A stretch of DNA of 64,000 nucleotides from Candidatus Binatia bacterium (lineage in GTDB: Bacteria > Desulfobacterota > Binatia > UBA9968 > CAXXLF01): contig CAXXLF010000002.1 of assembly GCA_963664015.2 (NCBI GenBank), positions 704,001 through 768,000 on the forward strand. The letters run 5' to 3'. Position numbers and translations under genes: made by a program. The notes under the pieces were generated by a model, which saw only the letters and a list, made by a program, of their open reading frames with translations, did no database searches and had not been told where the DNA came from. This document shows positions 1 to 64,000 of the stretch, piece by piece. Position 1 is the stretch's first letter; each line of letters opens with the position of its first letter.

Positions 1-319
1 CGCCGTCGATGATGCTGTGACCCTTTCCCTGAAGGACATAGATCACGGCCTCCACCGTGTGGCGGTGCCCCAGGGTCTTCCAACCCATCCCCTCTTCTTC
101 ACCGGCGGGAATACGGTTGATCCAGAAACGAAAGGTCCGATTGTGAAACCCCAGGCGGGGATCCACAAGGTAGACATGGGAGTGGGTCTTGAACTGGGTC
201 TCTATCTCCTCCGCCTTAACGATCACCGGTGCCTTCTGCCGTTGCTCGACCTCGTTTTTGGCAAAGCGGACCGACTCCATGAACATCTCGTCGCGTTTTT
301 CAGGCTTTAGAACGGCCAT
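1..319 (-). CDS. Cupin-domain protein (3' end runs off the window)
   Basis: Manual translation from ATG at 319: MAVLKPEKRDEMF...WKTLGHRHTVEAVIYVLQGKGHSIIDG. HxH...E cupin metal motif; starts 10 nt after the UbiD stop. Not in the ORF track because it is truncated. Confidence 0.8.
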   Translation of the reverse strand, partial: MAVLKPEKRDEMFMESVRFAKNEVEQRQKAPVIVKAEEIETQFKTHSHVYLVDPRLGFHNRTFRFWINRIPAGEEEGMGWKTLGHRHTVEAVIYVLQGKGHSIIDG

Positions 320-329
320 CGGTAATGTT

Positions 330-1769
330 TCAAGGGTTGACCTTTCCGAGGATATCTTTCCACTTCTCGCTGACTCTTGCCCTTTGCTCAGCGCTCATGA
401 CGTTGGAGGCGGGAAAGTCCTTGAGCCACCGATAGGGTTTGCACGCGTCGATAATCATTCTCGATGAGACAAATCTGCCCTGTTGCCTTTCCTCCGGGTT
501 AACCCTGGGGTTGATATCGCTGGTGGGAAAATCCTTCAAGACCTCGCTCTGGTAGGCCGGATCGCATCGGCTGGTCACCGCCCAAAAGACGTCTCTCAGA
601 TCCGAGGGATCGATGTCCTCATCCACCACAATGACGAAGCGGCCCATGCCGAGTGTTGCCCGGACTCCCAGGGCAATAGAGGCCGCCTGACGCGCGTGCC
701 CTTCGTAGCGCTGTTTGATGGAGATCACCGTCGCGAAGGGACCGTGCATCCACACACCCTTCACATCCTGCACCCCCGCATACTCCAGGGCCGACCAGAC
801 CGCAGCCGATGGCAGCGGGATGCCGAAATGGTCCATTCCCGGAATCGGTTTGAGGGGCGGTTCCCCAAAGATGATGGGATCGTTACGATGATAGAGGGCT
901 TTGACCTTGATGACAGGTTCGTTTCTCACGTCGGCGGCATAGTACCCGGTCCTCTCGCCGAAAGGCCCCTCGGGTCTGGATTCCTTTTCGAAGGGAGGAA
1001 TCTCCCCTTCTACCACAATTTCCGAGTTGGCCGGGATGGGCATACCGGTGACCTCACCTTTAATAAAATCCACCGGCTCGCCCCGGAGCCACCCGGCAAC
1101 GCTCAGTTCCTCCACCCCCCAGGGCTCTCGCTGGGCCGCCGCGACAAATACGGCCGGGTCCTGACCAAAGGACAACATCACGGGACAACTCTTGCCCTGA
1201 TTCCAATGTTTTTGCAGGATTAAGCGTCCATGCTGGATGTGATTGATGAATATCCCCAGGGTCGTCTCGTCATGGACTACGACGCGATAGACGCCCATAT
1301 TGATCCATTGCCCCTCCGGATCCCTGAAAAAGACACAGCTGCCGGTGCCTATGTAGTAGCCACCGTCCAGGTCGTGCCATTTGGGTGAGGGAAACTTTGA
1401 TAGGTCGATCTTTCCCGCGCCAAAGACGTTCTCCATGACAGGACCGTCCTTGACCTCTTTGGGAGCAATCGGCTGAAAGGTCTTCAATCGCTCCTTCCAA
1501 GCACGTACTAGCTCCACGTGGCTGGCGCTTGGATCCAATTCCAGAGCCAAGGCCATGCGTTTAACCCCGGAGAGCGGCTTTGCCGCTACACGAAAGCCCG
1601 TTGGGTATCCCTTTATCTTGTCGAACAAGAGCATGGGGTGCTTGGAGCTTCCGGAGATGATTTCGGTCAGGGCGCCGATATCCTCCTCCCGGTCAGCGCC
1701 GTCGATACGAAGAAGGTCTCCGGCTTCGTCTACCCTTTGAATGAACTCTCTGAAGCTTGTGAACGGCAT
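330..1769 (-). CDS. UbiD-family (prFMN-dependent) decarboxylase #1
   Basis: 479 aa; NMGVYR, EIVVEGEI, EGPFGERTGYY, VIVVDEDID, VFWAVTSRCDP, IIDACKP motifs. Confidence 0.93.
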   Translation of the reverse strand: MPFTSFREFIQRVDEAGDLLRIDGADREEDIGALTEIISGSSKHPMLLFDKIKGYPTGFRVAAKPLSGVKRMALALELDPSASHVELVRAWKERLKTFQPIAPKEVKDGPVMENVFGAGKIDLSKFPSPKWHDLDGGYYIGTGSCVFFRDPEGQWINMGVYRVVVHDETTLGIFINHIQHGRLILQKHWNQGKSCPVMLSFGQDPAVFVAAAQREPWGVEELSVAGWLRGEPVDFIKGEVTGMPIPANSEIVVEGEIPPFEKESRPEGPFGERTGYYAADVRNEPVIKVKALYHRNDPIIFGEPPLKPIPGMDHFGIPLPSAAVWSALEYAGVQDVKGVWMHGPFATVISIKQRYEGHARQAASIALGVRATLGMGRFVIVVDEDIDPSDLRDVFWAVTSRCDPAYQSEVLKDFPTSDINPRVNPEERQQGRFVSSRMIIDACKPYRWLKDFPASNVMSAEQRARVSEKWKDILGKVNP

Positions 1770-1824
1770 GCTGGGTTCTTTCCTATAGAAAATTCAACTG
1801 AACGACTCCAACAAAGGTTTTCGC

Positions 1825-1863
1825 TTTTCTCCGAACTTAGCGTGCTTTGCGGCTTTGCGCGAG
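1825..1863. repeat. ~38-bp intergenic repeat, copy 1 (copy 2 at 40628-40664)
   Basis: Minus strand CTCGCGCAAAGCCGCAAAGCACGCTAAGTTCGGAGAAAA aligns by eye with CACGCGCAAAGACGCTAAGCACGCCAAGTTCAGAAAA at 40628. Confidence 0.65.
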
Positions 1864-1907
1864 ATATATTTTCCCCGATTCCATGCTCCGGGATTCAACA
1901 AAACAAT

Positions 1908-4157
1908 TCAATTGATTTTGGTTAGACCATTCAAGACTTTTTCCGAAGTAATGGGGTTCTCTGTGATCCTCACCCCGGTGGCGTTGTACACGGCGTTGAC
2001 AAGAGCGGGGGCGAGGATACTGACACCCGCCTCGGCAACCGACTTGGTACCGAAGGGACCCGGGCCTACTTTGGCTTGAACCAGTGAAGTGGTCAGCGAA
2101 GGGATATCTTGGATGGTGAAAATCTTATAATCACCCAGGCTCGCAGAGATGACCTTCCCGTCGTCGATGAGGACCTCTTCCGTCAGGCCATACCCAAGAC
2201 CCTGCACAATGCCGCCTTCGATCTGGCCCTGGTGGATAATGGGGTTGATGATCCTACCCACGTCGTAAACGAAATATAGCTGCTTCACCTCGACTGCCCC
2301 TGTTTCTTCGCTCACCTCCACGTCGGCGACAACGGACTGAAAGGAATAGACGTGTGGTTTGTGTCCGTTAAAATGACCGAAGCCCCGAACCGGTTCCCCC
2401 GAGATCTTGGCCAGGTCGTTCAATCCCCACCTCTTCTTGCGGTTGCCCCTCTGGACGACGGTGCCATTGGACCATGTGACCTGATCGCAATCGATGTTCC
2501 ATGAAGACGCGGCGAGGTCGCATAGCTTTTCGATCAAGGAGGTTGCCGCAAGTTGAGTGGCTATCCCTTCGATATGGGTGCCCCGCGCTCCTTTGATACC
2601 CTGATCGTAAGGGGCCGTGGAGGTGTCGCGCACCTCGATCTGGACGCGTTCGGGCTCGACCTGAAGGGTTTCGGAAACGACCTGGCGGTGCATCGTATAG
2701 GCACCGACTCCCTGATCACCGACGCCGCTCACCAGCTTGAGGGCCCCGTCGTTCTCCAGAAACAGCTCAAAACTTGATTCCCCGTGACCCACATGGCGGT
2801 CGCCGAGGGCCACGCCCCGCCCCAGGAGCTTGCCATTCTTTCTTTTCATACCTGGCCGGGAGGGTTTCCACTTGGAGATCTGTTTGACCCGGCGCAATAC
2901 CTCGACAGCATGAGAATCTTCCAGGCTTTCGCCCGTGGACCTGGTGTCGCCCTCGCTCAGCGCATTACGCAGGCGAAATTCCAATGGGTCTAGCCCCAAG
3001 CCCTCGGCCATCACGTCCATATGGCTCTCGACGGCAAACAGAGTTTGGGCCTCCCCTGGGGCACGGAAGTAACCGCCAGGTACCTGATTGGTGTAAACGC
3101 AGTATCCCTCCATCAGGGTGTTCGGAATGCGGTAGGAACCGGCCACCATGAATGCCCCGCTCATGGAACCTTCGGGGTTGGGCTTGTAAGCCCCATAGGC
3201 GCCACCGTTGTAATAGGTCTTACCCTCCCATGCCCACAGGGTTCCGTCCCTCTTGACTCCCGTACGAAGCGTGATCACCGCCGGATGGCGCGGACACGAA
3301 GCCGAGAGCTCTTCGGTGTAGCTCTTGACGAATTTGACCGGTTTCCCCGTCGACCGGGAGAGGTAATAGGCCGCCGGCACGTGAGTTAGAAAGTCTTTGG
3401 CGCCAAAGGAACCGCCCATATTGCTGGGATAGATGGTAATGTCTTTTTCCTCTATCCCCAGATAGAGGGCCAAAACCTTGCGCAGTTTGAAGAAGGCCTG
3501 ATTGCAAACCCAGACCGCCACTCGTCCTTCCGAATCCACCTCGACGGTGCAGGCGTACGGCTCGATGTAGGCCTGGTGCACCATCTGGACTCGATAGTTG
3601 CTCTCGAAGATCTGGTCCGACTCGCGGAAACCCTGCTCTATATCTCCCTTGCCACCTCGAACCAGCGTTTGGACATTGTGCAGATGAGGGGCCTTGGTAT
3701 CGGGTCCGTCATAGGAACCGTAGTCCGGGTGGAGGAGCGGGGCATCGGGCTTCATGGCCTCGAGGGGATCAAAGACCGTTGGCAGATCCTCATAGTCGAC
3801 TTCGATGAGGCCGACGGCCTCTTCCGCAATATCCTTGTCGACCGCCGCAACCGCTGCAATCTCCTCCCCGATGAAACGGACTCGGTCTGTGGCCAAAATC
3901 GGCTGGTCTTTGAGTGTCGCACCGACCAAGCGCGGAGAGATGTCGTTGGCCGTTATCACCGCTTTGACGCCCGGCAGACTCTGGGCCTTGCTGATATCCA
4001 GGTTAAGGATCCGTGCATGGGGTAGAGGACTATGCAGTACCTTACCCCATAAGGTGCCCGGGCGATGGAAATCGGCGGCGTAGTGGCAGCTGCCGGTGAC
4101 TTTGGCGTATCCATCCACTCTGGGCAACGACGTCCCAACAACCTTTCTCATCCCCAT
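1908..4157 (-). CDS. Xanthine dehydrogenase/CoxL-family molybdopterin-binding large subunit #1
   Basis: 749 aa; PRVDGYAKVTG, SPLPHARI, MGGSFGAK, FRAPG, GQIEGGIVQGLGYGLTE, GPFGTKSVAE. Confidence 0.92.
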   Translation of the reverse strand: MGMRKVVGTSLPRVDGYAKVTGSCHYAADFHRPGTLWGKVLHSPLPHARILNLDISKAQSLPGVKAVITANDISPRLVGATLKDQPILATDRVRFIGEEIAAVAAVDKDIAEEAVGLIEVDYEDLPTVFDPLEAMKPDAPLLHPDYGSYDGPDTKAPHLHNVQTLVRGGKGDIEQGFRESDQIFESNYRVQMVHQAYIEPYACTVEVDSEGRVAVWVCNQAFFKLRKVLALYLGIEEKDITIYPSNMGGSFGAKDFLTHVPAAYYLSRSTGKPVKFVKSYTEELSASCPRHPAVITLRTGVKRDGTLWAWEGKTYYNGGAYGAYKPNPEGSMSGAFMVAGSYRIPNTLMEGYCVYTNQVPGGYFRAPGEAQTLFAVESHMDVMAEGLGLDPLEFRLRNALSEGDTRSTGESLEDSHAVEVLRRVKQISKWKPSRPGMKRKNGKLLGRGVALGDRHVGHGESSFELFLENDGALKLVSGVGDQGVGAYTMHRQVVSETLQVEPERVQIEVRDTSTAPYDQGIKGARGTHIEGIATQLAATSLIEKLCDLAASSWNIDCDQVTWSNGTVVQRGNRKKRWGLNDLAKISGEPVRGFGHFNGHKPHVYSFQSVVADVEVSEETGAVEVKQLYFVYDVGRIINPIIHQGQIEGGIVQGLGYGLTEEVLIDDGKVISASLGDYKIFTIQDIPSLTTSLVQAKVGPGPFGTKSVAEAGVSILAPALVNAVYNATGVRITENPITSEKVLNGLTKIN

Positions 4158-4189
4158 TGACCCTTTCTTTCCATCCGTACCCTCATTCC

Positions 4190-4262
4190 AAAATCATCGA
4201 TCTTCAATCACCCAGCCTCTATCCTCGAATTTATATCCTCTATTTTCAATCCTCAATCTTCC
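4190..4262. repeat. Degenerate ~7-nt tandem repeats (ATCCTCn/ATCTTCA type)
   Basis: aatcatcgatcttcaatc...ctctatcctcgaat...atcctctattttcaatcctcaatctt; a related motif in reverse orientation lies at about 58910-58933. Confidence 0.5.
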
Positions 4263-4279
4263 CGCTGGCCTCGTTTTGC

Positions 4280-5659
4280 TTACTCGAGCCCAAGCTCGCC
4301 CCAACGCTTCAGGACCTTCTGGGTCAGCTCCTCACTCACCATATTTTTTTCCGGGAATTCAACTTCCTTGAACTTGGATGTCGCATCGATACCGATCCGC
4401 GAGGTAAAACCCTGCTTGACCATGGGTTGGTGCCCACCCTTCTGGCGGGGAGGCGTAATCCAGATATCTCTGTGGGGAAGCGCCATGGTGTACAACCTCC
4501 ACCAGATGTCGTTCCAGTCATCTAGATCCGCGTCCGCATCGACGACGATGACCCAGTTGGGAATAATCGTGCTCACACCCCATACCGTATCGATGATTTG
4601 ATTGACCTGGCCCGGTTCGGTGACATCGGCGGCAACGATACAGATCTCCCGTCCGCATCCAGGATCCGGGAACCTCACATCCACAACGCCCGGTGTGCCC
4701 AGGTTCATCAATTTGCCCCAGAGAACCGCAGAACGGGTAATTCGCTTTCCTCCATCCTCCAGGTAATTACAGATCAAGCCCTGGGCGATGGGATCTTTCC
4801 TATGGGTGATGCACTTTACCTTGATGACGCATCCTTCTTCTTCGGTCCCGTAGAACCCATGGGACTCTCCGTGGGGCCCCTCCACCACCCGGACTCCCGC
4901 CTGCACTTCGCCTTCAATCACGATCTCCGAATGGGCAGGGACCGGCATGTCGATGGTCTCACATTGGGTCAGCTCGACGGGTTTTTGTCTTAGTCCTCCG
5001 GCAAAGGCAAACTCGGCGTGCCTGGCTAGGCCGGAGCTTATGGGGTTCATCGATGCGATACAGAGAGTTGGTTCCATACCGATAGCAATAGACATCGGCA
5101 TATTCTGATTGTGGGCTTCCCAACCGCGAAAATGTTTCATCCCATCCCGATGCATGGACATGTAAAGTGTATCTTTATCCTTTATCAAAAGCCGATACAT
5201 ACCCATGTTGAGATCGCCTGTCTCGAAATCTTTTGAGATGCAGCCATGAAAGGTTCCAATATAGGGTCCAATATCCTTCTCGTGCCAGACCGGCGTGGGG
5301 AACTCCTCCAGATTGACCTCGTCCCCCTTGTGCACGATTTCCTTACAAGGCCCCCCCTTCACCTCCACGGGCTGAATGGTTTCATTGAATCCGGAAAGGA
5401 ACCTCTTGAACACTTCCTTCATGTCGCCCTCTACTCCTAAAGCGACCGCAACCTTTTTGTCCGTGGACAGGACATTCGTCAGCACAGGGGTTTTGTACCC
5501 TTTGACGTTTTCAAACATGAGTGCAGGTTCTTTTCGGAGTAACGACACATAGGAGATACCGCCCAGTTCATGAACCGGATCGACTTCCGCCTTGATGCGT
5601 TTAAGCTCTCCCATTCGTTCGAGAGATGAAACAAATTCACGTAAAGAATCAAATGCCAT
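4280..5659 (-). CDS. UbiD-family decarboxylase #2
   Basis: 459 aa; SLREFV, NMGMYR, EIVIEGE, EGPHGESHGFY, VIVVDAD, IGIDAT. Confidence 0.92.
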   Translation of the reverse strand: MAFDSLREFVSSLERMGELKRIKAEVDPVHELGGISYVSLLRKEPALMFENVKGYKTPVLTNVLSTDKKVAVALGVEGDMKEVFKRFLSGFNETIQPVEVKGGPCKEIVHKGDEVNLEEFPTPVWHEKDIGPYIGTFHGCISKDFETGDLNMGMYRLLIKDKDTLYMSMHRDGMKHFRGWEAHNQNMPMSIAIGMEPTLCIASMNPISSGLARHAEFAFAGGLRQKPVELTQCETIDMPVPAHSEIVIEGEVQAGVRVVEGPHGESHGFYGTEEEGCVIKVKCITHRKDPIAQGLICNYLEDGGKRITRSAVLWGKLMNLGTPGVVDVRFPDPGCGREICIVAADVTEPGQVNQIIDTVWGVSTIIPNWVIVVDADADLDDWNDIWWRLYTMALPHRDIWITPPRQKGGHQPMVKQGFTSRIGIDATSKFKEVEFPEKNMVSEELTQKVLKRWGELGLE

Positions 5660-5669
5660 GATTTACCTC

Positions 5670-6725
5670 CTAATTTTCAAGTTCTTCCATGTATATGCCG
5701 AGAGAATTAAGCAGCGGCCGGTCCGTGTAGGACAGCAAGACAGCTGCATCTTTTTTTGACGAATTGATGTGTTCATGCCAATGCCAACCGGGGAGCGCGA
5801 AGATATCACCGGCGGACCACTCCAGCCGCTGATCGTTGACCAGGGTAGTCCCCGAACCGCGAAAGACGTGGACCACTGCCGCCGAGGTGTGGCGATGGCG
5901 CTTCGTATGGACCCCCGGCCTGAGCTTCTGGGCGTAGCACCCCATTGACGGCATCACCGGTCCCCCCGTGTGCGGGTTGTAGTACTCCAGCAGCAAATCG
6001 TCAAAGGGACTTGCCTCCGATTCGAGCATGGCGTCCAGCGCGTCGAGCGTCTTTCTCCACGGATACTTAGTCAAGGGCGAATAGGACTTGTCCCATTGAT
6101 ACTCGGCCGGTCTCATGCCCGGTGAGGCAAAGCGGTGAGTCGAGGCCTCGTCCGGTTGTGTCCGTGGCTGTTGCTTAAGGCCGGGGTAACGGGAGAAGAA
6201 GAAGGTGTCCATGTTATCGATGAGCACGGCATCCAGGCCGTCGAGCCAGATCATCGGCCCCTTTCCCTTGTTCTCGTGATCGTGGTAGCTCCACGCGGGT
6301 GTCAGTATCAGGTCACCCGGCTCCATCCAACAGCGCTCGCCATTGGTACAGGTATAGGCCCCCTCACCTTCCAGGATGATACGCAGGGCCGACGGAGTAT
6401 GATGATGGGCAACGGCAATCTCTCCCGGCATGATCATTTGAACCGCCCCTACCAAATTGGGAGTGGTGGCGAAATGGCGCCCCCCCTGAAGACCCGGGTT
6501 ACTGAGTCCCAGGACCCGGCGCTCGACATCCTCAGTGCTCACATGATCTCCAGCACGGAGAATCTGTTCCCTAATCACCGTCCACTTCCAGAGGTAGGGA
6601 ACGGCGCGTCCATGGGGCGGAGACATCTCCTGCAACCAGAGCGGCTTTAAATTCAGGCGCGTGACTTCATCGTAGAAATCCGCCGCCCCAACGTCCGCCT
6701 TCTTTGCCGATGCCTTTCGACTCAT
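5670..6725 (-). CDS. Gentisate 1,2-dioxygenase-like bicupin ring-cleavage dioxygenase
   Basis: 351 aa; ERRVLGLSNPGL, AHHHTPSALRIILEGEGAYT, PGDLILTPAWSYHDH, HRHTSAAV, GDIFALPGWHWHEH are typical of the GtdA family. Confidence 0.85.
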   Translation of the reverse strand: MSRKASAKKADVGAADFYDEVTRLNLKPLWLQEMSPPHGRAVPYLWKWTVIREQILRAGDHVSTEDVERRVLGLSNPGLQGGRHFATTPNLVGAVQMIMPGEIAVAHHHTPSALRIILEGEGAYTCTNGERCWMEPGDLILTPAWSYHDHENKGKGPMIWLDGLDAVLIDNMDTFFFSRYPGLKQQPRTQPDEASTHRFASPGMRPAEYQWDKSYSPLTKYPWRKTLDALDAMLESEASPFDDLLLEYYNPHTGGPVMPSMGCYAQKLRPGVHTKRHRHTSAAVVHVFRGSGTTLVNDQRLEWSAGDIFALPGWHWHEHINSSKKDAAVLLSYTDRPLLNSLGIYMEELEN

Positions 6726-6742
6726 CTCCGTCTCCCGGGGTT

Positions 6743-7882
6743 TTACGCGCTCGCCTTTAGCCCCACCTTCCTGAGATTGGGAAGGACTTCCTTCGACAGC
6801 AGTGAAAGGCTCTTCTCCACATCCCTCATCCTGAACCTGCCGAAGACCGGACGCAACATTATCTTATTCGTACCCAGTGTTTTACATTGGGAAAGGATTT
6901 GCTCGGTGACGTAGCCCGGATCTCCCGAAATGGCAATACCCGAATCCTGCAGATCCTCGTACGACCAGCCCTTGATCTCCATAACACCCACGTGCTGGCC
7001 CTTCTTATAGGACGTGGCGCGCTCGCTGAAGTACTTGTCCTCGACGCTCCGGCCATACTTGGCCGGCGAGCCGCCAAACTCCTCGGCGGGTCCAATAAGG
7101 AGTTGTGACTCCGCCTCTTCACGGGCCTTGGCATTAGTCTCGGCCACGTAAACGTCCCGCGAGACCACGCAGTGATCCTCTTCCGGTTCCCAACCGCAGT
7201 TCTCCTTAGCGTAACGGCGATAGTAATCGAAGCTCTCCTGGATCTGTTCTGTCGGCGACCATGACGCGGCGAGCCGCACCTTATTCTTTGCCGCCCACTC
7301 GATGCTCTCGGCGCTGATAGAGGGGATCCAGGTCTCCGGTATCGGCTGCTGCAGCGGCCTCGGAAGGAAGGCAACGTAATCCAGGTCCCAGTGCTTCCCG
7401 TGGTGTGCGAACGGCTCCTCCGCCTGCCAACCCTTCTGGATGATCTCCCACCCTTCTTCGAAACGCTCGCGGGACTCGGACGACGGGATCTGGAAGGCCC
7501 AGAAGTCCCCCCCTCGGGTCAAGCCGACCACGAGGCGCCCGTGGCTCAGATTGTCCAGGAGGGCAAGCTCTTCACCCAGTCGTACGGGATGATGCAGAGG
7601 AAGGCAGTTCCCCATCAAGCCGAGCTTGATCTCTTTGGTTATCACGGAAGCCGCGGCAACGAAGAGGTTGGGCGACGGCGAGAGGCCGTTAGCCGCCCTT
7701 GCATGGTGCTCCGGAAAGAACAGCCCGTCGAATCCATAGACCTCCTCCGCCTTCTTGATAAAATCCATCGCCTCGTCGTAGATCTCCAACCCCAGGGCGC
7801 GGTCGTAGCTGCGCCCCTTCATCAGGTAGTCTCCTGTCACCCGTTTCGGATATCCGATACGGACGAAAAGCCAAACTTTCAT
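6743..7882 (-). CDS. LLM-class (luciferase-like) flavin-dependent oxidoreductase
   Basis: 379 aa; GFDGLFFPEHH, SPSPNL, PLHHPVRLGEELALLDNLSHGRL, LPRPLQQPIP. Confidence 0.9.
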   Translation of the reverse strand: MKVWLFVRIGYPKRVTGDYLMKGRSYDRALGLEIYDEAMDFIKKAEEVYGFDGLFFPEHHARAANGLSPSPNLFVAAASVITKEIKLGLMGNCLPLHHPVRLGEELALLDNLSHGRLVVGLTRGGDFWAFQIPSSESRERFEEGWEIIQKGWQAEEPFAHHGKHWDLDYVAFLPRPLQQPIPETWIPSISAESIEWAAKNKVRLAASWSPTEQIQESFDYYRRYAKENCGWEPEEDHCVVSRDVYVAETNAKAREEAESQLLIGPAEEFGGSPAKYGRSVEDKYFSERATSYKKGQHVGVMEIKGWSYEDLQDSGIAISGDPGYVTEQILSQCKTLGTNKIMLRPVFGRFRMRDVEKSLSLLSKEVLPNLRKVGLKASA

Positions 7883-7909
7883 AGATGTCTCCTTGTTATT
7901 GAATAAGAA

Positions 7910-8914
7910 TCAATTAAATGGAAATATCTCCTTCAGGGCCAACCGCTTCGGAAGCAGGGCGTCAGCCGCGAGAAAGTCCATACACTTCTCGACGCTGCGG
8001 GAGTTCAATGGGGTGAGGCCGCATCGGTTGGGGTCCACTCCGAGCAGTTCCTTCTCGCGGTTGAAAAGCTCTCTCTGCTCCGGCGTAAGGTAGCGGACAC
8101 CCGCTTCCGCCGCCCGGTCGAATGCGATGACCAGCGCTTCACACAGCCCCGGGTTCTGCTCCGCAACCGACCGTCGCAAACCCAGGACATGATAGAGGGG
8201 ATAGAACTCCCAGCGCTTGAACCACTGGACCTGGGTCTCCATGTCTCCGACAGGGAAACACAGGGTCGAGCTCTCCTTGATCATCTGCTCCAGGTCCCCG
8301 TAGGGAGTCGGTGTCTTGCTGAGACCGCCTTCAACAACCCAGTTGAACCAGTGGCCACCAGCCCCGCCGGGATAGATAACGGCGTCCAGCTCACCCTTTT
8401 CCAGTTGGGGGATCAGCTCCGGCGGTCTGATCCCGCCCCGCTGGGAGAGGTATCGCCACTCGACGCCCATGGCCCCGTCGCTGGTGATGGGCTCCGCTGC
8501 GACCCACGGCACTTTATCACGGCTGGCCCCATAATCGTCGGCAATCAACGCGCGGAGAAAGACACTGGTCGCCCCCAGCACCCTTCCCATACCGACCTTC
8601 TTACCGACTAAATCTTTTGGTGAGAGAGAACCACGGCGCATCACGAACTTACGGTGGTTCATGCCCCGCGTGACAAAGATCGGCAGGATTACCAAATTGG
8701 ATTCGGTGCCCCGTGAGAGACGCACAAGAAAATCGGTCAGAACCTGCTCCGTCCCCGCCCATTCGTCTTCCACCTCACCGCGTAGCCGCCGCGACGTCCG
8801 CTGGTCGAACGCCGACCCCTTGAACACTACCTCGAACCCATCAACCTTCACACTCCCATCAACTAGGGCATGGGTCAAAAACACATCCGGAACTTGAATC
8901 GTAATAGTTGCCAT
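7910..8914 (-). CDS. SBP-fold protein resembling 4,5-dihydroxyphthalate decarboxylase (Pht5/OphC-like) #1
   Basis: 334 aa; THALVDGSVKVDG, LPIFVTRGMNHR, PKDLVGKKVG, FYPLYHVLGLRRS, LVIAFDRA; no signal peptide visible. Confidence 0.6.
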   Translation of the reverse strand: MATITIQVPDVFLTHALVDGSVKVDGFEVVFKGSAFDQRTSRRLRGEVEDEWAGTEQVLTDFLVRLSRGTESNLVILPIFVTRGMNHRKFVMRRGSLSPKDLVGKKVGMGRVLGATSVFLRALIADDYGASRDKVPWVAAEPITSDGAMGVEWRYLSQRGGIRPPELIPQLEKGELDAVIYPGGAGGHWFNWVVEGGLSKTPTPYGDLEQMIKESSTLCFPVGDMETQVQWFKRWEFYPLYHVLGLRRSVAEQNPGLCEALVIAFDRAAEAGVRYLTPEQRELFNREKELLGVDPNRCGLTPLNSRSVEKCMDFLAADALLPKRLALKEIFPFN

Positions 8915-8964
8915 CTGTCTTTTCCTGTTTTTCCCTCTCCTTACTTATACGTCCATAATCGTAT

Positions 8965-9175
8965 TAGATTCCCGGCTTTTCGCGTTCTGGGTTTCGGGTT
9001 CCGCGTTTCTTAATTCTGATCTCTAATCTCTGGTTTTTTCTTTCCGCCTTCTCTATGCGGATCGCTGAGAGCTGATGGCTGACAGCTATTTCACCACTTT
9101 GCCTTCTGTGTCTCTTTTTCCCTCTGTCTCTGTCTCAACTCTCTGTCTGATTATTTCTTTTTACTTTTTACTTGC
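8965..9175. repeat. Mosaic of short degenerate tandem repeats in the intergenic region
   Basis: ttttcgcgttctgggtttcgggttccgcgttt; ctgatctctaatctctgg; gctgagagctgatggctgacagct; ctctgtctctgtctcaactctctgtctg; ttttactttttactt. Confidence 0.5.
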
Positions 9176-9178
9176 CCC

Positions 9179-9886
9179 TCACATCCCCCAGCTTGCCCTT
9201 TCTCCAAACTCACTGCCCACCGGTGCAATAAAGTATCTCCGCAGCAGCTCCCTTCCAAGATCGATGATGCGTACCCTGAGCTCTTCCGCCAGGTTGGCAT
9301 CCCTCTCGTGAAAGGCATGATAGATCCCCTCGTAGCAGCCGACGACTTCATCCATATAGCCGGGGACATTGACGTGCAGGGCGCGGTAGCGGGCACAGGG
9401 ATGGCCCATAACTGCAACGAGGCGGGCAAGCCTCGGGGACAAGGCATTATCCGTGATAGTCCGTTCCAACCGGCCTCGTAGCTCCACAAAACCCCGGCGA
9501 TCGCCGTCGTCCACGGTCAACCGGAGCTTTTGTACCAGCTCCCCTATAACAGTAATGTCTCTATCGCTCATCTTTTGACAGGCAAGCCGCATGGCGAGGC
9601 CGAGCAGTTGGCCATGGATGAGGTAGAGCTCGTCGGCATCTTCCGGCGTGATATCGGTCACGAAGGCCCCGCGACCGGGCTCATAGGTCACCAACCCATC
9701 CCTCTCTAGCACCCGTAGTGCCTCACGGATTGGGGAACGGCTGATACCCAGTTTCTTTGAGGTCAAGATCTCGTTGATCCGCTGATTGGGCCGCAACCGG
9801 CCGGTCATGATCTCGTTCAACAAGGCATCCAGTGCTGTCTGGACCAGCGAACTACTGGCCCTTCGTTTCACTTTCCGTTGTGCCAT
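9179..9886 (-). CDS. GntR-family (FCD-domain) transcriptional regulator
   Basis: LRPNQRINE...LGISRSPIREALRVLERDGLVTYEPGRGAFV HTH; start chosen at ATG 9886, which is preceded by AGGAGG. Confidence 0.9.
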   Translation of the reverse strand: MAQRKVKRRASSSLVQTALDALLNEIMTGRLRPNQRINEILTSKKLGISRSPIREALRVLERDGLVTYEPGRGAFVTDITPEDADELYLIHGQLLGLAMRLACQKMSDRDITVIGELVQKLRLTVDDGDRRGFVELRGRLERTITDNALSPRLARLVAVMGHPCARYRALHVNVPGYMDEVVGCYEGIYHAFHERDANLAEELRVRIIDLGRELLRRYFIAPVGSEFGERASWGM

Positions 9887-9898
9887 GGCAAGCCCTCC

Positions 9899-9945
9899 TG
9901 TATGCAAGATTGTCGACAGATAGACCAGCCCCATTCCCTTGTCAA
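9899..9945 (-). promoter_or_regulatory. Sigma70 promoter of gntR with an overlapping candidate operator
   Basis: TTGACA (9945-9940)-N17-TATCTG, overlapped by TGTCGACAATCTTGCATACA containing the palindrome TGTCGACA. Confidence 0.55.
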
Positions 9946-10197
9946 GAGGCTCACTTGGAATGCATTAAGAATCCTCACCTAACGTTAGGTCCACACCAAA
10001 ACGCATTTTAAGTTCCATGGCTTGAACCAAGAGAAATAGGATGTTCTGTGGAGCCTACCCGATTGTAGAGCAGGTCATATAAGTACGTGCCTTCGATGGT
10101 GGGATAGCTACGGAGAGTGGACTCAACTATCAAGCAATAAAAGCCCTCCCCCGATGAACCGTCTCAAGAGTACATAAATTAAAGTAGCTGGAGATAT

Positions 10198-10317
10198 CTC
10201 TAACCAATCTGCTGGTCGTCGGGCATTCTATGCTCGTAACGGTGGGGTGCCAATATAGCGGTTGCGGGCAAACGCCTATCGCGACAGGTAGGTCGACGCT
10301 GGATCGAGGCGTTAAGT
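10198..10317 (-). other. Degenerate attC-like site downstream of the DMT gene
   Basis: The gene stop TAA lies within ACTTAAC (RYYYAAC); about 120 bp later comes TTGGTTAGAG; internal complementarity is weak. Confidence 0.3.
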
Positions 10318-11301
10318 GTCGTCCCGATAACGATCGGGCGTGGCGGGTACCCGGATCGGTTTTGGAGCATACTTCCGGGCGAATAAGCCCAGGACGCGAC
10401 CGTCCATCGCCACTAACCCGAGTCCGATGAGACTCATCCCGGTAAAATGCTTAAGCTCGAGGTGCTCGTCGAGGAATGTCGTGCCAAGCAAGATGGCACT
10501 CACCGGAATCAGGAATGTGACGAGCAGGGCGTTGGTGGCGCCTGCCCTCGCGAGAAGCTGGAAGTAGAGGATATAGGCTAAAGCGGTCGAGAACAAGGCC
10601 AGTCCTATAACGGCGCCCCAAATCTCCAGGCCCGGCATGGTCAGCAACCAGGGCCGGTCGACGGCAGCGGTTACGGGAATCAAGATGACCGTCCCGGCGA
10701 TCGCCTGGTTGGTGGCGAGGCTCATGGTCGAGATACCCAGAGCCCGAAAGCGACGACTAGCAACACCCCCCACGGCGTAGGAGATCCCGGCTCCGAGAAC
10801 AGCGAGTTGGGCGAGGATGTGGGCACCGACGCCGCTAAAGGCTTCCGGGCCGATCATCACCACAACGCCTGCAAATCCAATCAGCACCCCGGCGATACGC
10901 CCGACCGTCATCTTCTCATCTTCGGTAAAGTAATGCGCGACGATGACGGCGGAGAATGGGGTTGCGGCGTTGAGGATGGAGGCAAGACCGCTGGCAATAT
11001 GCGTTTGCCCCCATGCGATAAGACCATAGGGAACGATGTTGTTGAGCAATCCGATGCCGGCGAAGGCGGCCCACATTCGCCAGTCCCTAGGGAGAGTCAG
11101 CCCTTTGGCGAGAGCAATCGCCTGGAGCACTACCGCCGCCAACGCCAAGCGCAGCAAGACGATAGTCAAAGGCGGCAAGGCACGAAGGGCAATACTAACG
11201 AAGAAAAACGACCCGCCCCAAATCATTGACAAGACGATAAGAAAAAACCACTCGGTAGATCCCATGGATCGTTTGACGACTTCAGGCGTTTTCATATGCA
11301 T
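10312..11301 (-). CDS. DMT/EamA-family transporter
   Basis: 329 aa, about 10 hydrophobic segments; IWGGSFFF, ASGLASILNAATP, STALAYILYFQLLARAGATNALLVTFLIPVSA. Confidence 0.92.
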   Translation of the reverse strand: MHMKTPEVVKRSMGSTEWFFLIVLSMIWGGSFFFVSIALRALPPLTIVLLRLALAAVVLQAIALAKGLTLPRDWRMWAAFAGIGLLNNIVPYGLIAWGQTHIASGLASILNAATPFSAVIVAHYFTEDEKMTVGRIAGVLIGFAGVVVMIGPEAFSGVGAHILAQLAVLGAGISYAVGGVASRRFRALGISTMSLATNQAIAGTVILIPVTAAVDRPWLLTMPGLEIWGAVIGLALFSTALAYILYFQLLARAGATNALLVTFLIPVSAILLGTTFLDEHLELKHFTGMSLIGLGLVAMDGRVLGLFARKYAPKPIRVPATPDRYRDDT

Positions 11302-11329
11302 TCTGGCGCCATCTCTTCCGGCGCGTCCG

Positions 11330-12024
11330 AAAAAAGGGGTCGGGAGTCTTTTCTTGACTCGATGACTTGCCTCGGGGAGTCAGTGTGATGGTGCTTCGTG
11401 ATCGTGTTTTGGCTTGGATTCTGGGCCTTGTCAACCACGGAGCCAAATGCTAGACCAACCCTCAATTGTTAGAGTCGGATTCGCGATAGGGTAACCACCT
11501 ATTGAAAAATCTCAATTTGGAATCGTGATGGCTACTAAACACGTTTCCAGCATGGCAGAAATGACCGCGTATCTTGGGCTCCCAATCGACGCGGAGCCCG
11601 TGGCATCCCTATGTGTCGGTTGCAAAAGTAAGGAGTGGCCCTTCGTTAAACCCCGTTTTCGAATCTCTCGTAGCCGCGGCTTCGACGTGAAATATGGGCC
11701 GGATCGCGTTGTGGAGACGATCTTTCTTAAGCGCTTCGGTAGAAACGGCTATGCTCAGTTTGCTGGTAAGCTACCCAACGGTATAAAGTTCGGAGATCGA
11801 CCGGAAAGGGTACATGCCGCTCTTGGTGCACCAACTCGCTCAGGGCTTTTAAAATCCGGTGTTCCGGGACTCTACGAGGGCTGGGACCGCTACGAATACC
11901 CACATCACCGTGTGCACTTCAGCTATGCGGAGGACGGTCGCCTAGATCCGATCATGCTGATGCTGCAACGTAACCGAACTCATAAGCAGCCCTGAAAAAA
12001 ATGGGTCGGGAGTCTTTTCTCGAC
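11330..12024 (+). repeat. Pair of direct repeats (core GGGTCGGGAGTCTTTTCT) at 11337-11354 and 12003-12020
   Basis: Identical 18-bp core, each preceded by an A-run and followed by YGAC; the pair flanks ORF 11525-11995. Confidence 0.7.
11525..11995 (+). CDS. Hypothetical protein (possibly immunity-like)
   Basis: 156-aa ORF with LPNGIKFGD...VHAALGAP..SG...GWDRYEY; family not recognised with certainty. Confidence 0.5.
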   Translation: MMATKHVSSMAEMTAYLGLPIDAEPVASLCVGCKSKEWPFVKPRFRISRSRGFDVKYGPDRVVETIFLKRFGRNGYAQFAGKLPNGIKFGDRPERVHAALGAPTRSGLLKSGVPGLYEGWDRYEYPHHRVHFSYAEDGRLDPIMLMLQRNRTHKQP

Positions 12025-12369
12025 CTTATGTATCGCCCCCGGGCCGTTTGTACGTGAATCAGAATCAGGGAAATCGACATAATAGCCCCGGTCATCATTC
12101 GAGGGCACGGGGAGCCCTTCCCTGATCCGTCGGGAAAATGCCGGGTCCTGATCCGTTGCGTGAGCGCGCTCGTTGATATGGGAGAGTTTTTTCAGCTCTT
12201 CGAACGGTTGACTCGCATCGATTCTTCCTAACTCGTAAAGGCATGCGGGCACGTAACCGCTCAGCCGCACTTTCCAGGAAATGGGCGGCGAATCCGGATT
12301 AACTCAAGCATGCATGAGAATATCGGTGGTCCAGTTGGTCGTCACCGTGTTGTAAAAACGTGGCTGCTC
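11980..12369 (-). pseudogene. C-terminal remnant of a DUF4105 (Lnb-like) protein
   Basis: EQPRFYNTVTTNWTTDILMHA*VNPDSPPISWKVRLSGYVP...PFEELK..SHINERA...FSRRIREGLP; in-frame TGA at 12304-12306 and no N-terminus. Confidence 0.7.
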
Positions 12370-12501
12370 TCCAAAGGGTCACACCCAGAACCGCTAGAGT
12401 GCCAAAACATCTAATTGCGATCTTCATTCGTTAATTTTCTGTTAAGAAGGATCAGACATGGGTCAAAAAACATTTGCTGACAAGTTGTTACAACCGAGGC
12501 C

Positions 12502-12551
12502 GCCTAACCATCCACAGCCGGCCGCACTCACTGGCTCCGCCATCGTTAAAA
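12502..12551 (-). other. Short degenerate attC-like site downstream of the SDR gene
   Basis: Stop TAA lies within TTTTAAC and the element ends GGTTAGGC (GTTRRRY); only 50 bp, shorter than canonical attC. Confidence 0.3.
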
Positions 12552-13379
12552 AGCACTGAGGACCGCTTTGTCGAACAGTCGATCCCCACACCACTTTCTC
12601 ATGAATATAAGAGGTTTTGCGAACCGACCTGCCACATATCGAGCTTTTGGTTTTCGAGCATGAACGGCCTTCGAAATAATCCTAGCGATAACCGATGGAT
12701 GGGAGCGTTGTCCCTTTTCACGAGTGTTTTTATGGAGCTTTTCTACTGCTTTAGCCATTTGTGCATATGCCGAGTTACCGGAACGTTCCATCATCGGTCC
12801 GAGCATCACATCGCCGAACTCGGATTCTATAATCCCTGGTTCCACGATGATTACATTGATATGAAACCGAGTCAATTCCACCCTCAAGCAATCGGACCAA
12901 CCCTCCAGAGCATGCTTCGACCCAGCATACCAGGCACCCATTGGGAAATACACTTTCCCCGCGATGGACGAGATATTGATAATCCTACCGGACTTTTTCT
13001 CTCTCATTGATGGCAAAACCAGTTGAGTCAGGCGCGCCAGACCAAAAAAATTTACCTCAAACTGATTCCGGGCATCTTCCATAGCGGTGTCTTCCACGGC
13101 ACCATAATGGGCCAACCCCGCATTGTTGACCAATACATCCAAGCCGTTTTGCTCTCGGTGAATTCTTTCAACCGTGGCCTTGATCTCCTCTTCCTTGGTT
13201 ATGTCCATTTTTAGAGCCGTAGCGCCCAACTCTTCCAGGTCTCTCATCTTTTCGACTCTTCTGGCTGCTCCGTAGACCTCCAATCCATCGTCAAGGAGTT
13301 GCCTTGCGATCTCCTTACCGATTCCCGACGATGCACCGGTAACCAGTGCAACCTTTTTCTGTTTTATTAAAGTCGGCAT
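12546..13379 (-). CDS. Short-chain dehydrogenase/reductase (SDR)
   Basis: 277 aa; TGASSGIG, NNAG, YAGSK catalytic YxxxK. Confidence 0.95.
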   Translation of the reverse strand: MPTLIKQKKVALVTGASSGIGKEIARQLLDDGLEVYGAARRVEKMRDLEELGATALKMDITKEEEIKATVERIHREQNGLDVLVNNAGLAHYGAVEDTAMEDARNQFEVNFFGLARLTQLVLPSMREKKSGRIINISSIAGKVYFPMGAWYAGSKHALEGWSDCLRVELTRFHINVIIVEPGIIESEFGDVMLGPMMERSGNSAYAQMAKAVEKLHKNTREKGQRSHPSVIARIISKAVHARKPKARYVAGRFAKPLIFMRKWCGDRLFDKAVLSAF

Positions 13380-13480
13380 GCGGATCTCCTGTACGGATCA
13401 TGGAAGCCGTCGAAACGAAAAGATACGAATCACTAGCAAGTAACGGGAACCGAATTCCGGCTGCATGCAACCCGGCCAAC

Positions 13481-13885
13481 TCAGGCTTTGCTTTGATAGA
13501 CCTGGATGACATTACCCTCGAGATCGGCGATGACTGCGAGCCAGCCGTGGGAGACATCGAGAATATCCTGGACAATGCGGACGCCGCGTTGCTTGTAAGT
13601 ATCGACTACCCTATTAATATCGGCGACCTGGAAGCTTGGGACGGGACCCACTAGTCCACGGGGATCCTTCGAGGACTTGCCACCCTTGTGTAAGACAACC
13701 GGCGGGCCCGAGGTGGCGAATTCGAAGTTGACCCCGTCCACGCCGTGTAGGGGCTTGAAGCCGAGGACGTCCCGATAGTAGGCAATGGCCTGCTCCAGAT
13801 CTTCGACGTAGATCAGAATCCTACGCGCGGTAAAAAGAAGCGGTTCGTTTACCGATGCCAATGTCGCCCACCTTATCTTCGTCAT
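13481..13885 (-). CDS. VOC/glyoxalase-family protein
   Basis: 134 aa; IYVEDLEQAIAYYRDVLGF...ADLEGNVIQV; ATGA overlap with the upstream gene. Confidence 0.85.
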   Translation of the reverse strand: MTKIRWATLASVNEPLLFTARRILIYVEDLEQAIAYYRDVLGFKPLHGVDGVNFEFATSGPPVVLHKGGKSSKDPRGLVGPVPSFQVADINRVVDTYKQRGVRIVQDILDVSHGWLAVIADLEGNVIQVYQSKA

Positions 13886-14874
13886 CCAACCTTGGCACTT
13901 GTGCCGGGAAAGATCTCCTGCACCGTAAAGCGACGATTGAGCAATCCGTCGGCCTGGAGGTAGTCCATGAGCTTTTCTATGGTGTGAAGCTGCACCTCTC
14001 CCAGCTCGTACTTATAGGCGTCGAGGCCCAGGACAGAACGTTCCTTCTTGATCATTCCCTTCTCTTTGTCATTCAAGCGTTCTTCGCTCACGCTCCAGGC
14101 CTTCTTGAACGCAGCCATAAGACTTTCAGCCAGACCAGGGTTCTCTTCCAGACAGTCCGTGCGAAGCTGAAGACAATGAACCACAGGATAGATCTTCGCC
14201 TTTTTAAACCAACCGGCAATCCCATCGGCGTCGCCCAAGGGCTGATGAAGCTGGGGAAAGCGCTCCAGGGTGCCCTGGATCATCTTGTCCCCACCGTACA
14301 GCGCGGCAAATCCGTGGGCGCCCGGATGAATCAACGCGTCGATCTCTCCTCGCGTCAAGCGATCCGCTGCGTCGCGCACTGCCTCCAGTCCTTCCGGTTG
14401 ATCGAACCGGCCTTTGAGCCAGGGCACCTCGGCATCTTCGGCGGCCCCGTGAATCGTGTACCACTCGACCGAGTCTCTCGATATCCCCAATTCATCGGCG
14501 AGATAACCGCGCATATAAACGCCGCCAGGGGTCAGTACCCGGGGCAAAGCGACCTTCTTGCCTTCCAGATCGGCGGGTGACGGTCCGTCCTGGCGCATGA
14601 GCAGGGTCCGTTGGCGGAATCCTCCAAGCATGAAGATCGGCAGCGCGGTTTTTGGAACCCCTTCGTTTCGTTCCATCTCCAATAGATAATCGGTCAACGT
14701 CCCGTCGCCACCCTCCCATTTCCCCTCGCGTATGCCGTGGAGTCGGTCGGGGAGAGTCACCTTGGAATGGAACTCGACGGGGAATCCCTCAACTCCGACT
14801 GTGCCGTCAACAATGGCCCGGGTCCACAAACTCTCACCGATAGCGATCCGAATCGCATTACCCGCTGCACTCAT
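13882..14874 (-). CDS. SBP-fold protein resembling 4,5-dihydroxyphthalate decarboxylase #2
   Basis: TRAIVDGTVGVEG, LPIFMLGGFRQR, PADLEGKKVA, IYPVVHCLQLR; paralog of 7910-8914; start ATG 14874 follows GGGAGG. Confidence 0.6.
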   Translation of the reverse strand: MSAAGNAIRIAIGESLWTRAIVDGTVGVEGFPVEFHSKVTLPDRLHGIREGKWEGGDGTLTDYLLEMERNEGVPKTALPIFMLGGFRQRTLLMRQDGPSPADLEGKKVALPRVLTPGGVYMRGYLADELGISRDSVEWYTIHGAAEDAEVPWLKGRFDQPEGLEAVRDAADRLTRGEIDALIHPGAHGFAALYGGDKMIQGTLERFPQLHQPLGDADGIAGWFKKAKIYPVVHCLQLRTDCLEENPGLAESLMAAFKKAWSVSEERLNDKEKGMIKKERSVLGLDAYKYELGEVQLHTIEKLMDYLQADGLLNRRFTVQEIFPGTSAKVG

Positions 14875-15125
14875 GCGTCCTCCCACAGATAGACTCTATT
14901 CTTTGGCTCTTTGGCGCGTTCATATAACAATTTCGATTCAACCCATCCGGTCCCAGCAAACATAAAGGAACTCCAACCATTGTGTCAAACCTCCTACAAC
15001 ATGAATGCAATCGCCCAACTCGCTTGCGAGTTCGAACACAGACTGAAAAAACTGGTTATTTGACAAAACAAGCCGGCCAGAATAAGCATTGTTTACCCAT
15101 TTTTTCAACGAGGGAGAGGATCGAC

Positions 15126-16256
15126 ATGGATACAGTCTACACACTCGCCAAGACCGGTTATCAACGCTGGATGGACCAGGAAGGAATCCCCATCTTTGAC
15201 GGTCTTGCCGTCGAAGACGTTACTGAATTGCCCCTAAAACCCTGGAAGCGCCTGGGCGGGAGGGGGAGCTACATTCAACTTATGGGCGGGGGGGGAGTCA
15301 CCGGGATGTACGTGGTGGAGATTCCCGGGGGCGGCGCCTTGAACCCCGAACGGCACCTTTTCGACAAGGTCCTCTATGTCCTCAAAGGACGCGGTGGCAC
15401 CGAGGTGTGGCAGGAGGGGCAGAAAAAACAGACCTTTGAATGGGGAGAAGGAAGCATCTTCGCCCCACCGCTCAATACCTGGCACAGGCTCGTCAACGGG
15501 GCCCGGGAACCGGCCGTCATCCTGGCCGTAACCACCGCTCCGATGATTCTGGATCTCTTTCGCGACCCGGACTTCGTCTTCAACATCGACTACCAGTTTA
15601 AGTCCCGGTATCGCGGGGAGGAAGACTACTTTCAGACCGGCGACAAAAGATACCAGGCCAACAAGGCCAAGATGTGGGACACTAACTTCATCGCCGACGC
15701 GAGATCGGCATTACTGGACGATGCGACCTACAAAACGACCAAGGGGCAGACCACCTGTTTCGAAATGTCGGACAACTGTCTCGTCGGTCACATCTCCGAC
15801 TGGCCTTCGGGCATTTACCACAACGCCCACTATCACGCCGCCGGGGCCATCTTGCTTGTCTTGCGCTCTACTGGCTATGTGCTGATGTGGCCCAAGGAAC
15901 TCGGAATCCATCCTTATCAATCGGGCAGAGAAGACAAGGTCATCAAGTTCGATTGGAAACCCGGCAGTATCTACAGCCCCCCCGAGGGATGGTTTCACCA
16001 GCATATCAACACCTGCAACGAGCCGGCACGGCACGTGGCCGTCCGCCTGGGCAGCCGAAGAAACCCGACGGGTTTTCACGACGCCTCAAGCGGTCGTGAA
16101 GGCGTTACCTTGAGCATCCGCGAGGGAGGTACCGTCATTAAGTACGACGACGAGGACCCGCGCGTTCGAAAAGACTTCGATGCGGCCATAAAGAAAAACG
16201 GCGTCGTCTCCCAGATGCTTCCGGTCACTTACCGCTCGGATCCCATCGCGGTTTAG
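15126..16256 (+). CDS. Bicupin protein (dioxygenase-like), paralog A
   Basis: PERHLFDKVLYVLKGRGGTEVW, FAPPLNTWHRLVN, YHNAHYHAAGA, SPPEGWFHQHIN; start ATG 15126 follows GGAGAGG. Confidence 0.85.
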   Translation: MDTVYTLAKTGYQRWMDQEGIPIFDGLAVEDVTELPLKPWKRLGGRGSYIQLMGGGGVTGMYVVEIPGGGALNPERHLFDKVLYVLKGRGGTEVWQEGQKKQTFEWGEGSIFAPPLNTWHRLVNGAREPAVILAVTTAPMILDLFRDPDFVFNIDYQFKSRYRGEEDYFQTGDKRYQANKAKMWDTNFIADARSALLDDATYKTTKGQTTCFEMSDNCLVGHISDWPSGIYHNAHYHAAGAILLVLRSTGYVLMWPKELGIHPYQSGREDKVIKFDWKPGSIYSPPEGWFHQHINTCNEPARHVAVRLGSRRNPTGFHDASSGREGVTLSIREGGTVIKYDDEDPRVRKDFDAAIKKNGVVSQMLPVTYRSDPIAV

Positions 16257-16349
16257 TTTGCAGGGAGAGCCCCGACTACGGTCCGATGCCGTACATCGGG
16301 GGATTTCTTCTGTGGAGAGGTACCGATTTTTGACGCCCTTCAATTCCTA

Positions 16350-17798
16350 ATGGCGGAAGGACATCCAAAAGGCAGTGGAAACGTTCTAGTCGTAGGCGGC
16401 GGCATGGGCGGTCTGACGGCGGCTATCCGGGCTAGGGAGCAGGGGGCTAACGTAATCCTGATCGAAAAGGCCCCTGATCTCACCCACAGCGCCACCTCCA
16501 TCGCCGGAGGCGGTTTTACCATCCATGTTGAACCCTTTGGAGAATTGACCCAGGCGGGATTGATCCTGGCCTTTCAGGAAACCAGCAACTATCAGTGCGA
16601 CCTCGATCTCGTTAGTATCTTTGCCCGCAGGCTTGCGGCCGACTTCTCCTGGCTTAAGGATGACCTTGGCCTTTCCTTTACACCCAACCCGGACCGCAAA
16701 GGTGCATTTATGGTCGACGGCAGAGGTGCCGCCATTCCCCCTTTCCTGGAGAAAATCGCGCGAAGTCGCGGAGTGAATATCCAGTGCAACACCAGTGCAA
16801 AGAGACTTGTGACCGATGACAGGGGTCGAGTCGTCGGACTTGAAGTCTCGACCCCCGAGGGCTCTAGGGAGCTAAGCGCAGGCTCTGTTGTGCTCGCCAC
16901 CGGCAGCTTTGAATCCAACGAAAAGTTGGTTAAACAGTATCTGGGCCAACAGGTCTATGAGACCGCTTTCATGCACAGGGTTTCACCAAGCGGACATACG
17001 GGCGACGGACAGCTGATGGCAACGGAGATTGGAGCGAGTTTCGCAAAAGATCCATTCATGATTCACTGCGGCGCCGAGGATAAGGCCTGGGAAAAGCCCG
17101 GGGTCAAGCCCAAGAACCAGGGCGGCCCGACCCGCGCTCTGCTCAAGACCAGCCGGTGGGGGCTCTGGGTCAACAAGAACGGGGTGAGGTTCGTGGATGA
17201 GTCGGCGGAAAGCGATCCGGTCTCCACCGCGATCATTCGTCAACCCCGGGGTGTGGCGGCCCTCGTCTTCGATCAGAAGATCCGCGATCGATTTCCCGAG
17301 GAGTCGCAAAAATACGAGGAGGTCGTGCCGGGAGCCATCCTTCAACGGCAGACCCTACAAGAGATTGCACGAGCCATCGAGGCTCCTGCGGAAACACTGG
17401 AACGTACCGTTCGTGAATTCAATGATTCTGTCAGCAAGGGTAGAGCAACGACGCTGGAGATCCCCAAGGGAGTCTATATGCCCACAGCTGCACGTCTTGA
17501 AACGCCACCTTATTATGCCGTCTATCCGGTATTTGCCTCGATGAATACCATCTGGGGCGGCCTGGAGATCGATATGGAGGCGCGAGTACTGCACCAAAGC
17601 GGAAAACACATCCCCGGGCTGTATGCCGCCGGCGCAATCTTTGGCGGGATCTTCAACGGCATCTGGACGGAAACATCGACGGGTGTCCAGACCTATCGAT
17701 CGAACCACGATGCTCTTTCCGCCTCTCTCCAGGTCTGCCTCGTTTTTGGCAGCATCGCCGGCGAGAAGGCGGCTGCCTATGCCGGTGACCTTACTTAA
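16350..17798 (+). CDS. FAD-binding oxidoreductase (flavocytochrome c/TcuA/3-ketosteroid dehydrogenase superfamily)
   Basis: 482 aa; VVGGGMGGLTAA, VVLATGSF, TGDG, VNKNGVRFVDE, GGLEID..ARVL...IPGLYAAG. Confidence 0.88.
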   Translation: MAEGHPKGSGNVLVVGGGMGGLTAAIRAREQGANVILIEKAPDLTHSATSIAGGGFTIHVEPFGELTQAGLILAFQETSNYQCDLDLVSIFARRLAADFSWLKDDLGLSFTPNPDRKGAFMVDGRGAAIPPFLEKIARSRGVNIQCNTSAKRLVTDDRGRVVGLEVSTPEGSRELSAGSVVLATGSFESNEKLVKQYLGQQVYETAFMHRVSPSGHTGDGQLMATEIGASFAKDPFMIHCGAEDKAWEKPGVKPKNQGGPTRALLKTSRWGLWVNKNGVRFVDESAESDPVSTAIIRQPRGVAALVFDQKIRDRFPEESQKYEEVVPGAILQRQTLQEIARAIEAPAETLERTVREFNDSVSKGRATTLEIPKGVYMPTAARLETPPYYAVYPVFASMNTIWGGLEIDMEARVLHQSGKHIPGLYAAGAIFGGIFNGIWTETSTGVQTYRSNHDALSASLQVCLVFGSIAGEKAAAYAGDLT

Positions 17799-17815
17799 CC
17801 CTTAATCGGACCGAT

Positions 17816-17844
17816 TTGACAAAAGCAACGGTCGAGAATATAAT
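17816..17844 (+). promoter_or_regulatory. Consensus sigma70 promoter of cupin paralog B
   Basis: TTGACA-N17-TATAAT exactly; AGGAGG RBS downstream. A similar TTGACAAAA...AGAATA sequence precedes paralog A at 15060. Confidence 0.75.
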
Positions 17845-17879
17845 TAGAAAAACACTCACCAAATAACAGGAGGTTCGCG

Positions 17880-19019
17880 ATGTCTGATGAAGTAGCCTAC
17901 AAACCCGCCAAAACCGGGTATCAAGTCTTTATGGAGAGCGAGGGCATCCCCGTCGTCGAGGGATACGGGATCGAAGACGTCACCGAGCTTCCGCGCAAGC
18001 CATGGAAGCGTCTGGGAGGAACGGGATCCTATATCGACCTCAAAGGCGGCGGTGGCGTTTCGGGCATGTACGTTGCCGAGATCCCATCCGGCGGCGCCCT
18101 CAACCCGGAGAAGCACCTCTACGACAAGTTAATTTACGTTCTCAAGGGGCGTGGTGCCACCGAAGTGTGGCAGGAAGGTGGGAAAAAGCAGCTCTTTGAA
18201 TGGTCAGAGGGAGCCATCTTCGGTCCGCCCCTCAACACCACCCACCGGCTGGTCAATGGAGCCAGTGAACCTGCCATCGTGCTTGCCGTTACCACGGCTC
18301 CGATTGTCATCGACCTCTTCCGCGATCCACAATTTATCTTCAACAGTGATTATCACTTCAAATCCCGCTTCGACGGACAGGAAGACTACTTCAAATCCCA
18401 GGACAAGTACTATAAGGCCCATAAAACCCAGATCTGGGAGACCAACTTTATTGCCGATGCACGTACGGCCAAGGTTGAGTTAGCCCCCTACAAACAAGCT
18501 AAAGGTGGACTCACCTGCTTCGAGATGTCGGATAACTGTCTCATCGGACATATCTCCGACTGGCCCACGGGCATCTATCACAAGGCCCACTACCATGCGG
18601 CTGGGGCCGTCCTGCTCGTGCTTCAGTCCTCGGGATATATGCTCATGTGGCCCAAGGAACTGGGCATCCATCCCTATGAATCGGGATACGGGGACAGGGT
18701 GGTCAAGTTCAACTGGAAACCGGGCAGTGTTTACAGTCCGCCGGACGGTTGGTTCCATATGCATCTTAACAGCGGTGTCGATGACGCGCGGCACGTGGCG
18801 CTTCGTCTGGGCAGCCGCAAAAACCCCACGGGTCTCCACGATGCCACCAGCGGCCGGGAAGGCGTGGTCACTAGCCTACGGGATGGCGGCACGCTCATCG
18901 AGCACGAAGATGAGGATCCCCAGATTCGGAAAGATTTCGAAGCTGAAATTAAAAAGTCAGGTATCAAAAACGCAATGCCGCCTGTCAGCTATCGGACGGA
19001 TGCCATTAAGGCAGCTTAG
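17880..19019 (+). CDS. Bicupin protein (dioxygenase-like), paralog B
   Basis: 379 aa; closely co-linear with paralog A (YHKAHYHAAGA, SPPDGWFHMHLN). Confidence 0.87.
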   Translation: MSDEVAYKPAKTGYQVFMESEGIPVVEGYGIEDVTELPRKPWKRLGGTGSYIDLKGGGGVSGMYVAEIPSGGALNPEKHLYDKLIYVLKGRGATEVWQEGGKKQLFEWSEGAIFGPPLNTTHRLVNGASEPAIVLAVTTAPIVIDLFRDPQFIFNSDYHFKSRFDGQEDYFKSQDKYYKAHKTQIWETNFIADARTAKVELAPYKQAKGGLTCFEMSDNCLIGHISDWPTGIYHKAHYHAAGAVLLVLQSSGYMLMWPKELGIHPYESGYGDRVVKFNWKPGSVYSPPDGWFHMHLNSGVDDARHVALRLGSRKNPTGLHDATSGREGVVTSLRDGGTLIEHEDEDPQIRKDFEAEIKKSGIKNAMPPVSYRTDAIKAA

Positions 19020-19043
19020 GTCGGATTTTTAAGAGGAGCTTCT

Positions 19044-19088
19044 AAAAAAGGGCCGCCCCGTTGTAAAACGGGGCGGCCCTTTTCTTTT
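19044..19088. terminator. Bidirectional Rho-independent terminator
   Basis: AAAAAA-GGGCCGCCCCGTT-gtaa-AACGGGGCGGCCC-TTTT between convergent genes. Confidence 0.9.
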
Positions 19089-19142
19089 GGGTCCGAAATG
19101 AAGAGGATACGTCCCCGAAGTGACACAACTGGCCAGTTTCAG

Positions 19143-20570
19143 CTAGCTCGAGGCGGTGGTTCCCGTTCGTTGCAAAGGTATGCCCAACTGGTCCCACTCC
19201 CGATCAATTTTCTCCTGGGCCTTCGCCGAAGGAAGGCAGACCTTCGAATAGCTCTTGGCATCGTAGCGTGTGGCGTCGATGATCATCTTGGACGAGGTTA
19301 CGCCACGCTCTCCCGATTTCGTTAGTGGCATAGAGGGATCCAGGACAACGCCTTGCACCTCTTTGATGATATCCACATCCCGGTGTGGCTGGACACGCAT
19401 GGCCACCGCCCACTCCACTGAGAGCGGGTCGTAGGGGTCGACATCATCGTCTACGACAATTACCTGTTTGACAGCACGGCCGGCGATAGCCCCGAGTACG
19501 GCCAATCCCACGAATTTGCCGAAGCCTTCGAAGGGCTTTTCCACCGAGACCACAGCGTGAAGTACCCCTGCCGTCGCCGGCGTCATGTGAATCCGTTTGA
19601 TGCCCGGTAGCGTGATTTGACGCATGAGTTCCGCCTCTCGGGGCAAACCGATCATAACAGTGGATCCACTGGGTTGCCGTCCTTCGTAGGTTGAATCCAA
19701 AATGGGATGGTCCTGATGGGTAATCGCTTTTACTCGAATGGCCGGACGGGCCTTGCGGAACTCGCTGTAATAACCTGTAAATTCACCGAAGGGACCCTCA
19801 TCATGCACCAGCCCGGGGAGAAACTCCCCTTCGATAACAATCTGCGCTGACGCGGGGACTTCCAGTGGGATAGTGCGGCAGGGCACCATTTCCAGAGGCT
19901 TTCCTCTCAATGCGCCGGCTACGGCCAACTCATCAGTGCCGAAAGGCAAAGGCGCGCATGCGGCCATCGTCACCACCGGATCCGCCCCAAGCACAATCGC
20001 CACGGGGAAAGGCTCGTCCGGTCGCTTTTGCATTTGGAGTTTGAGATGACCGTAGGGTTGTATCTGAAGCCCCAGAGTGTTGCGATCGTGTACCTGGTTA
20101 CGATATATACCAACGTTTCGAACCCCGGTGGTAGGGTCTTTGGTCACATGGCATGAAAGTGTCAAAAAGGCCCCCCCATCGTTCGCGTTCCAGGTGGGTA
20201 TCGGTAATTGTGTGAGATCCACCTTGTCGCCTTCGAGGACATGCTGTTGGCATTCGCCCCGCTCGACCATGACAGGCGGGATGGGATTGGCGACTCGGCG
20301 ATTCCATTCTTCCTGCAACTGGTCGGGATCGACTCCAAGGGCCAGGGCATAGCGGCGACGTGTAGCCAGAAGTCCGACGGCAATAGGGAAATCCATTCCC
20401 CCCGGTTTCTCAAAGAGCAATCCCGGACCGTTATGGCGGATGTTCCTGTAGCTGATCGCTCCCAACTCCTGATCCAGCTCCACCGGAACCTTCACCCGTG
20501 CCAGTTCCCCAGCTGCTTCGAGGACCTCCAGATAGCTGCGAAGATCCTTTACTGGATAATCATTAGCCAT
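19143..20570 (-). CDS. UbiD-family decarboxylase #3
   Basis: 475 aa; DLRSYL, NVGIYR, EGPFGEFTGYY, VIVVDDDVDP, VEWAVAMRVQP, KMIIDAT. Confidence 0.93.
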   Translation of the reverse strand: MANDYPVKDLRSYLEVLEAAGELARVKVPVELDQELGAISYRNIRHNGPGLLFEKPGGMDFPIAVGLLATRRRYALALGVDPDQLQEEWNRRVANPIPPVMVERGECQQHVLEGDKVDLTQLPIPTWNANDGGAFLTLSCHVTKDPTTGVRNVGIYRNQVHDRNTLGLQIQPYGHLKLQMQKRPDEPFPVAIVLGADPVVTMAACAPLPFGTDELAVAGALRGKPLEMVPCRTIPLEVPASAQIVIEGEFLPGLVHDEGPFGEFTGYYSEFRKARPAIRVKAITHQDHPILDSTYEGRQPSGSTVMIGLPREAELMRQITLPGIKRIHMTPATAGVLHAVVSVEKPFEGFGKFVGLAVLGAIAGRAVKQVIVVDDDVDPYDPLSVEWAVAMRVQPHRDVDIIKEVQGVVLDPSMPLTKSGERGVTSSKMIIDATRYDAKSYSKVCLPSAKAQEKIDREWDQLGIPLQRTGTTASS

Positions 20571-20687
20571 TGGGACGCCCTCTCAAGTGTTATTATCGTT
20601 TTTTTCTGTTTCATATTTCAAATTCCCCCATACGCGGCTTCACCGTCATCATTAGCAGGCAGCTGAAACACACTGTTCGCAAGCCGC

Positions 20688-22088
20688 CTACCGGCCGTCG
20701 TGGATCCCATACCGGATCCACTCCCGTGCTACCTTCTCCATAACCTCGACCTTGGGTTCACAAACGAGCGGGTAATCTTTGGCATTGTAGCGCGTAGCAT
20801 CGATAATCCACTTGGAAACGCGCGACGGCCCTCTCTGTTCGTCGTGATCCATGGAAGGATCGAGAAAAACCCCCGTTACCTCGTTCAAAATCTCTATGTC
20901 CCGATGGGCCTGCACCCGGGTAGCCACCGCCCACTCCACCGCCACCGGATCGAAGGGATCGATGTCATCATCGACCACGATGACCTGCTTGATATAACGC
21001 CCCGCTTGGGTCCCCAGAACGGCGAGGCCGACATACTTCCCGAAGCCTTCGAAAGTCTTCTCCACTGACACAACCGCATGAAAGGCCCCACCGGCGGCAT
21101 CGGTCACGTAAACGCTTTTCAGGCCCGGCAGTTTGACCGTACGGAGGATCTCCGCGTCCCGGGGGACCCCCGTAAGGACGGAAGACTCATGGGGGGGCAT
21201 ACCTTCATAGGTCAGTTGAAGGATGGGGTTCTCCTGATGCGTGATCGCCTTCACGTGTATCACGTCACGCCGCATCTTGGGTCCCCCATAGTAGCCAGTA
21301 AACTCTCCGAAGGGCCCCTCTTCTCGCTGCTCTTCCGGATCAATCTCCCCTTCAATGACAATCTGCGCAGTGACAGGGACCTCCAAGGGAATCGTGCGGC
21401 AGGGAACCAACTCCATTGGCTTCCCCCGTAGCGCGCCCGCCACAGCCAATTCGTCGGTGCCGAACGGCAATGGTGAGGTGGCCGTTATCACCACCGTCGG
21501 GTCAGCGCCCAAGATGAGCGCCACGGGAAACGGTTTTCCCGGGGCCTTTCGCCTCTGCAGTGTCAGGTGTGTGTACGGCCCCGAGAGAATACCGAGGGTA
21601 TTACGGTCATGAACTTGATTACGGTAAAGGCCCACGTTACGAGTTCCCGTGTCAGGGTCCTTGCTCAGGTGCCCACAGAGGGTCAGATAGGGGCCGCCAT
21701 CGAGGTCGTTCCAAATGGGAACTGGAAACTTTGTTAGATCCACATCGTCGCCGATCATGACATGTTCCTGGCAGGCGCCTTTCTTGACTATCACCGGCGG
21801 CAGCGGATTGGCCGCACGCTCATTCCAGGTTGCCGCAAGCTGATCGGTTTCAACCCCCAGGGCCAGTGCATAACGCCGTCGGGACGCCAGCAGGTCCACG
21901 GCCAACGGAACATTTGAACCACCGGGGTGTTCGAATAAAAGCCCTGGCCCCCGATTTCTCAGATTGCGGTAGCAAACAGCTCCGATTTCCTGATCGAGGG
22001 AGAGGGGTGCTTTTATTCGAGCCAACTCCCCCGCCTCTTCAAGCACGGCCAGATAGCTGCGCAGGTCGGTCACTTCCCTATCTGCCAT
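20688..22088 (-). CDS. UbiD-family decarboxylase #4 (tandem paralog of #3)
   Basis: 466 aa; DLRSYL, NVGLYR, EGPFGEFTGYY, VEWAVATRVQA, KWIIDAT. Confidence 0.93.
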   Translation of the reverse strand: MADREVTDLRSYLAVLEEAGELARIKAPLSLDQEIGAVCYRNLRNRGPGLLFEHPGGSNVPLAVDLLASRRRYALALGVETDQLAATWNERAANPLPPVIVKKGACQEHVMIGDDVDLTKFPVPIWNDLDGGPYLTLCGHLSKDPDTGTRNVGLYRNQVHDRNTLGILSGPYTHLTLQRRKAPGKPFPVALILGADPTVVITATSPLPFGTDELAVAGALRGKPMELVPCRTIPLEVPVTAQIVIEGEIDPEEQREEGPFGEFTGYYGGPKMRRDVIHVKAITHQENPILQLTYEGMPPHESSVLTGVPRDAEILRTVKLPGLKSVYVTDAAGGAFHAVVSVEKTFEGFGKYVGLAVLGTQAGRYIKQVIVVDDDIDPFDPVAVEWAVATRVQAHRDIEILNEVTGVFLDPSMDHDEQRGPSRVSKWIIDATRYNAKDYPLVCEPKVEVMEKVAREWIRYGIHDGR

Positions 22089-22239
22089 TCGTCTTCCTCC
22101 TGACTGGCAAGGTTCACCACGCGTTTCATGGCAAACCTAATCAATATTCGATTGTTAATGAACCCGTCACCCGGTTCGAGATCGGTACGAAAAGAGTTAG
22201 CCCCGATCCAAATTTCACGCAGTTGTAGTTCGGATCCGG

Positions 22240-23979
22240 TCAGTGGCCCGCGCTGCCAATTCCCACCTTCCCACCGAATATACGGGCGCACAGCGCCGTG
22301 ACGACGACGATGATGGACGTCATAAAGGCAACCACTGAGCCACGTTCGAACTGGCCGCCGAAGGCGTAGTCCAGGGCCAATAGGGCCATGGTTCGCGATT
22401 GGGCCGAGCCCAGGAGCACAATAGTACTGATATCCCGCGCCGCAGACATGAAGCCGACCAAACCGACAACGATGAAGGTCGGTGTCATAATAGGCAGGAC
22501 GATCCTACGGTAGGTCTGGAGCCAGGACCCTCCGCTGATCCGCGCCGCCTCTTCCAGCTCGGGCCCGAGCTGGAGCAGGACGCTCTTGGTAATCTGAACT
22601 CCGAACGGCATACTCTTGATAAACAGAGCCAGGATCAGGAGATAAATCGAGCCGTACAAAAACAGCAGCACCCGGGTCTGAAAAACAGTCCAGAGCAAGG
22701 CGAGTCCCAAAAGAATTCCAGGAACGGCCCAGGGAAGCCACGATAGAAAATCGAGCACGTGACGTCCCGCGAACTTCGTCTTTATAATGACATATGCGAT
22801 CAAACCATAGAATACGATACCCGCCGTAGCGGTCCCAAGCCCAATAAGAATCGTATTTTTTACCGATTGCACGAGAAAGGGATCCGTAAATACCCGTTGC
22901 CAATTCTCAAGGGTCCATGGATCCGGGATATCGAAGTACCCGAAGGCCCGCATGAAGGTCCCCATGAACAACATGACAATGGGCGTCAGGGTAACCGAGA
23001 GAGCCAGCAGGAGGACCGCGGCAAATATGGGCCAGCGCCAGCGGCCGAGGGACACGGGCCGGGTGCTGAAGCCCTTGCCGGTCACCGTGCGATACATCCT
23101 CCGCCCTACATACCAGCGCTGGACAAACACGAGGACGAGCAAGACGATCAGGAACATGGTGCCCAACGCAGTGGCAGGAGCGTATTCCGGCGGCTCGTAC
23201 GACACCAGGTCGCGTATCTTGGTCGAGTAGACGAACAGGCCGATGGGAACTCCCAACAACAGCTCGATCTCAAAGGCCTCCATGGAGCGGATAAGCCCAA
23301 GGACCGTCGAGACTAAGATGGCCGGCATCATGAGCGGCACGACGACTCGAAAGATCGTCCCGAACGTACTTGCCCCGCAACTGCGCGATGATTCCTCAAG
23401 TGTAGCGTCGAGATTCCGAAAGGCCGGCGCTAAGAGCAGCACCTTGACCCCCAGGGTCGTCGTCATGTGGACCCAGACGATCCCCCAGTAAGAATAAACA
23501 TTAAAAACCGCACTATCGATAAATGGAAGCTTTTGCAGCCATATATTCAACAGTCCGAACTTGTCGTCGAGCATAAGGATCCACCCCAACGCGACCGGTA
23601 ACGAAGGGAGAAAGAATGAGACCCAGAAGGTGAACTCGAGACCGCCTTTCCCCGGCAGGTCCGTCCGGGCAATGAGCCATGCAAGCACAATACCGATAAC
23701 CAAAGCGATGGATTGGCGGGTTACCGCCAGGGAGACCGTGTTCCACAGAGCATCCAGAATCGAGGGATCGGAGAAAGCCTGCACCCAGCCATCCATCCCG
23801 TAGGTCGGTATCTGGCCCGGGCGGCCCAATTGGAAGCTGTTGACCAGCATCAAGGTGAGGGGCGTGATAACAAGGAAGGCAACCACACCCAACAACAAAC
23901 ACATCAGGATCGTCGCCGGCTCCAGGGTGAATCTACCGGTTGGAGTTGGTTTTATTTCGGATGCAGAGGATTCAATCAT
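22240..23979 (-). CDS. ABC transporter permease (FbpB/iron(III)-type, two fused TM domains)
   Basis: Two EAA-like loops (LEESSRSCGAS; LEEAARISGGS) and many TM segments. Confidence 0.9.
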   Translation of the reverse strand: MIESSASEIKPTPTGRFTLEPATILMCLLLGVVAFLVITPLTLMLVNSFQLGRPGQIPTYGMDGWVQAFSDPSILDALWNTVSLAVTRQSIALVIGIVLAWLIARTDLPGKGGLEFTFWVSFFLPSLPVALGWILMLDDKFGLLNIWLQKLPFIDSAVFNVYSYWGIVWVHMTTTLGVKVLLLAPAFRNLDATLEESSRSCGASTFGTIFRVVVPLMMPAILVSTVLGLIRSMEAFEIELLLGVPIGLFVYSTKIRDLVSYEPPEYAPATALGTMFLIVLLVLVFVQRWYVGRRMYRTVTGKGFSTRPVSLGRWRWPIFAAVLLLALSVTLTPIVMLFMGTFMRAFGYFDIPDPWTLENWQRVFTDPFLVQSVKNTILIGLGTATAGIVFYGLIAYVIIKTKFAGRHVLDFLSWLPWAVPGILLGLALLWTVFQTRVLLFLYGSIYLLILALFIKSMPFGVQITKSVLLQLGPELEEAARISGGSWLQTYRRIVLPIMTPTFIVVGLVGFMSAARDISTIVLLGSAQSRTMALLALDYAFGGQFERGSVVAFMTSIIVVVTALCARIFGGKVGIGSAGH

Positions 23980-24049
23980 GATCAAGAGGCCCCAAGGACG
24001 CGGTGTTAATTTATTAATCTATCCGACGCGGAACCTACGACACGGATGC

Positions 24050-25138
24050 TTAGCGCCGGCGCCTGAATACGCTCTGCACCAAGCTGATAACCTTTTTCTT
24101 ATTCCGCATGGCGCGCTCGTCGTACGTTTTAATGGCCCCAGGCTGAGGGACACGCCATTCAAACGTATGGTCCGTGGGAACGTCGTTACGGGCGCTAACG
24201 TAGCCCATGATCTTCGGGAAGATCCTCTGGCCGTCACGGGAGAGCAGCCAGTTAATATACACCTTGGCGGCATTGGGATGGGGTGCCCCTTTGTAGATGG
24301 CCACCGCACCGTTGGCGGGACTTACATCGGAGCCTTCGCGCAACTGGCGCGGGTCTACGATGCCGATGGGTAATCCCTGTTTCATCTTGAGCTCGATGAG
24401 GAAATCGGCAGTGCCGATGAGGACAGGAAAACGACCATGGCCGAGGTCATCCCCTTCTACCGTATAGTCCCGCTGTATGCGTAAATCCTGTTTGGCCAGG
24501 GCCCGGATAAAATCAGGACCTAACTCGGGGTGAAGGTAAAAGAATGTAAACGTGGCCTGGCCAGGGCCCGGCCTTGTGGGGTCATCCACGGCCAGCTTTC
24601 CCTTCCACTTGGGGTCCAACAGGTCCTTGTAGGACTTGAACTGCTTTGGATTCACCATCTTTGTATTGTAAAAAATGGTCCCGCGCTGAAACGGGGTCAT
24701 GATCCCAATCTCTGCGCCCTTGCCCAGAATTTCCAGGCCACCGCCGCGCCAGTGCTTGGCATCGGTAACTTCGGGGAGGATCAGTGCCGGCCGCAAAGGC
24801 TGAAACGCCCCCGCCGGAACCATGACAGTCAGCCCCGTGGTCGTGCCATGGACGAATACATCCCACCGGTATTGGCGCGCCCTGCGTTCAGCCATAATGC
24901 GGGGCGAAATCTCACGCCCCGAGGCGCCGAAGAAATTGACTTTGATCCCAAATTTATCTGTGAACGGTTTTGTGAGCGCATCACGGGACTGGACCCCTGC
25001 TGGGCCCGAGACTGCGACTTCGCCCTCTTGTCTGGCCGCCTTTAAAACCTTGTCCCATTCTTCCTGCCAGGCAGATTCACCAACTGAACCGATTGAGAGG
25101 AAAACGACAGCGATAAATATTCCAATGTAACGTCTCAT
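24050..25138 (-). CDS. ABC transporter extracellular solute-binding protein (AfuA/FbpA-like)
   Basis: Signal-peptide-like N-terminus; AARQEGEV, DLLDPKWKGK, APHPNAAKVYINWLLSRDGQ. Confidence 0.9.
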   Translation of the reverse strand: MRRYIGIFIAVVFLSIGSVGESAWQEEWDKVLKAARQEGEVAVSGPAGVQSRDALTKPFTDKFGIKVNFFGASGREISPRIMAERRARQYRWDVFVHGTTTGLTVMVPAGAFQPLRPALILPEVTDAKHWRGGGLEILGKGAEIGIMTPFQRGTIFYNTKMVNPKQFKSYKDLLDPKWKGKLAVDDPTRPGPGQATFTFFYLHPELGPDFIRALAKQDLRIQRDYTVEGDDLGHGRFPVLIGTADFLIELKMKQGLPIGIVDPRQLREGSDVSPANGAVAIYKGAPHPNAAKVYINWLLSRDGQRIFPKIMGYVSARNDVPTDHTFEWRVPQPGAIKTYDERAMRNKKKVISLVQSVFRRRR

Positions 25139-25327
25139 AATGCACATCCTTCCCGATCCGCGCAATTTCACGAGTGTTCTTATAGGCTTAAAGTACCCGT
25201 TTTGGTACCATTTTTACATATTTCTGTCAACTAAACCTCTGTTAATGGAAAGCTTCAGGAATAATCGCGGGCGTAATCGACGGTACGATTCACCCATGGG
25301 TTAACCCTGCCCATATTCCAATCTTGG

Positions 25328-25361
25328 TTGACAGGGTAAACGTTGATTTACTATGTTCGCT
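25328..25361 (+). promoter_or_regulatory. Putative promoter of MDR #1
   Basis: TTGACA-N18-TATGTT followed by CGCT; the same arrangement occurs at 28912. Confidence 0.45.
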
Positions 25362-25426
25362 ACGGAGATCGCCACCAACTCATACGAGAGGTTTGTTAGG
25401 AACCACAACCGGAAGGGGGAACTCTG

Positions 25427-26569
25427 ATGCAAGGCAACATGAAGGCTGCTCGTTTCCACGGCTCCAGAGGCCGTGATGGGAAACAGGACGTAGTACGGGT
25501 CGAAGAGATACCCATACCCGACATTGAACGGGGAGAAGTTCTGGTACGCGTTTTACGGGCCGGGCTCAATCACGGAGACCTGCACATGAGGGAGGACGGC
25601 ATCACTTACGCTCCCGATGTGAACGCAATCCCCTATCTGCCCATGACCATCGGCCACGACGGCGTCGGCGAGGTGGTCGAAGTCGGTCCGGAGGTAACCA
25701 ACGTAAAACCAGGCGACCGTGCCGTCATCATGTGCGCCATCACATGCGGATTTTGCAAATACTGCCGCACCGACCGCCAGAACCTTTGCCCATCACACAA
25801 AACCATGGGCTTTGTGGCCAACTTCGGAGCGAAACAATTCCCCGAGCGGCTGCTCCGGTACAAAGACGGCCTGTGGGCCGAGTATGCCCGGGTGCCGGCC
25901 ACCAACGTATGCCCACTCAAGCCGGAAGACGACACGGATGTTATGAGTAAGGTATCCCAGATCGCGGTGGGCTATCGGGCCTTGAAGCGGGCGCGGTTTC
26001 ACAGTGGAGAGACCCTCATTGTCCATGGGGGTTCCGGAATTACGGGCGTCGGGACCATCATCAGCGCCCTGATCATGGGGGCCTCCAGAGTCATCGCCGT
26101 AGCACGAAACCCCGTACCCCTGGAACAGGTCCGGGCCATCGATCCACAGCGTATCTTCACGGTGTCCCTAGGACGGGGCGAGTCCATTTCGGAACGGGTG
26201 CAGGAGCTGACGGGAGGTCAAGGGGCCAGCGTTCTCGCCGACGTGTCCCCGGCCGGCGCCGAGACCATGGTGGAGTGCCTGAAGAATCTCGAGGCTGGAG
26301 GCCGCGTGACTCTCGTTGCCGCAAATCCCGAGTTACTCCAAATTCCCATACGCTACCTCATGATCCGGAACATCGAGTTCACGAGCACCACGGGGCGCCA
26401 CTACGCCGACGTCCCGGAGCTTCTGGATTTGGCGCGCGCCGGGGTCATCGACACGGGACCCATTACCTCCCGATCCTTTCCCTTGGAGGCCGCCAACCAG
26501 GCCCTGGACTACATCAAGACCCGCGGTTCAAACGATCCCCGCTGGCCCATGTATGCACCGGACGCATAG
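25427..26569 (+). CDS. MDR-family (zinc alcohol dehydrogenase-like) oxidoreductase #1
   Basis: 380 aa; GHDGVGEVVEVG, structural-Zn CGFCKYCRTDRQNLC, Rossmann VHGGSGITGVG; the catalytic Cys position reads GLNHGD. Confidence 0.88.
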   Translation: MQGNMKAARFHGSRGRDGKQDVVRVEEIPIPDIERGEVLVRVLRAGLNHGDLHMREDGITYAPDVNAIPYLPMTIGHDGVGEVVEVGPEVTNVKPGDRAVIMCAITCGFCKYCRTDRQNLCPSHKTMGFVANFGAKQFPERLLRYKDGLWAEYARVPATNVCPLKPEDDTDVMSKVSQIAVGYRALKRARFHSGETLIVHGGSGITGVGTIISALIMGASRVIAVARNPVPLEQVRAIDPQRIFTVSLGRGESISERVQELTGGQGASVLADVSPAGAETMVECLKNLEAGGRVTLVAANPELLQIPIRYLMIRNIEFTSTTGRHYADVPELLDLARAGVIDTGPITSRSFPLEAANQALDYIKTRGSNDPRWPMYAPDA

Positions 26570-26647
26570 GCCCATCGGGAAATCGTTTAAGAGAGCACGG
26601 TTTAAAAATGGTCGACCGGATCCTTCGAAGAGAAAGGAAACTTTAAA

Positions 26648-27613
26648 ATGGAAGAAAACCCACGTACCCATGCACGCCCCGTGACCACTCGTTCCCGTCT
26701 AGTCCTAGAGATGGTCTCTGAGCTAGTTGGGCTCGAAGAGTGGAAGGACAAGCAGGTCAAAATATCCCTTCGGGAACAGGGAGCTCCCCGTTGGAACCTT
26801 TGCTTTTTCGCTAGCGACTCACCCAGTGGCATCGAGGAAGTGATTCGTGGAGACGCCGATCTGGGCATCATCAACCCTGTGGAGCCCCTGACACTCGCCT
26901 ACCGTGGAACCGGACCCTATAAAACCCCCTCACCCCTGAGAGTCATTACGACCATACCATCAGCGGATCAGCTTGGATTTGCTGTCACCGAAGATACTGG
27001 CTTGAACTCGTTGGCGGACGTTCGCGAGCGCCGCTTTCCGCTAAGGGTAACTCTCCGCGGCCAGCGGGCGCACTCCGTACATCCCATGGTGGAAGACACT
27101 CTCGCTGCCTATGGATATTCCTTGGACGATATCCGGTCCTGGGGCGGGGAAGTGCGCTACGATCCTGGCCTCCCTGATGCTCCAAATCGTATCGGCGCAG
27201 TTGAGCGTGGAGAGGTGAATGCCATTTTTGACGAGGCGGTTAATGTATGGGGCGATATGGCGCTGGACTTGAAAATGCGATTTTTAACCTTAGAAGAACC
27301 GATCCTCAAAAAGCTTGAGGCCGTCGGCTACCGCAGGGCTCTTATCACCAAAGCTGCTGCTCCCAAGATTACCAAGGATGTTATGAGCCTCGATTTCAGT
27401 GGTTGGGCCCTCTTCACCCGTGCGGATGTGTCAGACGAGGTAGTTACGTTTATCTGCCGTGGCCTAGAGGCACGGAAAGATAAAGTTCCGTGGCAGGGGA
27501 CCGGACCGTTGCCGCTGGAGCGGATGTGCTATGACAGCCCCGAAACCCCAATGGCCGTCCCATTGCATGCGGCGGCAGAACGTTTCTGGCGTGAGCGCGG
27601 TTACCTACGCTAG
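26648..27613 (+). CDS. TAXI-family (TRAP-type) solute-binding-fold protein
   Basis: 321 aa; LTLAYRGTGPY, LRVITTIPS, SLADVRERRFPLRV, PLHAAAERFWRERGYL C-terminus; no obvious signal peptide. Confidence 0.7.
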   Translation: MEENPRTHARPVTTRSRLVLEMVSELVGLEEWKDKQVKISLREQGAPRWNLCFFASDSPSGIEEVIRGDADLGIINPVEPLTLAYRGTGPYKTPSPLRVITTIPSADQLGFAVTEDTGLNSLADVRERRFPLRVTLRGQRAHSVHPMVEDTLAAYGYSLDDIRSWGGEVRYDPGLPDAPNRIGAVERGEVNAIFDEAVNVWGDMALDLKMRFLTLEEPILKKLEAVGYRRALITKAAAPKITKDVMSLDFSGWALFTRADVSDEVVTFICRGLEARKDKVPWQGTGPLPLERMCYDSPETPMAVPLHAAAERFWRERGYLR

Positions 27614-27741
27614 GTCTATTCCCAATAGCGCGTAGCGTTCGGACACGGGCAATTCTCGTTGATTCTTTAGCGTTAGGAATCGATCCGTAACTCTTCAATT
27701 CTGTTAGCCGACTTAACACTCTTCGCTTATCGCTCGCCCCG

Positions 27742-28763
27742 TCAGGACGGCAACGCCACTGAGGAGCCAAGCAAGTTGAGAGCGTTCTCGCATTCGATCT
27801 TACGCCTGACCTGCACCGGTACGTTCAAGGCGACAATTTCTTCCATGGTGGAAGGAATGCCATCCTCGAGCAGGGTATAAGGATAGTCGCCTCCTAGCAC
27901 AATCACGTGGTCACCGGCCTCGGCCATAACGATGGACAGGACATGTCGGTCCAGAGTGTGGGTATCGAGCCAGATGTGGGAGAGGTAATCGCCCAGAGTC
28001 TTTGTGGCCCAGGCTGGAAGGGCCTCGCCGTGTTGCTCATGGACTCGTATAGCCTGACGACGATGATAATCCCATCAACCGCAACAGATAGGCGTCATTC
28101 CCCCCGAGCTGACAGAACATGAACCTGACATCCGGATACTTATCGAAAGTTCCGTTGGTCGCCATGCGGAGGATACACAGCGCGTCGTCGATAAAGAGAC
28201 CGAATCCACCCCCTAAGAAACATATTGTCGAGGCGCAGGGCTTTCATCCATTGATCGGGAACCGTGCTGGGATGGACCAAGACCGGCACATCCCGATCCC
28301 GCGCAAGATCGAATATGGGCTCAAAGACCGGATCGTCCAGCGCAATTCCATCGTAGCTGGCCACCAGTCCAATGGCTACAATGGCCGGCAGCGACAGCGA
28401 GCGATCCAGTTGCCGAATCGCCTCCTTGCCCCCGAAGGGATCCACAGATGCCGCCGCCAAGAATTTACCATTGTGGGAAGCGAGATCCTCCGACATGGAT
28501 CGATTGTAGTCCTCGACGGTCTCGTTTAGTGAACCGCCCAGGGCGCGCAACCCCGCCAGGAGGGAACCATGCTCGACAACAATACCGACATCCACATCGG
28601 ACTTCCCCATCAGGTTTTCATGAACCGATAGGTCCCGCCAGCCAGGCCTGGCGGCAACAATATCTTGAACGGCCCCCCGTCCCGCCCGGTGTCTGGTGAG
28701 CTGTTCGGCAAAGGCCGAAGGCAGGGAATGAACATTACAGTCGATGCGGCGGATGGTGGACAT
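27742..28763 (-). pseudogene. Amidohydrolase_2 (LigW/ACMSD-like) pseudogene
   Basis: IDCNVH...PVLVHP, then a frameshift in the G-run near 28210; continues TFDKYPDVRFMFCQLGG...CG*W (in-frame TGA near 28075) and GGDYPY...ENALNLL. Confidence 0.8.
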
Positions 28764-28911
28764 AGGACCTTTCCAGATAATGAATTACCGTTTAACTTCT
28801 TAACTGGTAACACTACGGCCATCTAACAAACGGTTTCAGTCCCTCTCAAGCCGCCCTCAGCCGTGTCTGGGTTGCAAATAAGGTGTCTCAACTAAGGCTC
28901 AAGGGCATTAC

Positions 28912-28946
28912 TTGACAAGGGGCTTTGCCACCGGCTATGTTTCGCT
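28912..28946 (+). promoter_or_regulatory. Putative promoter of the coxG-led operon
   Basis: TTGACA-N18-TATGTT followed by TCGCT. Confidence 0.45.
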
Positions 28947-28991
28947 CTGAACGCAGCAATGCGCAAAATGCATCATGAATGTGGGGGCTGG

Positions 28992-29438
28992 ATGAAAATT
29001 ACTGGACGATACTCATTCCCGGGATCAACCAAACAGGTCTGGGACTTGCTCACGGACGTGAAGGCACTGCAGAACTGCACACCGGGATGTAAAGGGATGG
29101 AGGAAATTGGCCCGGACGAATACAAGGCAACCATGGAAATCGGTGTCGGCCCGATCAACGGGTCCTTCAGCGGAAAAATTCGTATGGCGGATAAGGAAGA
29201 GCCCAATCGTTACAAGTTGTACGTCGAGGGTTCGGGAATGGTTGGTTTTGTTAAGGGTGAGGGTTTACTGGAGCTTCAAGTGGAGGAAGCCGATAAGACC
29301 GCCGTTCTGGTTAGCGGGGACGCTCAAGTCGGGGGCCTGGTCGCAGGAGTCGGGCAGCGCCTGCTGGAGGGAGTGTCGAAACAGTTCATTGGTCAATTTT
29401 TCAAGTGCATGGCAAGCCAGCTTGCCGAACGAAAGTAA
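28992..29438 (+). CDS. coxG: CoxG/SRPBCC-family accessory protein
   Basis: VWDLLTDVKALQNCTPGC, IGVGPINGSFSG, GDAQVGGLVAGVGQRLLEGVSKQFIGQFF. Confidence 0.88.
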   Translation: MKITGRYSFPGSTKQVWDLLTDVKALQNCTPGCKGMEEIGPDEYKATMEIGVGPINGSFSGKIRMADKEEPNRYKLYVEGSGMVGFVKGEGLLELQVEEADKTAVLVSGDAQVGGLVAGVGQRLLEGVSKQFIGQFFKCMASQLAERK

Positions 29439-29505
29439 AACTCATTTTACGAGCGATTTCTAACTAGTTAATCTTGGATAAAGCGGGTAAGCGTCGGAGG
29501 GGCTC

Positions 29506-30228
29506 ATGGCATTAGAAGAGATTCGTATCCCGCGTGAAGGCGGGGATATCGGCGGCTTGTTGGCGGCTCCCTCGGGGAACGGTCCCTTTCCGGGAATCGT
29601 GTTGATCCCCACGGTACGGGCCTTTGATGATTTCGTCCGCTACGCGGTTGGGCGGCTTGCCGGTGACGGCTGGGTAACCCTGGGAGTCAATATATTCGAC
29701 CACCCGGGCGTTCCCGAAGATCCGTTCAAACGGCCGGGGGCCCAACCGGACGAGCAAATCCTGACAGACCTGAACGCGGGCCTGAACCTGTTAAAAAACA
29801 ATCCTCTCGTGAAGGGGCAGCCCATATTCGCTTGGGGCTACTGCATTGGAGGCCGTTTCTCCCTGCTCTGGCCGACCTATCAGAAGGAGATTGCAGGCGC
29901 TGCCGCCTTCCATGGATTCCCGACCAACGACACCTCGAATCCCAATACGCCGACCGAACCCGCCGGCCGGATGGCCCAGTTGACGGTCCCGGTTATCGGC
30001 TGCTTCGGAGAGGCCGACCGATTGGTTCCTATGAAAGAAGTGGAACGTTACCGTAGTGAGCTTTCCCAGCATAAAAAGAACTTCGAGATTCACACCTACC
30101 CGGGGACCGATCACGGGTTCACTAATCCAAAGGGATCCGCTTACAAACAAGAGTTCGCCGAGGATGCCTGGAAGCGGGCTACCGATTTCCTCCGTCGCTC
30201 AGCAGCGACTGCAAAGGGCAACCCATGA
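29506..30228 (+). CDS. Dienelactone hydrolase-family protein
   Basis: 240 aa; WGYCIGG nucleophile elbow, FGEAD, YPGTDHGF, AEDAWKR. Confidence 0.9.
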   Translation: MALEEIRIPREGGDIGGLLAAPSGNGPFPGIVLIPTVRAFDDFVRYAVGRLAGDGWVTLGVNIFDHPGVPEDPFKRPGAQPDEQILTDLNAGLNLLKNNPLVKGQPIFAWGYCIGGRFSLLWPTYQKEIAGAAAFHGFPTNDTSNPNTPTEPAGRMAQLTVPVIGCFGEADRLVPMKEVERYRSELSQHKKNFEIHTYPGTDHGFTNPKGSAYKQEFAEDAWKRATDFLRRSAATAKGNP

Positions 30229-31100
30229 AACCTCCGCGTTTTGAATACTACGATCCCCGAACTGTGGAAGAGGCGCTGAAGCTATTCACCGATCAACCGG
30301 GTGAGAGCAAGGTCCTGTCCGGCGGCCAAAGCCTGATGCCGCTCCTGAACATGAGGCTGCTCCGGCCCAAGGCAATCATCGATATCAACCGCATTGAAAG
30401 CCTAAAAACGGTGCGGCCGTGGAATCAGGGTCTTTCCGTCGGCGCAGGGGTAGCCGTACTAGCCATTGAAACGGACCGCCAGTTCGCCGAGCGTCTTCCC
30501 ATCCTGTATGATGCGGCCCGCCACATCGCCCATCCCCAGATCCGCAGCCGTGGCACCATCTGCGGCAGCATCGCCCATGCGGATTCGGCGGCCGAGCTGC
30601 CGGCTTTGGCGGTTGCCTTGAAAGCAGAAATGGTGGCCACGGGGTCCAGTGGAACTCGAACTATTTCCAGCGACGAATTTTTCATCAGCTACTTCACAAC
30701 GAGTCTTCAGCCCAACGAGATCCTGACGGAGGTCCGCTTTCCCGCCCCTCCCGAAAAGATGGCCTGGTCCTTTCTCGAGGTTAGCCGGCGCCATGGGGAC
30801 TTTGCAATGGTGGGAATCGTGACCGGCCTGGAACTGGATCCGACGGGAAAGCAAATCAAGGACGCCCGCCTGGTTTACTTCGGCGTTGGACCGACACCGG
30901 TGAGACTCGAAGAAGCCGAACAGGCCCTGGTCGGTCAAGCACCGGGACAACCGGCATTTCAGGCCGCATCGGATGTTGCCAGCAAAACATTAGACCCTGA
31001 CAACGACCTGCACGCGTCGGCGGACTACCGCCGCCATGTGGCCGGGGCTTTGACCCGGCGTTCGCTGGACCAGGCATGGCGCAAACTTGGAGGCAACTGA
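30225..31100 (+). CDS. Mo-hydroxylase FAD-binding medium subunit (CoxM-like) #1
   Basis: 291 aa; MKPPRFEY, SGGQSLMPLLNMRL, IAHPQIRSRGTICGS, RRHGDFA, ASADYRR. Confidence 0.92.
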   Translation: MKPPRFEYYDPRTVEEALKLFTDQPGESKVLSGGQSLMPLLNMRLLRPKAIIDINRIESLKTVRPWNQGLSVGAGVAVLAIETDRQFAERLPILYDAARHIAHPQIRSRGTICGSIAHADSAAELPALAVALKAEMVATGSSGTRTISSDEFFISYFTTSLQPNEILTEVRFPAPPEKMAWSFLEVSRRHGDFAMVGIVTGLELDPTGKQIKDARLVYFGVGPTPVRLEEAEQALVGQAPGQPAFQAASDVASKTLDPDNDLHASADYRRHVAGALTRRSLDQAWRKLGGN

Positions 31101-31615
31101 TGGCAACCAACCGAACAGTCCAACTTAGAGTAAACGGCGTGGAGCACGAGGGAACGGTAGAGGTACGCAAGACCCTATCCGATTTCCTTCGGGAAGACTT
31201 AGGGCTTTGCGGCACCAACATCGGGTGCGAGCATGGCGTTTGCGGTGCCTGTACCGTGCTCATGAACGGTGAGACCGTTCGCTCCTGTCTCCTCCTCGCC
31301 GTACAAGCCGATGGTATGGAACTCATGACCGTCGAAGGCCTCGCCAGTCCCACCGGGGAGCTGCATCCCATCCAGGAAGCCTTCCGGGAAAAACACGGCC
31401 TCCAATGCGGTTTTTGTACCCCCGGTTTCCTGGTGACGACCTATAAACTTCTCCAATCCAACCCGAACCCTAGTCTTGACGAGATCAAGGAGTGGCTAGC
31501 GGGCCACCTGTGCCGGTGCACAGGGTACGAGGATATTCTCGAATCGGTCAAACTGGCGGCAGCCCGGCTGCGTGGCGAAAGTGACGCACCGCAGCCGCTT
31601 CCGAAATCATCTTAA
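31100..31615 (+). CDS. Mo-hydroxylase 2Fe-2S small subunit (CoxS-like) #1
   Basis: GCEHGVCGACTV, QCGFCTPG, HLCRCTGY; ATG overlaps the upstream TGA. Confidence 0.93.
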   Translation: MATNRTVQLRVNGVEHEGTVEVRKTLSDFLREDLGLCGTNIGCEHGVCGACTVLMNGETVRSCLLLAVQADGMELMTVEGLASPTGELHPIQEAFREKHGLQCGFCTPGFLVTTYKLLQSNPNPSLDEIKEWLAGHLCRCTGYEDILESVKLAAARLRGESDAPQPLPKSS

Positions 31616-31663
31616 TAGAGTTTACTATCTTGGCCTAAAGCGACGGGTCGCGAGGAAAATTCC

Positions 31664-32074
31664 ATGCGCAGGAGTTTCCCCTTGAAACATGCCGGAGGCT
31701 ATCGAGCCATGTAGGGCAAGGGATGTACGGCCCAAGGGACCTTTGCATTTCTCTCGGGGACTGAAGGCATCGATGCAGAAACGCTAAAGGTCCTTCCCAC
31801 GATGGATGAGCATGTCGACATGGCCTGGGACAAGATCAAGGAGCGACTGGGCGATATGGGAACCTCGTGCGATGATATCGTACAAAAAATAACTTTCGTG
31901 ACAGAAATGGACGAATGGTTCCGCCACGATATCTGGTACCAGAACCGCTGGCTAAAAAAGAACAGTCCCAAGCTGATGGAAGAGGAACCTGCTGGAACTC
32001 TGCTTCAAGTTTCCCGCCTAGCCCTCCCGGAAATGAAGGTGGAAATCCAGGTCATCGCCGTGGTTCCAGAATAG
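31664..32074 (+). pseudogene. RidA/YjgF-family gene interrupted by a single in-frame TAG (31712-31714)
   Basis: MRRSFPLKHAGGYRAM*GKGCTAQGTFAFLSGTEGID...PAGTLLQVSRLALPEMKVEIQVIA; GAGGA RBS before ATG 31664; in frame with ORF 31802-32074. Confidence 0.75.
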
Positions 32075-32094
32075 ATCTTCCAAGAAAGAAACCT

Positions 32095-34515
32095 ATGGCC
32101 GAAAGCATCAAGCACCCAAAAGATCTTCCCATCACTCAGCCGCGCTATGTGGCCCGCGACGTTCCCCGTGCCGAGGATCCTATGCTTCTTACGGGTAAGG
32201 CCGAATTCGGCAATGACATCCAGCTACCGGGAATGTTGCACGCGGCGATTCTGAGGAGCCCCCACCCGCACGCCTTAATCAAGCGCATCGATACCTCGCG
32301 AGCGGAGAAGCTTCCAGGCGTAAGCGCTGTATTGACAGGACAGGAGGTCAAGCAGTGGTCCAGCCCCGTTTTTGGCATACCCGAAGGGTGGACCGGCTAT
32401 GCCCTGGCCGTTGAGAAAACCCATTGGGTCGGTGAACCCGTTGCCGTAGTCGCCGCTAGGAACCGGTATATAGCTGAAGACGCGCTGGAATTGATCGAAG
32501 TCGATTACGAGCCCCTTGAACCGGTCGTTGACGCCGTCAAGGCGGCTCGAGGGGAAGGGCCTTACGTTCTCGAAGGAAAGGAAAGCAACATCGCCTACGC
32601 GCGCAAGTTCTCCTACGGGAATACCCAGGGGGCCTTTGACGCTGCGGATGTCGTGGTCAAGGAAAAGTTCCGTTGGCATCGGAGCAGCGGCAATTCCATC
32701 GAGACGTGCATCTGCATCGCCGACTGGGATCCGGTGACGAATATGCTGACGCTGCGTGGCAGCCATCGCTCGCCCCACCTGATCCTGCCGGCTGTGGTCT
32801 TTTCCCTCGGTCTCCCATCCTCCAATATTCGGATCGTTCAATCCAACCTGGGAGGCAGCTTCGGCGTCAAAACATTCGCCCGCTACGTGACACTGATCTC
32901 CCTCATGGCCAAAAAGCTCGGCGGCCGTCCGGTCAAATGGACCGAAGACCGGATCGAGCACATGATTGGGAACAGCAGCCATGCCTGGGACCGGTTCTAC
33001 GAGTGTGAATTGGCCCTAAAGCGCGACGGTACGTTAACGGGGATGAGGGTCGACATGATCGATGACATGGGCGCCTTCTCCGAATGGCTCGCCGTCGGCC
33101 AGGTCATCAAACCGATCCTTGCCTTCGGCAGCTGCTACCATCTCCCCAACTTCGAGTACGACACCAAGGCCGTCATAACCAACAAGGTTCCCCAGGGGCC
33201 TATGCGGGCCTTTGGCCTACCACCGCATTTTTGGGTCCTCGAGCAACTGATGGACATGGCAGCAAAAGAACTCGGCATGGACCCCATAGAGCTGCGCCGG
33301 CGAAACCTGATCAGCAAGGACAGCTTCCCCTACGAGCTGCCTTCGGGAAACGTCTACGACAGCGGCAACTACGAGGAAGGCCTCGCAATGTTGATCGACA
33401 AGTCCGGTTACAGTGAACTCAAGCACGAACAGGAACAGGCCCGCTCGGAGGGCCGGCTCGTAGGCTTGAGCGTAGTCAGTAGCATCGAGCCGGGGTTGAC
33501 CGGGCCGCCCATGCTCTCCCTGGCATCGCCCCGTATCTTCACACGCACTTCGTCGCCCGAGGGCGTTCTCATCCGCATCGACCAGTTTGGCAAGGTGATC
33601 GTGGAAGTGGGCTTCCCCGAGGGGGGACAAAGCCAGCACAGCTTCGTACGCCAGATCCTCGCCGATTACTTTTCCATGACGCTCGACGACATCAGGGTCA
33701 TCACCGTCGACAGCCTGACCATGCAGCCTGGTACGGGGCCCATTTCCAGCTCATTGGCAATCGCGCTGAGCGGTGCCGTGCTCGGAGCCGCTCAGAGACT
33801 CACCGACAAACTCGCACGTGTCGCAGCCACCATGCTGGAAGCTACGCCTGGTGATATCGAATTTTTCGACGGAATGTTCCGGGTGCGCGGCGTTCCTGAA
33901 AAGGCCCTGCCGACCATGAAGGTTGTGATGTCCATGACCATGCGTCCCGACTTGCTTCCCGAAAACGTCGACGCCAATCCGGAGGCAACTTACGTATGGA
34001 ATCCACCGGACCGCAGCATTCCCGACGAGCATGGCTGGGGACGTTACAGCGTCACAGCTACCAGCGCTCAGCATCTGTGCATGGTGGAAGTAGACAGAGA
34101 TACCGGCATGGTAGAGATTCTCAAGTACGTCATGGTGGATGATTGCGGCGTACGACTGAACCCGAGTGTGGTGCGCGGCATGCTGCTCGGGGGGCTCGCC
34201 CATGGAGTCGGGGTCGCGCTCCTTGAGGAATATGTATACGACGACCAGGGACAGATCCTGACATCGACTTACATGGACTACCTGATGCCTAGGATCACGG
34301 ACGTGCCCTCGCCCGAGCAGTACGAGATGTGCACACCCTCTCCCATTACCGCTTTGGGCGTCAAAGGCGTTGGCGAGGCGGCGGTTCACACCGCCCCCGC
34401 CGCCATTCTCTGCGCCGTCAACAACGCCCTCGAGCCCCTGGGAATCCGCGTCACCGAAGCGCCATTTTCACCCTTGAGGCTCTGGAACGCCATCCACGGC
34501 CGCCCAAAGGCTTGA
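32095..34515 (+). CDS. Mo-hydroxylase large subunit (CoxL-like) #2
   Basis: PRAEDPMLLTG, RSPHPHA, GGSFGVK, GPMRAFG, YDSGNY, DDCGVRLNP, GVKGVGE; start reassigned to ATG 32095. Confidence 0.92.
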   Translation: MAESIKHPKDLPITQPRYVARDVPRAEDPMLLTGKAEFGNDIQLPGMLHAAILRSPHPHALIKRIDTSRAEKLPGVSAVLTGQEVKQWSSPVFGIPEGWTGYALAVEKTHWVGEPVAVVAARNRYIAEDALELIEVDYEPLEPVVDAVKAARGEGPYVLEGKESNIAYARKFSYGNTQGAFDAADVVVKEKFRWHRSSGNSIETCICIADWDPVTNMLTLRGSHRSPHLILPAVVFSLGLPSSNIRIVQSNLGGSFGVKTFARYVTLISLMAKKLGGRPVKWTEDRIEHMIGNSSHAWDRFYECELALKRDGTLTGMRVDMIDDMGAFSEWLAVGQVIKPILAFGSCYHLPNFEYDTKAVITNKVPQGPMRAFGLPPHFWVLEQLMDMAAKELGMDPIELRRRNLISKDSFPYELPSGNVYDSGNYEEGLAMLIDKSGYSELKHEQEQARSEGRLVGLSVVSSIEPGLTGPPMLSLASPRIFTRTSSPEGVLIRIDQFGKVIVEVGFPEGGQSQHSFVRQILADYFSMTLDDIRVITVDSLTMQPGTGPISSSLAIALSGAVLGAAQRLTDKLARVAATMLEATPGDIEFFDGMFRVRGVPEKALPTMKVVMSMTMRPDLLPENVDANPEATYVWNPPDRSIPDEHGWGRYSVTATSAQHLCMVEVDRDTGMVEILKYVMVDDCGVRLNPSVVRGMLLGGLAHGVGVALLEEYVYDDQGQILTSTYMDYLMPRITDVPSPEQYEMCTPSPITALGVKGVGEAAVHTAPAAILCAVNNALEPLGIRVTEAPFSPLRLWNAIHGRPKA

Positions 34516-34806
34516 GAGAAATCGCAGCCCCTGAGATCCGGGATCCCTATAGCCCAAGAAAACACCGCCGCTACAGATTGGCCATATTTTTCCCAGTCCT
34601 AATTTTCAGCTGTATTCCCCGATCCAGTCATACTTTTGATTCCAAATCATCACCTGGCCTGAGTGTCTCCAAGCCGGTTTTTCACCACCGGTACAAGGGC
34701 AAATTGTAAATCACGGTAGAGTAAGACCCTTCTATCTCAATCGAGTCATTTATTATTGACTCAATTGTGTGTCTCGTGCATTGAATCGTATCGTGATGAG
34801 AAGAGC

Positions 34807-36679
34807 ATGAGCCAATCCACTGCCTGGTCGACCAACGACATCATCGACACAGTTTGCCGCTACTGGGGGTACTCGGAGCTGCGCTCGCTCTAAGAGCAAG
34901 CGATTCAAGCAGGCCTCGAGCGGCGCGACTCGCTCGTCGTAATGCCGACGGAAGGCGGCAAATCGTTGTGCTACCAGGTTCCCGCCGAACTGGCCCAAAG
35001 GACGGACATCGTGGTCTCGCCGCTCATCTCGTTGATGAAGGATCAGGTCGATGGGCTACGGGATGTGGGTATGGGGTTACGGCCCTCTACAGCGGCATGC
35101 CTCCCGATGATGTCCGTAAGACCGGAACCGAAATTGCCGCTGGTCGCTATCGGCTGGTGTTTGTGGCGCCGGAGCGTTTGTTGACACCGCGCTTCCTCCA
35201 GCTAATCAAAAGGCTTGAAGTGCGAGCATTCGCCATCGATGAAGCCCACTGCATTAGCCACTGGGGGCATGACTTCCGGCCCGAATACCGCCGGCTCGCC
35301 GAGATCAAGACTCGCTTCCCGCAAGCCAGCATCCACCCCTACACGGCAACGGCCACGGAGCGCGTACGCGCCAACATCGTCGAGCAGTTGGGTCTGCGGA
35401 ACCCGGCGGTTCTCGTCGGCATTTTCGACCGTCCCAATCTGGTGTACCGGATCATTCCCCGTATCGATGTAAAAAGACAGGTGATCGAGGAGCTGCGACG
35501 TCACCCCAACGAGGTAGCAATCGTCTACTGCATCAGTCGGAGGGACACCGAATCAATGGCCGAGTTTCTGCAAGGGAATCGGTTACGCGCCGCCTTCTAC
35601 CACGCCGGCATGGAGGCGGACGAACGCCGTAGTACGCAAGACGCGTTTGCCGCGGAGGATATCGACGTAGTGGTGGCAACGGTCGCGTTCGGCATGGGGA
35701 TCGATCGCAGCAACGTGCGCTACGTCATTCACGCTGCTATGCCTAAATCCATCGAGCACTATCAGCAGGAGACGGGCCGCGCCGGGCGCGATGGGCTGGA
35801 AGCCGAGTGTGTGCTGCTGTACTCGGCCGCGGATGTCCTCAGCTGGAAATCATTGATCGAGAAGAGCGCGGCCGAATTTAGCGCCGTCAACGAGATAATC
35901 GCCGCATCGCGTGTGCTACTCTAACACATGCGTCGCTTGTGCACCGGCGTGCATTGCCGGCACCGCAAGCTGTCCGAATACTTCGGGCAGGAATACCCCA
36001 AACCGGCCTGCGAAGCCTGTGACGTCTGGCACAACGAAGTCGAGGGCATCGCTGATGCAACCGCCACGGCCCAGAACATACTGGCGTGTGTGGCCCGAGC
36101 GGGCGAGCGCTTCGGTGCGAAGCACATCGTGGACGTACTGTTGGGCGCCAACACCGAGCGCATGCGACGCTGGCGCCACGAGGAACTCACCACCTACGGC
36201 TTGATGAAGGGCACAAACCGCAAGGCCATCACCAGTATGCCTACCAGCTCCTGGATGACGGCCTCCTTGACCGAACCGCCGAAGAGCGTCCGGTTCTACG
36301 GCTCAACGGTGCGTCGTGGGCGGTACTACGCGGTAAACGCACTGTGCGGCTCCTGCAGCCAAAAACGGAGGTGAGAAAGAACCGATTCCACCAGGAATCA
36401 TGGGAGGGCGTCGACCGCGGTTTGTTCGATAACCTTCGGACCTTACGGCGAGAACTCGCCGAAGAGCGGGGCGTACCCGCCTATGTTTTGTTCAACGACG
36501 GCACGCTGCGCGACATGGCACGGGTCCGGCCGGGATCGGCGGTCGCGCTTCTCGATATTCGAGGCGTCGGGGAACGCAAGCTCGCAGATTTCGGACAGGG
36601 CTTCCTCGAACTCATCGCGACCTACTGTCGTACCAATGGCATACCGCTGGACGCGGGCATGCACAACTGGTCCCGATAG
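34807..36679 (+). pseudogene. recQ: RecQ DNA helicase pseudogene
   Basis: YWGYSELRSL*EQAI...[56 protein letters not shown], plus RQC and HRDC (VPAYVLFND) pieces spread over several frames with internal stops. Confidence 0.9.
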
Positions 36680-36868
36680 GTGGACGGGCCTCGAAACCTG
36701 CGTGAACGTTATTCGACCAAGCCGCAACGTTTGGGGTTCGGGCCGATTCCCCTCCTGGGGTCAAGCAGACCTTTTTAACTTTTGGGTGCATCGCCCTTCT
36801 CTGAGTGCATTGCTCAACTTCTCCACCACCCTTTGCCTGTGTCTCTTGGATTATTGAGGCTCCTTCCC

Positions 36869-37968
36869 CTACGTCAGGGAATAGCTGGTACTGCGCCCAC
36901 CGCCACCGTCTTTAATAAGAACACCCCGATTAACAAGGTCTTGTATATCACGTAAGGCCGTATCCTGTGAGCATTTGGCAATCGTCGCCCATTTGAATGA
37001 CGTTAGCTTGCCCTCCAATCCGCCCAGGAGATTGTTCAACATCATACGTTGGCGATTATTGAACGATGTGTCGGCATAGTTTTTCCAAAACTCAGCCTTG
37101 AGTAAAACTCCGGCTAACGTTTCTTCCGTACCGTCAAAAGCACGGTCGAGGCAGCCGAGAAACCATTCCATCCACGGGGTGATATCAAGACTGGCTTTTT
37201 GTGTTTTCTCCAACATGTCGTAGTAGGCCTTTCGTTCGATCCTGATCTGCGCCGACATGCTGTAAAATCGTTGCGCACTCTGTTCGGAACGGACCAGCGT
37301 CATATCGGCAATCGCTCGTGCAATGCGTCCGTTTCCATCGTCAAAGGGGTGAATGGTCACAAACCACAAATGGGCAAGCCCGGCCCGCAAGACAGGGTCC
37401 GTCCCGTCAGTGCCGTTGAACCACCTGAGAAACTACATCATTTCTTCCTTAAGGCGCTTTGCTGCAGGTGCCTCAAAATGCACATACTGCCGTCCCAACA
37501 CCCCGGACACCACTTGCATCGGTCCTCCCGCATCATCCCGCCATCAACCCACTTTGATCTTCCTCATGCCGCTGTAAGCCCTCGGTAAAAGCGAGGCATG
37601 CCAGATGAACAATCGCTCAGCAGTCAGCGGAGTATTATCATTCTGCGAAGCGTTCAGCATCCTTTCGACCACGCCCTCAACATTACGGTCGAAAGGCGCC
37701 AGCGCACCTGTCTCCATTCCCAACCGCTTTGCAATGGAAGAACGTACCTGCTCGCGACTTAAAATTTCTCCTTCTATCTCGGAAGATTTAACAACCTCCA
37801 AGGTTAGCGTCTCAAGCGTTGCTTCCGCTCGCAAAGGGAACCCTAGAGTCTCCATGCGACCCATCAAGCGCCCCTGCGGTGGCGTAACGCCGCCAGCGGG
37901 CTAGCCAACCTTTCCGTGTCCCACCGGAAATGCGGCCAATCTGACAATTCATAAATATAGCGATTCAA
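36869..37968 (-). pseudogene. Fic-family (DUF4172 + Fic) protein pseudogene
   Basis: YIYELSDWPHFRWD N-terminus, SSEIEGE, VG*WRDD, HPFDDGNGRIAR Fic motif, GGGRSTSY C-terminus; two frameshifts and a stop. Confidence 0.88.
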
Positions 37969-38177
37969 TCACCGCATTCTTCATTGAGATTCGCCGTATA
38001 TCCTACGGATTTTATAGGGCCATTCACCCCAAATATGCCTAATGCTGCCTCCGACACACACAAGTTTGACAACCTATCGATAGTAATGTTAAAGAGCAAG
38101 CATCGATGGGCGCGAACAATTTGACCAACCCCATTAACAACCCCCCCCGTTAACATAAAGGAAAGAGGCTCGTTCCA

Positions 38178-40604
38178 ATGGCAAAGTCGATTCCCGGAAG
38201 CTTCAGCGATATGCCCATGACCCAGCCACGCTACGTTGGTAAAGACGTTACGCGGATTGAGGACGTGACGCTGCTCACCGGTTGTGCTGAATTCACCAAT
38301 AACGTTTCATTGCCCAGCATGCTGCATGCGGCAGTCCTGCTAAGTCCCCACGCCCATGCCCGCATAACGCGCATCGACACCTCCAAGGCCCAAATGCTTA
38401 AGGGGGTGGTCGCCATTGTGACGGGAGAAGAAGCGAAACAATGGTCTGAGCCGGTGTCGGGCTTTCCCCAGGGTTGGGCAGGCCACTGCCTCGCCATAGA
38501 CAAGGTGCGATTTGTAGGCGACCCAATTGCAGCGGTAGCCGCCACCAGCCGTTACATCGCGGAAGACGCCCTCGACCTGATCGAAGTGGAGTACGACGTA
38601 CTCCCCCCCGTCGTCGATCCAGCCAAAGCCTTGGAACCTTCCAGCCCCCTACTCTACGAAGAGCGGGGAACCAACATTATCTACCAACGGGTTTTTACCT
38701 ATGGGGAGATTGATGAGGCCTTCGCCAAGGCCGACCTCGTAGTCAAAGACGACCTGAGGTGGCATCGAGCCAGCGGCAATCCCATCGAAACTATCGGCTG
38801 TATCTCTCAGTGGAATCAGACGGAGCAATCCTTAACAGCATGGGGTGGATTTCAAGGGACCGGGTTCTACACGCCGTCCATTAGCCAGGGGCTTCGAATC
38901 CCGTCCAATAAAATCCGTCTGGTCCCCCTACCCCATGGCGGGTCATTTGGCACCAAGATCTATCCCCATGCGGTCATACGAATGGCACTCCTGTCCCGCA
39001 AGGCCGGAGGCCGGCCGGTCAAATGGATTGAGGATCGTCTGGAACATCTCAAGGGAAGCTATACCCATGGTCCGGATCGTTTCCTGACCGCTGAGATGGC
39101 GCTAACACGCACGGGAGAGATCCTCGGTATTCGGATGAAGGTCCTCGATGATCTCGGGGGACACGCAGTGTCCGTAGCCCTTGGGAAAGCACTTAAACCC
39201 CTTTCTTGCCTTACGGGACCCTATCGCATGCGACACGCTCAGTACGATTTGACCGTCGTTGCCACCAACAAATGCCCGCAGGGTTCCTACCGCGGTTGGG
39301 GCGTGCCTACCCACAACCTGGGAATCGAGCATTGCATCGACCTGGCAGCGCGGGAATTGGGACTCGATCCCGCAGAGATTCGCCGCCAAAACTTGTTGAG
39401 ACCCGAGCAGTTTCCATACGAATCCCCCAACGGCGCTAGGTACGATAGCGGCAACTACGAGCGCACGCTGGACATGGCCTTGGATCTCGCCGGTTACAAG
39501 GAACTGCGAAAACAGCAAAGCGAGGCCCGCGCACAGGGAAGGCTGGTAGGGATCGGTGTGTTTACCGGAGTCGAGCTCAGCGGGGTGGCCATGAGCATGT
39601 TCACACTTTTGGGACCCAACTCACCCTTCGGCACCTCAATGCCTGAAAGCGTCCGAGTACGCATCGACGTGACCGGGAAGATCTTCGGTGAAGTGACCTT
39701 TCCCTGGGAAGGCCAAGGGCAACACAGCTTTGCCACCAGTATTTTGGCTGATTACTTTGGCGTCCCCCGTGAGCATGTCCAGGTCGTCGCCGTGGACAGC
39801 CTCGCCGCCGGGCCGGGGACAGGCCCCATCGGCAGCCGGCAGGCGGTGATGCTCTCCGGTGCAGTCCTTGGGGCGGCCGGCAAAATCGCGGACAAGCTGC
39901 GCAAGGTGGCCGGGATAATGATGGAGGTGGACGCTGAAGACATCGAGTTGATGGACGGGAAGCTACAGGTCAAGGGCTCGCCGAGCAAGGCCTTGCCTCT
40001 CCAGCAGGTCGTCGTAAGGATGCTCACCCGGTCGGACCTGTTGCCCGAGGACGTGGACGGCAACCCCGAAGCCAGCTACACTTACAATCCACCAGATCGC
40101 AAACTCCCCGACGACGAAGGGAGAGGGAGTTTCGATCTTACAGCTGCCAATTCGGCCCATGTGGTAATGGTAGAGGTCGATGCCGATACCGGACAGGTCA
40201 AAATCTTGAAGTATGCCATCTCGGACGATTGCGGCGTCAGATTGCAACCCGCCGTCGTGGAAGGAATGACTCAAGGTGCCGTGGCTCAGGGCGTGGGGAT
40301 GACGCTCCTGGAGGAACACGCATACGACGAAAACGGGCAGTACCTGAGTTCCACGTTCATGGACTATCTGATGCCCACTATTTGGGAGGTCCCCATAACC
40401 GAACGGAGCTTTACCGAGACCCCGTCACCGTTTTCTCCTCTGGGGATCAAGGGAGCAGGCGAAAGCGCCGTGCTAGCCACTCCTTCGGTATTGCTTAATG
40501 CCATCAACGACGCATTGGCACCCCTTGGAACGAGGTGTCGAACCATACCGGCGTCACCGCTGCGCCTATGGGAATTGATCCGCTCTGCTGAAAAGCAGGT
40601 TTGA
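38178..40604 (+). CDS. Mo-hydroxylase large subunit (CoxL-like) #3
   Basis: 808 aa; paralog of #2 (shared TQPRYV N-terminus); GGSFGTK, GSYRGWG, YDSGNY, GIKGAGE. Confidence 0.92.
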   Translation: MAKSIPGSFSDMPMTQPRYVGKDVTRIEDVTLLTGCAEFTNNVSLPSMLHAAVLLSPHAHARITRIDTSKAQMLKGVVAIVTGEEAKQWSEPVSGFPQGWAGHCLAIDKVRFVGDPIAAVAATSRYIAEDALDLIEVEYDVLPPVVDPAKALEPSSPLLYEERGTNIIYQRVFTYGEIDEAFAKADLVVKDDLRWHRASGNPIETIGCISQWNQTEQSLTAWGGFQGTGFYTPSISQGLRIPSNKIRLVPLPHGGSFGTKIYPHAVIRMALLSRKAGGRPVKWIEDRLEHLKGSYTHGPDRFLTAEMALTRTGEILGIRMKVLDDLGGHAVSVALGKALKPLSCLTGPYRMRHAQYDLTVVATNKCPQGSYRGWGVPTHNLGIEHCIDLAARELGLDPAEIRRQNLLRPEQFPYESPNGARYDSGNYERTLDMALDLAGYKELRKQQSEARAQGRLVGIGVFTGVELSGVAMSMFTLLGPNSPFGTSMPESVRVRIDVTGKIFGEVTFPWEGQGQHSFATSILADYFGVPREHVQVVAVDSLAAGPGTGPIGSRQAVMLSGAVLGAAGKIADKLRKVAGIMMEVDAEDIELMDGKLQVKGSPSKALPLQQVVVRMLTRSDLLPEDVDGNPEASYTYNPPDRKLPDDEGRGSFDLTAANSAHVVMVEVDADTGQVKILKYAISDDCGVRLQPAVVEGMTQGAVAQGVGMTLLEEHAYDENGQYLSSTFMDYLMPTIWEVPITERSFTETPSPFSPLGIKGAGESAVLATPSVLLNAINDALAPLGTRCRTIPASPLRLWELIRSAEKQV

Positions 40605-40627
40605 GAAAACAGAAAAGACAAAGAGGA

Positions 40628-40664
40628 CACGCGCAAAGACGCTAAGCACGCCAAGTTCAGAAAA
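40628..40664. repeat. ~38-bp intergenic repeat, copy 2
   Basis: See the copy at 1825-1863. Confidence 0.65.
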
Positions 40665-40694
40665 AATCGGTAAGGATCTAGGAGGTTAATTAAG

Positions 40695-41507
40695 ATGGCT
40701 AAGGCAAAAGAAGGATTCGTTCAGGCTGGTGAATACCGGACACGTTACTGGGAGGCCGGTGAAGGCGAACCTGTAATAATGATTCATTCGGCGGATCCCG
40801 GCACAGGAGGCGGTCTCGAATTCCGGCACACGATCGAGCCGCTAAGCGAGCATTTCAAAGTGTACGCGGTGGACATAATCGGTTTCGGCAAGACCGATCC
40901 TCCGAAGGCGCTCCTGAAGCACCCCGCCTACGTCAAGCACATGTTCGATTTCATGGACGCCGTGGGAATAAAAAAGGCCCATATTGTCGGAAATTGTCGG
41001 GGCGGTCTGATTGCCATCACCCTGGGATATGAACATCCCGAAAGAGTGAACCGCATCATCCTGATCGGGAATGCGGGCGGAGGCATTCCGCCGGAACTGG
41101 AAGAGAAGGCCCTGGCTCCCTACGCCAACTACCAGCCGACGAAAGAGAACCTGGAGGCCATGCTCTCCAAGAGCTACTTCGCCATGGATCAATCGGTACC
41201 ACCGGGCGTGTTCGAAGAGTATCTGCAGTGCAGCGCACGACAGTACGAAGCTTATGCAAAGCTCGGCGGTTATCCCATGGACGTACCTAACTGTAGGCCG
41301 CAACTGGCCGAGCTCAAGGTTCCAGTGCTCTTCGTCGTCGGGCGCGAAAGCAAGGTCCTTCCCATCGAGCAGGCATTGAAAGGTTACAACCTGACGCCGG
41401 GAAGCCGATTTTACTCTATGTCCAGTTGCGGACTCCACCCCCAAACCGAGTACCCGGACGAGTTCAACAAGATCGCCCTCCAATACCTCAAAGGGGATCT
41501 GTTCTAA
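40695..41507 (+). CDS. Alpha/beta hydrolase (BphD/MhpC-like fold) with Cys at the nucleophile elbow
   Basis: 270 aa; TRYWEAGEGEPV, AVDIIGFGKTD, HIVGNCRGG, SCGLHPQTEYPDEFN. Confidence 0.88.
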   Translation: MAKAKEGFVQAGEYRTRYWEAGEGEPVIMIHSADPGTGGGLEFRHTIEPLSEHFKVYAVDIIGFGKTDPPKALLKHPAYVKHMFDFMDAVGIKKAHIVGNCRGGLIAITLGYEHPERVNRIILIGNAGGGIPPELEEKALAPYANYQPTKENLEAMLSKSYFAMDQSVPPGVFEEYLQCSARQYEAYAKLGGYPMDVPNCRPQLAELKVPVLFVVGRESKVLPIEQALKGYNLTPGSRFYSMSSCGLHPQTEYPDEFNKIALQYLKGDLF

Positions 41508-41513
41508 CAGTCC

Positions 41514-42398
41514 ATGAAACCAGCGCCCTTCCACTACATTGCGCCCAGCAGCTTGGACGAGGCGCTGACACTGCTCGGGAAATACAACGGCCAGGCCAAG
41601 GTTCTAGCGGGGGGCCAAAGCCTTGTTCCGTTGATGAATTTTCGCCTCCTTCGCCCGGGTTACCTCCTCGACATCAACGGATTGAAAGAGCTGTCTGGGA
41701 TCCAGCTAGCCGATGGGAAACTGACCCTGGGCTCTCTCACGCGGCAGAGCGAAGTCGAGCACTCGGCAGAGGTGGAGCGGCAACTACCAATCCTGACCGA
41801 GGCGATCCGCCTTGTCGCTCACCCTGCCATCCGTAACCGCGGGACCGTCGGCGGGAGCCTGGTGCACGCTGATCCCGCCGCCGAGCTCCCGGTCGTCGCG
41901 GTGGCCCTGGACGCCGAGCTGGAACTGAAGAGCAAAAACGGGATCCGTTCGGTGCCCATCCCAGAGTTTTTCCTTGGCTACCTTGCCACCAGTATTGGCC
42001 TCGATGAAATATTGGTGAAGACTTCAATGGCCCTTCCCCCTGCGGGGACCGGGTGGTCTTTTTCCGAGTACGCTCGCCGCCACGGGGATTTTGCCATCGT
42101 CGCCGTAGCTGTCCTTCTCACTCTGGACCCGGAGGGAAAGATCGTCTTTGTTCGAATTGCACTGGGCGGTGTCGGTCCGGCTCCCATGCGCGCTTGCGCC
42201 GCTGAGAAGCTTCTCATGGGAAAAGCACCATCGGATGCCCTCTTCCGCGAAACGGCGGCTGCAGCAGTGACCGAGACCGACCCGGAAAACGATATCCATG
42301 CCTCGGCCTCCTACCGACGCCAGCTTTCGGCAGTCTATGTTCGCCGCGCACTGGAGACCGCCCATTCTCGTACTCAAAGGGGAAAAACAAGTGCCTGA
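41514..42398 (+). CDS. Mo-hydroxylase FAD-binding medium subunit #2
   Basis: 294 aa; MKPAPFHY, AGGQSLVPLMNFRL, IRNRGTVGGS, RRHGDFA. Confidence 0.92.
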   Translation: MKPAPFHYIAPSSLDEALTLLGKYNGQAKVLAGGQSLVPLMNFRLLRPGYLLDINGLKELSGIQLADGKLTLGSLTRQSEVEHSAEVERQLPILTEAIRLVAHPAIRNRGTVGGSLVHADPAAELPVVAVALDAELELKSKNGIRSVPIPEFFLGYLATSIGLDEILVKTSMALPPAGTGWSFSEYARRHGDFAIVAVAVLLTLDPEGKIVFVRIALGGVGPAPMRACAAEKLLMGKAPSDALFRETAAAAVTETDPENDIHASASYRRQLSAVYVRRALETAHSRTQRGKTSA

Positions 42399-42885
42399 AA
42401 AAATCTCCATTACTCTGACCCTCAATGGGAAACCGGTAGCGGCAGACGTCGAGCCGCGAGTCTCCCTGGTCGACTTTCTCAGATACCACGTGGGTCTCAC
42501 CGGAACCCATGTGGGGTGCGAACATGGAGTCTGCGGCGCCTGTACGGTCCTTCTTGATGGCGAGACCGTTCGCTCCTGCCTCCTCTTTGCGGTTCAAGTC
42601 AACGGCATGGACGTCCAGACCATAGAGAGCCTGGCAACTGAGGACGGCCTCCATCCCCTTCAGCAGGCTTTTCAGAAACACCACGCATTGCAGTGCGGGT
42701 TTTGCACTCCGGGCATGCTACTCGCTGCCAAGGAATTGTTAGAGCGAAATCCCTCTCCCAACGAGGATGAGATTCGCGCCGGAATCTCGGGCAATCTCTG
42801 CATGTGTACAGGCTATGTCAATATCGTGCGAGCCGTCCAGGCCGTGGCACAATCGGGGTCCTCGCAAGTAGGAAAATCGTCATGA
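42391..42885 (+). CDS. Mo-hydroxylase 2Fe-2S small subunit #2
   Basis: GTG start at 42391; GCEHGVCGACTV, LQCGFCTPG, NLCMCTGY. Confidence 0.92.
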   Translation: MPEKISITLTLNGKPVAADVEPRVSLVDFLRYHVGLTGTHVGCEHGVCGACTVLLDGETVRSCLLFAVQVNGMDVQTIESLATEDGLHPLQQAFQKHHALQCGFCTPGMLLAAKELLERNPSPNEDEIRAGISGNLCMCTGYVNIVRAVQAVAQSGSSQVGKSS

Positions 42886-45299
42886 AGGCTACGGGCGACA
42901 AGTGGGTCGGGCAGGCAGTCCCACGCACAGAAGACCCCGCCTTACTGGTCAGCCGGGGACAGTTTATCGACGATCTGAACCTGCCAGGACAGGCCTATGC
43001 CGCTTTCCTGCGAAGCCCCCATGCCCATGCAAAGATAACCCGTGTAGATGTGAGCCGCGCCCAGGCCCATCCCAGCGTCTTCACAGTGATGACTGGTGAT
43101 GATGTGGCTCGCTTGACTCGACCACAACGCGGTCGCGTCCCCCTCCAATACTCACCTAAGGTCTACGCTCTGGCCTATGAAAAGGTGCATTATGTGGGTG
43201 AACCTGTGGTGGCCGTTGTTGCTATAGACCGGGCCACGGCCGAGGACGTGCTCGAACTCATCGAGGTTGAATACGAACCGTTGCCAGCAGTTATCAATCC
43301 GGAAAAGGCCATAGAACCCGGGGCACCCACCGTGTTTGAGGAGGTCAAATCCAACACCCTCTGGCACGACACCTTTCCGTACGGCGACATCGAGGGAGCC
43401 TTTGCTCAAGCCGATCAGGTAATTCAGGAACGGTTCACCATCCACCGTTATTGTTCCACAGCCTTGGAAACCTTCGGAGCCATTGCCCAATTCGAGCCTG
43501 CTACAGGGGCGTTAACCATTTGGGGCCATACGCAGCAACCCAGTCAGGACCGCCAAGCCGTTGCCGCATCCTTAGGAATCCCTCTGAGTAAGATCCGATT
43601 CATTGTCCCGCCCATGGGCGGCGCCTTCGGCAATAAGGTCCGTCCAATGTTTCTGATCATCCTCGCCCTACTAGCACGGGAAGCCAAACGGCCGGTCAAG
43701 TGGATCGAAGATCGTCGTGAAAACCTACTCGCCCTCGGACACTCGGCCGATGGCATCATGGACGTTACAGCGGCCGTCAAGTCCGACGGGAGCATCCTGG
43801 GCATGAAGTTTCGCAACATAGAAAACGAAGGCGCGGGTATCGATTTCGCGGGACGACACAACCTCCTTATGCTCAGCAATATCGTCAACTGCTACCGTAT
43901 AGCCGCCGTTTCCTACGAAGGATACTCGGTCCTGACCAACTGTTGCCCCGTGGTCGCCAATCGTGGAATTGGAAAACCCTTTATGTGCTTTTCCGTGGAG
44001 CGGATGGTCGATGTAATTGCCGCCACCCTGAAAATGGACCGTATCGAGATTCGGAAGCGCAACCTGATACAACCAGACCAGTTCCCTTACGATACTCCCT
44101 CAGGCCAGACCTACGACAGCGGTGATTACCCTGAGCTGCTTCGCAAAGCGTTGGCACTGATCGACTACAAGGAACTGATGCAAGAACAGGCAAAGGCACG
44201 GAAGGAAGGTCGTCTGTTGGGCTTTGGCCTCGCCATGGGTGTAGAACCTGGAGGGTCCAATCTCAGCTACGGTATGCTGATTAGCGGTCCCACCCAGTTG
44301 CTCAGCGGCCAGGGTGAGGCGGCAAGGATCCGAATCGAAACCGATGGTACGGCTACCCTGTACATTGGAAGTCTCGAAGCCGGACAAGGTCACGCCACTT
44401 CACTGGCACAGATCGTCGCTGACGAGCTTGCCCTGGAGGTTGATCAAATAAATGTCCCAACCACCTTCGACACCGCAAGTCACCCGTCTGTCATGACTAC
44501 GGGCAATTATTCGAACAAATTCAACGGACATGACACCGCAGCTGCCATCGGCGCCGCCAAGAAGGTACGGGAGAAACTCCTGAATAGGGCCGCACAGCAC
44601 CTGGAGGCAGCGGTCCAAGACCTGGAGCTCCGTGACGGAAAGATCTCGGTGCGCGGGACACCGGGTAAAGGAGTAACCGTCGCCCAATTGGCCAGTCGTG
44701 CATACTGGAGCCTGGCAGACAATCAACCCGACGACGAGCCGGGCCTCGAAGCACTTTATTACTATCAGAACCCCATGGCCAAGAAACCCGACGAACAGAA
44801 CAGAGTCCGCGTTCAGCTTGGCTTCGCCGGTGCGGCCCACGTAGCTGTCGTAGAGGTTGACCCGGAGACCTTCGAGATCAAGCTCAAACGATACGGTGTG
44901 GTCCACGACTGCGGGCGCCAGATCAACCCCGCCATCGTCGAAGGCCAGGTCCACGGGGCTTCCGTCCACGGAATCGCTGCTGCCCTCTTGGAAGAATTCG
45001 TATACGACGAGAGCGGGCAGCTTATGACGACAAGCTTCATGGACTACCTAAAACCCACCGCTGCCGACATACCAACAATTTTGGGAGATCACCTCGAGAC
45101 ACCTTCCCCCTTTACTCCGCTAGGCACGAAAGGGGTCGGGGAAGGCGGAGCCGTTATAGCCCCAGGTGCTATTGCCAGCGCCGTGGAGGACGCCCTGGTG
45201 CCTCTAGGAATTCGCATTACCACTCTTCCGATTACACCGACCCGTTTGTGGGACGTTGTCTCGAGCAAAGGGACTCGATACGGTCCCAAAGCAGAGTAG
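42882..45299 (+). CDS. Mo-hydroxylase large subunit (CoxL-like) #4
   Basis: ATGA overlap with the small subunit; PRTEDP, GGAFGNK, VANRGIG, YDSGDY, HDCGRQINP, GTKGVGEGG. Confidence 0.92.
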   Translation: MKATGDKWVGQAVPRTEDPALLVSRGQFIDDLNLPGQAYAAFLRSPHAHAKITRVDVSRAQAHPSVFTVMTGDDVARLTRPQRGRVPLQYSPKVYALAYEKVHYVGEPVVAVVAIDRATAEDVLELIEVEYEPLPAVINPEKAIEPGAPTVFEEVKSNTLWHDTFPYGDIEGAFAQADQVIQERFTIHRYCSTALETFGAIAQFEPATGALTIWGHTQQPSQDRQAVAASLGIPLSKIRFIVPPMGGAFGNKVRPMFLIILALLAREAKRPVKWIEDRRENLLALGHSADGIMDVTAAVKSDGSILGMKFRNIENEGAGIDFAGRHNLLMLSNIVNCYRIAAVSYEGYSVLTNCCPVVANRGIGKPFMCFSVERMVDVIAATLKMDRIEIRKRNLIQPDQFPYDTPSGQTYDSGDYPELLRKALALIDYKELMQEQAKARKEGRLLGFGLAMGVEPGGSNLSYGMLISGPTQLLSGQGEAARIRIETDGTATLYIGSLEAGQGHATSLAQIVADELALEVDQINVPTTFDTASHPSVMTTGNYSNKFNGHDTAAAIGAAKKVREKLLNRAAQHLEAAVQDLELRDGKISVRGTPGKGVTVAQLASRAYWSLADNQPDDEPGLEALYYYQNPMAKKPDEQNRVRVQLGFAGAAHVAVVEVDPETFEIKLKRYGVVHDCGRQINPAIVEGQVHGASVHGIAAALLEEFVYDESGQLMTTSFMDYLKPTAADIPTILGDHLETPSPFTPLGTKGVGEGGAVIAPGAIASAVEDALVPLGIRITTLPITPTRLWDVVSSKGTRYGPKAE

Positions 45300-45374
45300 C
45301 TAAATGCCCAATGGGGATTTTCTGAATCCCCGGCGGTATCGAAACGATACCAAGCAGAAAGGGGGAGATAGAAT

Positions 45375-46838
45375 ATGGCCAAGCTAGAGTCTACAGGTGT
45401 CCAACCCACAAGTGGGACCTTCGGTTCCGATTTACACTCGTTCATTGAGAAGTACGAGCGCGAGTTTCCCAACGAGGTGCTCCACATTGAAAAGCCACTC
45501 AAAGCCGAGTGGGAAATCACCGCCCTTGCCATGCAACTGGAGAAAGACCACCGATTTCCCATTCTCATCTGTCACAACGTCACGGTCAACGGCCAGAAGT
45601 GCGAGATGCCCCTGGTAACCTTCCTAATGGCCAGCCGACTGCGCCTGGCCCGAGCCCTGGGCGCAGACATCCGGAACGCCGGGCTTGTCTGTTATGACCG
45701 CGTACAGAAACGGACGAAACCAGTAACCGTGCTACGCCAACAAGCCCCGGTCAAAGAGGTCGTGGAAAAGGGAGAGGATATAGACTTGCGTCGTTTACCC
45801 GCTCCCCTCCACCATCGCATGGATCCCGGACGTTACATCACTGAAGGATTTTTTCTTGCTTACAATCGCAACACCGGCTTAGACAACTCTGCTATGCAGC
45901 GAGGATGGTTGGCAGGAAAAGATGAAATTCGGGTGTTTCTAGGACCCAGCACCCACAATCGTCACAACCTACGGGAGTACGAGGAGGCAGGAGAGGACAT
46001 GCCTGCGGCCTATTGGGTCGGGCATCATCCGCTGGTTCTCTTAGGTGCACAGGCCCGTGTGGGGCTCGATGAAAGCCATTATGACACTGCCGGCGGCACT
46101 ATGGGCAGTCCGATACGACTGGTCCCGTCCGAGTCCCTGGGAGAGAAGTTTCTTGTCCCTGCCGACGCTGAAGTGGTTATCGAAGGCTATATTCCCAAGG
46201 GACAACGCAAACCCGAAGGGCCCTTTGGCGAATACACGCGCCACGTGGGACCGCAACGCTGGGGACCGATATTGAAGGTAACTGCAATCACACATCGTCG
46301 CGACGCCTATTGGGACGACGTGATGGTGGGTCACACCCATTGGATCAGCAGCATGATCAAAGAGGGAATGATCTTCCGCGCCGTGCAGCGGGTCGTGCCC
46401 GGGGTCAAGGCAGTCCACTCACCCATGTCCGGCACAGGTGTTTCGCACAGCTATATCCAGATCCATAAGACCGTGGAGGGACAGGGCAAGGTCGCGGCCG
46501 CCGCTGCGCTCAGCTCTTCCTTTGACCACAAGCATTCCTTCATCTTCGATGAGGACGTGGATATCTTCGACGAGAGAGAAGTATTTCTCGCCCTCGCGAC
46601 CCGATTTCAGGCCGATCGCGGCCTGATGTTGCTCCCCGGCATTACCGGGTCACCGCTGGACCCAAGCTCGTTCGATGGATCGACGACCTGTAAAGCCGGC
46701 TTCGACTGTACAAAGCCACTGGGAAAACCGTTCGCCGAGCGGCTTGGCATTCCGGACGATGTGCTCAAGAGTTTTGATCCTTTAGAAATCGTCAATCCGA
46801 CACGGTGGGATAAAATCCCGTTTGAACCCTGGGGATAG
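45375..46838 (+). CDS. UbiD-family decarboxylase #5
   Basis: 487 aa; DLHSFI, NSAMQR, EVVIEG, EGPFGEYT, DEDVDIFD, ALATRFQAD, GFDCTKP. Confidence 0.92.
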   Translation: MAKLESTGVQPTSGTFGSDLHSFIEKYEREFPNEVLHIEKPLKAEWEITALAMQLEKDHRFPILICHNVTVNGQKCEMPLVTFLMASRLRLARALGADIRNAGLVCYDRVQKRTKPVTVLRQQAPVKEVVEKGEDIDLRRLPAPLHHRMDPGRYITEGFFLAYNRNTGLDNSAMQRGWLAGKDEIRVFLGPSTHNRHNLREYEEAGEDMPAAYWVGHHPLVLLGAQARVGLDESHYDTAGGTMGSPIRLVPSESLGEKFLVPADAEVVIEGYIPKGQRKPEGPFGEYTRHVGPQRWGPILKVTAITHRRDAYWDDVMVGHTHWISSMIKEGMIFRAVQRVVPGVKAVHSPMSGTGVSHSYIQIHKTVEGQGKVAAAAALSSSFDHKHSFIFDEDVDIFDEREVFLALATRFQADRGLMLLPGITGSPLDPSSFDGSTTCKAGFDCTKPLGKPFAERLGIPDDVLKSFDPLEIVNPTRWDKIPFEPWG

Positions 46839-46850
46839 GAACAATCGCTG

Positions 46851-47996
46851 ATGCAAGGCACCATGAAAGCCGCCCGTCTCCATGGCTTTGAAAGTTCTCA
46901 CGGTAACGTTCAGGTTATTCATGTAGACCAGGTACCGATCCCCAACATAGGCCCCGGGGAGGTCTTGATTCGCGTCCTGCGATCGGGACTGAGCCATGGC
47001 GACCTTCATATGCGCGCGGACGCCGTGCAGTACGCACCTGAGATCAAGACGGTGCCGTTCCTCCCCATGACAATGGGCCACGACGGCATGGGAGAGGTCG
47101 CGGAGATAGGCCCAGAGGTAACCAATGTAAAGATAGGTGACCGGGCGGTGGTCATGTGCTCGATCACCTGCGGCTTTTGCCGCTTCTGCCGCTCCGACCG
47201 GCAGCACCTGTGCCTCTCCCATCGAGTCATGGGCTTTACCTCCAAGTGGGGGGAGAAGGGGCCCGAACGCCTGTTGCGCTACAAGGATGGGATGTGGGCC
47301 GAGTACTGTCGCGTACCGGCAACCAACCTGGTTCCCCTCCAATCGGGAGACGATTTCAACGAGATGTGCAAGGTCTCCCAAATGGCGGTAGGGTACCGAG
47401 CACTGAAGCGGGCGCGGTTCCGTAGCGGAGAAACCGTGATCATCAACGGGGCTTCCGGCATTACGGGGGTAGGAACGACCCTGTGCGCCCTGGCCATGGG
47501 TACAGTCCGAATTATTGCCGTTGCACGGAACCCCGTACCGCTGGAGCGAGTTAAGGCCATCGCCCCGAAGCGTATTACGACCGTCGCCCTGGCACGAGGT
47601 GAAAGCATCGCTGAGAAGGTCAAAGAAGCAACGGGAGGCGAGGGAGCCAATGTGCTCGTGGACTTGGCCCCGGCGGGCATTGAAACTGTGGTCGATTGTA
47701 TTCGAAATCTCGAGGGAGGTGGCCGGGTTTCATTGGTCGGTGCCAACCCGGAGCCTCTTAATCTTTCGCTGCGCTATCTGATGATGCGATCCATCGAATT
47801 TACCAGTGTGACGGGACGGTACTACACGGATTTTCCGGAACTCCTCGACTTGGTCCGGCAAGGTGTCATCGATACGCGACACGTCACCACCCGCTTCTTC
47901 CCGGTGGAGGAGATCAACACGGCACTGGATTACATCACAACGCGCGGGGATAACGACCCAATCTGGCCCATGTACGCACCGGTCGGGAGCGATTGA
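46851..47996 (+). CDS. MDR-family oxidoreductase #2
   Basis: 381 aa; GLSHGD, GHDGMGEV, CGFCRFCRSDRQHLC, INGASGITGVG. Confidence 0.88.
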   Translation: MQGTMKAARLHGFESSHGNVQVIHVDQVPIPNIGPGEVLIRVLRSGLSHGDLHMRADAVQYAPEIKTVPFLPMTMGHDGMGEVAEIGPEVTNVKIGDRAVVMCSITCGFCRFCRSDRQHLCLSHRVMGFTSKWGEKGPERLLRYKDGMWAEYCRVPATNLVPLQSGDDFNEMCKVSQMAVGYRALKRARFRSGETVIINGASGITGVGTTLCALAMGTVRIIAVARNPVPLERVKAIAPKRITTVALARGESIAEKVKEATGGEGANVLVDLAPAGIETVVDCIRNLEGGGRVSLVGANPEPLNLSLRYLMMRSIEFTSVTGRYYTDFPELLDLVRQGVIDTRHVTTRFFPVEEINTALDYITTRGDNDPIWPMYAPVGSD

Positions 47997-48069
47997 ACAA
48001 TGATTGTATCCACCGATGAATAGCAATATGATTCCAAGGATCGGTTAAGCAGAAATAAGGAGGAACAAA

Positions 48070-49533
48070 ATGGCAAAACCTGAGCAAGCCAAAGTCCAGT
48101 CCACAACAGGTCCCTTTGGCTCGGATCTCCACTCTTTCATAGAACAGTACGAAAAGCAGTATCCTGATGAGGTACTCCATATCGAGAAACCTCTCAAGGC
48201 CGAATGGGAAATCACCGCCCTGGCCATGCAGCTGGAAAAAGACCACCGTTTTCCCATCCTGATCTGTCACAATGTCACGGTCAACGGCCAGAAGTGCGAT
48301 ATGCCACTGGTAACTTTCCTAATGGCTAGCCGGCTCCGCCTGGCGCGGGCCCTGGGCGTGGACGTCCAGAAGGCTGGGATTGCATGCTACGAGCGGGTAC
48401 AAGAAAAGTTAAAACCCGTCGTCGTCTCCGCCAAAGAAGCCCCCGTCAAAGAAGTCGTGGAAAAAGGTGGCGACGTCGACATACGTCGACTACCCGCACC
48501 CCTCCATCACCGGATGGATCCGGGCCGCTACATCACCGAGGGCTTTGTTCTCACCTTTAACCGCAATACCGGCTTGGACAACTCGGCAATGCAAAGGGGA
48601 TGGTTAGCGGGAAAAGACGAAATCCGAATCTGGATGGGACCCAGCACCCACAACCGGCACAACCTGCGCGAGTACGAGGAGGCGGGAGAAGACATGCCCG
48701 TGGCCTTCTGGGTCGGCCACCACCCGCTGGTCCTCTTGGGTGCTGAAAATCATGTGGGTCCCGATGAAAGCCACTATGAGACCGCGGGAGGAACCATGGG
48801 CGCTCCCCTCCGGCTGGTCCCGTCCGAATCCCTGGGAGAGAAATTCCTGGTTCCCGCAAACGCGGAAATCGTCATCGAGGGGTATGTCCCCAAAGGCCAG
48901 CGCAAGCCCGAAGGACCCTTCGGCGAGTATACCCGCCACGTTGGACCCCAGCGGTGGTGTCCATATATGAAGGTGACGGCGGTCACGCACCGCAAGAACC
49001 CTTATTGGGATGACAACATGGTGGGACATACCCACTGGATCAGCAGCCTGACCAAAGAAGGCGTCGCCTTCAGTGCTATCCAGAGAGTGGTACCGGGAGT
49101 CAAAGCCGTGCACGCCCCCATGTCTGGGACAGGGGTCAATCATATTTACATCCAGATTCGGAAGACCGTAGAGGGACAGGGCAAAGTGGCCGCGACGGCC
49201 GCTCTGACCGCTTTTTTCGGACTCAAGCATGCCTTCGTTTTTGACGAGGACGTCGACATCTTCGACGAGCGGGAAATCTTCCTCGCGTTGGCGACACGCT
49301 TCCAGGCCGACACCGGTCTATTGGCACTCCCGGGCATGACCGGATCGCCGCTGGACCCCAGCTCCCCCGATGGGCACATCGCATGCAAGGCCGGTTTCGA
49401 CTGTACCAAACCGCTGGGAAAACCCTTCGCCGAACGGCTCGGTATCCCGGACGATGTGCGCAAGGCGTTCGATCCATTAGAAGTCATCAACCCGGCACGT
49501 TGGGACAAGATCCCCTTTGAGCCCTGGGGATAA
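48070..49533 (+). CDS. UbiD-family decarboxylase #6 (close duplicate of #5)
   Basis: 487 aa; co-linear with #5 with long identical stretches and the identical C-terminus WDKIPFEPWG. Confidence 0.92.
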   Translation: MAKPEQAKVQSTTGPFGSDLHSFIEQYEKQYPDEVLHIEKPLKAEWEITALAMQLEKDHRFPILICHNVTVNGQKCDMPLVTFLMASRLRLARALGVDVQKAGIACYERVQEKLKPVVVSAKEAPVKEVVEKGGDVDIRRLPAPLHHRMDPGRYITEGFVLTFNRNTGLDNSAMQRGWLAGKDEIRIWMGPSTHNRHNLREYEEAGEDMPVAFWVGHHPLVLLGAENHVGPDESHYETAGGTMGAPLRLVPSESLGEKFLVPANAEIVIEGYVPKGQRKPEGPFGEYTRHVGPQRWCPYMKVTAVTHRKNPYWDDNMVGHTHWISSLTKEGVAFSAIQRVVPGVKAVHAPMSGTGVNHIYIQIRKTVEGQGKVAATAALTAFFGLKHAFVFDEDVDIFDEREIFLALATRFQADTGLLALPGMTGSPLDPSSPDGHIACKAGFDCTKPLGKPFAERLGIPDDVRKAFDPLEVINPARWDKIPFEPWG

Positions 49534-49566
49534 ATCAAGAAAAAGCAATCGCAAAGAGTCACACCG

Positions 49567-50709
49567 ATGCAAGGAACAATGAAAGCCGCCCGGCTTTATG
49601 GATTTAAAAAGACCCACGGGCCCAAGGACCCTAAGGACTTAGTCCGGGTCGAAGAGGTCCCGATCCCCGATATTGGACCAGGCGAGGTCCTGATCCGTGT
49701 CCTCCGCGCGGGACTCAACCACGGCGATCTCCATATCCGGGAGGATGCGCTGCAATTCGCGCCCGACAACACGACCGTGCCTATCCTCCCGATGATCGTG
49801 GGTCACGACGGGCTCGGTGAAGTCGTTGAGGTCGGACCCAACGTGATCAATGTTAAATCGGGAGACCGTGCGGTCGTCATGTGTTCCATCACCTGCGGTT
49901 ATTGCAAATTCTGCCGCTCCGATCGTCAGCACCTATGCGTGATGCACCGGGTGATGGGTTTCGTGGCCAGGTGGCGCGAAGGTGGCCTGGACCAACTGCT
50001 CCGTTATAAAGACGGACTCTGGGCCGAGTACTGTCGCGTGCCGGCGACCAACCTGGCCAAGCTCAGGCCCGATGACGACGTCGACCAGATTTGCAAGGTC
50101 TCCCAGATGACCGTGGGATATCGAGCTCTGAAGCGAGCCCGGCTGCATTCGGGGGAGACGGTAGTTGTCAACGCAGCCACCGGCATTACAGGGATCGGCA
50201 CCGTATTGAGCGCGCTGGCCATGGGTGCCGCGCACATCATCGCAGTGGCCCGTAACCCCGTACGGTTGAAAACTCTACGTAGTATCAATCCCCAGCGAAT
50301 ATCGACGATCGGCCGCGGGGAGCCCATCACCAAGAAAATCCTGGAGCTGACTGAGGGGCAAGGGGCCAGCGTCCTAGCCGATCTGACTCCCGCGGGTGCG
50401 GACTCGACCGTGGAATGCATCAAAGGCCTTGAACCCGGCGGGCGGGTGACCCTGATCGGCGCCAATCCCGAACCGCTTAATCTTCCCATCCGTTACCTCA
50501 TGATTCGATCCATCGAGTTCACCAGCGTGACCGGCCGCCACTACACGGATTTCCCTGAAGTGTTTGACCTGGCCAGGCGCGGTGTGATCGATACCAGGCA
50601 TGTTACCAATAAAATCTTTCCCATCGAGGGTATCAACGATGCCCTCGACTTTATTGAAAAACGAGGCGACAACGACCCCCTGTGGCCTATGTACGCCCCG
50701 AAGGACTGA
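49567..50709 (+). CDS. MDR-family oxidoreductase #3
   Basis: 380 aa; GLNHGD, GHDGLGEV, CGYCKFCRSDRQHLC, VNAATGITGIG. Confidence 0.88.
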   Translation: MQGTMKAARLYGFKKTHGPKDPKDLVRVEEVPIPDIGPGEVLIRVLRAGLNHGDLHIREDALQFAPDNTTVPILPMIVGHDGLGEVVEVGPNVINVKSGDRAVVMCSITCGYCKFCRSDRQHLCVMHRVMGFVARWREGGLDQLLRYKDGLWAEYCRVPATNLAKLRPDDDVDQICKVSQMTVGYRALKRARLHSGETVVVNAATGITGIGTVLSALAMGAAHIIAVARNPVRLKTLRSINPQRISTIGRGEPITKKILELTEGQGASVLADLTPAGADSTVECIKGLEPGGRVTLIGANPEPLNLPIRYLMIRSIEFTSVTGRHYTDFPEVFDLARRGVIDTRHVTNKIFPIEGINDALDFIEKRGDNDPLWPMYAPKD

Positions 50710-50742
50710 AACATCTAGTCAAAATGACATAAGGAGAAGATC

Positions 50743-50925
50743 ATGGCAGATTTCGAATACGTACCGTGTCCCAAATGTCAGAAGAAGTTCATGGTGGGAG
50801 AAGAGTTTTTCCGTCTAGCAGAAGCCTACTGCCACTGCCCCTATTGCGCTAACGAGTTTAAAGTCGGAGTCGCCGCAGGCGACGCCTCACGCCCAGGGGC
50901 GCAGGGCAAGTACAACCCCTATTAA
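50743..50925 (+). CDS. Small zinc-ribbon protein
   Basis: 60 aa; CPKC...CHCPYC; strong RBS AAGGAGA; 33 nt after MDR #3. Confidence 0.75.
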   Translation: MADFEYVPCPKCQKKFMVGEEFFRLAEAYCHCPYCANEFKVGVAAGDASRPGAQGKYNPY

Positions 50926-51097
50926 TCTCAATCAGTTTCTGGTTCTAGCCCCTCCTCCCAGATTTGGATTCGGGTAGAGTATAGTTGCAAGTCACATCGT
51001 GCAAAAGCAACTGTCTTTCTGTCCCGTTCCGTGGAACCGTGAAGAATTACAATATCCTATAACTGATTTTCCGCTTTTAAGATTCAAGGAACTAACG

Positions 51098-51629
51098 ATG
51101 CGAATGTGGATATGGTTGTGCAGTTTGGGAAGTGTTTTAGCCATCGCCCCAGGTTGTGAGAAAAAGCCACAACCTGTCGAGCGCGGCAAATACCTTACCA
51201 CAGTCATGGGCTGCCACGACGGCCAGACGGCGCTCCCGTACTCGACATGACACGCCAACTCTCCGGCCATCCGAATAGGCTCCCGCATCCTACCTGGAAA
51301 ACCTCTGACATGCAGCAGCGCAATACTATTGCACTAACCAACTCATACTTGACCGCCTGGGCCGGCCCCTGGGGGGTGAGTTTCGCCACAAATATCACCC
51401 CGGATATGGAGACGGGTATCGCCGAATGGGAAGAATCAACGTTTCATCAGGCGTTGCGCACGGGAGAGCACCAAGGCCAGCCAAACGCCCGTGCTATCCT
51501 ACTACCCATGCCCTGGCCTACGATTGGGCTGGCGACGGATAAGGACCTAAAATCGATCTGGGCCTCTTGAGGAGCATTCCGCTCATCAGCAATCAAGTAC
51601 CCTTTCCCGTGCCACCTGGAGTTCAGTAA
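51098..51629 (+). pseudogene. Cytochrome c (diheme c-553-like) pseudogene
   Basis: VERGKYL..VMGCHD (CxxCH broken by a deletion/frameshift), then LSGHP, AWAGPWGVSFATNITPD.ETGI, ILLPMPW, DLKSIWA, followed by a further frameshift. Confidence 0.75.
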
Positions 51630-51719
51630 TCTACCACCTGCAATGGACGGTAGCCTGAAGCAATTTCAATAGACCAATCCCTGGCAACCCCGAATACTGG
51701 AATGATATAATCGAGCAAT

Positions 51720-52370
51720 ATGGATACGTGCTGTGAGGACAAATCAACAGAGATTGAAAGCCTGAAGGCCACACACAAGCGTGTCCTGATAGCGGTTTTG
51801 ACCATCAACGCGGTTTTGTTTTTTGTCGAGGTCATCGCCGGATGGATTGCTCATTCCACGGCCCTCCTTGCCGATTCTCTAGACATGCTTGGCGACTCTC
51901 TGGTTTACGGTTTCAGTCTATATGTGCTCTGGCGCAGCACCCAGTGGAAAGCCCTGGCGGCGATTCTCAAAGGCATCATCATGGCTCTGTTCGGACTAGG
52001 GGTCCTGGGAGAAGTCGTCTATAAAGTCGTCGCGGGACTGGTGCCCGACGCTGGAACAATGGGCATTATTGGCATCCTGGTTCTGGTCGGTAACGGGGTG
52101 TGTTTCTGGCTGCTGTACCGTCATTGCTCCGATGATATTAATATGCGATCCACGTGGCTTTGCTCGCGTAACGATATCATCGCCAATCTCTCGATTTTGG
52201 TGGCGGCGGTAGGAGTCGTTCTTTTCGACTCTATCTGGCCTGATGTCCTAGTAGGAACCGCCATCGCCCTTCTCTTCCTTCGAACCGCATGGACAGTATT
52301 GTCCGAGTCCTTTGGAGAGTATTCCAGGCTAAGGCTCGCGACCGAATCGGCAAGCGGATCCGGGGGATAA
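51720..52370 (+). CDS. Cation transporter (CDF-like Co/Zn/Cd efflux, TM domain only)
   Basis: 216 aa; STALLADSLDMLGD, DDINMRSTWLCSRND, WPDV. Confidence 0.88.
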   Translation: MDTCCEDKSTEIESLKATHKRVLIAVLTINAVLFFVEVIAGWIAHSTALLADSLDMLGDSLVYGFSLYVLWRSTQWKALAAILKGIIMALFGLGVLGEVVYKVVAGLVPDAGTMGIIGILVLVGNGVCFWLLYRHCSDDINMRSTWLCSRNDIIANLSILVAAVGVVLFDSIWPDVLVGTAIALLFLRTAWTVLSESFGEYSRLRLATESASGSGG

Positions 52371-52423
52371 GATACGGGCAGGATTCGCCCATTCTTTCAC
52401 GTTATCTTACTGCACGATATTTT

Positions 52424-53572
52424 TTACCATAGCTGCTTGGTTGCGAGGGCCGCGCCTTCGGCCATGGCCTTGAACTTGGCCCAGACAATCTGGGGATGGC
52501 CGACTCTGGTACCAAGACCACAGTCGGTGTCCGCCATAACGTTCTCACGACCCACCAGCTTGGCAAATTTCACAAGCCGCTCCGCTACAAGCTCCGGATG
52601 CTCGATAAAATCCGAATAGTGACCGACGACTCCCGGGATGAGCACCTTTCCCTCGGGGAACTTGACCTCCTCCCACACCCGCCATTCGTGTTCGTGGCAG
52701 GGATTTGATGCCTCGATAGAGTAGACGGTCGCCCGCACCTTCAGAATGATATCGACGATATCTTTAAGCGGGATGTCGTACTTGTGGGGACCGTTGTAGC
52801 TTCCCCAGCACATATGAAACCGGATCTTCTCCTCCGGGATGTCCCTCAAGCCGTGATTCAAGGCATCGATGCGAAGCTCCGCGAACCTCCGGTACTCAGC
52901 GAGACTCATGTCGTGGTTGATCTGCCAGCCATCGGCTAGATCGGGATCGTCAATCTGAAGCGTGAACCCGGCATCCACGATGGCCTTGTACTCCTCGTGC
53001 ATGGCGTCGGCAATGCCGTAGAGATAGGCCTCATCGTTCGGATAATAGTCATTCTTCATCCTATGCTCGATGGTACCCGGTGCCACTGCGGGTAGGAAGG
53101 CATCTTCGACTTTGACACCCCGGAGTGCCTCCTTGAAATTTGCGATGTCCGTCCGTAAAAAGTCACGGCCGATGTAAGTGAGTGGCTCGATGCAGAAATA
53201 CGGCCTCGAGTGTCTTCCACGGGTAATCTCGCCCAATTTTCCTAGGTACTCGGGGAAGTCGGCCATATCGCGTCCGAAGATCATGGAAGTCCGGCTTCCA
53301 GGCTTGGGGTCCCTGGCTTCGAAACCGCTTAGCCGCTCAAAAACATAACGGGAAAAGTTTGTTTTCCCCAACTCCCCGTCGTTCACGCTGTCGATGCCTG
53401 ACTCGACCTGTTTTTGCACCCCTTCCGAAACGGCGCTTTTCAAACGCTTCTCGAAGGCCTCCTTGTCGTAGGGCTTTTTGTCGTCTCGCGGGACGAACAT
53501 CTTCCAAAGATCATCGGGCCTAGGCAAACTCCCCGCGTGGGTTACTAGTATTCTTTCCGTACTGCGCTTCAT
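52424..53572 (-). CDS. MetE-like (cobalamin-independent methionine synthase II / epoxyalkane:CoM transferase family) protein #1
   Basis: ILVTHAGSLPRP, NDGE, LQIDDPDL, RFHMCWG, HEHEW, EHPELVAER, TDCG; single catalytic domain; start ATG 53572. Confidence 0.9.
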   Translation of the reverse strand: MKRSTERILVTHAGSLPRPDDLWKMFVPRDDKKPYDKEAFEKRLKSAVSEGVQKQVESGIDSVNDGELGKTNFSRYVFERLSGFEARDPKPGSRTSMIFGRDMADFPEYLGKLGEITRGRHSRPYFCIEPLTYIGRDFLRTDIANFKEALRGVKVEDAFLPAVAPGTIEHRMKNDYYPNDEAYLYGIADAMHEEYKAIVDAGFTLQIDDPDLADGWQINHDMSLAEYRRFAELRIDALNHGLRDIPEEKIRFHMCWGSYNGPHKYDIPLKDIVDIILKVRATVYSIEASNPCHEHEWRVWEEVKFPEGKVLIPGVVGHYSDFIEHPELVAERLVKFAKLVGRENVMADTDCGLGTRVGHPQIVWAKFKAMAEGAALATKQLW

Positions 53573-53740
53573 CTCTGACCTCCCTGCAAAGTGTTCTCGA
53601 TGCTGGTTCCACCCGGGAATCCAGGCGAGCCTAATGAAAGTATGCAGCCCGATGGGAAACGTCAAGTCATGGGATTTTCTACTGCTGAATAAGCATCGTG
53701 AATTTGAAATCAACCGAATGCCCTACCCCACCCAACCCTA

Positions 53741-53768
53741 TTGACATGATTTGGGAGACTGATATAAG
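53741..53768 (+). promoter_or_regulatory. Putative sigma70 promoter
   Basis: TTGACA-N16-TATAAG upstream of the DppA-like gene. Confidence 0.45.
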
Positions 53769-53840
53769 CGGAACCAACTCCGAAGCCCCCATGGGCTGAA
53801 ACCAGCTGCGATATTGGCTCATTACACAAGGAGGTTAGTT

Positions 53841-55397
53841 ATGAGACGGGTCTTAACCATCTTTAGCATCGCGCTCATGTTCGCCCTGCCCGCCATGGCC
53901 CAAATGGGCTCCGAATCACCCAAGCGTGGCGGCACCCTCACCATGGCAACAAGAAAAGAAATAACATTGATGAATCCCCTAGTGCGCACATCATCCACCG
54001 ACCGGGAAATCCGACAGCTCATGTACGAGCCGCTTCTCGCCATCGACATCAAAGGTAGTCTCGCGCCCAGGCTCGCCGAGAGCTGGGAGTTTTCAAAGGA
54101 TGGGAAGGTCGCAATCTTCAAGCTGCGCAAAGGCGTAAAGTTCCACAACGGCCAGGAAATGACCGCCGAGGACGCCAAGTTTGCCATAGACTACACATTG
54201 GACAAGAACAACGTCGCCTACGGCTACAGCATCCTCCAAGTCGTGGAGCGGGTGGAAACCCCGGAAAAGTACACATTGAAGGTCCACCTAAAAAACCCCA
54301 CCCCTGGCTTCTTTTACGCTATGAGCAATATTCGGGCTTTCTCCGTCATCCCCAAGGGATCGGTAGAAGCGAGGAACCTTAAACCGATGGCGTACCCTCC
54401 GGGAACGGGCCCGTTCCGGTTTGCTGAATGGAAACCCAAACAACGGCTTACCTTGCAGCGTTTCGATGACTACTGGGGCCAGAAGGTGTTGATCAACCGG
54501 TTGGTCCTCAGGCCCATTCACAACGCCACCGTACGCATGACCGCCCTAAGGGCCGGCGACGTGGACTTGATCGAGGCCGCACCCTGGGAATGGGTAACGC
54601 AAATCAAGGCCGGAAAGCTCAAGGGTATAGGCTACTCGGAAGGCTCCGATGCCGGCTTTCGGGTGATCAAGTTCAACGCAGCCGGCCGACCATTCAAAAA
54701 CAAGAAACTCCGCCAGGCCGTGGCCTATGGCATAGACAAAAATGAATTTCTCCAGGCAACGTACTTCGGCTTCGGACAGCCGACGGACCAGCGCTATCCC
54801 AAAGGCCACGCGTGGTACGTTGACGAGGCTCGATTCCCCGCACATGACATGGAGCGAGCAAAGGCCCTTCTCAAGGAGGCCGGTTACAACGGAGAGACCA
54901 TCGAGTTTAGCGTCCGGCAAGGAGAGGGGGAAACCGAGGCGCTCACGGTCCAGGCCCAACTCAAGAGGATCGGGATGAAGGTCAGGATAAAACTGATGGA
55001 ATACGGGCACTACAGGGCCCTCCGACGCACCGGCGAGTTCCAAATGGTCCCAGGGGGAGGAGACTACGAGCCGGATCCCATCGCCACTTACGGGGATCAG
55101 TTTCGCTGTCCTGCTAACCTGAAAAAACGGACGGCCAACGATACCGGTTACTGCGACAAGGAAATGGATTCTCTAATCGGAGCGGCGGAAACCGAGTTAG
55201 ACGCGTCCAAGAGGAAGACTCTGGTCCAAAAGATCGTTAAGAAACTCGCCGTGGACGTCCCAGAAATTCCCGTCGGCTTTGTACCTCGTTTTTTTGCCTT
55301 TCGCGACTACGTGAAAGGCTTCAAGACGGACCGCCAAGGATCTTTCCAATGGCTGGGCGGCGGCCTGAGCCACGCCTGGATTGACAAGAAACGCTAA
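53841..55397 (+). CDS. ABC transporter substrate-binding protein, family 5 (DppA/OppA-like)
   Basis: Signal peptide; PKRGGTL, LAESWE, FKLRKGVKFHNG, GTGPF, LRQAVAYGID; AGGAGG RBS. Confidence 0.92.
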   Translation: MRRVLTIFSIALMFALPAMAQMGSESPKRGGTLTMATRKEITLMNPLVRTSSTDREIRQLMYEPLLAIDIKGSLAPRLAESWEFSKDGKVAIFKLRKGVKFHNGQEMTAEDAKFAIDYTLDKNNVAYGYSILQVVERVETPEKYTLKVHLKNPTPGFFYAMSNIRAFSVIPKGSVEARNLKPMAYPPGTGPFRFAEWKPKQRLTLQRFDDYWGQKVLINRLVLRPIHNATVRMTALRAGDVDLIEAAPWEWVTQIKAGKLKGIGYSEGSDAGFRVIKFNAAGRPFKNKKLRQAVAYGIDKNEFLQATYFGFGQPTDQRYPKGHAWYVDEARFPAHDMERAKALLKEAGYNGETIEFSVRQGEGETEALTVQAQLKRIGMKVRIKLMEYGHYRALRRTGEFQMVPGGGDYEPDPIATYGDQFRCPANLKKRTANDTGYCDKEMDSLIGAAETELDASKRKTLVQKIVKKLAVDVPEIPVGFVPRFFAFRDYVKGFKTDRQGSFQWLGGGLSHAWIDKKR

Positions 55398-55779
55398 GGG
55401 GGCCTATGTCACAAGATACAAAAGGCCCACTTGTTTACCAACCAAGTCGTCTGCCCTAGAGTGAAACACTATTAATGTAATGCGTCGTTTAATTGCGCTT
55501 GACCTGCAATGGCCCCCCCCTGACAGGCCTTTCCTGTCTGATATTGCTCCCTCTAACAGCCTCCCCCACTATTGATACGGCTCCCATCGTGTGAGGCCCC
55601 ATCAGACCGGCACTAAGAGGTCGTCATGAAAAGTTCATCGAACCTAACTGTGCGACTAACCATCGCACCTTCATCTGGTATCAACCAGTTAAAAGCGGGG
55701 CCAGGCACCCTAATCGGAACAGCATTCATTGGCCGAACTGGAGAAACGGGTAAGCAAGCTGTCTTCGCAGGAGGTCCCC

Positions 55780-56568
55780 ATGATAGAGCTTTATCACAAT
55801 GACATGTCGACTTGCTCGCAGAAGGTACGCTTTACGCTTGGGGAGAAGGAGCTCACTTGGACAGGGCGCCACCTCAACCTGAGAGCCCGAGACCACCAAA
55901 AGCCTGACTACATTAAGCTCAATCCGAATGCTGTCGTTCCAACATTGGTTGATAATGGGAAGGTCATCATTGAATCGACTGTCATTAACGAATACTTGGA
56001 CGACGCATATCCGGACCATCCGCTACGCCCGGCTGATCCTCACGCACGGGTCCGTATGCGGCTTTGGACAAAGCAACTTGATGAAGGCCTCCACGCTGCA
56101 ACAGGCGTATTGAGCACCGGTATCGCCTTCCGGTACCAGAAACTAGCGCTGCCGCCTGATGAACTCGAAGCTTTAATTACCAATGTCCCGGACTCAGCAA
56201 AGCGGCTGCGAACTCGCGAAGATATAATGCAAGGCGTGGAATCGGGTTATCTTGTCGATGCGGTGAAGAGATTCGATAAACTACTAGCGGATTTCGAAAT
56301 GGGGCTGACGAACGATTTGTGGCTTGCCGGAAGCGATTTTTCCTTAGCAGACATTGCGTATGCACCCTACATGATTCGTCTCGAACATCTTCAGCTACAG
56401 ATACTATGGGACAGGCGGCCCCGTGTCGCCACTTGGTACGCCCATCTGCAAGAACGGAGCGGTTTCAGAGCAGCGACAACTGAATGGCTAAACCAATCTT
56501 ACCTGACTTTAATGGAAGAAAAGGGCAAAGAAGCTCAACCAAAGATCAAGGCCATTTTGCAAACCTAG
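55780..56568 (+). CDS. Glutathione S-transferase family protein
   Basis: MIELYHNDMSTCSQKVR, LNPNAVVPTL, IIESTVINEYLDD, FSLADI; AGGAGG RBS before ATG 55780. Confidence 0.92.
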   Translation: MIELYHNDMSTCSQKVRFTLGEKELTWTGRHLNLRARDHQKPDYIKLNPNAVVPTLVDNGKVIIESTVINEYLDDAYPDHPLRPADPHARVRMRLWTKQLDEGLHAATGVLSTGIAFRYQKLALPPDELEALITNVPDSAKRLRTREDIMQGVESGYLVDAVKRFDKLLADFEMGLTNDLWLAGSDFSLADIAYAPYMIRLEHLQLQILWDRRPRVATWYAHLQERSGFRAATTEWLNQSYLTLMEEKGKEAQPKIKAILQT

Positions 56569-56653
56569 TCGTGGGCGATGCCTTGGTCGCGAAAAGTAAC
56601 TTCCGTGGTATGGACGCTAGAAAAAACAGGAGGTCAACAGAAAAAGGGAAAAG

Positions 56654-56737
56654 GTGCTAGGTACACTGGACCCGAAGGCCACGCGAATGATCTTCTACGA
56701 AAACGCCAAGAAATTGCTTGGCAACGCTACGGCCTGA
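56654..56737 (+). pseudogene. C-terminal remnant of an amidohydrolase gene
   Basis: LDPKATRMIFYENAKKLLG* resembles the terminal 'ENA..L' helix of amidohydrolase_2 proteins; no upstream body. Confidence 0.45.
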
Positions 56738-56992
56738 TTGTTTCCTTTGTCTAAAAAGAGAAAAAAACGATACTGGGACCAAAAAGACTGATACCCGGTG
56801 TGAGACGAAATTAAAGCGTCGTTTAATTGCGCCCTGGCGGTCTGATACAGAGCAAACCCAGGCCCAGAGTGGCTCCGAGCCTAACTAGGAATTACATTTA
56901 AACGAATTGCTTCTGAGCGGGCTTAAAAGGCGAATTGCCAATTAAAATGTTTCTGATCACTGCCCGCTTTTTGTCCGAGTACTGGAGGAGAC

Positions 56993-57031
56993 AGGCCCCA
57001 AAGGCTGCCTAAGAGCAGACCTCTGGGGCTT
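56993..57031. terminator. Hairpin, probable terminator
   Basis: AGGCCCCAAAGGCTGC-ctaaga-GCAGACCTCTGGGGCTT downstream of the minus-strand cupin gene. Confidence 0.45.
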
Positions 57032-57092
57032 GAAAACTTGGGTTTTGTAGGAAGGTTTAGGCTCTAGTCACTGCCAGGAATTGAATGGTATC

Positions 57093-57554
57093 CTAGGCTC
57101 CGAAGAACTTGCCCGGTATGAGAGCTGGCTCAACGTGTTTGTTTTCTTCCGAATCGCCGAGAATGGGATGACCGTCGGGCGCAATACGCGTCGCCTGCCC
57201 GCCTTTCTTTTCACCCGCCCCCACACGGACAACCATCAGGTTACCGGGACCCGTATTCAAATAGCGGTAGAAGGCTCCCTTGGGAATCATAATCCCCTGG
57301 TGGGGGCCCAGGACGGTCCCTTTTCCCTCTTCATCGAAGAAGGTGACCTCGCCTTCGAGCACAATAAAGGCGTGATCCTCCTGAGTGTGACAGTGTATGG
57401 CGTTCTCTCCCCCCTCGGCGTTCATCTTGGCGTGGATCCACAGACCTTCCGTCTTGGATACCAGATTGGTCACACGACCGGCAGAGAGGTACGGTGTCTT
57501 GAGAGAGAACACCTCGGCTTTGGGCTTAACTTCAGTTTGCATGGGTTTTGCCAT
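57093..57554 (-). CDS. Monocupin protein
   Basis: GGENAIHCHTQEDHAFIVLEGE...GIMIPKGAFY; AAGGAG RBS. Confidence 0.85.
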   Translation of the reverse strand: MAKPMQTEVKPKAEVFSLKTPYLSAGRVTNLVSKTEGLWIHAKMNAEGGENAIHCHTQEDHAFIVLEGEVTFFDEEGKGTVLGPHQGIMIPKGAFYRYLNTGPGNLMVVRVGAGEKKGGQATRIAPDGHPILGDSEENKHVEPALIPGKFFGA

Positions 57555-57585
57555 CGTCAACTCCTTGAGATTTCGAACAGGTAAG

Positions 57586-58647
57586 TTACACGCTAATTCC
57601 GGGAATCTTCAGGTCATACAGCCGTACCACGTTCTCTCGCAGGACTTTCCGGAGCACCTCCTGAGGCAGGTGACCCAGTTCCCGCGCGATCACTTCCCGG
57701 GAGTGAGGCCAGGTGGAGGCAGGATGGGGATAGTCATTGGACCACATACAGGTATCGGCGCCCCACCAGTCCAACAGGTGCCCTCCGGTCGGATCGCTAA
57801 AGAAGGTCGCGAAGACTTGTTCGTTTACGTATTCACTGGGCAGTTTGGTGATGGAAATCGGCCGCCTGGGGCTGTGTCGAATATAATATTTGTCCCATTC
57901 GTGGGTGAAGAAGGGGATCCACCCCATCTCGTTTTCCACGAGGACGATCTTCAAGCGCGGGAAGCGATCCAGCACCCCTGAAAAGACAAGATCAAATAGG
58001 GCATTGGCAGCATCGGTCAGTTTGAGGTTGACGCTGGCACGGTAGGCCTCGATGCCATCACGCCCGCCCAGATTTTGGCTGTAGTTGAAGCCCGTGAGGA
58101 TATGGAGGTTCACCGGCATGTTGAGATCCTGAGCCGCCTCCCAGAAGGGCTCGTAGTAATCCGTAGTAAAGGAGAGGTTCTCCGGCGGGACCTGCCAGAT
58201 GAGAGCGCCTTTCATCCCTTCCTTCTTACAGCGCTCCAGCTCTTTGATGGCGTTTTTGATATTATACATCGATATCATGGGGATACCGACCAACCGATCG
58301 GGCGCTACCTGGCAGTATTCAATGAGCCAGTCGTTGGCGATTTGAAAACAGGCCTCTTGCGCCTCCGCATCCTTCATGGCATAGAGGCGCAGCCCCAGTG
58401 TAGGATACAAGACTTCGGCGGTGACTCCGTCAACGGCCATTTCGTCGAGCCGCACCTTGGAGTCGCTGCCCCCTGGCTTCTGCCCTGCCCCTTGGCGGGG
58501 CGGAAATTTCGGTCCTCGCTCTTTCAGAGCGGCGGGCAACCGTTTCTCCCATAGATCCGGCGGTTCTGAAATGTGGGAATCTGCGGAGATGAGAATCTCT
58601 TGGGAAACTACGGACTCAGCGTTCCGGGCAAGGAAAACTGTGCTCAT
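57586..58647 (-). CDS. Amidohydrolase_2-family protein
   Basis: 353 aa; ISADSHISEPPDLW, PVNLHI, VLDRFPRLKIVLVE, MWSNDYPH, ENVVRLY. Confidence 0.92.
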   Translation of the reverse strand: MSTVFLARNAESVVSQEILISADSHISEPPDLWEKRLPAALKERGPKFPPRQGAGQKPGGSDSKVRLDEMAVDGVTAEVLYPTLGLRLYAMKDAEAQEACFQIANDWLIEYCQVAPDRLVGIPMISMYNIKNAIKELERCKKEGMKGALIWQVPPENLSFTTDYYEPFWEAAQDLNMPVNLHILTGFNYSQNLGGRDGIEAYRASVNLKLTDAANALFDLVFSGVLDRFPRLKIVLVENEMGWIPFFTHEWDKYYIRHSPRRPISITKLPSEYVNEQVFATFFSDPTGGHLLDWWGADTCMWSNDYPHPASTWPHSREVIARELGHLPQEVLRKVLRENVVRLYDLKIPGISV

Positions 58648-58807
58648 AAAATGCTCCTTGTTTCGGCTCGATTCTCTTGGTCCAACTCTGCTTCTTCAAT
58701 GGCAATCGGTCTCTTGTACGCCATTGCAGTCGAGTTGTCCATAGGGGCAACCCCCTTGACTCGAACCGTATGGAATAGCTATGGAATAGGCGTCAGAAAC
58801 GGGCATA

Positions 58808-59026
58808 TTAACCACAGATTTACGCAGACAAGTAAGAGCAAAGCGCATAGCGCAAAGCGCCTTTGAGTAGTACTGAGTAGCGAGTACTGAGGACTGAGTG
58901 GGGAAGGATGAGAATCGAGGATTGAAGGTCGAGAAAGGGCTGAAAGAGAAATTCGGACACTATGCGCTTTGCCCTCTGATCTTTGCCATTTTTGGTCTGC
59001 GAGAATCGGAGTAAATCTGCGGTTAA
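58808..59026. repeat. Nested inverted-repeat element with internal heptamer repeats
   Basis: TTAACCACAGATTTAC pairs with GTAAATCTGCGGTTAA; GCAAAGCGCATAG pairs with CTATGCGCTTTGC; the centre holds gagtagtactgagtagcgagtactgaggactgagt. Confidence 0.65.
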
Positions 59027-59082
59027 GTTTTTAGAGTCTGAATCGTCTATCAGAGCCCGGATTCCCGGGAATAGAGGTGGTT

Positions 59083-60048
59083 ATGAGTTTTAAACGCATT
59101 GGCATCCTTAGCATTGGAGAGATGGGTTATCACTGGGCACGGGTGCTAGGCGCCCACGGAGTGGAGCTCTCGACCGTTACCGGCAATCGGAGTGAAACGA
59201 CGCGACAGCGTGCCGAGAGCGCGGGAGTCCAGGTCCTTCCGTCACTGGAGGCTTTGGTCTCTCATGTCGATCTAGTGGTCTCGATCGTTGTCCCGTCCGC
59301 TTCCAAGCAGGTCGCAACAAGAGTTGCCGGAACGATCGCCAGATGCGGAAAGAAAGGGCTTCTATACCTGGATGCTAACGCTATTTCTCCTATGACAGCG
59401 GAGGAGTTGAATCGTGTGTTGACCAAGGTCAGGGCTCGTTACGTTGATGGCTGTATTATTGGGAGCGCCGCAAAAATGGACCAGGGTGCAGAGGTCTACG
59501 TTTCCGGTCCCGACGCGCCGAGTCTCGAGGAATTGAACCTATTGGGTTTATCGGTCAAGGTGCTCGGATCGGGATCCAGCCAGGCCTCGGCCTTGAAAGT
59601 CCTCCACGCAGGTTTAACAAAGGGGTTGGCGGGTCTCTTCCTTGAGCTACTGGTAGGAGCGGAAAAGTTTAGCCTACTTAGTCAGACACTTGATGACTAT
59701 GAGAGGAGCTATCCCGGATTGCCCCGCAAGGTCGGGCAATCCATGCTATCTCTACCGACGCACGCTGCCAGAAGAAGTGAAGAGATGACCGAGCTGGGTG
59801 CAACGTTTCAGCACTTCGGGTTAGAACCCATCGTTGTACCCGCCGTGGGCAAGATCCTAAAATCCATTGCTACACTTAAGAACGTACCGGCTTCCGCGAC
59901 TCAAGCAAAAATCGATGACCCAAGTGAATTGATCAAGCGTTTCACCGAATGGGGGTTGCTCGGGCAACCGACCGTGCAGAAGAAAACTCGGCTAAAAGCG
60001 ACCCCAGGGCCGGGAAAAAAGAGAAGCAGAAATTCCGGTAGATCATAG
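59083..60048 (+). CDS. NAD(P)-dependent oxidoreductase (3-hydroxyisobutyrate/6PGD-like, DUF1932)
   Basis: IGILSIGEMG, YLDANAISP, YVDGCIIG, ASALKVLHAGLTKG, HAARRSEEM. Confidence 0.85.
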   Translation: MSFKRIGILSIGEMGYHWARVLGAHGVELSTVTGNRSETTRQRAESAGVQVLPSLEALVSHVDLVVSIVVPSASKQVATRVAGTIARCGKKGLLYLDANAISPMTAEELNRVLTKVRARYVDGCIIGSAAKMDQGAEVYVSGPDAPSLEELNLLGLSVKVLGSGSSQASALKVLHAGLTKGLAGLFLELLVGAEKFSLLSQTLDDYERSYPGLPRKVGQSMLSLPTHAARRSEEMTELGATFQHFGLEPIVVPAVGKILKSIATLKNVPASATQAKIDDPSELIKRFTEWGLLGQPTVQKKTRLKATPGPGKKRSRNSGRS

Positions 60049-60050
60049 TG

Positions 60051-60538
60051 TCACGGATTCACTTCAAGCCATTTCGAAGCAAAATCGGACAGAATCAAGC
60101 CCAAGGCAACTTTAACCTGCTCCACGGCTTTACCGGTTTCACCGGTCAAAATATATTGTCCATCCCATACGGGGGCAAAATGGATTGACCGGTTTTCTGA
60201 ACCGTCGCAAGTCGAAATACTTCAACCTCAATCACCCCGTAGTAACGAACGGTCTTCCCATCCTCTTTAAAGGTTTCCACCGTGACATCAACCAGGAGGG
60301 ATCCTTCGGCCGATGTTTTGTTCACCGTGAGCTGCGGAACTTTGCTCCGTAAAAGGGCAAGCGTATGGTCAGCCAGGAGTTTTTCGTTTAGACCTAGTTT
60401 TCTCGCTTCGCTATCCAGATCGTCGATCACCACATGGACCGTTTGTAAACCCGCTAAACCATTGGCTTCGGTGGACAACCTATTGGAAAGGGCCAGAACG
60501 ATTAATGCAAATATAAGCGGAAGATAGAACCAACGCAT
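60051..60538 (-). pseudogene. Frameshifted secreted hypothetical protein
   Basis: Signal-peptide-like MRWFYLPLIFALIVL; the frame breaks at TTTTGCCCCC (about 60175) and an alternative frame continues APVWDGQYILTG...FASKWLEVNP*. Confidence 0.55.
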
Positions 60539-60685
60539 TAGGGGCTCTTTTTTTATGACCGCAGCCCGCGAATTCTTCACACCCTCCGTAACAGGCACGA
60601 GCCCCTGGGTCGGCCAATGGACTCCACAGGGTAGAGCTTCAGCGAGATGCGGATGAGAGTTCGAATCTCAAGAAAGCCCAACAAC

Positions 60686-61669
60686 CTAGTTGCCAGGATC
60701 TTTCCACGAACTGTAATTGAGCGCCTTGACGTCCGGGGTAAAGTCTCCCCTGGCGGAAACGCCCTGGCGCACGGGTCCGCTGAAACCACTCTCGCAGTAA
60801 AACTCCCAGAGGTTGCCCGTTGGACTGCGAAAGTACATAGCTGCATCGGTCCCGTTCCGCGTCCATATGTCGTGGGTCGGAACACCGTAACTCTCAAGAC
60901 GCTTTTTCAAGGGAATCAGATCCGCCGATTTCACAAGTAAGGTGTAGTGCGGGTATTCGGCATCGGGTGCCGTCCAGCCACGAGTGGTAGTTGACTGTCC
61001 TATATCCGCACCGCCGAGCACTACGGTCACATGATCGGGGAGTTCGAACAACACCTTGCCTCCAACGGCCGCAACCCAGAAGCGCTTTCCTTCCTGCATG
61101 TTGCGAACCGGGAGAGTCATGTGGTTGTAGCCCAGAGGTCGGCCTTTGGGGAGCTTGGATCTGTCAGCGGGTGGTTGGAGGGACTGGTAATTCAACGCGG
61201 CAAAGTCGATCACGAAATCGCCGCCGGCGCGAGCCCCCAACCTGAGCGGCACTGCATTGAATCCCTCAGCGCAGTACATCTCGAACTGATTACCCGACGG
61301 GTCGCGGAAGTACATGAGCGCAGCGGAGCGCCCTTTCCGGCACCATGGGTCATGGGTAGGAACGCCATAGGCCTCCAGCCGCTGTTTGATGCCCATGTAG
61401 TCCTCAGGCTGAATCGTAAGACCGTAGTGGGGGTATTCGGCGTCGTGAGGGGTGGCCCCGCCAGGCTGTCGACCAAGAACGATTTTAAAGGTGCCCACCT
61501 GGACACAAGCGGTGTCGGGTTTTTCTTCGATAAGTTCCCCGCCTAATACCTCGACGAAAAACTGTTTCGAAAGGGCCAAATCCCGCGTGGGGAGACTGAT
61601 GTGACTGAAACCGTACGGAGTGGGTGCCGTTGCAGCTTCGTTTTCCAAGGGTGTTTCCACAGTACTCAT
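60686..61669 (-). CDS. Tandem-duplicated VOC-family protein
   Basis: 327 aa; two halves FSHISLP...DAEYPHY...YFRDPSGNQFE and YNHMTLP...DAEYPHY...YFRSPTGNLWE. Confidence 0.88.
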   Translation of the reverse strand: MSTVETPLENEAATAPTPYGFSHISLPTRDLALSKQFFVEVLGGELIEEKPDTACVQVGTFKIVLGRQPGGATPHDAEYPHYGLTIQPEDYMGIKQRLEAYGVPTHDPWCRKGRSAALMYFRDPSGNQFEMYCAEGFNAVPLRLGARAGGDFVIDFAALNYQSLQPPADRSKLPKGRPLGYNHMTLPVRNMQEGKRFWVAAVGGKVLFELPDHVTVVLGGADIGQSTTTRGWTAPDAEYPHYTLLVKSADLIPLKKRLESYGVPTHDIWTRNGTDAAMYFRSPTGNLWEFYCESGFSGPVRQGVSARGDFTPDVKALNYSSWKDPGN

Positions 61670-61727
61670 ATTTATCCTCCCCGTTTATGATTCACATCAA
61701 AATTATAAGGTTATAATTGATCCGGTA

Positions 61728-62918
61728 CTAACCACGCCCCCAGAGACGCTTGCTTGCGATCCGGGCCCCCTCCACCAATGCGTCGAGCTTTGCCCAGATG
61801 ACGCTGTCGGGCATGTCCGTATTGCGCGCAACGCTGGCAAAGCCGCAATCCACTCCCGCGATAACATTCTCACGGCCCATGAACCCGGCATAACGCTCAA
61901 TGCGCTGGGCCACCAGTTCCGGATGTTCCACGGTGGCCGTGGACTGGGTCACGACGCCCGGTACGAGCAAGGTTTGCGGGGGGAGCTTGACATCTTTCCA
62001 CAGCTTCCATTCGTGCTCGTGGCGCGGATTGGAGGCCTCGAAGGAATGGGACCCCGCATGAATCTTCGCCACGAAATCGATGACGTGTTTGAACTCCAGA
62101 TCGTGCACGCGCGGCCCGAAGGCCACACTGTAGCAGCTGTGAAAGCGAATTCTCTCACGGGGAAGGTCACGCAACGTGTGATTCAGCAGCTCCACGTGAT
62201 GCTCCGCCCAGCGGCGGTACTCTTCAATACTGAGATCCGGGTTACGCAAATAGTGTGTGAGCAATTGAGGATCGTCGACCTGCAAAAGGAGACCGGAATC
62301 GATAATGGCCTTGTATTCCTCTCGTAGGGCCTCGGCAACGGCCACTTCATACTCTTCCTTAGTCCGGTAGTGCTGGTTGGGCCTGCGATAGCTGATTTGG
62401 TCCGGAGCAACTGCGGGGACGAAGGCCTCCTCCACCTTGACCTGGGCCAGGGCTGCTTTGAAGTTTTTGAGGTCCCGATCGAGCAACGCCCTCCCCTTGT
62501 AGGTAACAGGTCCCGTGCAAACAGGCTGCCGGGGAATGCGCCCTTCCGTGGCCCGCTTCAGGGCGGCCTCGGGATGGTAGTAGTCGGGGAAGGCCAGGAA
62601 CTCCCGAGAGCCAGCCAGGTAGTTCACAGCCCGGGGGATATCCTTCTCCGGGATCTCCAGTTGCTCGAACCCGGTCAGACGCTCGTCCGCGTACAGGATA
62701 AAGCCCGCCTTGCTGGCTTCCCCATCGTTGATCACATCGATACCGCAATCCGCCTGCTTGCGCACCATCTCGAGGACGGCGCCCGGCAGGCGAGCCTCGA
62801 AGGCCTGCTCGTCGACCGGCTGCCCCTTCATCTTAGCGCCCAAGTCCTCGATCACGCTGTCGGGTCGCGGGAGGCTCCCCACGTGGGTTGTCAGGATTCT
62901 ATCCGTACTGTGCTTCAT
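61728..62918 (-). CDS. MetE-like (methionine synthase II / epoxyalkane:CoM transferase family) protein #2
   Basis: 396 aa; ILTTHVGSLPRP, LQVDDP, RFHSC, HEHEW, EHPELVAQR, VDCGF. Confidence 0.9.
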   Translation of the reverse strand: MKHSTDRILTTHVGSLPRPDSVIEDLGAKMKGQPVDEQAFEARLPGAVLEMVRKQADCGIDVINDGEASKAGFILYADERLTGFEQLEIPEKDIPRAVNYLAGSREFLAFPDYYHPEAALKRATEGRIPRQPVCTGPVTYKGRALLDRDLKNFKAALAQVKVEEAFVPAVAPDQISYRRPNQHYRTKEEYEVAVAEALREEYKAIIDSGLLLQVDDPQLLTHYLRNPDLSIEEYRRWAEHHVELLNHTLRDLPRERIRFHSCYSVAFGPRVHDLEFKHVIDFVAKIHAGSHSFEASNPRHEHEWKLWKDVKLPPQTLLVPGVVTQSTATVEHPELVAQRIERYAGFMGRENVIAGVDCGFASVARNTDMPDSVIWAKLDALVEGARIASKRLWGRG

Positions 62919-63054
62919 TGGCTGCCTATTCCCTCACCGGTAGGTTGACTCACCATAGTCCCAATAACCAATTGCACAGCCATGGTCAAGCGGGACCTTC
63001 CACCTGTCTCGATGCATTCACATATTACTTTTCCGATTGGCATCTTTCTTACAT

Positions 63055-64000
63055 TTAACTTTTTACTTTTGCCTTCACATCGGTGAGTATCTCCCTCGCC
63101 GCATTGTAGCCCGGAAGCCCCGTCACCCCCCCACCGGGGTGAGTCCCCGATCCACAGAGGTAAAGACCGTCGACCGGAGTCCGGTACTGCGCCCAACCTC
63201 TAAGTGGCCGTAACGAGAAGAGCTGGCTCAAGACCATGTCGCCGTGAAAGATGTTGCCTCCCGTCAGACCGTATTTCCTTTCAAGATCCAGTGGGCTCAG
63301 GACCTGTCGCTCGACGATCGCACCTTTTATATTCGGCGCGTATTCGGAAAGTACATCGATCACCCGGTCCGCGTAGGAATCCCCAAGTTCGTCCCAAGTG
63401 CCCTGGACGAGATGGTAGGGAGCGTATTGGACGAAGATGGACATCACATGCCTTCCCGGCGGTACCAGTGAGTCATCGTAGGCCGTCGGGATACAACACT
63501 CGAGCATCGGGTTCCTTGAAGGATTTCCTTTTTCGGCTTCGCGCCAAGCCTCTTCCATGTACTCGAGGCTCGGACAGATATGGATGGTCCCCTTGTGCTG
63601 GGGGCCGAGGTTGGTACCAGGAGAGGCCTTGAAATTGGGAAGCTCGCCCAGGACCAGGTTGATTTTGAGTGCGTTGCCATCCATCTTGATGGCCTCGATC
63701 CGGGAACGAAAGGATACGGGCAGATGGCCCCTGTCCATGAGGCGCAGGAAGGTTCCTTTGGGATCGACGTTAGAGGCAATCACCGGAGCTTCGATCTCCT
63801 CGCCATTCTCTAGAAGCACACCGACGGCCTTGCCGGAACGGATCTGAATCTTGGCAACCGCTGCGTCCGTTTGGATCAACGCACCCTTGGCTTGTGCGGA
63901 TTTGGCCAGGGCCTGCGTAATTCCTCCCATCCCGCCCTTCACGAATCCCCACAGGCCGCGTTTCCCCCCTGCCTCTCCCATACAGTGGTGCAGTAGCACA
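63055..64000 (-). CDS. Phytoene desaturase-like FAD-dependent oxidoreductase (5' end outside the window)
   Basis: GGMGGITQAL, SPLDLER..GLTGGNIFHG, LYLCGSGTHPGGGVTGLPGYNAA. Confidence 0.88.
   Translation of the reverse strand, partial: VLLHHCMGEAGGKRGLWGFVKGGMGGITQALAKSAQAKGALIQTDAAVAKIQIRSGKAVGVLLENGEEIEAPVIASNVDPKGTFLRLMDRGHLPVSFRSRIEAIKMDGNALKINLVLGELPNFKASPGTNLGPQHKGTIHICPSLEYMEEAWREAEKGNPSRNPMLECCIPTAYDDSLVPPGRHVMSIFVQYAPYHLVQGTWDELGDSYADRVIDVLSEYAPNIKGAIVERQVLSPLDLERKYGLTGGNIFHGDMVLSQLFSLRPLRGWAQYRTPVDGLYLCGSGTHPGGGVTGLPGYNAAREILTDVKAKVKS

Follow-up and report, generated by a model that had tools for sequence, protein, structure and literature searches.

Ten genes on the + strand of an uncultured marine/soil bacterium, at 38178-50925 of the window (the whole stretch of 64,000 nucleotides analysed, C2:704001-768000), plausibly form a single operon that serves to break down a carboxylic acid with a (hetero)aromatic or other ring, an assignment that we hold with moderate confidence and that would apply equally to the uncultured Binatia-like and other environmental bacteria in which the operon is also present.

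In the route that we propose, the two Mo-cofactor large subunits L1 and L2, sharing one FAD and one FeS subunit, would hydroxylate the ring with water-derived oxygen, and the HmfF-like UbiDs would take off the ring carboxylate by means of prFMN from the genome's single, distant UbiX. The medium-chain dehydrogenase/reductase (MDR), working as an NAD(P)H-dependent reductase of the ene/quinone type and not as an alcohol dehydrogenase, would then take as substrate either the ring, by now hydroxylated and freed of its carboxylate, or the enone that results from its opening, and the alpha/beta hydrolase with a Cys nucleophile (ABH) may open the ring or cleave the product by C-C, C-N or C-O hydrolysis. 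As the window holds no PF00501 gene, the route would run without locally encoded CoA activation. Which genes are present, how they are conserved and co-occur, and which active-site residues are substituted is observed directly; we infer in what order the steps run, which chemistry the reductase performs, what the Zn-ribbon protein does and to which class the substrate belongs. The sequence alone names no substrate.

Gene content and layout

All ten ORFs lie on the + strand in the order and at the coordinates that the initial annotation had given, each assignment being backed by Pfam (Table 1), and the coordinates bear out the UbiD-to-MDR gaps of 12 and 33 nt. The S gene likely starts at an in-frame GTG that overlaps the stop codon of M, and L2 likely starts at an ATG that shares an ATGA overlap with the stop codon of S; these overlapping M/S and S/L2 frames are evidence of translational coupling in an operon. 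Among the eight proteins scanned against NCBIfam, none had an equivalog-level match, and a literature search found no published description of this operon.

Table 1. Genes of the proposed operon and of the parallel module in the window.
Feature	Position	Strand	Length	Assignment and support
L1	38178..40604	+	808 aa	Mo-cofactor large subunit, XDH/CoxL-family hydroxylase; Ald_Xan_dh_C + MoCoBD_1 + MoCoBD_2
ABH	40695..41507	+	270 aa	Alpha/beta hydrolase of meta-cleavage-product type, Cys nucleophile; Abhydrolase_1
M	41514..42398	+	294 aa	FAD-binding medium subunit; FAD_binding_5 + CO_deh_flav_C
S	42391..42885	+		2x[2Fe-2S] small subunit; Fer2 + Fer2_2; probable start GTG 42391
L2	42882..45299	+		Second Mo-cofactor large subunit; Pfam; probable start ATG 42882
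UbiD-a	45375..46838	+	487 aa	prFMN-type decarboxylase, HmfF-like; UbiD_N + UbiD + UbiD_C
MDR-a	46851..47996	+	381 aa	Atypical medium-chain dehydrogenase/reductase; ADH_N + ADH_zinc_N
UbiD-b	48070..49533	+		UbiD-a paralog, 82% identity to UbiD-a
MDR-b	49567..50709	+	380 aa	Atypical MDR, 68% identity to MDR-a
Zn-ribbon protein	50743..50925	+	60 aa	CPKC...CPYC, C9/C12/C32/C35, variable tail
UbiD3 + UbiD4	19143..22088	-		64% identical mutually, 28-33% to UbiD-a/b
MDR-c, then NMT1-type solute-binding protein	25427..27613	+		MDR-c 65% identical to MDR-b
Dienelactone hydrolase, then M', S', L3	29506..34515	+		Cys elbow GYCIGG; second hydrolase + Mo-hydroxylase set

Conservation of the gene neighbourhoods

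The core order L1-ABH-M-S-L2-UbiD-MDR is present in the related loci L001, L002, L016 and L094 and, in shorter or truncated form, on at least 12 metagenome contigs (e.g. L032, L043, L051, L063 and L064), and it recurs in MAGs of Binatia, Verrucomicrobiota and "Deltaproteobacteria" as well as on metagenome contigs. As the recurrence extends over many independent contigs, the gene arrangement is far beyond chance. That the genes are a conserved functional unit, as the initial annotation had it, is supported by this recurrence and by the co-occurrence of MDR and UbiD in 3 of the 151 genomes of the class that were surveyed: these three carry the MDR orthologs, and the UbiD orthologs with at least 65% identity were found in the same three.

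The neighbourhood search around UbiD orthologs, which had been suggested earlier, was run on 20 genes in species-representative genomes, 18 of them informative downstream and two on contigs that end too early. The downstream neighbour was an MDR in eight of the 18, a Zn-ribbon gene directly 3' in six, a tandem UbiD in two and neither in two; upstream stood a Mo-L gene in nine of the 20, another UbiD in two and none of these in six, the contig being too short for three. L2 is the commonest gene directly upstream of UbiD among the relatives. A second count, centred on 40 MDR orthologs of types other than MDR-c on metagenome contigs (35 informative), placed UbiD upstream in 27, Mo-L directly upstream in four and neither in four, with five contigs too short. 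The UbiD orthologs followed by a Zn-ribbon gene mostly have neither an MDR nor an upstream Mo subunit (L004, L005, L007 and L008), which shows that the set of four enzyme types can be split. Transcription of the operon genes is hinted at by small contigs that match at 96-99% and stem from seawater metatranscriptomes (two runs, belonging to two different studies), although they may be DNA carry-over. Represented among them are ABH, M and the 5' end of L1, the junction of UbiDa with MDRa, MDRa itself, UbiDb, MDRb, the junction of MDRb with Znr, and Znr.

The encoded proteins

L1 shares 38% identity with L2 and 51% with L3 of the parallel module. The nearest solved structures of both L1 and L2 are CoxL (8uem) and quinoline 2-oxidoreductase (1t3q), the latter matched at E 1e-133 to 1e-137, and the CODH loop motifs that we looked for in L1 were absent. 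A single M and a single S are encoded alongside two Mo subunits of the CoxL/Qor type. The earlier label "Cys-hydrolase" for ABH was right in substance: its fold is of the meta-cleavage-product type, with CarC (1j1i, E 1.6e-34), CumD, BphD and HsaD as nearest solved structures, and the nucleophile elbow GNCRGG is kept in 9/9 orthologs. The Asp position of the triad is occupied by Ser or Asn, and the His lies within SCGLH.

The suspected kinship of the UbiDs with HmfF stands, as HmfF (6h6v) is the closest solved relative of UbiD-a (E 1.5e-63), in an alignment that spans residues 76-468 only. R176 and E281-GPFG-E286 of UbiD-a align with the catalytic motif of HmfF, so that UbiD-a has the catalytic R and E..E. 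Against the NCBIfam VdcC model, UbiD-a scored 213 bits at a cut-off of 650 bits. UbiD-a and UbiD-b are sister clades in the UbiD tree, whose subclades track the downstream neighbour, one clade being followed by MDR and another by the Zn-ribbon gene. UbiX is present as a single copy about 0.5 Mb from the operon, with none adjoining. The Zn-ribbon protein has homologs in 64 clusters, with four invariant Cys, and none of the 64 carries a functional annotation, most being unnamed or "hypothetical". Its AF2 model (pLDDT 73) matches generic Zn-ribbon folds only, with no VdcD chain among the best 50 fold matches, and VdcD was found neither by sequence at E<=10 nor in NCBIfam.

The MDRs are indeed atypical, with Ser (MDR-a) or Asn (MDR-b) in the position of the catalytic Cys, and they form a small, isolated clade: just 64 of 1.84 billion representatives match at E<=1e-30. 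Further substitutions are Glu to Asp and the third ligand to Gln; the Cys4 site for structural zinc is kept, and the Rossmann motif with AxARNP is intact. Asn persists at the catalytic position in 6/7 aligned distant relatives of 34-42% identity. The nucleotide motif is GA(S/T)GxTG, that of MDR-b being read as G-I-T-G-x-G-T. Among solved structures, ordinary Zn-ADHs and 5k1s come closest, scoring about equally. With Asn/Ser at the catalytic-Cys position and the GA(S/T)GxTG motif, an ene/quinone reductase appears more likely than an alcohol dehydrogenase, judged by the motifs of the QOR/enoyl-reductase group.

The genome has three MDR copies, all within the window. The third, MDR-c, belongs to a second module in which all four enzyme types return, as UbiD3/4, MDR-c, a dienelactone hydrolase with a Cys elbow, and M-S-L3. 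The MDRc-NMT1 pair is kept in L056, L057, L058, L066 and L095, and is divergent from UbiD3/4 also in L056, L066 and L095; in L095, M-S-L3 lies alongside. Altogether, the catabolic genes of the window include six UbiDs, four Mo-L subunits, cupins, an extradiol dioxygenase, amidohydrolases and solute-binding proteins. The reported lack of a CoA ligase holds for the window, as all five AMP-binding (PF00501) matches of the genome fall outside it; the nearest, at C2:785109, is interrupted by stop codons.

Alternative explanations

The short gaps between UbiD and MDR could mean that MDR is dedicated to UbiD and physically bound to it. The pair would then be the functional unit, the reductase either drawing an unfavourable carboxylation forward through reduction of its product or providing UbiD with a dearomatised substrate. 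This would fit with UbiD directly upstream of MDR in 27 of the 35 informative metagenome loci, with MDR directly downstream of 8 of the 18 informative genome UbiD genes, with the agreement between UbiD subclade and downstream neighbour, and with MDR-c, which adjoins UbiDs of another clade. However, we consider this improbable, and an "obligate" partnership, as first put forward, is not supported, given the 6 of 18 UbiD orthologs that have a Zn-ribbon gene and no adjoining MDR, and four loci (L045, L049, L068 and L073) in which MDR directly follows L2 with no UbiD between; in L069, moreover, the MDR has no close UbiD upstream. Nor is there support for the idea that the pair was duplicated as a unit: UbiD-a and UbiD-b are sisters, but MDR-a sits on its own branch of the MDR tree and is not sister to MDR-b, and the two closest genomes, L001 and L002, have UbiDa-UbiDb-MDRb-Znr, with MDR-a missing behind UbiD-a. 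Among the papers searched, we found none on a UbiD with an MDR neighbour, in agreement with the statement that no characterised UbiD is known to have an obligate MDR partner.

It is also unlikely that the operon represents a modified form of the established furan route (HMF/FDCA/furoate), with UbiD as an FDCA decarboxylase resembling HmfF, L/M/S as a furoate C5 hydroxylase resembling HmfABC, the Cys hydrolase opening the lactone so formed and MDR oxidising or reducing a side-chain alcohol or aldehyde. The similarity to HmfF, the JGI name "2,5-furandicarboxylate decarboxylase 1" on many UbiD orthologs, the pairing of a three-subunit Mo hydroxylase with UbiD in hmf clusters and a dienelactone-type Cys hydrolase suited to lactone opening speak for it, but the HmfF match is partial, the JGI names are automatic, the window contains no furoyl-CoA ligase (an HmfD-type AMP-binding gene), and UbiX (HmfG) does not adjoin. 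Once furoate has been hydroxylated, its established conversion to 2-oxoglutarate involves no net redox change and calls for no reductase, and neither two distinct L subunits nor an MDR without the catalytic residues of ADHs suit the oxidation of a side-chain alcohol. Least of all do we expect the genes to be mere neighbours from different pathways in a large aromatic-catabolism island, their adjacency reflecting the shared ancestry of related contigs. The window is crowded with catabolic genes, and the related loci are not independent samples, since the proteins of most of them share 70-75% identity and several do not differ at all. Against this stand the overlapping frames and short gaps, the second, differently ordered module with the same four enzyme types, the agreement of presence/absence profiles across the 151 genomes, and the order itself, which is kept in MAGs labelled Binatia, Verrucomicrobiota, Myxococcota/"Deltaproteobacteria" and Thermodesulfobacteriota while the flanking genes vary.

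Comparison with known systems

The hmfABCDE and hmfFGH genes of Cupriavidus basilensis, which bring a three-subunit Mo hydroxylase together with a UbiD, are alike in combining an XDH-family Mo hydroxylase, a UbiD and a hydrolase for the degradation of a heteroaromatic carboxylate. The operon differs in having two distinct L subunits, a Cys-nucleophile alpha/beta hydrolase in place of the crotonase-type HmfE, and an additional atypical MDR and Zn-ribbon protein, and its window lacks the CoA ligase and an adjoining UbiX. The L/M/S architecture is shared with the N-heterocycle Mo hydroxylases of the CoxL/Qor group (1t3q; 6-hydroxypseudooxynicotine dehydrogenase, 7dqx), although none of the proteins scanned has an equivalog-level match. 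In the isonicotinate pathway of Mycobacterium, two successive hydroxylations are followed by reduction and then by hydrolytic ring opening, and this two-step hydroxylation logic of isonicotinate and nicotinate degradation resembles the route proposed for the operon. The classical N-heterocycle pathways, however, have no UbiD, and the isonicotinate route, unlike the one proposed here, proceeds via a CoA thioester.

ABH has the fold of the meta-cleavage-product C-C hydrolases (CarC, CumD, BphD, HsaD and MhpC; best matches at E 1e-27 to 1e-34), but these use a Ser nucleophile where ABH has Cys, and relative to them the triad Asp is replaced and the His is displaced by one residue. With the Zn-containing alcohol/polyol dehydrogenases the MDRs have in common their fold (ADH_N + ADH_zinc_N) and the Cys4 lobe for structural zinc, but not the full set of catalytic-zinc ligands. 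In the catalytic-position Asn and the GA(S/T)GxxG motif they resemble the zinc-free QOR/enoyl-reductase MDRs, yet they keep the Cys4 lobe that is absent from the QOR architecture. For the Zn-ribbon protein, finally, the most likely role is that of a small subunit accessory to UbiD, predicted by analogy with VdcD of the vanillate/4-hydroxybenzoate decarboxylase VdcCD, whose VdcC is UbiD-like. VdcD, too, is encoded beside a UbiD-type gene, stays below 10 kDa and combines a pair of CxxC knuckles with a loose tail; it serves as an allosteric activator that is essential and binds close to the ERE motif (PMC8379154).

Results

The ten plus-strand open reading frames of the operon lie where the initial annotation had placed them, and the Pfam assignment of each domain gene agrees with it, as do the gaps of 12 and 33 nt between the two UbiD genes and the MDR genes that follow them (see the table). 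Its statement that a CoA ligase is missing from the window was borne out as well, as none of the genome's five AMP-binding matches falls inside the window. The junctions within the Mo-hydroxylase part appear to be overlaps: a GTG at 42391 suggests a start of S within the end of M, overlapping the M stop codon, and L2 seems to start at an ATG at 42882 that shares an ATGA with the stop codon of S. Pairwise identities are 82% for UbiD-a and UbiD-b, 68% for MDR-a and MDR-b, and 38% for L1 and L2. In a promoter and terminator scan of 37400-51800, sites were no commoner than in shuffled sequence.

Features of the ten-gene operon, the parallel module and the surrounding catabolic island (L, M, S: Mo large, FAD and 2Fe-2S subunits; ABH: Cys-nucleophile alpha/beta hydrolase)
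Feature	Position	Strand	Description
UbiD-family gene	330-1769
UbiD-family gene	4280-5659
ORF	7910-8914	-	334 aa, without Pfam match
ORF	13882-14886	-	334 aa, without Pfam match
UbiD3 + UbiD4	19143-22088	-	parallel module (genes at 19143-20570 and 20688-22088); with ABC transporter, facing MDR-c
MDR-c	25427-26569		65% identical to MDR-b
Dienelactone hydrolase	29506-30228		Cys elbow GYCIGG
M', S', L3	31915-34515		second Mo-hydroxylase set
RecQ-like piece	34854-35924		partial DEAD + Helicase_C
RecQ-like piece	36086-36679		RQC + HRDC, in a different frame
Fic-domain fragment	36869-37390	-	short
L1	38178-40604	+	XDH/CoxL-type large subunit (Pfam)
ABH	40695-41507	+	Abhydrolase_1
M	41514-42398	+	FAD_binding_5 + CO_deh_flav_C
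S	42391-42885	+	Fer2 + Fer2_2
L2	42882-45299	+	XDH/CoxL-type large subunit (Pfam)
UbiD-a	45375-46838	+	UbiD_N / UbiD / UbiD_C
MDR-a	46851-47996	+	ADH_N + ADH_zinc_N
UbiD-b	48070-49533	+	UbiD_N / UbiD / UbiD_C
MDR-b	49567-50709	+	ADH_N + ADH_zinc_N
Zn-ribbon	50743-50925	+	60 aa, two CxxC knuckles; no Pfam family over cut-off
Meth_synt_2 protein	52424-53713	-	catalytic domain only
Extradiol-type dioxygenase	60686-61669		Glyoxalase family
Meth_synt_2 protein	61728-62918	-	catalytic domain only

UbiD-a and UbiD-b have all three Pfam domains over cut-off and a TIGR00148 score of 255.5 bits (cut-off 244.85), and their catalytic Glu-Arg-Glu network is complete (NSAMQR171-176, E281GPFGE286), with the N-x-x-x-x-R and E-x-P-F-x-E motifs aligning with the HmfF motif and invariant in 30 homologs. 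Their placement among named families is by PDB and NCBIfam score ranking, in which HmfF (6h6v) is the best solved match of UbiD-a over residues 76-468, followed by AroY and an indole-3-carboxylate decarboxylase (7p9q), and lower down by VdcC, UbiD and Fdc1. An HmfF-type 2,5-furandicarboxylate decarboxylase in an hmf context, where a UbiX (HmfG) and a furoyl-CoA ligase would be adjacent, was considered and is improbable, as the match reaches only E 1.5e-63, the window has no AMP-binding gene, and the UbiX is distant. The latter, a single gene (TIGR00421, 238.9 bits; contig C2 of the genome, 1280431-1280976) about 0.5 Mb from the operon, would supply prFMN, and the UbiD complement is unusually large for a single UbiX. 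The Mo-hydroxylase part is a set of XDH/CoxL-family subunits, with the hammerhead and two MoCo-binding domains in L, FAD binding in M and two 2Fe-2S sites in S, and there are two L per one M and one S. An aerobic CO dehydrogenase was likewise considered, since M. smegmatis CoxL and CODH are among the best matches of L1 and L2, next to quinoline 2-oxidoreductase and 6-hydroxypseudooxynicotine dehydrogenase. It was rejected, as the loops AYxCSFR and AYRGAGR, which we take to be the active-site loops of CoxL forms I and II, are absent from all four large subunits in the window (L0 to L3), and the TIGR02416 scores of 507-531 bits stay well under the cut-off of 991; L1 and L2 are far under all NCBIfam equivalog cut-offs. 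The nearest relatives of ABH are the meta-cleavage C-C hydrolases CarC, CumD, BphD and HsaD, but it departs from their Ser-His-Asp triad: the nucleophile elbow holds a Cys, C101 in the operon's enzyme, in nine of nine orthologs, the triad Asp position is Ser or Asn with a conserved Glu preceding it in eight of nine, and the His is offset.

The MDR proteins have the MDR fold with a structural Cys4 zinc lobe as in Zn-dependent ADHs (ADH_N + ADH_zinc_N; C110, C113, C116 and C124 invariant), and the Rossmann motif is kept. A zinc-dependent MDR alcohol dehydrogenase would fit this architecture, but the set of catalytic zinc ligands is incomplete and the Ser/Thr proton relay is absent. In comparison with 1rjw, whose ligands we presume to be Cys38, His61, Glu62 and Cys148, only the His is retained, whereas Cys38 is replaced by Ser (MDR-a) or Asn (MDR-b, MDR-c), Glu62 by Asp, Cys148 by Gln and the proton-relay Thr40 by Gly. 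The Asn at the catalytic-Cys position is also found in six of seven aligned distant relatives (34-42% identity); the wider MDR clade, with the motif GLN(G/H)GD, comprises relatives of 34-54% identity. Because this Asn and GA(S/T)GxxG are, on our understanding, marks of zinc-free QOR/enoyl-reductase MDRs, we read the MDRs by analogy as probable ene/quinone-type reductases. The clade is small, with 64 of 1.84 billion cluster representatives at E<=1e-30, and the identity of full-length relatives falls from 54% straight to about 40% and lower. As the alignment was too shallow, the AF2 model of MDR-b reached a mean pLDDT of just 62.9, with most of the catalytic domain below 50, and an ESM Atlas search with MDR-b returned nothing beyond unnamed 'alcohol dehydrogenase' clusters. 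The complex prediction for UbiD-b with MDR-b (ipSAE 0.00 in both runs) speaks neither for nor against binding.

The small Zn-ribbon protein belongs to a family of 64 homologous clusters that lack any functional annotation: most are unnamed or 'hypothetical', and four bear unrelated automatic names. Its residues 1-45 are highly conserved, and all 35 sequences compared keep C9, C12, C32 and C35. A two-CxxC Zn-ribbon gene stands directly 3' of a UbiD gene in seven related loci (L003, L004, L005, L007, L008, L012, L067). In PMC8379154, VdcD is described as a tailed Zn-ribbon protein that VdcC needs for activity and that binds beside the VdcC catalytic motif. What the two proteins share is the gene position by UbiD and the CxxC pattern, and the analogy is confined to these, as no sequence or fold homology was found: a PDB sequence search gave no VdcD at E<=10 and no match under E 0.28, and Foldseek with the model (pLDDT 73) gave generic Zn-ribbons at E>=0.17 and no specific fold relative. 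On this analogy, a VdcD-like accessory role is the most plausible one. Loci with a Zn-ribbon after UbiD also carry a bicupin; in L012, the stretch 3' of the UbiD-Zn-ribbon pair (2997-9303) encodes a bicupin, an isochorismatase-family hydrolase and hydantoinase/oxoprolinase A and B, a gene set that offers no more than a hint of lactam or amide ring chemistry in this UbiD clade.

The conservation of gene order was assessed from both sides, starting from UbiD and from MDR. A UbiD-a search of species-representative genomes gave 18 ortholog loci with 20 UbiD genes, a 19th (L019, 33% identity) being excluded, and neighbors were called by tblastn with the proteins of the window. The gene 3' of UbiD is an MDR in 8 of the 20 cases, a Zn-ribbon in 6 and a tandem UbiD in 2; 2 have no neighbor, these being the 66-68% paralog in L015 and L018, and in 2 the contig is too short. 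On the 5' side, a Mo large subunit is found in 9, a UbiD in 2 and nothing in 6, with 3 contigs too short. The full order L1-ABH-M-S-L2-UbiD-MDR occurs in L016 and in G038, a genome of the same class (locus L094, where L3 stands ahead of L1 and a luciferase-like monooxygenase is inserted between L1 and the hydrolase). In L001 and L002, which are the closest genomes, the order is L1-ABH-M-S-L2-UbiDa-UbiDb-MDRb-Znr, without MDR-a. A metagenome scan for MDR yielded 45 orthologs at >=55% identity, 5 of them MDR-c-type. Directly 5' of the other 40 lies UbiD in 27 cases and L2 in 4 (L045, L049, L068, L073), with nothing within 800 nt in 4 and too short a contig in 5. The initial annotation had raised MDR as an obligate partner of UbiD; this is not supported by the co-occurrence data, in which 6 UbiD orthologs are followed by a Zn-ribbon rather than an MDR and 4 MDRs stand directly after L2. 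A Zn-ribbon 3' of MDR was seen in no metagenome locus with >=400 nt past MDR, and this adjacency was seen only in the window, L001 and L002; other contigs have two to three SBP_bac_8 binding proteins, a UbiD4-like gene, split ThDP-enzyme genes or cupins there. Among the MDR-c-type loci, four of five have the NMT1 protein after MDR, and two (L056, L066) include the divergent UbiD3/UbiD4 pair. Some module copies may be decaying, or else reflect assembly errors: the MDR ortholog of L068 (8007-9080) has two stop codons, with L2 and hydrolase matches in pieces, and in L061 (~6899-7640) UbiD is reduced to a fragment between L2 and MDR. Within the class, 3 of 151 genomes (the window's own G000, G047 and G038) have MDR orthologs, and the same three have UbiD orthologs at >=65% identity, two more holding only 52-54% relatives; as these genomes are mutually related, the profile is descriptive rather than statistical. 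The context of the MDR relative in G047 (L093, 48-50% identity) is unrelated, with deoxyhypusine synthase, a MobA-like gene, an MFS transporter and a protease.

Trees were quick maximum-likelihood reconstructions with SH-aLRT support, and for MDR the quick tree is reported because a more careful search was unfinished. The UbiD-a and UbiD-b clades are sisters (99) and both include L001 and L002 orthologs, which makes the UbiD duplication older than the split from those genomes. Zn-ribbon-followed UbiDs group in one clade (99, 7 rows) and MDR-followed UbiDs in another (90, 14 rows). The MDR tree places MDR-b with L001 and L002 (97) and gives MDR-c a clade of its own (100), while MDR-a is a separate long branch at an unresolved fork and not the sister of MDR-b. 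The UbiD-MDR pair had been taken to be duplicated as a unit, but the topologies of the two trees differ in this respect, and a simple duplication of the pair as a unit is therefore not supported.

A parallel module lies upstream of the operon. Downstream of MDR-c, an NMT1-type binding protein and a dienelactone hydrolase are followed by M', S' and L3; the own genome has three copies of the MDR family of the operon, all within the window. The window also carries two additional UbiDs and a fourth L subunit, giving six UbiD-family genes in 64 kb, of which UbiD-a and UbiD-b share no more than 26-33% identity with the remaining four. More UbiD-a/b-like copies are found elsewhere in the 3.5-Mb genome, such as a 71% copy at C1:988096-989505. 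Between the two modules, the RecQ-like pieces look like a broken helicase gene and the Fic fragment like a remnant, perhaps together a rearrangement scar. Two proteins whose sole match is to the cobalamin-independent methionine synthase catalytic domain are set among aromatic-catabolism genes (GST, Amidohydro_2 and the extradiol-type dioxygenase), and the island also contains the two 334-aa frames listed in the table.

The stretch was found near-complete in sequencing runs of two organisms, with the entire stretch on one near-identical contig in run X1, from which the window may derive, and partially in several seawater metagenomes. Two seawater metatranscriptome runs from different studies contain contigs of 151-268 nt at 96-99% identity to the operon, which cover the 5' end of L1, the hydrolase, M, the UbiDa/MDRa junction, MDR-a, UbiD-b, MDR-b, the MDRb/Znr junction and the Zn-ribbon; in X11 and X13, most of L1 and L2 is without RNA contigs. 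As DNA carry-over is possible, these contigs are a weak hint of operon transcription.

Discussion

Of the possible readings of the ten genes, one catabolic operon with four combined steps is the best supported. A water-dependent Mo hydroxylation, with two L subunits operating on a common M and S, would be followed by a prFMN decarboxylation, an NAD(P)H-dependent reduction and a hydrolysis by the Cys-nucleophile enzyme, with CoA activation not encoded locally. That these steps belong together is suggested mainly by the second module, in which the four enzyme types are found again in a different arrangement; we infer the order of the steps, the chemistry of the reductase and the substrate.

A more far-reaching reading, which we consider unlikely as a whole, is that the MDR clade, with its Asn for the catalytic Cys and its retained structural zinc lobe, represents a new ring-reducing (dearomatising or ene-) reductase that acts with UbiD and a Zn-ribbon activator. 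The CoA- and O2-independent route would then consist of Mo hydroxylation, prFMN decarboxylation, NAD(P)H reduction and ring opening by the Cys-hydrolase, and it would serve uncultured marine and soil bacteria in the use of heteroaromatic or polycarboxylated aromatic acids. If this were true, the reductase may also make the UbiD step, reversible in itself, irreversible in effect.

There is demand for UbiD enzymes as catalysts of reversible (de)carboxylation, yet substrates or partners are known for few of them. Our literature search, supplements aside, gave no description of the cluster, of a UbiD with an MDR neighbor or of UbiD genes in Binatia, and nothing relevant was found on Mo-hydroxylase, UbiD and pyridine or on genome neighborhoods. 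Since the carriers are Binatia-like bacteria, uncultured and detected in seawater and soil data, the pathway may play a part in how ring-shaped carboxylic acids of dissolved or soil organic matter are turned over. In relation to known systems, Mo-hydroxylase-plus-UbiD catabolism is an established theme, to which the operon adds a well-conserved, apparently CoA-free pairing of Mo hydroxylation and prFMN decarboxylation. Two of its enzymes are unstudied variants: a relative of the meta-cleavage hydrolases that has a Cys nucleophile, and an MDR whose active site is neither that of an ADH nor that of a classical QOR. It also brings a new family of small Zn-ribbon proteins tied to UbiD genes, which may widen the VdcD-type activation principle.
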